Origin: a virus
Taxonomy: Duplodnaviria > Caudoviricetes
Length of the DNA stretch: 28,031 bases
Direction: 5' to 3' (one strand)
IMG/VR virus record: IMGVR_UViG_3300035548_000535
Coordinates: 1-28,031 of that record
Shown here one piece after another: positions 1 to 28,031 of this stretch. Position 1 is the first letter of the stretch; each line of letters opens with the position of its first letter. A program made the translations under genes and the position numbers. The notes under the pieces are model-generated. The model saw only the letters and a list, made by a program, of their open reading frames with translations. It was not told where the DNA came from and searched no databases.

Positions 1-336
1 AACCAAGGCCATCAAGGCTGGTAATAAAGAAGATGAGCGTCGGCATGTTACTGCTAACGTGATTAATAACAAAAGCAATAAATCTGTCCAGAAGGGATCA
101 AGCAAAACATATTCAAGAACAGGCAGGGAAAGCACCTCTGAAAGAAATAAAAGTACCGTCACTGATAGACGTAACAAAAAGACTGACAGCAAGGCCAAGG
201 ACATCAACCGCACGATAAAGACACCCGGAGACAAGCAAACAAATTCCATCAAACAACATACCGAGTTGTTTGAAAAAGAAATCGAGGGTACGGAAGAGAT
301 AACCAAGGCTATCAAGGCTGGTAATAAAGAAGATGA
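1..336 (+). repeat. In-frame intragenic direct repeat: 1-36 and 301-336
   Basis: aaccaaggc(c/t)atcaaggctggtaataaagaagatga, 35/36 identical, exactly 300 bp apart; encodes TKAIKAGNKED(E/D)RRH twice. Confidence 0.9.
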
Positions 337-1276
337 TAGGCGACACGGACAGTTGCTAAAAGCAATCGCAAAATCTTTTGCAGCCGGTGAAGGTGTTTTG
401 ACGAAGGGCGGCTCGGCCTTGGCAGGACTTGGCGCAACGGCCACTGGAGGACTTGGCCTTTCAGGGTTACTTTCTGCCGGGGCCGGAACAGCTTTGACCG
501 GGGGACTTGGCGCGGGTGCAATGGCATCATCTGTAGGCTTAGTCGGTGCAGCTGGTGCGGCCGGGTATGGTGCTGGGACTTTGATTAATAAAGGAATTGG
601 TAAATTGACCGGCGGAGGTGACGGCTGGGCGGGAAATTGGTTATTCGACAAAATACACGGTGGTGATGATAAAAAGCGCAAGAAAGCGGAGGCCAAGAAA
701 TATAGTACCAAATTTAAGGATCGGATGACACCCGAGGCATTCAAGATGGTTGGCGGTGAGAAATCTTTCGACGTGGGCAAGCTGAGCAGCTTGGTAAAAA
801 GCGGTGAAATCATAAGATCCACTGACGGCATGTTTCGCACCGAAACGGAAAGTCCAGATAGCCCGGAAGCTTTGAGTTCCAATAAGGATGTTCGTCCAGC
901 TTCTCCCAAAGACGCTGTGTCGGTGAAAGAGAAAGCTCCTGTTTTAAATGCTAAAATTGTTCCACAACCTTTAAGGGAAGATAAAAAACAAACAGTTCAA
1001 AGCACAGAGTCTTCGGGCAGGAACAGTCTCGCACCAGTAGGGAAAATCAACAAAACCCCAATGCAAAAAGTAAAGCCGATTTCACCGCAAAAAACAGCAC
1101 CTGTTCCTCAGAATGGCAGCAATGGACAAAGGAATATGGTTATGGAGCAAAGGCCAGTTATTACCGTCAAAAACCAGGGGAAAGAGGACAATCGGAGCAA
1201 GAGCAAATTGCCTTCAAACATCCAGACTGAATTTGACGATACCGTATTAATTTTAATGGCGCATGACAGGCTATAA
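2..1276 (+). CDS. C-terminal part of tail tape-measure-like protein (P1 Sit position); 5'-truncated by the window
   Basis: The frame of ORF 59..1276 is open from base 2 (TKAIKAGNKEDERRHVTANV...). Long Gly/Ala-rich hydrophobic stretch; lies directly upstream of the baseplate genes. Confidence 0.6.
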   Translation, partial: TKAIKAGNKEDERRHVTANVINNKSNKSVQKGSSKTYSRTGRESTSERNKSTVTDRRNKKTDSKAKDINRTIKTPGDKQTNSIKQHTELFEKEIEGTEEITKAIKAGNKEDDRRHGQLLKAIAKSFAAGEGVLTKGGSALAGLGATATGGLGLSGLLSAGAGTALTGGLGAGAMASSVGLVGAAGAAGYGAGTLINKGIGKLTGGGDGWAGNWLFDKIHGGDDKKRKKAEAKKYSTKFKDRMTPEAFKMVGGEKSFDVGKLSSLVKSGEIIRSTDGMFRTETESPDSPEALSSNKDVRPASPKDAVSVKEKAPVLNAKIVPQPLREDKKQTVQSTESSGRNSLAPVGKINKTPMQKVKPISPQKTAPVPQNGSNGQRNMVMEQRPVITVKNQGKEDNRSKSKLPSNIQTEFDDTVLILMAHDRL

Positions 1277-1278
1277 GC

Positions 1279-1632
1279 ATGAGTGAAATCAAAGAATACA
1301 ATTGGTTGATGGAATCTTCCCAGACCGAGGAAATAAAGACCTATGCAGATAGTGACGCCGCAGGGCAACAAATATCGGAATGGCTTGGAACGCCGGAAGG
1401 AAGCGTGGCGGATCTGCCAGCATGGGGGAATAATCTATCAGCATTCAAGCATGAGCCAAACGGCATAAATTTACAGGTGATGGCAGAGATAAGTATTTTC
1501 CAAAAGATACTTATTGACATCCCTGATATCAATTTAAAGCGTGTCGGTGTTGAATTCCCAGGGATTGATATAGCTAAAATCATCATTGAATTCGACAACA
1601 ATACATTCGAGAAGGCGGCGGTGGAGTTATGA
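1279..1632 (+). CDS. Baseplate gp25/gpW-like protein (P1 PmgA position)
   Basis: 117 aa; WLGTPEGSVADLPAWGN resembles the gp25-like TP.GS...P.(W/Y)G motif; overlaps next gene (ATGA). Confidence 0.65.
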   Translation: MSEIKEYNWLMESSQTEEIKTYADSDAAGQQISEWLGTPEGSVADLPAWGNNLSAFKHEPNGINLQVMAEISIFQKILIDIPDINLKRVGVEFPGIDIAKIIIEFDNNTFEKAAVEL

Positions 1633-3032
1633 TCAGTAAAGATGAAGCCATAGCAAAATTTAAAGAGATATTGGGAACCAAAGCGGCATGGGTGCAAATC
1701 GGGAAGTCTCAGTTTATTGAACATTTTGCGATCTTTCAGGGATGGGCATTGCGTAGTGCGTTGTGGGCTGTGGAGAGAGTATTACAGGAGTTTTTCCTTT
1801 CAACTGCCTTGAATAAATCCAGTATATTGGCACATGTTGAGGATCGGGAGTATCTTCCCAGGAAACCCACACCATCGTCCGGGACGGTAAGAATCTCAAA
1901 CAATGGTGGTGATTCAATTGCGCTCCCCGTATACCAGCAATTTTTGTCGGATCTGCAAATCAGTTATATCTGCACGGATGCGGTGGTGATTGCATCGGGA
2001 CAAAGCGTTGATATCGAGTTCGAACAGGTTGAGATACAGGAGATAGAGCATACCGTTACGGCGGAAGAGCCTTTTTATGAGGTGTTATTTGAAAAGAATT
2101 TAACCGCACGGATCAGTAGCTTCACTGTTTTTGTGGATATGGAAGACGGCTTTGAAGAGTGGGGGTACGCAAGACTCCTGAAAAACACCAACCCAGACTC
2201 GAAAGTTTATGATGAATTTTATTCCCACAACGACCAAATGGGCATTCGGTTTGGGAATGGCGACTTTGGCTTAATACCTCCCACTGGTTCGGTAGTGAAG
2301 GTTGAACTCCGACTCACATCGGGGGAAACCTTTTTAGCACAAAATCAAAAATTATCCGTGGTGGATGAAGTTTTGGATTATGCCCGTCAGCCTGCCGACA
2401 TAACAGCCACAACCCTGGAAGCGATTACGGGAGGCCAACCCCAGGAAACCGGTGAAGAATTAAGGAAAAATCTTAATTACTGGCATCTCTACAATGAGGA
2501 TCTTATCTGGCAAAGCGATTACATCTATTTCATCAAAAAGAAAAATCCGAACATCATATGGGCAAAAGTTTGGGGCGAAGAGGAAGCCGAAGCGGCATAC
2601 GGCCCCAGCTATGACTTTATTAATAAAATTTTTATTACGGCATATGCCGAAGATCAACCGGAAATAGGGGATGATATCCTTTCGGATTTAAGCGCAATCC
2701 CTTTGCTGAACCGGGAGTTCGAATGGGTTGAACCGGTTTTCTCAACATTCTCATTGGCCATAACCGGCCAGGTCCATAGAAGGTTGTCCGTGGATACGGT
2801 TATTCAAAGTATCAAAGACGCCTTTGAAAAGAATTATGGCAAAGATTCTGTGGACAGGCTGGACAAAGTGTTTGTCAAGGATTTCTATAAACTCATTACA
2901 GAGACAGGCCATTTTACTGATGATGGGGCAAATTTTGAAATTTCATATTCCGGGACTGTCGAAGCAACCGCCTTAAATGAAATGGTATCCATCGACATGG
3001 ATAGCACCACTATTTCGATAGGATATCTATGA
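1629..3032 (+). CDS. bplA: Baseplate wedge protein (P1 BplA / baseplate J / T4 gp6-like)
   Basis: 467 aa; EFFLSTA, GIRFGNGDFGLIPP, ITGGQPQETGEELR and AKVWGEEE motifs typical of gp6/J-like wedge proteins. Confidence 0.8.
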   Translation: MISKDEAIAKFKEILGTKAAWVQIGKSQFIEHFAIFQGWALRSALWAVERVLQEFFLSTALNKSSILAHVEDREYLPRKPTPSSGTVRISNNGGDSIALPVYQQFLSDLQISYICTDAVVIASGQSVDIEFEQVEIQEIEHTVTAEEPFYEVLFEKNLTARISSFTVFVDMEDGFEEWGYARLLKNTNPDSKVYDEFYSHNDQMGIRFGNGDFGLIPPTGSVVKVELRLTSGETFLAQNQKLSVVDEVLDYARQPADITATTLEAITGGQPQETGEELRKNLNYWHLYNEDLIWQSDYIYFIKKKNPNIIWAKVWGEEEAEAAYGPSYDFINKIFITAYAEDQPEIGDDILSDLSAIPLLNREFEWVEPVFSTFSLAITGQVHRRLSVDTVIQSIKDAFEKNYGKDSVDRLDKVFVKDFYKLITETGHFTDDGANFEISYSGTVEATALNEMVSIDMDSTTISIGYL

Positions 3033-4537
3033 TTGACTGGCTTAAAAAAAGACTTTCCCCTGTAAAAATAAAGACGGATCGGTGGGCACAACTTGCCGAA
3101 GCGATACAGGAGTTTTGGGAAGATTCTTTCGATCCTGAATTGGAAAAGGTTGCCAACCTGCGATCCATATACACTGCGGGTGAAGACGGTCAAAAAAGGA
3201 TTGTTTCGGAGTTGGGTAGATATTATGAATACGACCTTCCCGATAAGAATATTCCTATATCCGTAGCTCTCAGGAAGCTTGAACTTCTTCAGAAAGATAC
3301 CAAGGTTCCTCTGGTGGCTTCACTGAAACGGCTCGGGATAGATTCAGAATGGATGCCGATGTATGCCCGGAGGGGTGAAGCTTATGGTACCGCTTTTTAT
3401 ATGGACCATGAGATAGGCCCTGCCTGGACCACCAACACCATTCTGCATCTGGATGGCTCCTGGCATGTTTCAGAATCGTCTCCGGAAAAACTCTTGGACG
3501 GTGTTCTTTTAACGTCCAGAGGTAAATTATTGATTAATTTAGCATCATTATCAAACACCTCTTTGATAGACACGGCAAGAGACAGGGTTCGAAAAATAAA
3601 ACCCCTCCATATTGTTTTTGACGGTTTTTATTATCAGTTGTGGTTCGATCTCGATGTTTATACTCGGATAGACGCTTCTTTATATCTTACCAAGACCATT
3701 GAACAGCAGTACCCGTGGTGCAATTCTCGCCTGGATGGTTCCTGGCAGATAGGGTTTGATGATCAGCCTTTTACATTAGATGGGGTCCACTCGATTGATG
3801 GTTCCTGGAAACTGGGGGCAATATATCCCGGACATGCCGAGAATGCCATCAAGCAGTGCAATATCATTTCCAGTGCGGCACTTTTAAAGACCATTGATCG
3901 TCCGGCTGAGTATATCAACTCCCGGTTGGGGGAAAGCATGCTCCGGCTGGATGGCGGGTGGAATGTAGGGGATAATCGTATTCTCGCCTTATCCGAGACA
4001 AGTGTAAAGAAAGAAATAGAATTCCTTGTGCGGCCGGATTTATCGGCCTGCCACGTTTCTAAGTTCGAAATCAGTTATCCGGCCAGCCCTGTCATGATAG
4101 GGACACAGCACAAACTTTTCCCTGGAAAACCTCTGGATGCATCGTGGAGGCTGGGCGCTGCATTATCCCCACGGAAACTGGACGGGGCGTGGGCGGTTAA
4201 ACGGGAACCCGGCATCCGTGTTGATTCTTCGGTGAATGTAAAAAAAGAATTTTCTTGTGGCATTTTCCCGGGGCTTGGCAGGGCCATGTCAAAAATCGGA
4301 GAGAGTTGGTCTCGGCGCATTGACGGGAACTGGAAAGTTGGAGCGCACAACGATCTTGATGGAACATGGCAATTGGATGGGAACCGTTACCTTACAGCTC
4401 CTGCTCTGGGTCGCTTTTATCGTAAGCTGAACGGGTCATGGGGGCTTGGGTATACTAAAAAGTTGGATAGTTCGTGGAAAGTGGGGGCTTCCGGCCCTGA
4501 ATGTGAAATGGAATTAATAATCAGAAAAGCAGCATAG
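3029..4537 (+). CDS. Baseplate/tail protein (P1 gp16 position) with C-terminal LDGxW repeats
   Basis: 502 aa; RKIKPLHIVFDG motif; about 10 copies of [LI][DN][GAS]xW; synteny. Confidence 0.65.
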   Translation: MIDWLKKRLSPVKIKTDRWAQLAEAIQEFWEDSFDPELEKVANLRSIYTAGEDGQKRIVSELGRYYEYDLPDKNIPISVALRKLELLQKDTKVPLVASLKRLGIDSEWMPMYARRGEAYGTAFYMDHEIGPAWTTNTILHLDGSWHVSESSPEKLLDGVLLTSRGKLLINLASLSNTSLIDTARDRVRKIKPLHIVFDGFYYQLWFDLDVYTRIDASLYLTKTIEQQYPWCNSRLDGSWQIGFDDQPFTLDGVHSIDGSWKLGAIYPGHAENAIKQCNIISSAALLKTIDRPAEYINSRLGESMLRLDGGWNVGDNRILALSETSVKKEIEFLVRPDLSACHVSKFEISYPASPVMIGTQHKLFPGKPLDASWRLGAALSPRKLDGAWAVKREPGIRVDSSVNVKKEFSCGIFPGLGRAMSKIGESWSRRIDGNWKVGAHNDLDGTWQLDGNRYLTAPALGRFYRKLNGSWGLGYTKKLDSSWKVGASGPECEMELIIRKAA

Positions 4538-4546
4538 GAGAAAGAA

Positions 4547-4927
4547 ATGGCAGGAGCTACCACCACATTGGATTATAGAAAACGCCTCGCCACGCAAATG
4601 TCGGGCGGTGCGGTCGTAAAGCCTCCGGCAATGATAGCCTTTGGCGACGGTGGCCATAACCCGGACAATACCGCTAAAACACCGAGCGATAGCCAAACCG
4701 AGCTGGTTAATGAGCGATTGCGTAAAAACTTATCTCAATTAATCAAGGAAGATGATTATTCGATAACCGGCAGTGGGATTGCCGAGAAAGCCGATTTAAA
4801 CGGCGTAAGTATTTCCGAAGCAGGGTTGCTTGACGAGGATGGCAAGTTGCTCGGCTTCAAGAATTTTGCACCAAAAATAAAAGAATCTGATGAAGAATAT
4901 GAAATCAAAGTAAAGCTTAAATTTTAA
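4547..4927 (+). CDS. Tail-fibre attachment/collar protein (P1 gpR-like, DUF3751-type)
   Basis: 126 aa; IAFGDGG and ISEAGLLDEDGKLL..KNFAPKIK motifs; AGGAG RBS. Confidence 0.7.
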   Translation: MAGATTTLDYRKRLATQMSGGAVVKPPAMIAFGDGGHNPDNTAKTPSDSQTELVNERLRKNLSQLIKEDDYSITGSGIAEKADLNGVSISEAGLLDEDGKLLGFKNFAPKIKESDEEYEIKVKLKF

Positions 4928-4939
4928 AGGAGAAGCGGA

Positions 4940-5860
4940 ATGACACTGCCGAACACCTCGATCACTCCAATACCTGACAATGAGCCGGATGCAGTTCCGA
5001 GCCTTTGGAACGAGCGGTATGATGAGATCGATGAAAACTTTGAAAACCTGGACGAAAGGCTATCCGGCAAGGAGTCGGAAATCGTATCCGCCAGAGGGAG
5101 TAAAGACACCCTTGACGAGCGCCTGGATGAAATCGAAGAGAACGTAGAAGGCCTTGATCCGGACATGCAGAACACGCTAATGGCGACCGTGATGGCGGCT
5201 GTTGATGCCGCCGGGCTTGCCAACCGGGAGCTGGACCGACTCAAGAACGTGTTGATCCAGGAGGGCGAAGTGACGATCTTGAACCGGGGCATTATCAGTG
5301 GTTGCTCGATTTCAAAATCAGACAACGCGACCCGCAACCTGAACCTTGCCGCCGGAAAACCGTTCGTGCACGGTCGGACATACTCCGCTAACGAGTTGCT
5401 GAACACGGCTGCGGTTCCGGCCAACAACACTGCAGCGGCTGCAATCTGTTACGCATATCTATTTACGGATGAAAACGGTGATATTCAGTGCGATTGCACA
5501 AGCCTGGGTGAAGCGGTTCCGGAAAACGGCATTGAAATTTACAGCATGAGCGTCCCTGCCGGCAACAATGAAACCACAGACCCGTATCTTGCGAACGTCA
5601 CCCTGACGGACACTCGTCGCCTGGAACCGAACTGGCCAGGCATGTTTGAGAATCCGGCGTTTGTATATGTTCCTTTGGCAAACATCTTGCCCGATAGCGA
5701 TTACACTGTGGATACGGAGGTTATTTCTCTGGAGGGCGGACGGCAGCAAGCCGGGGAACTGCTGGTTGAAGATCGGTTGAAAAATGGGTTTAAATTTTAT
5801 TTAGCGGGCGCAGCGGATACTGTGGTTGTTCGCTATGCCGCAACTCGCTTAAAAGCATAA
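4940..5860 (+). CDS. Putative tail fibre/stalk protein with N-terminal coiled coil
   Basis: 306 aa; AAGGAG RBS; acidic coiled-coil N-terminus; lies between the collar gene and the DGR target. Confidence 0.5.
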   Translation: MTLPNTSITPIPDNEPDAVPSLWNERYDEIDENFENLDERLSGKESEIVSARGSKDTLDERLDEIEENVEGLDPDMQNTLMATVMAAVDAAGLANRELDRLKNVLIQEGEVTILNRGIISGCSISKSDNATRNLNLAAGKPFVHGRTYSANELLNTAAVPANNTAAAAICYAYLFTDENGDIQCDCTSLGEAVPENGIEIYSMSVPAGNNETTDPYLANVTLTDTRRLEPNWPGMFENPAFVYVPLANILPDSDYTVDTEVISLEGGRQQAGELLVEDRLKNGFKFYLAGAADTVVVRYAATRLKA

Positions 5861-5874
5861 AAGGAAAATGAGAT

Positions 5875-6252
5875 ATGAAACTTAATTATTTCGGACCGGG
5901 GCCGTATCTGGAGTTTTTTAAAAACGGAACAGTGCTGTCTCGTGGCGATGATGTGCTTGACTGTGCAGCACGGCAAGGGGACTCCCAGGCCATCATTGAT
6001 GTCTGCATGAACCCTGCCGGTGGGCTGAAGTTTGGTGCGGATGGCGACGCAGAAGCATATGTTGCCAATGTTATCATTCCTGCCAGGCAATACAAGACAC
6101 AAACAGTGGTTGATGGCGCTGGTAGCCCCGTCTTGAACGAGGACGGATCGGAACAACTTGAACAGGTTGTTCTTCCCCTGGATATGGGGCAGGTAGTCGG
6201 CAATTTATGGACAATACCGGAACAAAAAAATGAAAATGAAGAGGAAATATAG
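5875..6252 (+). CDS. Hypothetical tail-associated protein
   Basis: 125 aa; AAGGA upstream; abuts the Mtd-like gene. Confidence 0.55.
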   Translation: MKLNYFGPGPYLEFFKNGTVLSRGDDVLDCAARQGDSQAIIDVCMNPAGGLKFGADGDAEAYVANVIIPARQYKTQTVVDGAGSPVLNEDGSEQLEQVVLPLDMGQVVGNLWTIPEQKNENEEEI

Positions 6253-7269
6253 ATGATAATTTTTGCAAAAGATTCTCTCAGGGCATCCGTGGAAGCCGCA
6301 ACAGGCGGAAAGGTAACAGTGCTTTATGATGATAAGGGTTACCCGTCCTACATGACCGTGATCCCTAAATTCAACGTCGAAGATATTGACGAGGGTTTGG
6401 GTACCGGGGTTCATCCGGCATTCCTGAAAGGCGGGGTGGAAAAGTCTGAAATTTTTATCGGACAATACCCTGCCATTGTCAAGGATGGCCGCGCATTGTC
6501 TTTGCCCGGAGTTGATCCGACGGCCAGTGTTAATTTTGACACCGCAAAGGGGTATTGCACGGCAAAAGGGCCGGGGTGGCACCTTCTTTCAAACTGGGAA
6601 TGGGCGGCAGTTGCTTTGTGGTGCATTAAAAACGGGTTTCAGCCCAGGGGCAATACATATTACGGCAGGCATCATGACCAGGTGCATGAGCAGGGCCGCA
6701 GACAGGACGGCGTTGCGCCCGGTACGGCATCCGGTACAGCTAGGACTTTGACCGGTTCCGGTCCGGTTTCATGGCGGCATGACAACTCCCTTGCCGGTAT
6801 ATCCGATATAGTGGGCAATGTTTATAAATGGATTGACGGCATGAAGATCGTTGATGGGAAGTTTTTCATGTCGAATGATAACGATTTTGATGCGGCTGAA
6901 GGCGACTGGGTTGATCAGGGGGTTATCATTGCGGACGTTGAGGGCACAACCAAACTCGGGACACCATCCGATACTCTTGAAGCAACCGGACCAACAACTT
7001 TCGGTGCATGGAAAGGCTTGACAACCACTACCAATTTCGACGCCCTTGCAGCGGCAACAAAACAGCGGATGCAGCAAGCTCTGATTGATCCTTACAATAC
7101 AGACGATCCGGTCGGAACATTTTATTTTGATACGGATGGAGAAAGAGTCCCGATCCGTGGCGGCCATTGGCTCATCACGTCCCATGCCGGGCTGGGCGGC
7201 TTGAGCTTGAACATCGCTCGGTCGAACTCGGGCCCGGGCATCGGCTTTTTCCCCGCTTTCGTTGCCTGA
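6253..7269 (+). CDS. mtd: DGR target protein, Mtd-like receptor-binding protein (CLec/FGE-sulfatase fold)
   Basis: HPAF, GWHLLSNWEWAAVALW, GN, DIVGNVYKW and PIRGG motifs; C-terminal VR. Confidence 0.88.
   Translation: MIIFAKDSLRASVEAATGGKVTVLYDDKGYPSYMTVIPKFNVEDIDEGLGTGVHPAFLKGGVEKSEIFIGQYPAIVKDGRALSLPGVDPTASVNFDTAKGYCTAKGPGWHLLSNWEWAAVALWCIKNGFQPRGNTYYGRHHDQVHEQGRRQDGVAPGTASGTARTLTGSGPVSWRHDNSLAGISDIVGNVYKWIDGMKIVDGKFFMSNDNDFDAAEGDWVDQGVIIADVEGTTKLGTPSDTLEATGPTTFGAWKGLTTTTNFDALAAATKQRMQQALIDPYNTDDPVGTFYFDTDGERVPIRGGHWLITSHAGLGGLSLNIARSNSGPGIGFFPAFVA
7146..7257 (+). repeat. DGR variable repeat (VR)
   Basis: 112-bp ungapped match to 7676-7787 with 14 mismatches, each opposite a TR adenine. 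Confidence 0.97.
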
Positions 7270-7316
7270 TAATCTGACATCTGAGACCCTGAATATCTGA
7301 AAAGGATTTATATACA

Positions 7317-7661
7317 ATGGCAGAACACGGTACGCTTAAGATACAACAAAAATGGGAAGACATGATCAGCTACGCATATGTTGCTCTCCGCCATATCCCT
7401 AAAAGCGAGCGCTTCACACTTGGAGCGGAGATCCGTACTGCATTGTGGTCAGGTCTCAGATTGATCATCAAGGCAAATGCAAGCAGGCGTAAGCTGCCCA
7501 TGCTTTACGATCTGGATGTGGAAATAAAAACTCTGCTCGCCCTTGTGCGGGTGGCGTACAACATGAAAATCATGCCGTCCAAAAAATACCAGCGCCTTTC
7601 CAGCCTTCTCGTAGAGCTGGGAAGAATGCTGGGCGGATGGATAAAATATTCCAGGACATAG
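7317..7661 (+). CDS. avd: DGR accessory variability determinant Avd
   Basis: 114 aa basic helical protein; PKSERFTLGAEIR and ELGRMLGGW motifs; lies between VR and TR. Confidence 0.93.
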   Translation: MAEHGTLKIQQKWEDMISYAYVALRHIPKSERFTLGAEIRTALWSGLRLIIKANASRRKLPMLYDLDVEIKTLLALVRVAYNMKIMPSKKYQRLSSLLVELGRMLGGWIKYSRT

Positions 7662-7675
7662 GGGTGAAGTCTCGC

Positions 7676-7787
7676 AGTCCCGATCCGTGGCGGCAATTGG
7701 AACAACACGTCCAATGCCGGGCTGGGCAACTTGAACTTGAACAACGCTCGGTCGAACTCGAACACGAACATCGGCTTTTTCCCCGCT
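7676..7787 (+). ncRNA. DGR template repeat (TR)
   Basis: AAC/AAT-rich copy of VR (11 AAY codons in the VR frame: VPIRGGNWNNTSNAGLGNLNLNNARSNSNTNIGFFPA) between avd and RT. Confidence 0.97.
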
Positions 7788-7939
7788 CTCATCCAACGTC
7801 AGATATCATTCGGTCAAGGCCGGGTGATCAGAACCTGGATAAAAGGGGACTCCACTCCTTCTCGAAAGGGAAAACATATACTTATCCCGGCGGTGAGTAG
7901 CATCATGCCAAAGTGGCCGGGATTTTAAACAAGGAAATT

Positions 7940-8968
7940 ATGCCAAAGACGTATAATAAATTGTGGGACAAGGTTATTGACTGGGAAAATCTCCATCAAG
8001 CATACCTGGGCGCAAGCAAGGGCAAACGATTTCAAAAAGATGTTCTTGAATTCAACTCAAATCTGGAAGAAAACCTGATTAATATCCAGAACCATCTCAT
8101 ATGGAAATCATGGACCCCGGGTCAGTTCAGAAGTTTTATGGTTTACGAACCCAAACAGCGGTACATACAGGCTCCGCCATTCAAGGACAGGATTGTACAT
8201 CATGCCCTGGTACAGGTGATTGAGCCCTTGCTTGAAAGGAAGTTTATCCACCATTCTTATGCTTGTCGGGCAGGAAAAGGTAATCACGCTGCGGTTCTGC
8301 AACTCCAGGATTATCTGAGAGAGGCCGGCGGCAAGTGGGAGAAAATCTATGTGCTTAAAGCAGATATCAGCAAATATTTCCCATCTATCAAGCATGATAT
8401 TTTGTTACAGATTTTGAAAAGAACAATCAGGGATAAAGACGTTTTGTGGTTGTGTGAATCTATAATCCGGCATTGTGGTGAAGACGGCCAGGGAATACCT
8501 GTCGGAGCTTTGACTTCTCAGTTGTTTGCAAATGTTTATTTGGATCAGCTGGATCATTTCCTAAAGGATGAGCATGGAGTTAAGTCCTATGTTCGCTATA
8601 TGGATGACTGGATTGTTCTGGCTCCTGAAAAAGCAGATCTTTGGGGTATTCTGAAGAAGGCTACCGGCTTCTTGAATTTCAGCCTTGAATTAAAGCTGAA
8701 TCCGAAAACCAGCATATTCCCCGTAAGTCATGGGTGTGATTTTTGCGGATATAGAATCTGGCCTACACACCTCTTGCCCAGAAAGCGAAATGTGAAAAGA
8801 GCTAAGTTGAAATTCAAAAAACTGGCTGGACTCTATTTTCAGGGACAGGTCACTTTGGAAGATATCACACCGTTTGTAATGTCATTTCTTGGGTACATGA
8901 AACATTGCAGCTCTTTTAAAACCGTATCGAGCGTGTTGGGTGGCTTTGTTTTGCAAAAAATCGGATAG
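7940..8968 (+). CDS. DGR reverse transcriptase
   Basis: DRIVHHAL, KADISKYFPSI, GIPVGALTSQLFANVYL (DGR-type SQ), YVRYMDD and DFCGY motifs; ATG 7940 chosen from the AAGGA RBS. Confidence 0.96.
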   Translation: MPKTYNKLWDKVIDWENLHQAYLGASKGKRFQKDVLEFNSNLEENLINIQNHLIWKSWTPGQFRSFMVYEPKQRYIQAPPFKDRIVHHALVQVIEPLLERKFIHHSYACRAGKGNHAAVLQLQDYLREAGGKWEKIYVLKADISKYFPSIKHDILLQILKRTIRDKDVLWLCESIIRHCGEDGQGIPVGALTSQLFANVYLDQLDHFLKDEHGVKSYVRYMDDWIVLAPEKADLWGILKKATGFLNFSLELKLNPKTSIFPVSHGCDFCGYRIWPTHLLPRKRNVKRAKLKFKKLAGLYFQGQVTLEDITPFVMSFLGYMKHCSSFKTVSSVLGGFVLQKIG

Positions 8969-8992
8969 GACAAAATGTAAAAGGAAAATTTT

Positions 8993-9595
8993 ATGAAAAA
9001 AATCAGTTTTGTAAATTTCAACCCCAGGGGCATTAAGCCACTGTCGGATGAATTCAAAAAACACAAACTGCCCGTAGCCGATGTGGCGGCAACCAATATC
9101 CCAAAACGGGAAGATGGGTTTCAGATTAAGACTGCCACATTAACTTTTGAAAGCGGGCAAAAATTAATGGTCAAAATCAAAGCCAACGGATCAATTTTTC
9201 AAGTTCGACTTAATGGTAAGGTTGTCCCTGTTAAAAATTCGGAAGACCTTCATGAGCCGAAAAATCTTAAAAAAGCCGTTAAGGAAATGGCTGATTTTGT
9301 CGGTAAAAATGAGGCTGGTTACACTAAACAGAAAGAACGGCGCATGGGAAAAACAACCGGTACTGCTCCTAAACGCGCGTCCACCAGTGTTGCCAAGCAG
9401 CTCACTTTTAACAAGGCCCTGTCTCAGGATCTGCGGGAAGAGAATATAGAGCTTGAGCAAGGGTTGGCCGAAAAAAAACAGAGTGTTGATTCCAGGCAAA
9501 CCACAATTGGCACCCTGAAAGCCGAGCTTGAGACGGAACAGAATCGAAACGATGAATTGAAAGTTGAAATCAACAGCTTGTTGGAGGCGGAATAA
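8993..9595 (+). CDS. hdf: Hdf-like protein (DarA N-terminal domain plus coiled coil)
   Basis: 200 aa; TLTFESGQKL...GSIFQVRLNGKVVPVKN motif; immediately upstream of darA as in P1. Confidence 0.75.
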   Translation: MKKISFVNFNPRGIKPLSDEFKKHKLPVADVAATNIPKREDGFQIKTATLTFESGQKLMVKIKANGSIFQVRLNGKVVPVKNSEDLHEPKNLKKAVKEMADFVGKNEAGYTKQKERRMGKTTGTAPKRASTSVAKQLTFNKALSQDLREENIELEQGLAEKKQSVDSRQTTIGTLKAELETEQNRNDELKVEINSLLEAE

Positions 9596-12210
9596 TGTAT
9601 AATCCATACGCTGAAGGAACAAAAATAACTTTGGGGCTGGACCTGTTCGCCGAAGAGTATTCCGAGAAAGAGATAGGGGAAGTATACTATGATTTAACAG
9701 CTGACCCGGAACAGGAATTATTGTTACTGGAATCGGCATCTTTTCAAGAGATTGATGACCATTATAACCCGGGCGAGCTTGAAATGATCCTGGAAGCGAT
9801 CAAGATCAAGAGATTCTCCCAGACGGATTCTAAAATGCTGGCATTGGTCCGCGTCCTGAACAAAAACACAAAAAACAATATTTCCGTAGAAACTCCCATT
9901 ATCGGCAAGCCCCGAAAATCAGGCCTGTTCGCCACAGTTACAGTGCAAATCCCGTTCAGTGACGGGCAAGTCCTCAGCATTGTCTTTCACAGCCCGGGAG
10001 GCAATGAGCGTAAGATTCTATCAGAAGACGCAATTATTGCTTTTCGATGGCTTTTGAATAAACGGGATGTCACCCATGTGGTTTCTCCCGAAAAAGGTCA
10101 GGATGTTTCCCTGGAAAAAATTGCTAAGCGGGTCATGCAGATTGTGGCCAAAAATTCCGAGGCATTTCAGAAAAAACAGGCTCAAATCAAGGCTCAAAAA
10201 GCGGAGCTTGAGGAAACTATCAAAACAGTAAAGGCCCAGGAGACAAAAAAACAGGAAATGATGGGGTCCATTGCCGACTTGGACGAAAAAGCCGGTACCC
10301 TGGATGAGGATATTGATATCCTGAAAGCCAGGGTTGAAAAAATCAAGCAAGAGAATGCAGACCTTGAAACCCAGCTTGAGTCCTTGAGAACGCGTAAATC
10401 TGAACAAAGAGAACCGAATGACATCCGTGGGTACAGTTATGCCATTGAAAAAGACGGCAAGGTGATCGCATCTGGTAGTATTTCTTTGATGGGTGATTCT
10501 GGCCATGAGACATCGAAACTGGAATATTACAAGGATCTTGCTGATCGAGTTGAGGGAAAACTCTACCTTGGTAAGGAAAAGGGTTTCTCTGAAGAAAGAC
10601 CGGATGAGCCATTGATTATGGGTAAAGATGCCGTGATGGTTTATGATGCCAAGACAGCTGATAGAGAATCCGGCAGTAAAATTGAAGATAGCGACACCAA
10701 AGAACCCTGGGAAAGAACTAAAGAAGAATGGATATCAGCCAAAGCAAAAGAATTACATGACCAGGCTGTATTAAAAAATAATGTCTCTCTTCAAAGCAGG
10801 GCAAACAGCGATGCTTTTAAACGAGAAGCGGGGCTTGCACATGAAAAAGCAATTCGAAAAGCCCTGTCCGAAAATAAACCTGTACCCCCTGAAGTCCTTG
10901 CGGATTATCCGGATTTGGCCGAACAGCAGTCAGGTAAAGATACCAAACTTGACAAAATCCAAGCATCAATAGCAATCGGGAATCAACCAGATGAAGCTCC
11001 GTCCGGAAGTATAATCTTCAATGCCGCGCGTCCGATCTATGGCCATAATGAATGGCAGGGTGATTTTGCCTATGGGCGGTTTTACGCTGCAGTGGACCCA
11101 AACAAAGACCGTGCGGATTGGATGATTGAAGAAAATCGCACGCTGGATGCCTGGATTCTTGAATATATACCCAGAGAAGAATTTATTGCCAGGGCGCGGG
11201 CATATTTTAGAAATGCCTTTCCCAAGCTTGCAGACAAGGCCGAGGAAAAATATTCCGACGATCAATTTATTGAATCTTACAAAAATTACATAGGTAAAAA
11301 GGTCAATACCTATGGTGAGGTTAAGGCGGAGCTGGCCAAACCTGTCGGCAATAGTGCAAAGCCGGAACCGGAAAAAGAAGAGATCCCCATCCTGCCGTCC
11401 AAACAGCAGAAAGGAAACCCGGCAAAAAGAGCAGCAAAGATACTGCACTCCCTAAAGCTTGAGGAAAAGGCCGTAAAAGACGGATTCCATATCAAATTGA
11501 AAAACGGAGAGTATCAGGATCTTTCCATTGAAACCCACGATTCCGAGCATATTGACAAAGCCGATGGCAGCCGTCGGATCTATTTAACTCAATATATTAA
11601 AGAGGGTGGTGATCTGATCATTGACTCTGAAATGGTTTTCCTTGCAAATGCATATACCGGTTATCTCAAATTAGTTGAAATCGGACATCAAGGCCCCTTT
11701 GGGGAAATCAGAAAAACCAGCATTGGCAGACCTGAAAATAGTTGGGCAAATATATTCTCCAAGAATTTAATTGACCAGGGGTATGACAAGGCGAGTCCGG
11801 CTGAAGATAAGGAATCCCTAATGCTTCTTGATGAGCTTGATTCAATCGTCGTCGGCAACGAAGAGGGTAGGCCGGATTATATTGCCGACAAGATCGATGA
11901 GGTTTCAGGGAAACTCGCAAAAGAAGGTGTTCTTGATAAGTATCAGCAAGAAATTAACGCGGCAAAAGCTGTTCTTGCAGATGAGATAGCAAAGTCAAAG
12001 ACAACCGACACCGAACCAGACCTCGACGAAGCAACCCTTCAGATTGCCGAAAACCTCCTGGACGGACAGTATGATGACATGCCCATGGATGAAATATCAG
12101 ACCTCATAGAACCGGTTTTTGATTTGGATGAGGATAAGCACATGGGCCTGATGGAAAAAGTCGATTCTTACGCAACTGAACTCACCAAAAAGAAGGCCCA
12201 GGCCATATAA
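9595..12210 (+). CDS. darA: DarA-like defence-against-restriction/head protein with extra internal domains
   Basis: FSDGQVLSIVFHSP and AFRWLLNKRDVTHVVSPEKG DarA_N motifs followed by a coiled coil; synteny. Confidence 0.82.
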   Translation: MYNPYAEGTKITLGLDLFAEEYSEKEIGEVYYDLTADPEQELLLLESASFQEIDDHYNPGELEMILEAIKIKRFSQTDSKMLALVRVLNKNTKNNISVETPIIGKPRKSGLFATVTVQIPFSDGQVLSIVFHSPGGNERKILSEDAIIAFRWLLNKRDVTHVVSPEKGQDVSLEKIAKRVMQIVAKNSEAFQKKQAQIKAQKAELEETIKTVKAQETKKQEMMGSIADLDEKAGTLDEDIDILKARVEKIKQENADLETQLESLRTRKSEQREPNDIRGYSYAIEKDGKVIASGSISLMGDSGHETSKLEYYKDLADRVEGKLYLGKEKGFSEERPDEPLIMGKDAVMVYDAKTADRESGSKIEDSDTKEPWERTKEEWISAKAKELHDQAVLKNNVSLQSRANSDAFKREAGLAHEKAIRKALSENKPVPPEVLADYPDLAEQQSGKDTKLDKIQASIAIGNQPDEAPSGSIIFNAARPIYGHNEWQGDFAYGRFYAAVDPNKDRADWMIEENRTLDAWILEYIPREEFIARARAYFRNAFPKLADKAEEKYSDDQFIESYKNYIGKKVNTYGEVKAELAKPVGNSAKPEPEKEEIPILPSKQQKGNPAKRAAKILHSLKLEEKAVKDGFHIKLKNGEYQDLSIETHDSEHIDKADGSRRIYLTQYIKEGGDLIIDSEMVFLANAYTGYLKLVEIGHQGPFGEIRKTSIGRPENSWANIFSKNLIDQGYDKASPAEDKESLMLLDELDSIVVGNEEGRPDYIADKIDEVSGKLAKEGVLDKYQQEINAAKAVLADEIAKSKTTDTEPDLDEATLQIAENLLDGQYDDMPMDEISDLIEPVFDLDEDKHMGLMEKVDSYATELTKKKAQAI

Positions 12211-12237
12211 CCCGAAAAGGAACTGAAAGGAATAAAG

Positions 12238-12588
12238 ATGTCGTTATCATTCAAAGAAAAAAATCAGATCCGAAAACAGATCGGGCAGCAAATGACCAGG
12301 CTTGACGGTGCGGAAGGCTTGACTTTCAAAGAAAAGAACCGGGTCCGAAAAGAAATAGGGCAACTGCTTGCCAAGTTGGAAGCCAAGTTGGGCAAGGCTG
12401 AAATCAAAAATAAAAAATTGCAGGATCTTATAGACGGGAAATACATGAGCGTCGACCCGGAGCGGTTTCTTGTCATCCTGAAAGAAATTGTCGATGAAAT
12501 AGGGGATATCGGGCCTGTAAAGGGGCCGGTTAACGAATACCTGAAGAAGAATACACCTGTTAAAAAACAAGAGGGCATAAATGCTTGA
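12238..12588 (+). CDS. ddrA: DdrA-like small protein
   Basis: 116 aa directly after darA; internal duplication L(S/T)FKEKN.(I/V)RK.IGQ; name rests mainly on synteny and size. Confidence 0.5.
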   Translation: MSLSFKEKNQIRKQIGQQMTRLDGAEGLTFKEKNRVRKEIGQLLAKLEAKLGKAEIKNKKLQDLIDGKYMSVDPERFLVILKEIVDEIGDIGPVKGPVNEYLKKNTPVKKQEGINA

Positions 12589-12955
12589 ATTAACACCAGA
12601 CAAATGGAAATTAATCCGGAAAATAAATAAAACGTGGAATGATAAAATCCAGTATGAATCTGATTCCAACCATTATCATAAAGCGGAGCATTGGGCATTT
12701 CCATTCGATGGCACAGGGGATTGTGAAGATTTCGCCATTGCCAAGCGCCAAGCCTTGCTAAGCCATGGGATTGATTCAAGATTTGCAACCTGTTGGTGTG
12801 AAACCGGCGGTTATCATGCAGTGCTGGTTGTGCAGACCGATCATGGCTATTTTATCCTTGATAATCGTCATGATGACGTCAAGGGTTTTTCTGAACTGCC
12901 CTATAAATGGGACAAAATCGAGAGGGAGAATGGCAAATGGTACGTTATTGTATAA
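12581..12955 (+). CDS. Transglutaminase-like cysteine peptidase (BTLCP / peptidase C93) catalytic core
   Basis: GDCEDFAIAKR (Cys), HAVLVV (His) and ILDN (Asp) catalytic triad; no signal peptide. Confidence 0.88.
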   Translation: MLELTPDKWKLIRKINKTWNDKIQYESDSNHYHKAEHWAFPFDGTGDCEDFAIAKRQALLSHGIDSRFATCWCETGGYHAVLVVQTDHGYFILDNRHDDVKGFSELPYKWDKIERENGKWYVIV

Positions 12956-13107
12956 TATTAATTCTATTGGTTGGGATCGGGTGTATCCCTGCCGATCTTC
13001 CACAGTCTGGCGGCCATATCAACACTGGAGAAGAAGTCACTCCCCCGTATGGATATATTGATTATATGGACCATTGCCAAGAAAATAGCAAGGAGGCCGT
13101 TCAATGA
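12937..13107 (+). CDS. Small putative lipoprotein (56 aa)
   Basis: GAGGGAG RBS, ATG 12937; MVRYCIILILLVGIGC hydrophobic signal ending in lipobox-like GIG-C; overlaps both neighbours. Confidence 0.6.
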   Translation: MVRYCIILILLVGIGCIPADLPQSGGHINTGEEVTPPYGYIDYMDHCQENSKEAVQ

Positions 13108-13586
13108 CTTGGAGAAAACTGAAAGGCATTCAGCGGTTCATACCGTCTGAATTCTCGGAAGATCCTGAAAAATACGCGGACCCGGAATTGATTTATGCTT
13201 TAGATTCTTTTGCTATTGCCCTTGGATCACCGGTCCATCCGTCTCCAGCACCTGGGGCATTAGCCCGGTTCGACGGGTCCGTGACATCAAGGCACTATGC
13301 TATAAATCGGCGAAGCGATGGGAGTGACGTCTTTTGCAGCTGCCCTATTTTTAAGGCCTGGTCAACGGCATTACAAGCAGGTGAATTTAACGGCATAGGT
13401 GTTTATTTTGATACCCATTACCGGGGCGATTCATGGCCAATGCTACACCTCGACATGAGACCTCCTGGAAAACGCATCGTTTGGTTCCGGGATGAAGAAG
13501 GCCGGTATCATTACCCTAAAACCGACCCTGATTTCTGGCAGAACTTGGTTGACAGATTGGCTGTGCAAGTAATGATGAAGGGATAG
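13104..13586 (+). CDS. Peptidase M15-like Zn metallopeptidase, candidate endolysin
   Basis: SRH...D motif, GIGVY and LHLDMR (HxD) pattern of the M15A/Hedgehog-like fold. Confidence 0.7.
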   Translation: MTWRKLKGIQRFIPSEFSEDPEKYADPELIYALDSFAIALGSPVHPSPAPGALARFDGSVTSRHYAINRRSDGSDVFCSCPIFKAWSTALQAGEFNGIGVYFDTHYRGDSWPMLHLDMRPPGKRIVWFRDEEGRYHYPKTDPDFWQNLVDRLAVQVMMKG

Positions 13587-13606
13587 CGGAGTATTGAGGC
13601 CGGATA

Positions 13607-15079
13607 ATGACAATTGTTATACAGAACAAGATCAGAAAAGCCGCCTGTTTTGATGATATAGTACAAGCATTTGGCGAGCACTTCGGATTTAATGTTGAAT
13701 CATGGAAACACCAGGCGGATGAAGGGCGGGCCATCCTTGAAAAAATAGATTATGCCCGAAGTCTGTCCAATCCCATTGACAAAGCTATCGCAGGGGCCAG
13801 TATGTCTGAAAATTTGCCTTCAGACAAAGCTCTCAGATTTGCCGGTCTCGATCCAGGCACCTACAAGGCCAATGTGGCGGAAATCTTTCCGTTGGCTGAA
13901 AATGGAAAACCAGAGACAAGTCTCGGCAAAGTGACTTATGAGCAATACTTTAAGGACGGGGTTTTGTCCCCGGATGTGAAGAATATTGCTCAAAAGCATT
14001 TCAAAATATCCAGTCAGATTGAAGACCTGCGGAAAAGGGTTGCTGAAAAAACAGCGGAAATAAATAAGCGCACCCAAGAAAAAGTTGATGAATATTATTA
14101 CAAAAGCGATCTTTCAGAGGCTAAGGACAACATCGTCCGTGTAAATAGAAAGATATCGGAGTTAGGGAAAAAGTTACAACGAAAGATCAACAATGGCGCT
14201 ATATCTATAGAAGAAGCCGACCGTGAATATACCAAATTCAACAAAATCTATAAGGATCAGGCAAAAAAAGACTGGGAAACGTTAAACAGGATACAGGGTG
14301 AGGTGGCTGAAATATATAAACGCTCAGTCATTGAGGTCAATAACGCCTGTGGGAATCTTAATAATGATATTGAAAAGCTTACTACCGAAAGCTTAAAACC
14401 GGCAACCCAGGAATTCTATGAGAAAACCGTTTGTTTCATTCTTGATTCTTCTCCAATCTCAAAAGAAAAAGCCACTATATGGGCTGGATCGCAGTCAATC
14501 ACCGACAGCGCAAAACGACGACTCAAAAAACAAGGTTATCCAGTAGAACAGCTCAAAGAAGATATGGCGGAATTTTACCGGCTGTGTGGTGGGCGTGTCG
14601 AGACATTAGACATTCTTACTGATAGAAAACGGCGGGCACATGCTGATGTCTACGAGAAAAAAGTCTATCTCGATTCCGATTTCAACAAGACCGCACTTTT
14701 TCATGAAATGGCCCATTTGTTGGAAAGCAATGAGCACATCAGAAGAGCGTCCAACCATTTCCGGGATAAGAGAACCCAGGGAAAATCGCTTAAATCCCTT
14801 CGGACATTAACGGGGAACAAAGGATATAAGCGCAATGAAAACGCTTTTGAAGATGGCTTTATTGATCCGTATGTTGGGAAATACTACTCCAGCGGGATGA
14901 CCGAGGTTTGCAGTATGGGGTTCCAGCAGTTTGCAACCCCGGACAAAGCAATGGTTTTCTATCAAAAAGATCCCGAAATGTTCCAGTTTATTTTTGGGAT
15001 GATGAACTCCCCAATTACGGACTTGGAAAAAAGAAGGATAGACGCTGCCGGAAAAGCCGGGAAGGATGGTGATAAATAA
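13607..15079 (+). CDS. ddrB: DdrB-like virion protein with C-terminal zincin (HExxH) domain
   Basis: FHEMAHLLE and YVGKYY...TEVCSMGFQ motifs; position downstream of darA/ddrA. Confidence 0.6.
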   Translation: MTIVIQNKIRKAACFDDIVQAFGEHFGFNVESWKHQADEGRAILEKIDYARSLSNPIDKAIAGASMSENLPSDKALRFAGLDPGTYKANVAEIFPLAENGKPETSLGKVTYEQYFKDGVLSPDVKNIAQKHFKISSQIEDLRKRVAEKTAEINKRTQEKVDEYYYKSDLSEAKDNIVRVNRKISELGKKLQRKINNGAISIEEADREYTKFNKIYKDQAKKDWETLNRIQGEVAEIYKRSVIEVNNACGNLNNDIEKLTTESLKPATQEFYEKTVCFILDSSPISKEKATIWAGSQSITDSAKRRLKKQGYPVEQLKEDMAEFYRLCGGRVETLDILTDRKRRAHADVYEKKVYLDSDFNKTALFHEMAHLLESNEHIRRASNHFRDKRTQGKSLKSLRTLTGNKGYKRNENAFEDGFIDPYVGKYYSSGMTEVCSMGFQQFATPDKAMVFYQKDPEMFQFIFGMMNSPITDLEKRRIDAAGKAGKDGDK

Positions 15080-16002
15080 TGGGACAGGCAATAGATATTA
15101 TGAACACTTACCCGGAAACGCCATATCTTTTCGAGGTCAATACCATGATTGGACCGGGTGCAATTCGGATTGACGAGACCCAATGGGATGTGCCGGCAAA
15201 GATCACGATTGAAGATTACGGGCTAAACGGCGTTGCTCTTTGCATACGGGACTTTTTTCAAAAATACGGGTTCGGCATGGAGGGAAAGTTTATTTCTCTT
15301 AAAGCAGCATCCCCTGTGGATATTGACCGGGCTCTTGCCTTGTATTTCGAAAAGGAGGATGCTCCGATCAAAGGGTTCAAGATCATATGGGGATTTGTGC
15401 CAGAAGAATCGCCGGACGATGACCCTTCCCTTGATGATTCGGCAGGCATTTTTGAAAGCGCCCTGGCATTCAAGGAAAAGAAATTCAAGCTCCAGGACAG
15501 CTATCAATTCCAGGGACTCCCTATTTCCATTGAAAATAAAAAAGGGTCTTACCGCCGTGGTGTTGACCCGGGTGGCCATGAATGGAAAATCCGGATGTCT
15601 TTTGATTATGGTTATATTCGAAAAACAAAAGGTGCCGATGATGAAGGCGTTGACGTTTATGTGGGCCCGGATCGTTCCGCAAATCATGTTTATATCGTAA
15701 AGCAACACAAGATAGAAATGATAAAGAAGTGGGAGGGCGAATACTGCCCGGATTGCAATGAACACGTTCACGATTGCGCCTGTCCCAAGTATTTTGACGA
15801 GGATAAGGTGTTTATCGGGTTTCCGAATAAAAAAGCCGTGGTCGAGGCTTATGGAAAGCAATATGACTCCCCGCTCTTTATGGGTCCCATTTCAACCATG
15901 ACCATTGAAAAATTCCGCTCCATAGTTTGCGGCCCAAAAGAAGAAGTCAAAATCCCCCTGCAATTTGTAGGAGAGTCCTGCAAACAGCAAAAAGAAAATT
16001 AA
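15079..16002 (+). CDS. Two-domain protein: N-terminal domain at the P1 Hxr position fused to an inorganic-pyrophosphatase-like domain of polyvalent proteins
   Basis: FQGLPISIENKKGSYRRG, DYGYIRKTKGADDEGVDVYVGP and FDEDKVFIGF motifs; acidic linker; Cys/His-rich insert. Confidence 0.75.
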   Translation: MGQAIDIMNTYPETPYLFEVNTMIGPGAIRIDETQWDVPAKITIEDYGLNGVALCIRDFFQKYGFGMEGKFISLKAASPVDIDRALALYFEKEDAPIKGFKIIWGFVPEESPDDDPSLDDSAGIFESALAFKEKKFKLQDSYQFQGLPISIENKKGSYRRGVDPGGHEWKIRMSFDYGYIRKTKGADDEGVDVYVGPDRSANHVYIVKQHKIEMIKKWEGEYCPDCNEHVHDCACPKYFDEDKVFIGFPNKKAVVEAYGKQYDSPLFMGPISTMTIEKFRSIVCGPKEEVKIPLQFVGESCKQQKEN

Positions 16003-16004
16003 GA

Positions 16005-16481
16005 ATGGAGGCCCTTTTGAAAATTGATATTCTAACTACTGACTGTACAGAACGCCTGGGAAACCGACTGTGGGTGTTAACCCAACCATTTATTTTCACC
16101 ATAGATGGGAAATCCTACACGATTCCCACAGGCTTTGTTACCGACGGGGCCAGCTGCCCCAGGCCGCTTTGGTCGATCTGCTCTCCCGTGGCCGGACCGT
16201 TTGGCCAAGGGGCTATTCCCCATGACTGGTTTTATAACGAGGGGCCGGACATCGGTCGCCTTCAGGCAGACATGGTGCTTTACGCCATAGGGAGGTTTCG
16301 GGGTGCAAACATTGCCCGTGCCCAGGCCGTGAAATCCGGCGTCAACATGTTTGGATGGATGAATTATAAAAAAGGAATCGACAAGCTTACCGATGCGGCT
16401 TGTTATGACTTGGAAAAAGCCAGGGTCAGGGTGGCGGAATTAATAAGCCAGCGGTCACCTGGTCAGTTAATAACAGTATAG
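16005..16481 (+). CDS. DUF1353 family protein
   Basis: IPTGFVTDGASCP and AIPHDWFY...ADMV motifs; ATG 16005 directly after the upstream stop. Confidence 0.85.
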   Translation: MEALLKIDILTTDCTERLGNRLWVLTQPFIFTIDGKSYTIPTGFVTDGASCPRPLWSICSPVAGPFGQGAIPHDWFYNEGPDIGRLQADMVLYAIGRFRGANIARAQAVKSGVNMFGWMNYKKGIDKLTDAACYDLEKARVRVAELISQRSPGQLITV

Positions 16482-16495
16482 AAAAGGACTCTCTC

Positions 16496-19400
16496 ATGTT
16501 GGATACCACTCTCGTTGAGAATGATTTAGTTTTAGAAAGGGCATTACAGCCAGACATCTGGAGCCGAATAAAAGACGCACAATCATACCAGGATATTGCC
16601 CTGGTTTTTGCGGATGTTTATGGATTGAAAAATGTTCCGGGGCTGGCAACCGGCCCAACCGCTTATAAAAATGAAAATTCGGATTTCGGGTTAAAAGTAA
16701 GGGGCATTAAGACCCGGGAAAAAATAAACGCCAAAGCCAGGGATATCTTGAAAAAAGCAGACTCCCTGAAAGATCTGTCCCAAGAGGATATTGATTTCCT
16801 GAAGCAATACTCCGGACGTGGCGGACTGACGGAAAACTCCCAGTTCGAATACTACACGCCCACTCCCATAGCCGAGGGTGTGTGGGATATCTTGAAAATG
16901 CACGGGTTCAAGAATGGTAATGTGCTGGACCCCTGTACCGGTGCCGGGGTATTCCCCTCCACAAAACCGGAAGGTGTCTTGATGACTGGGACGGATATCG
17001 ACCCTGTGGGCTCCAAGATTGCCCAGATGTTCAATCCTGAAGATTCCATCAATAACGGTTCTTTTGAATCCCTGGTGGTCAAAACCGATGATAATACTTT
17101 TGATTCCGTGGTCGGAAATGTGCCGTTCGGCAATGCTCGTGGAAAAAACATCCATGACGACCCGGCATACAAGACCGAGAAAACCATCGAACGGTATTTC
17201 CTATTGCGGATCATGGACAAACTCAAGCCCGGCGGCCTGGCCTGCCTGGTGGTGCCCATTAATATTGTCGGTGCTAAAAATGACAAATGGAAACACTTCC
17301 GTATTGCCATGAGCAAGAAGGGTGAGTTTCTTGGAGCACACAAACTTCCGTCCAAGGCATTTGGGGCGCAAGGCACAGATACGGTTGTCGATATCGTTGT
17401 TTTTAAAAAACACCCGAAAGACCTGCTCGAAAAGATTGATGATATTGACTTTGGATCCTTGAAGGAATCAAAGGTCGTATGGGACGAATTCATCAATGGA
17501 CAGTATTGGATGGGTGAAGGAAAGCGGTTCATTCAGGGAAAATACGTCCCCAAGGCAGTAGGGGAGCGGTGGAGCAGGGAGACGGTTGATGGTGATATCG
17601 ACCCAATTGCGGTCAAGAAAAAGCTTGCACAGCAGTTTAATTCCCGGATTGACTGGGATGCCCTAAAAAGTGCCCCTGTGAATATTAAGAATTATGCCGA
17701 TGGCGATCAGAAAATAATCAACGGTATTCAATACGAAATGCTGGATAATGAATGGCAGCGGGTCCACCAGGCCGAAAAAGAAAGTATTGGTGTTGACGAA
17801 AACAAGTATGGTGCCAAAACCATTGAAGACCTTAAAGCCATCCTTGCTTCCCCGGAAGGATCATTGCAGTTGACTGCCAAACAGTTATTTGCTGTTTATA
17901 AAACCTGGCCGGACATGCTTTCCACTCTGCAAAAAGACGCAGTTGAATTTTCCATGAGCCAATCCGATGAAAAATTTCACGAGCAGGCCTGCCGGGGTAC
18001 TATTATTGGTGGGCTTTTGGGTAGGCTGAAAGCCAACCCGGACGAAGATGAACGGACCCGCCTGCAAGAAATGGTGGTCGCTGAGATAAACAAGTACGGC
18101 CACCCGAAAAACAATGGCCAGTTATGCCTGACCGGTTCTTCTTCCCGTGAATTCGGCCTTTTTATGAATTCCGTGGGTGAAAAAGGGCAGTTCTCTGATT
18201 TTCTGGCCGGTACCCTGAAAACCGATAAAAGTGAGTTTGATTCCACCAATGTTCAATCCATCGTTGAACACCTGTTCGTCCGGGAGGGCATCCATACCAT
18301 TGAGCTTGAGGATGTCAAAAAACTCTATGCTGGCACCATGAAACTGGATACCCTGGGTGATCTGGCTCAGGTGGAGAACATTGCCATCACAGCAGAGGGC
18401 ATGATCATGCCTTTCGGCAGATACACAGCCGGGGATATTTATGTCAATGTCCAGGCCATGACCGATGCTATGGCAGATGAGGAAGACGACAGGATTACGG
18501 CAAAATGGCAACAACAGATAGATGCCATCAACAAAAAACGCAAGGTCACGGCAACCGAAGATATCAGCTTTGGATTGCAGGACAAATGGTATCCGAAAGA
18601 ATATCTGATCAGTTTCCTTCGCGAAAACGGTTACCCGAACGTGAAATATGGGTATTATGAGAAAACTGAAAAAGAAGATCCTCTTGATGGGTCTGTGTTC
18701 AAAAGCAAACAGTTTGTCGAAGACGCAAACGCAATCGGCGGGGAAATCATAGGTATTGAAGGGAGCGGTTTCCCCAAACAGTTTTTAAAATACCTGAACG
18801 GCGGCAAAATCACATCTTCCAAAGCAGAATATATTGAGCAATACAAAAACGAGTGCAATGCCATCACGGAAAATTTCAATGCCTGGATGCAGCAACATGA
18901 AGATATCGACCAGGTTGCGGCAACCTACAATCGAAAATTTAACGCGTTCCTGCCCCATGAATACGAAGATACCGATTTGCACCTTGAAGGTTTTTCAAAA
19001 CAAGTGAAGCTACATGGATACCAAAACTCTGCTATCCGAAGACTTTCTGAAGAAGGCCGGGGCATTCTGGGGGATGATGTAGGGCTTGGAAAAACATTCA
19101 GTGCAATCGCCCTGGCTCAATATAACAAACAGATGGGCAGATCTAAGAAAACCTGTATCGTGGTCCCGGATGCAGTCCTGGCCAACTGGTATCATGAAGT
19201 CAACTTTCTTACCGGCAACATGAACGACGTCCTGTTTGTTGGTTTTGAACCCAAACGGGACAAAGAAGGCAATATTATCCGTGAAGCCGTGAAAGATGAA
19301 GCCGGGCAGAAAAAGATTAATAAGCTTACTGGAAAAGCCGAATATCAGGATGTGTTGATAAAGCGCAAATCTAAAAAAGAGATCTGGGAAAAAATGTGGG

Positions 19401-22400
19401 AAATTCCCACCACCAACAAGCCCCTTGTCATAATGACCAAGGAAAAGTTTGGCTCCATCCCCATGCGGCCGGAAACCAAAGGCCGGTACACCTCTAAAAT
19501 GGTGGATCGATCCTTGATCAGCGATAAAACAGAAGAATCGCTTTTAAAAGAAGGTAAGAAAAGTTACCAGGATGATAAAACCAAGGCCAATCTTGAAGCA
19601 AAATATAGCGATGAGGGCACGAGAAAGAAAGAAGAACTGCCGTATTTTGAAGACATGGGATTTTCCGATGTGATTATAGACGAGGCGCACGAGTTCAAAA
19701 ACAGCTACCAGCCCGGTAAGGATACCAAGGGTATTGCGTATCTGCCCACGGCACCGTCCTCAAAAAGAGCCTTGGATATGACACTGAAAACATCCTACCT
19801 GAAAGACGTCAATAACGGACGCGGGGTCTATCCTCTCACTGCAACCCCGGTCACCAATTCTGTGTTTGAAATTTACAACATGCTCTCCTATGTCTGCCCT
19901 GTTGAAGAATTCGAACGATTCGGGGTTTACACTGTCGATGATTTTGTAAGGGTTTTCGGCAAAATCGAATCGGTTGATAAAGTGATGGTCAGTGGAGAGG
20001 TAAAGCCCCGCGACGGTCTGGTGGGATTCAGGAACCTGGACGGGTTGCGAAACCTGTTTCATAAATATACCATTCTCAGGAACGCCGAAGATGTGGGTCT
20101 TGAATTACCCCCGAGCGAAGAGATAAACGACGAGGTGACCCTGACCGGCGAACAAACAGATATTTACAACATCCTCAGAGAAGAGGCAAAGGAAGCTGCA
20201 AAGCCGGGGTCAAAGGTAAGTATGTTTTCCGTTATCCGGGACATGGACCGAATCACCACAGACATTGACCTGTATAACCACAAAATGACATTTCATTTCC
20301 GACTAGAGGATGAGGCAAAGGTTCAAAACCTTGTGGCCGACCTCCCGGGCACAATGACTGTGACCGAAAAAGGCGAGGACGGCCGGTTGTATAAAAACGA
20401 AATTTCTGTTACCCACGAAACTTTTAAAAAAGACGGGGCGTTTGTCCTGGTAGTTCCAGAACAGGTGGAAACAGCGGTTATAACCCGCCTGACCAGATTC
20501 GGCATTGATGAAAACGACGTGTCGCACCCTTTGATGCCCAAATATGCCAAGCTGATAAAAAACCTGCGGTTGCACCTTGAGGCAAACGGCAAGCAGATTA
20601 TCTTCACCGAAGAAAAATCGCAGCACCAAAAAATCAAACGGATACTGGCGCATCATGTTCCGCTTGCCCAGGGCATGATCGGCATCATCAACGCCGAAAC
20701 AGCCGAGGGAAACAAACTGCAAAAAATCTCAGACTCTTACAACTCAGGCAAGATAAAAATTGTAATTGCCAACAAAAAAGCAGAGGTCGGGGTCAACCTT
20801 CAGAACGGCACCACCGCCATTCACCATCTGACCCTTTGCTGGACGCCGACAAGCATCCAGCAAAGAAACGGACGCGGGGCCCGACAAGGCAACAAGGCAA
20901 AGAACATCAAGATTTATTATTACCTGGGCGGCAAATCATTTGATTACTATCGCCTGGACCTGCTGAAACGCAAATCCAACTGGATGCGGGAACTCTTTAA
21001 TGGGGATGCCACCGAGTCTGAAAACGCCAATGCCCTGTCACAGGATGACATGATGGACCTGTTGGCGGACAACCCGGAAGAGGCTAAACGCCTCCGGATG
21101 GAACGCCTGGCAAAACAGAAAGATGAGCGGGAAGAACGGGAACGCCGTCGATTGATTAATATGATGCAGCAAGTCGGGAATATCAATGAAACCCTGACCC
21201 GGTTTGATGAAAAGCGGGAAGAACGACGCAAAAAGCTTGAGGATGATATTACCGAGCATGAACGGGTGATTGCCGATCTCCGGGAAAAGGGCTCAAGATT
21301 TGAAAAAGGGGATGAACGCCGAAAAAATATCGGTACCCGGATCATCAAGAGGCAAGGACGGTTAAGAGAATCAAAAGACAATCTGGACGTACTTGATGCG
21401 GCTTTCGATGACAGAAAAGTTGCCCTTGAAGCCAAAGCAAAACAGCTTCGCGGTGTCCTGGATCTGAAAGCCAAAAAAGGAGAACTCCCCTTTGATGCCA
21501 GACTCATTGATCACCCCGAGGATATAATAGCCACCCTGGACGGCAAGGTAATTGCCGTGGGCGATACATATGAAGACGGTCGGAATGGTGGAGGCGGTAT
21601 CTGCCGGATCACCAAGGTTTTTAATAAACCAAAATGCTTGCAGTATGAAGCGGTTATCGGAGATATTTATGGATTGAAACAGTCCTGGCTAAGGGAAATA
21701 GACGGGCAGGTGGTTCTTCTTAACAATTGGCCCTTTGATAAAATGATAAAATGTGCCTATTCAGAAAAAGAACTGGCCTTGAAAAAGATCCTGGACACGA
21801 CCATGGACTACGTGGATATTGCCGGGATCGATAAGACTATTTTTTATGAGAATCTTGACAAAGTAAAATTGTCTGGTGATATGCTTATCCGAACTGATGA
21901 CGGGTATGTATTCCAATATTCATCGCGTATTGAGGACCGGAATACAATTGTTTACCCTGAGCCGGACAAAGAGAGTTTCCGGAAAGCCCTGGCTGAAACC
22001 TGCCTTGCAAAGGAACGGGAAAATGGTTACTTGCCGTCTTCTGCTGAAGATATTTTGTCGAAAGTTTTCGGTACAACCTATAAAGAAGCCATCCTGAAGT
22101 ACGGCAAAACCGCAACTGAAACCGAAATCAGAAGTTTTTACAGTGATTTTGTTCAAAATTACCTTGATGAAAATCTGGAAAACGGGGCCAATGAGACCGA
22201 TCCGCGCAAAATGCTGGAAATTTTTGCAAAACGATATTCCAGTGGGTTGTCGCGTTCTATAAAAGACGCGGCCAGGAAACTTGGGGACAACACGGACCAG
22301 ATCAGGCAGATAACAAGGGAGTGCCTGCGGAATCAGGAAGAAGGATTGAGAGAAAAAGTCAGGCAGATTGAAAAAGAGGAAGAACGGGCCAAGCTGGAAG

Positions 22401-22726
22401 CCGTCAAGGATCATCCGGATTATAAAGAGATCCCCGAGCGGATACAGGAAGCTTTTAGACAGATGGGCATCACGGTTAAAACGAATATGACCCAGGCTGT
22501 ATTGTCCGGTGGCAGGCGGTTCAGGGATACCACGGTCGAACCGTTCTCCCGGTGGTTCTTCCAAGATGAGCATGGCAAAGGCGGCGTTCTCTTCCGGGTG
22601 AAAGATATCCTGAAATCCCGGTATGGTGCCAAATTTTTTAGCAGTTACTCCGGAGATTTTCAGGGTGCCTGGTGGCATGTGGATTCTAAAGAAGACCTTG
22701 AAGATATCTATGAATTAATGGCGTGA
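16496..22726 (+). CDS. darB: DarB: N6-adenine methyltransferase plus SNF2-type helicase, virion-delivered antirestriction protein
   Basis: 2076 aa; EYYTP, VLDPCTGAG and VGNVPFG (MTase); DVGLGKT, DEAH, TATP and QRNGRGARQGN (SF2 helicase). Confidence 0.92.
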   Translation: MLDTTLVENDLVLERALQPDIWSRIKDAQSYQDIALVFADVYGLKNVPGLATGPTAYKNENSDFGLKVRGIKTREKINAKARDILKKADSLKDLSQEDIDFLKQYSGRGGLTENSQFEYYTPTPIAEGVWDILKMHGFKNGNVLDPCTGAGVFPSTKPEGVLMTGTDIDPVGSKIAQMFNPEDSINNGSFESLVVKTDDNTFDSVVGNVPFGNARGKNIHDDPAYKTEKTIERYFLLRIMDKLKPGGLACLVVPINIVGAKNDKWKHFRIAMSKKGEFLGAHKLPSKAFGAQGTDTVVDIVVFKKHPKDLLEKIDDIDFGSLKESKVVWDEFINGQYWMGEGKRFIQGKYVPKAVGERWSRETVDGDIDPIAVKKKLAQQFNSRIDWDALKSAPVNIKNYADGDQKIINGIQYEMLDNEWQRVHQAEKESIGVDENKYGAKTIEDLKAILASPEGSLQLTAKQLFAVYKTWPDMLSTLQKDAVEFSMSQSDEKFHEQACRGTIIGGLLGRLKANPDEDERTRLQEMVVAEINKYGHPKNNGQLCLTGSSSREFGLFMNSVGEKGQFSDFLAGTLKTDKSEFDSTNVQSIVEHLFVREGIHTIELEDVKKLYAGTMKLDTLGDLAQVENIAITAEGMIMPFGRYTAGDIYVNVQAMTDAMADEEDDRITAKWQQQIDAINKKRKVTATEDISFGLQDKWYPKEYLISFLRENGYPNVKYGYYEKTEKEDPLDGSVFKSKQFVEDANAIGGEIIGIEGSGFPKQFLKYLNGGKITSSKAEYIEQYKNECNAITENFNAWMQQHEDIDQVAATYNRKFNAFLPHEYEDTDLHLEGFSKQVKLHGYQNSAIRRLSEEGRGILGDDVGLGKTFSAIALAQYNKQMGRSKKTCIVVPDAVLANWYHEVNFLTGNMNDVLFVGFEPKRDKEGNIIREAVKDEAGQKKINKLTGKAEYQDVLIKRKSKKEIWEKMWEIPTTNKPLVIMTKEKFGSIPMRPETKGRYTSKMVDRSLISDKTEESLLKEGKKSYQDDKTKANLEAKYSDEGTRKKEELPYFEDMGFSDVIIDEAHEFKNSYQPGKDTKGIAYLPTAPSSKRALDMTLKTSYLKDVNNGRGVYPLTATPVTNSVFEIYNMLSYVCPVEEFERFGVYTVDDFVRVFGKIESVDKVMVSGEVKPRDGLVGFRNLDGLRNLFHKYTILRNAEDVGLELPPSEEINDEVTLTGEQTDIYNILREEAKEAAKPGSKVSMFSVIRDMDRITTDIDLYNHKMTFHFRLEDEAKVQNLVADLPGTMTVTEKGEDGRLYKNEISVTHETFKKDGAFVLVVPEQVETAVITRLTRFGIDENDVSHPLMPKYAKLIKNLRLHLEANGKQIIFTEEKSQHQKIKRILAHHVPLAQGMIGIINAETAEGNKLQKISDSYNSGKIKIVIANKKAEVGVNLQNGTTAIHHLTLCWTPTSIQQRNGRGARQGNKAKNIKIYYYLGGKSFDYYRLDLLKRKSNWMRELFNGDATESENANALSQDDMMDLLADNPEEAKRLRMERLAKQKDEREERERRRLINMMQQVGNINETLTRFDEKREERRKKLEDDITEHERVIADLREKGSRFEKGDERRKNIGTRIIKRQGRLRESKDNLDVLDAAFDDRKVALEAKAKQLRGVLDLKAKKGELPFDARLIDHPEDIIATLDGKVIAVGDTYEDGRNGGGGICRITKVFNKPKCLQYEAVIGDIYGLKQSWLREIDGQVVLLNNWPFDKMIKCAYSEKELALKKILDTTMDYVDIAGIDKTIFYENLDKVKLSGDMLIRTDDGYVFQYSSRIEDRNTIVYPEPDKESFRKALAETCLAKERENGYLPSSAEDILSKVFGTTYKEAILKYGKTATETEIRSFYSDFVQNYLDENLENGANETDPRKMLEIFAKRYSSGLSRSIKDAARKLGDNTDQIRQITRECLRNQEEGLREKVRQIEKEEERAKLEAVKDHPDYKEIPERIQEAFRQMGITVKTNMTQAVLSGGRRFRDTTVEPFSRWFFQDEHGKGGVLFRVKDILKSRYGAKFFSSYSGDFQGAWWHVDSKEDLEDIYELMA

Positions 22727-22742
22727 TCAAACAAAACCTGAT

Positions 22743-22766
22743 AGGTTCGGGTATCTGCCCGGACCT
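22743..22766. other. Intergenic stem-loop between darB and ulx
   Basis: aggttcggg-tatctg-cccggacct; no U-tract, so not called a terminator. Confidence 0.4.
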
Positions 22767-22785
22767 CTTGTATAAAGGAAAAGAT

Positions 22786-23199
22786 ATGGATATTCAAAAA
22801 CCCACAGAAGAACAATTGCGACCCCTGATAAATGAAGCTTGCGTAAACCAGACAGCGGAAGAATGGATCGAAAAGATCCTGGAAGCAATTAAAAGCGTGA
22901 TCCAGAAAAAGCCCCTGCGGTATCGGGGATATGGCCCATATTGGTGGCTGATCAAGAAAATGTTGATTGACCGCAGTTTCCTGGAATTCGGGGAACACCT
23001 GGACCGGGAATGGGTCGATGCCCTGGATTATGGGAGCGATAAGCTCAACCTGGCGGCGGCTTTTGCCTATGAGGATGCCCGATTTGAAACCGTCAATATT
23101 TATGGCGACACCCACACCATGGCCACGGCCACCGGCTCTGTCGAATACATTTCTGCTGATAAGGAAATGGAAGTAATGGCGTTGATTGTCTCCGTCTGA
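22786..23199 (+). CDS. ulx: Ulx-like protein (DarB packaging helper in P1)
   Basis: YRGYGPYW motif recalled from P1 Ulx; directly after darB; AAGGA RBS before ATG 22786. Confidence 0.78.
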   Translation: MDIQKPTEEQLRPLINEACVNQTAEEWIEKILEAIKSVIQKKPLRYRGYGPYWWLIKKMLIDRSFLEFGEHLDREWVDALDYGSDKLNLAAAFAYEDARFETVNIYGDTHTMATATGSVEYISADKEMEVMALIVSV

Positions 23200-23234
23200 G
23201 AAAAAGAAAGCCCCCGCCGTGGTTTGACGGGGGC
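23200..23234 (-). terminator. Intrinsic terminator for a minus-strand transcript (possibly bidirectional)
   Basis: gcccccg/cgggggc stem (23210-23216/23228-23234) followed on the minus strand by tttctttttc. Confidence 0.7.
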
Positions 23235-23340
23235 GGGATAGGTTAGGAGGCTTTTGCAATTGCTTCCGGGTGTGATTCAGTTTCATAGAAATGAGTTTTT
23301 TTGGTTACTATCGACCCGTAACTCATTTTTTCGATGAAAG

Positions 23341-23421
23341 CTACTTTAATGCAGCAATCATCGAAAACGCCCATGTCGCCAATGCCGTTCCAGTGGCCGA
23401 TTGCATTTTTCCGTAGTCCAC
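23341..23421 (-). CDS. Candidate small peptide MDYGKMQSATGTALATWAFSMIAALK (26 aa)
   Basis: AAAGGTGGTG SD-like sequence upstream of GTG 23421; terminator downstream on the same strand. Confidence 0.3.
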   Translation of the reverse strand: MDYGKMQSATGTALATWAFSMIAALK

Positions 23422-23649
23422 AAAAACCACCACCTTTCTTCCATATGCCACATATGCGCTAAACGCCTTTATTCTTCTGATTGAACCATAGTTTAATTGG
23501 TTTAAAAACAGGAGAAAAAACATGCTAAAAACGACCTTGAAGTTTGAAAATTACAGTTCATCCGGCCTTAACTATATAGGATAATGATCATCCGCAAAAA
23601 AGAACTCCCTGGCTTTAGTCGGCTGGGGGATTGAGCTTAAGGCCCGTCC

Positions 23650-25335
23650 ATGTCTGAAAAAAAAGAAAATAAAAAAGCAAAAAAGAAGTCTCTATGGGGC
23701 CGGTTATTCGGTGGCTTCGATAAAGATCGGAATGACCAAGGCTCTAACATTGTCGAAATGAACTCACAGGGGGCTGTCCGTGATCTGTCCCCGCTACAGA
23801 GTGATTTTCTCGCGCAAAGCGGAGTGGTGGCCGCATCCGAACTTGGGACAGCCGAGACTGAGCAATTCCGGTATCAGTTCCCAATAGAAAGACTTGCTAA
23901 GTATAGCGTTCTGTCTTCTATGGATAGAGATCCGACGATCAATGCGGCAATCACACTGCATGTCAACCAGGCGCTCAGTGCAAAAACGGCTACCGGAGAA
24001 ATTATTTCCATTGAGTCCACATCGGACAAAGACAATATCTACGTCAAAGACCTCCGCGATACGTTCAAGGAATTAATCAACAAAAATTGCCAGGGATGGG
24101 CCTACAATGCCGCGTTAAACGGTGTCTGGTATGTCAGGCCATATGGTGCCCAAGGTGTCGGAATCAAACATGTCAGGAGTGATTTCTATACCCATCCGCG
24201 TTTCATAAAAGAGTACGAACACGGCGGACAGCTGGCCGGGTATACTCATGCTTACCAGGATGTAGCCAAAGAGGGCCGGATAGAATTGATGGAGCCCTGG
24301 AAATTTGTGGCCTTTAAAATTCCGAATATGAAAAATGACGCGTTCATTGAGCCGATAAGATACGACCAGGAAAAATTTGATATCGGGGATGATGATTGTC
24401 TTGCTGAAGAGCTGCTGGAAACGCAAACATATGGTAAATCAATCATTGAAACCGCATTTGATCCCTGGATGGATCTTCAGAATGCAATCCTTTCCGTCAA
24501 TATGAGCCGTCGAAATGCTGCTCGACTTGAACGGGTAGTGGGCGTGAATACCGGCAAGCTTTCCCCGAGAAAAGCCGCTGAATATTTGAACTCCGTGGCT
24601 GGCCAATTAAAAAAAGCCAATGAGCAACATGCGAAACAGGCTATTTCAAAAGGATTTTTTCAAACAGTCATAAATCATCTGATTCCCATATTCGGGGATC
24701 GTGGGCGGCTGGATATATCCACGGTTGAAGGGTCTCCTAACATTGAAGGGCTTGAGGATATAATGCTACATGTTAAGAGAGTCGGCGGTGCTGTAGGAGC
24801 TGATCCTAGCCTTTTGGGCTTTGGCGACATGCTCTCGGGCGGACTTGGAGAAGGCGGATATTTCCGGATGTCGGTACTTGCTGCGGTCAAATCGAATCTT
24901 ATCCGCCAGGCAATCCGAAATGGCATCGAAGAGCTGTTCAACATCCATATTGCCTTCAAATACGGAAAATACTTTTTGCCCGGGCAACGGCCCTGGAGGA
25001 TCGTTTTCAATTCTATTTCCACTGCCGTAGAGCGGGAAGAAATGGAAAACATGGAAGGCCGGGTCAATTTTGCAACGATGGTTGCAACGCTTGTCCAGAC
25101 CATGGACCCTGAATTTTCCAAAATAGATTTTAATTCGTTCAACAATTATTTGTGGACGGATATCCTGCGGGTTGATGAAGAAAAGTATTCTGCCATCTTT
25201 CCTAAGAAAGTAGAAAAACCGGAGCCCGGTCAGGGGGATGATGATCCAGTATTGGAGTCCGCCACGACAGACGACCGGGTGAATGAAATAATAGATAGAT
25301 TTTACGAGAGAGGAAATTATGCCGGAAATAATTAA
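23650..25335 (+). CDS. prt: Portal protein (P1 Prt-like)
   Basis: 561 aa; MDRDPTINAAITLHV, YGKSIIETAFDPW and DPSLLGFGDMLSGGLGEGGYFRMS motifs; followed by protease. Confidence 0.85.
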   Translation: MSEKKENKKAKKKSLWGRLFGGFDKDRNDQGSNIVEMNSQGAVRDLSPLQSDFLAQSGVVAASELGTAETEQFRYQFPIERLAKYSVLSSMDRDPTINAAITLHVNQALSAKTATGEIISIESTSDKDNIYVKDLRDTFKELINKNCQGWAYNAALNGVWYVRPYGAQGVGIKHVRSDFYTHPRFIKEYEHGGQLAGYTHAYQDVAKEGRIELMEPWKFVAFKIPNMKNDAFIEPIRYDQEKFDIGDDDCLAEELLETQTYGKSIIETAFDPWMDLQNAILSVNMSRRNAARLERVVGVNTGKLSPRKAAEYLNSVAGQLKKANEQHAKQAISKGFFQTVINHLIPIFGDRGRLDISTVEGSPNIEGLEDIMLHVKRVGGAVGADPSLLGFGDMLSGGLGEGGYFRMSVLAAVKSNLIRQAIRNGIEELFNIHIAFKYGKYFLPGQRPWRIVFNSISTAVEREEMENMEGRVNFATMVATLVQTMDPEFSKIDFNSFNNYLWTDILRVDEEKYSAIFPKKVEKPEPGQGDDDPVLESATTDDRVNEIIDRFYERGNYAGNN

Positions 25336-26332
25336 ATGTCGATTCAATTTATTTGACGAGGGACGGAAGTATACTGGGCATCACCGCCAGTATGTGTTGG
25401 AAAATGCGAGAAAGGTTTGTTACGCACCGGGTACCAGGGAAGGTCTAAGATTGAGAGAAAAACTCGGATATCTGGGGCATGGCAGGCGAGAGATGGCCGG
25501 GAAGGTTCGAATCGGTGAAGTCGAAAAAATCAAAGCACCGGACGGATCAATGATGGTGGTTGAAAATGTGCCCAGCAATGTTACGACTTTTTTTGAAATT
25601 GATAAAGACGGTAATGTCGATCACCATCAGGAAATTTTATTCGAGAATACTCCGGGAAAAGTGGTTTCCGGGCTGAACAAATCCAAAGTTGGTGGTTTCT
25701 CCTGGGCTATGGGCGGAAGCGACGGTGGTGCTCATGGTGCTACACGGGTAGATTCCTTTGAAGGGTTCGATTATGTGATGAATCCGGGTTTTTCAGCGAA
25801 CCGTGGTTATGTGCTGGAATCTGCCGGAACAAAGGATCTGATCATGGAAAGCATCTGCAAAACAGGCATCGAAGACAAGTTGGCCGAAAAGTACATTGAA
25901 AGCTGGACGGCATCCGTTCACGATTATGTGTATGAGCTGGAGGAAAGGCTTGCCAGTGCTGAGATATTCGAATCCGCCATGATGGAAAAAAATGAAATTC
26001 TTGATAACCAGGTCAAGGAACTTGAAGGGCAGATAAAAGATAGACAGGCGTTAATCGCTGAATGCGCCAATGGCCACGCCATCGTTATCCCGGACGAAGT
26101 GACAGAAGCTCTTATCAGCATGGCCAGTGAAGAGGATTTCAACACGCTGGTCGGTTTCTTTGAATCTGCAAAGAAAGCTGAATTATCAAGGTACCCGCTG
26201 CCGGGGAATGGTCAGGAGAAAATCTTCGTCAACCAACACCAAGCGATAGAACCACCTGAATATGGTCAAGCGGCTGCGGCTGTTGATTTTGAAGAAAAGC
26301 GGTTCTTCACCGCCAGGCAGAACAACAGGTAA
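25319..26332 (+). CDS. pro: Prohead (head-processing) protease (P1 Pro-like)
   Basis: 337 aa; GYLGHGRR, GGFSWAMGG and GFDYVMNPGF (His/Ser/Asp of gp21/assemblin-like proteases). Confidence 0.85.
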   Translation: MPEIIKCRFNLFDEGRKYTGHHRQYVLENARKVCYAPGTREGLRLREKLGYLGHGRREMAGKVRIGEVEKIKAPDGSMMVVENVPSNVTTFFEIDKDGNVDHHQEILFENTPGKVVSGLNKSKVGGFSWAMGGSDGGAHGATRVDSFEGFDYVMNPGFSANRGYVLESAGTKDLIMESICKTGIEDKLAEKYIESWTASVHDYVYELEERLASAEIFESAMMEKNEILDNQVKELEGQIKDRQALIAECANGHAIVIPDEVTEALISMASEEDFNTLVGFFESAKKAELSRYPLPGNGQEKIFVNQHQAIEPPEYGQAAAAVDFEEKRFFTARQNNR

Positions 26333-26334
26333 AC

Positions 26335-26625
26335 ATGGGTGGTGATAATGACATACAGGATAGGCGGCTTGATTGCATAGAAAAAGCCATTGAGGCGTTG
26401 GCAATGCAGAATGAGAGGGCTATCAGGCAGGATGAAAAAATCATCAACCTACAAGGTCAAGTAGCTATCCTCTTTGAGAAATTTGATGGTATTTGGGGTC
26501 CAGCCGGTACACTGAATGCAATCCAGAGACATCAAGCGTCATGCCCAAAAACTCAGGTAAAGTGGCTGTGGGGGGCTATCGGGTCAATGGCGTTGGCAAT
26601 TATTGTTAAATTTCTGGAGAAGTGA
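26335..26625 (+). CDS. Small coiled-coil protein with C-terminal TM helix (holin/XhlA-like lysis accessory candidate)
   Basis: 96 aa; heptad N-terminus and WLWGAIGSMALAIIVKF C-terminus; position after pro. Confidence 0.5.
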   Translation: MGGDNDIQDRRLDCIEKAIEALAMQNERAIRQDEKIINLQGQVAILFEKFDGIWGPAGTLNAIQRHQASCPKTQVKWLWGAIGSMALAIIVKFLEK

Positions 26626-26659
26626 ACTGCCCAGGCCTAAAGGCATTGGGTAGCTCACT
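26621..26659. repeat. Imperfect palindrome resembling two fused IS200/IS605 right-end tips
   Basis: agtgaactgcccaggcctaaaggcattgggtagctcact; both strands end in TCAC after a GC stem with a TAAA/TTTA loop. Confidence 0.55.
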
Positions 26660-26733
26660 AATGTCGTGGATCACTGGCTCAACGCCTGACCACAATCTTT
26701 GCAGTATTTTGCGCCGTTAATCCTATAGCCGGG

Positions 26734-26765
26734 GTGACACTCCACAGGGCAAGCCCTGTGGCTTC
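26734..26765 (-). repeat. IS200/IS605 right end
   Basis: Minus strand GAAG-CCACAGGGC-TT-GCCCTGTGG-AGTGTCAC: perfect 9-bp stem, guide GAAG, cleavage motif TCAC. Confidence 0.85.
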
Positions 26766-26778
26766 AAACGAAGTTTGA

Positions 26779-26895
26779 TTACACATTTGCAACCCTTATT
26801 CGTTTAGGGTACGCCACAATACCTTTTATCATCTCAGGAGTAAACTCCATTGATGTTACTTTTGATTTACGAGCTATGTTTATGGCTCCATTTAC
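26779..26895 (-). pseudogene. tnpB: 3' remnant of tnpB (last 38 codons)
   Basis: Translates VNGAINIARKSKVTSMEFTPEMIKGIVAYPKRIRVANV*, matching the TnpB RuvC-III (NAD)VNGA.NI.RK and terminal G.V..P.RI pattern; immediately 5' of the RE. Confidence 0.8.
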
Positions 26896-27710
26896 ATTTT
26901 CAAATTTTTCCATTTATTATATTTCCTTTCCATATATATATTTGCATCTTTATATAACCATTCCATTATTATATTCACTTGTTCTCTACCACAATATTTT
27001 AATGATACAGAAGATTTTCTTCCTTTATGTTTTTGATAGAACTTTGTTTTATTAAAATTAAATTTTTTTATTAAAATATTCTGAACCATCTCTAAAAAAT
27101 CTTTATTGCCTTCTAACGTAAACACATAATTATAATTGTTATATTTGATGTTTTGATATTTACCTATAGAACCATCACCATCAAAATACCCTCTAATGAA
27201 ATGATTATATAACTTTTCATCTAACCATTCAGGAAATTGTAATGTTAAAGATTTCCCCTTAGTACATCCTAATTCTTTTAATTTATTAGATATATGTTTG
27301 TTTTCGATATTTAAAGAATACGCATTTTGACCTATATTTTTTTTGATGTATCTTAATGGTTTGTCACTCTTAATAATCTTTTTTAATTTCTTTAAGATTT
27401 CTACATCTTTTTCTTGTAGTGTTAAATGAACAATCCCTTTTTCATCATTATAACCATCAGCATAAAGAAAACCTAAAAAGTATGCTTTTTCTTCTGTGTC
27501 AATTTCATCAAAAAATCTTTCATCTATAAAATATTTTCTTTGTAATTCAGATTGAGATTTAGATTTATACCCACGTCTATTAAGAAGACCTTTGATTGCT
27601 TGTAGAGTTACCCCATATTTTTTTGCTAAACTTGTGAATGTATAATTACCAGTTTCGTATAAACGACACAACTCTATTTTTTCTAAATCTGTTAATCGTC
27701 TTTGTTTCAC
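26892..27710 (-). CDS. LAGLIDADG homing endonuclease with N-terminal HTH
   Basis: Two motifs, AYFLGFLYADG and HFIRGYFDGDG; N-terminal LAKKYGVTLQAI HTH; AGAGGA RBS and GTG start; very AT-rich (one 60-nt line counted at 22% GC). Confidence 0.92.
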   Translation of the reverse strand: MKQRRLTDLEKIELCRLYETGNYTFTSLAKKYGVTLQAIKGLLNRRGYKSKSQSELQRKYFIDERFFDEIDTEEKAYFLGFLYADGYNDEKGIVHLTLQEKDVEILKKLKKIIKSDKPLRYIKKNIGQNAYSLNIENKHISNKLKELGCTKGKSLTLQFPEWLDEKLYNHFIRGYFDGDGSIGKYQNIKYNNYNYVFTLEGNKDFLEMVQNILIKKFNFNKTKFYQKHKGRKSSVSLKYCGREQVNIIMEWLYKDANIYMERKYNKWKNLKM

Positions 27711-27750
27711 TTAATCTTATCCTCTAAATATTATGTTTATTGCTACCTGT

Positions 27751-27779
27751 AATATACTAACATATTTAGAATTTGTCAA
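27751..27779 (-). promoter_or_regulatory. Sigma70-type promoter driving the LAGLIDADG gene
   Basis: Minus strand TTGACA-17 nt-TATATT, about 40 nt upstream of the start codon. Confidence 0.8.
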
Positions 27780-27799
27780 GTGATTTTTAAATTATTTTG

Positions 27800-27851
27800 C
27801 CAATTCATCCTCGGGGCAAGCGGACGAGGTTTTCTTGGAAATTCCCTATAA
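27800..27851 (-). repeat. IS200/IS605 left end with TTAT target tetranucleotide (27851-27848)
   Basis: Minus strand TTAT|AGGGAATTTCCAAG-AAAA-CCTCG-tccgcttgccc-CGAGG-ATGAATTGG; guide AAAA at +15..+18. Confidence 0.75.
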
Positions 27852-27906
27852 CGGTTGAACTCACGGGCGGGTGCTTTTCCCCGTCCCGTGTAGTGATTGG
27901 TTATGC
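27848..27906 (-). other. Integron attC-like recombination site, interrupted in R' by the IS element
   Basis: Minus strand GCATAAC (R'')-CAATC-ACTACACG (L'')-GGACGGG-gaaaagca-CCCGCC-CGTGAGT (L')-TCAACC-GTTAT (R'); two extrahelical bases at the usual positions. Confidence 0.75.
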
Positions 27907-28029
27907 CTTTTGTGCCAAGTATCCAGAACATAGGTGGACACCAATTATTGTCAGTGTACAGTTCTGCTTCGATTCATAATCACGGCTGAAAGCTTTGGGG
28001 ATTGGGTTTCTTGTGACAACCACATTCGT
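27901..28029 (-). CDS. Possible 3' end of a cassette ORF entering from beyond the window
   Basis: Frame open from the window edge and stopping at the TAA inside attC R'' (...GYLAQKA*), as is typical of cassette genes; too short to verify. Confidence 0.3.
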   Translation of the reverse strand, partial: TNVVVTRNPIPKAFSRDYESKQNCTLTIIGVHLCSGYLAQKA

Positions 28030-28031
28030 GC

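Follow-up and report, generated by a model that had tools for sequence, protein, structure and literature searches.

The window, the 28,031-nt stretch of viral DNA analysed here, carries on its minus strand an IS605-family derivative (27847-26734) in which, as we confirmed, a LAGLIDADG endonuclease gene lies where tnpB stood (Table 1). The original prediction had listed a TTAT target, a left-end hairpin, a near-consensus sigma70 promoter, an intact 272-aa gene, the last 38 tnpB codons and a right-end hairpin closing in TCAC, and each of these parts proved to be where it had been placed. GC content is 0.24 across the endonuclease ORF as against ~0.45 in its surroundings. Only TnpB residues 379-416 are kept and the RuvC-III Asp is replaced, leaving no intact TnpB in the element, and no tnpA was found in the window or in L001, a contig that is identical to the window over 4137/4137 nt, extends beyond it and carries the same insertion.

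Table 1. Features of the element and of the frame it interrupts, in window coordinates and in minus-strand order.
Feature	Position	Strand	Basis or remark
Interrupted small frame, 5' part, 28 codons	27848..27931	-	In-silico excision; gene status putative
TTAT target tetramer, outside the element	27848..27851	-	TTAT also 5' of the left end in 12 relatives
Left end: 5' segment, guide AAAA (27833-27830), subterminal hairpin (27829-27809)	27809..27847	-	Match to L245/L268
Sigma-70-type promoter, TTGACA-17-TATATT, 11/12 consensus	27751..27779	-	Conserved in four intact elements
Leader of the cassette, including a ribosome-binding site, AGAGGA (27725-27720)	27711..27743	-	Common to L086, absent in intact elements
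272-aa endonuclease gene, GTG start, N-terminal HTH and two LAGLIDADG motifs (D85, D179)	27710-26892	-	Pfam, PHROG, fold
Right junction: last endonuclease codon and stop read from the tnpB Asp-Val codons	26892..26897	-	Alignment to L314
Final 38 tnpB codons (26895-26782) and stop, N-A/S-D-x-N type	26779..26895	-	P0122 (416 aa) 95%; L314
Right end: guide GAAG (26765-26762), hairpin, TCAC ending at 26734	26734..26765	-	Identical to L314
Interrupted small frame, 3' part, 20 codons and stop, CxxC	26671..26733	-	In-silico excision

The surrounding 28-kb virus record encodes baseplate, tail, portal, Hdf-like and DarB-like genes, and its gene content together with that of L306, the sole related phage found (75% in the neighbouring protein), suggests a P1-like phage-plasmid. 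The whole element region is missing in L306, where parA-like and repA-like genes with iterons (labels by eye) occupy the corresponding place (L306:4900-7050). Elsewhere in the window, a reverse transcriptase gene (7913-8968, plus strand; phrog_1423, E 7e-136) lies 3' of the tail genes and may be part of a diversity-generating retroelement, and Hdf-like, injected-protein and DarB-like genes span 8993-22726 (plus strand).

Excising 27847-26734 in silico joins 27931-27848 to 26733-26671 in a 48-codon frame, with no target duplication at 26733, and the first bases of the downstream part would be the omega-RNA guide. We found no homologue of this frame, and no empty allele of the insertion site either in L306 or in a pattern scan with the downstream flank, which matched only the identical contig L001. 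Two hairpins resembling IS605 right ends flank the element, one per side (26654-26622 and 27893-27853, both minus strand, ending in GTTCAC and GTTCAAC), and had no match among the other loci.

Both ends of the element were traced to intact relatives, in agreement with the boundaries originally proposed. The first 37 nt after TTAT equal those of L245 and L268 apart from a single change, CC in place of GG, which removes the top two pairs of the left-end hairpin and may lower the mobility of the window element. This left end follows TTAT in intact tnpA+tnpB elements of ~1.87 kb (L245, L266 and L275), in the tnpB-only element L268 and in gene-less miniature elements, the end family being represented among the last by L248, L251 and L279. 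TTAT precedes the left end in L245, L247, L248, L250, L251, L266, L268, L275, L307, L311, L314 and L316, and subterminal hairpins with guide tetramers at both ends are common to the tnpA-bearing L245, L266 and L275. On the right side, a right-end pattern search of viral contigs returned 40 stretches and a tail-pattern search 11; the latter include L314, an intact left end-tnpB-right end element that is identical to window positions 26897-26734 at 164/164 nt. The expectation that both ends could be mobilised has good support on the right side and less on the left, where the hairpin is weakened.

The TnpB origin of the tail, another part of the original prediction, was borne out at the protein level, where 47/47 candidate C-termini passed at 68-97% identity; most of these proteins carry the TnpB families PF01385 and PF07282, and the full-length P0122 is 95% identical. 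The RuvC-III type of the tail is named NADXN, of the 'Derived TnpBs', in PMC10278001. The tail by itself matched 0 Pfam families, and BLAST against annotated phages and plasmids returned only short matches within the endonuclease gene, with a weak TnpB match for the tail (E 0.4). Identity between the window and L314 ceases at the G of the Asp codon in N-S-D-V-N-G-A, exactly where the junction had been predicted, with the end of the endonuclease gene read from tnpB sequence; in the TnpB frame the junction reads Asn instead of Asp. From its position, the tnpB tail is inferred to overlap the presumed omega-RNA scaffold, a putative region with an RNA fold z of -2.0 and 164 nt identical to the intact parent. 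Rfam gave no match in this region, on the element as a whole or on the ends of 17 related loci, and at E <= 1 across 24000-28031 it returned only a chance lncRNA match elsewhere.

Since the TnpBs of elements with this L245/L268-type left end carry a different tail, the window element would be either a chimera or the derivative of an exact parent absent from our sample. A second copy of the cassette sits on a different left end: L086 equals the intact element L316 until 7 nt past the -10 box and equals the window from there on. One cassette (3 mismatches in 676 nt) is attached, in the window and in L086, to two types of left end, and the crossover lies in the promoter. Promoter-like sites in the region number 8, at the chance level (mean 7.4), and this same promoter is conserved in four intact elements; on these alignments, the left crossover between IS and endonuclease cassette is within or just past it. 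The L086 cassette, with its L316-type left end and its right part cut off, lies at a site unrelated to that of the window. At L086:2350-2370 the left end is preceded by ..GCGTGTCAC (right-end-like TCAC) instead of TTAT and lies within a P-loop gene, a context that is possibly a mis-targeted integration.

The encoded protein is a predicted LAGLIDADG endonuclease, with two motifs, putative catalytic acidic residues and the fold of that family. Pfam assigns PF14528 (E 1.9e-10) and an N-terminal HTH, PF04218 (E 1.2e-4), PHROG assigns phrog_4645 (E 9e-61), and D85 and D179 are invariant in 62/62 aligned relatives (61 of the 120 listed matches used). The predicted structure (pLDDT 92.6) has I-Tsp061I (2dch) and I-AniI as best Foldseek matches (E 6.5e-9; 16-19% identity to solved proteins). 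With these two-motif enzymes it shares the acidic-residue motifs and a fold match; it differs from the solved ones in its extra N-terminal HTH and in not being located in an intron. The family comprises 1730 clusters (50% identity, E up to 1e-30), and within the L088/L009 clade dN/dS is 0.15-0.23 for pairs whose dS exceeds 0.2, which shows purifying selection on the gene family. We rejected an intein, as the gene is a free ORF with its own start and stop and Pfam shows no Hint match, and an intron or IStron, as Rfam detects no group I ribozyme and the IS ends account for the flanks. IStrons (PMC4227781, 10.1101/2023.11.20.567912) likewise unite IS605-family parts with another selfish module, whereas the 137 nt from the left end to the start codon here have no Rfam match.

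We then asked how far this arrangement extends among relatives of the endonuclease, fetching at least 243 loci (three of the scans being the best 80 each) and keeping 214 after merging duplicates and removing loci cut at the 3' end. A TnpB-tail motif lies near the endonuclease stop in 7/14 loci at >=44% identity, compared with 0/62 at 37-44% and 0/138 below 37% (0/200 more distant loci), and with 2/592 other ORF ends serving as controls, one of them a true tnpB. Merging hid L090 and L166 under L089, and the motif missed L087, in which tail and right end are visible by eye; a strict right-end scan, which also misses ends visible by eye, scored 3/13 close and 0/197 distant loci. Tail fusions in frame with the endonuclease occur in 13/272 relatives with a locatable end, compared with 1/5440 shuffled extensions; P0030 is a further tail fusion seen by eye, and P0036 also bears a TnpB N-terminus, a 31-residue stub that was the only exception when L001-L243 were searched for a split tnpB with its 5' part upstream. 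The combination of endonuclease and tnpB tail is, as had been supposed, a recurrent class and not an accident, with different tails joined at the same codon.

The left sides of these elements vary, with an intact divergent tnpA (133 aa) in L165, a truncated tnpA in L088, L008 and L091, a left end only in L009, L089, L090 and L166, and a small gene in L087; L006 (53% identity) is free-standing, without an IS. The L008 and L009 elements belong to one 40-kb viral record, G004, where they are separated by 5 kb and differ in both left side and tail. In a quick tree the window protein groups with P0003, outside the L088/L009 clade, and the IS label changes 10 times against 16.3 when shuffled, a figure that gives no count of origins because most unlabelled rows are proteins without DNA context. 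Further sampling comprised a gene-end DNA pattern of the clade (21 matches, 18 unrelated), a second clade query that yielded no loci beyond those already collected, cellular genomes sampled in one order (1/401 matches, the seed itself) and three MAGs with single matches each on short contigs.

The junction with tnpB is more uniform. The tnpB part begins inside the Asp codon in the window, L088, L008, L009, L089, L090, L091, L165, L166 and L300 (the gene 5' of the L300 tail is truncated by the contig end), and P0358, 98% identical to the L166 tail, has N-R-D immediately before it. L089 and L166 agree at 1054/1057 nt between the left-end core and the endonuclease stop, whereas the next 90 nt agree at only 32/90 and the outer left ends are unlike. 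In the TnpB frame, the L009 and L166 tails differ by 7 synonymous codons and 1 non-synonymous codon (12 codons), and the L088 and L008 tails by 8 synonymous and 2 non-synonymous codons, with dS of 0.34 between their endonuclease genes. Because the tail differences are mostly synonymous, they would have arisen in working tnpB genes that were captured separately. The L088, L165 and L300 tails may share one capture, and L090 is a recombinant with its crossover inside the endonuclease gene and not an independent junction; we count about seven apparently separate junction events at one nucleotide. In-frame fusions start one to ~5 codons past the Asp, with a variable endonuclease end, and keep the Asp in none, and a scan of the 75-600 nt past the stop in the 214 loci turned up no longer tail. 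In 19/20 intact tnpB loci, duplicates among them, GAT encodes the Asp and x-AAY-G comes next.

As a control, we located the breaks in 14 distinct endonuclease-free derivatives, leaving out ten rows at or near a contig end, duplicates and L249. Relative to the Asp they fall at -187, -47, -39, -15, -5, +1, +3, +14, +24, +33, about +57, +69, +117 and +124, positions being BLAST starts against the best intact relative and rough for diverged derivatives. Five of the 14 thus break upstream of the Asp, and two at the Asp codon itself (L256/L310/L312 and L313, at +1 and +3). L256/L310/L312, L313, L252, L253, L257 and L265 are right-end-only remnants, in which flanking DNA is joined to an internal tnpB site, often TTAT to ..AT, and the omega-RNA region is left without a left end. 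Because two of the derivatives break at the Asp codon and several others join TTAT to an internal ..AT, TnpA-type cutting can reach this site without the endonuclease.

Such cutting bears on the passenger reading, already raised in outline in the original prediction and in our view the main alternative, if the less probable one. Here the endonuclease would have a target in another phage gene, or none of present relevance, and would only ride on IS ends, with junctions made by TnpA. An IS would insert at the ..AT that ends the endonuclease gene, a deletion would then remove the interior between the left-end cut and the ..AT in the Asp codon, and selection would retain the whole omega-RNA for a TnpB acting in trans. 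AT is indeed common to every DNA junction and the TTAT target; in 2/14 cases, remnants that keep only a right end have TTAT or TTAC fused to the Asp codon, and in several more to other ..AT sites; L135 and L126 have a passenger layout; and PMC10055086 describes PATE-like elements with omega-RNAs that would need TnpB in trans and a flexible choice of boundaries. Three steps would nevertheless be required per swap. The stretch from tnpB to the right end in L314 holds 133 AT, 25 GAT, 4 TTAT and 12 TTAA, of which all endonuclease junctions use the same one, and omega-RNA retention permits breakpoints upstream of the Asp, yet none is seen. In IS608, guide and target tetramers pair by a rule, and the left ends of L009, L089 and L166 come after TTAA, not ..AT. 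A passenger role by itself leaves the repeated tail swaps at one nucleotide unexplained.

A fixed, one-sided breakpoint at the best-conserved tnpB codons, beside a conserved site-specific nuclease gene, is the scar expected of cutting and repair, and we lean slightly towards a model in which the endonuclease cleaves tnpB at the conserved catalytic codon, is copied into elements that still carry tnpB and is mobilised by TnpA supplied in trans. The protein would make a double-strand break near the Asp codon, a site that the converted element would lack, and repair would copy in the cassette, relying at one flank on homology in the left end or promoter and at the other on loosely paired tails and right ends. 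The outer left end, the tail and the right end would all be those of the recipient, the junction marking the cut; comparison of L166 with L089 and of the window with L086 does suggest that outer parts stay with the recipient. Converted elements would then be moved to new TTAT sites by TnpA in trans, or in cis in L165, which keeps tnpA. The omega-RNA end would be retained because it lies beyond the cut, and may still guide TnpB made elsewhere. LAGLIDADG enzymes read their central four bases loosely, and the variable codon after the Asp would fall among these.

Several findings run counter to homing into tnpB. L135 keeps a 32%-identical relative of the endonuclease beside an intact tnpB with its Asp codon, conversion would need the pairing of tails just ~35-70% alike, and the IS link is absent in most relatives (0/200 loci below 44%). 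Breaks at the Asp codon also occur in the 2/14 endonuclease-free remnants, and the AT of all DNA junctions is shared with TTAT. The window, moreover, yielded neither an empty allele nor a tnpA, and its left-end hairpin is weakened. At a more general level, we see an even chance that this LAGLIDADG family parasitises RNA-guided transposons, recognising the catalytic-codon sequence of distant TnpB clades, replacing tnpB and inheriting transposon ends, transposase and guide RNA, all of this taken jointly.

The same junction evidence would fit a nuclease that serves to kill competitors, one that benefits its carrier by damaging tnpB on plasmids, in the host or in phages of a mixed infection and leaves the junctions as rare repair scars, and homing endonucleases can kill divergent competitors (PMC13565253, section 3.2). 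A TnpB zinc-ribbon found no match in 5/5 records with such elements, an absence that is based on five incomplete fragments (6-59% complete). Tail swaps as frequent as point mutation (L089/L166), however, suggest routine conversion, and we consider a competitor-killing function improbable.

Less probable still is the other role originally suggested, in which the endonuclease took over the empty-site cutting of TnpB, cleaving the donor site after excision and so retaining the element. The gene does sit in the place of TnpB, under its promoter and between two retained ends. Against this, the empty sites predicted for the window, L009, L088, L091 and L165 have nothing in common beyond the tetramer and AT-richness, the same cassette occupies two unrelated sites in the window and L086, and the near-identical endonuclease genes of L089 and L090 likewise lie at unrelated sites. 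Section 6.3 of PMC13565253 treats such a drive as nearly impossible for protein-based recognition. These observations speak against the suggested takeover.

With IS200/IS605 tnpB-only and tnpA+tnpB elements, the window element shares a tetramer target, hairpin ends with guide tetramers, the lack of a duplication and a tnpB 3' end overlapping the right-end RNA, and its direct parents are of the kinds represented by L314, L316, L245 and L268. It differs from them in having no TnpB and in a protein-guided nuclease gene that spans the interval from the promoter to the RuvC-III Asp codon. The tnpB-only elements form the IS1341-type group. PATE-like derivatives (PMC10055086) likewise combine a left end, an omega-RNA region and a right end without a transposase, whereas the window element has an 816-nt nuclease gene, of a family under purifying selection, and a fixed junction in place of scattered deletions. 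The intronless homing genes Seg and Mob of T4 (PMC13565253, section 3.2) are likewise phage nuclease genes without intron or intein and, as in the mechanism favoured here, involve a cut in conserved coding sequence and repair from a donor. The target here would differ in being another selfish nuclease gene inside a transposon, one that is replaced and not merely co-converted, and the product has discrete transposon ends.

A search of the open literature (with subscription journals, ISfinder/TnPedia and bioRxiv supplements outside its scope) found no description of this architecture. The element is apparently an undescribed kind of IS605 derivative, built from known parts. A 2026 review argues in its section 6.3 (PMC13565253) that homing endonucleases guided by protein lend themselves poorly to retaining transposons, in that they cannot track a target that changes with each jump, and cites there one untested case of such a nuclease in a transposon. 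Protein-guided nucleases here occupy the place of tnpB repeatedly. If tnpB is indeed the target, this would add a new layer of conflict among selfish elements, with IS605 elements as homing sites and a naturally occurring nuclease directed against the ancestor of Cas12. A free-standing homing endonuclease would thereby escape the fixation trap, transposition making new target copies, and one route to the loss of tnpB from IS605 elements, together with an exact predicted cut site, would be in hand. For annotation, ORFs labelled 'LAGLIDADG endonuclease' with odd C-termini may be transposons.

Further observations concern individual relatives and the tail. In the window (26914-26782, minus strand), L088, L008, L091 and L165, and so in both endonuclease clades, the TnpB frame has an ATG 3-6 codons 5' of the junction that opens an ORF of 44-55 aa, mostly TnpB tail; other lineages translate the tail as an in-frame fusion, and L087 has neither this ORF nor a fusion. 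The small ORF may be a chance occurrence or may encode a tail peptide with a role. L135:2056-4489 holds tnpA, the 32%-identical LAGLIDADG gene and the intact tnpB in tandem, and L126:2077-3301 holds tnpA and a LAGLIDADG gene in tandem, starts and stops abutting in both; these may represent a passenger layout or an intermediate. In L249, 569 nt ahead of the right end, a different ORF in which a LAGLIDADG-like motif is visible by eye is fused in frame to a tnpB tail ~66 nt past the Asp codon. L092:1-1330, with a 45%-identical endonuclease gene, a tnpA-like C-terminus with a hairpin on one side and a short tail with a right-end-like hairpin on the other, is probably another member of the class. 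In L003:2289-3420, a 40%-identical endonuclease gene is flanked 5' by a 45-aa stub that looks like the N-terminus of an IS607 resolvase and 3' by omega-RNA-like motifs (labels by eye); the locus is possibly an IS607 version. A Pistol ribozyme (58.5 bits) is present at L091:2953-3025, minus strand.
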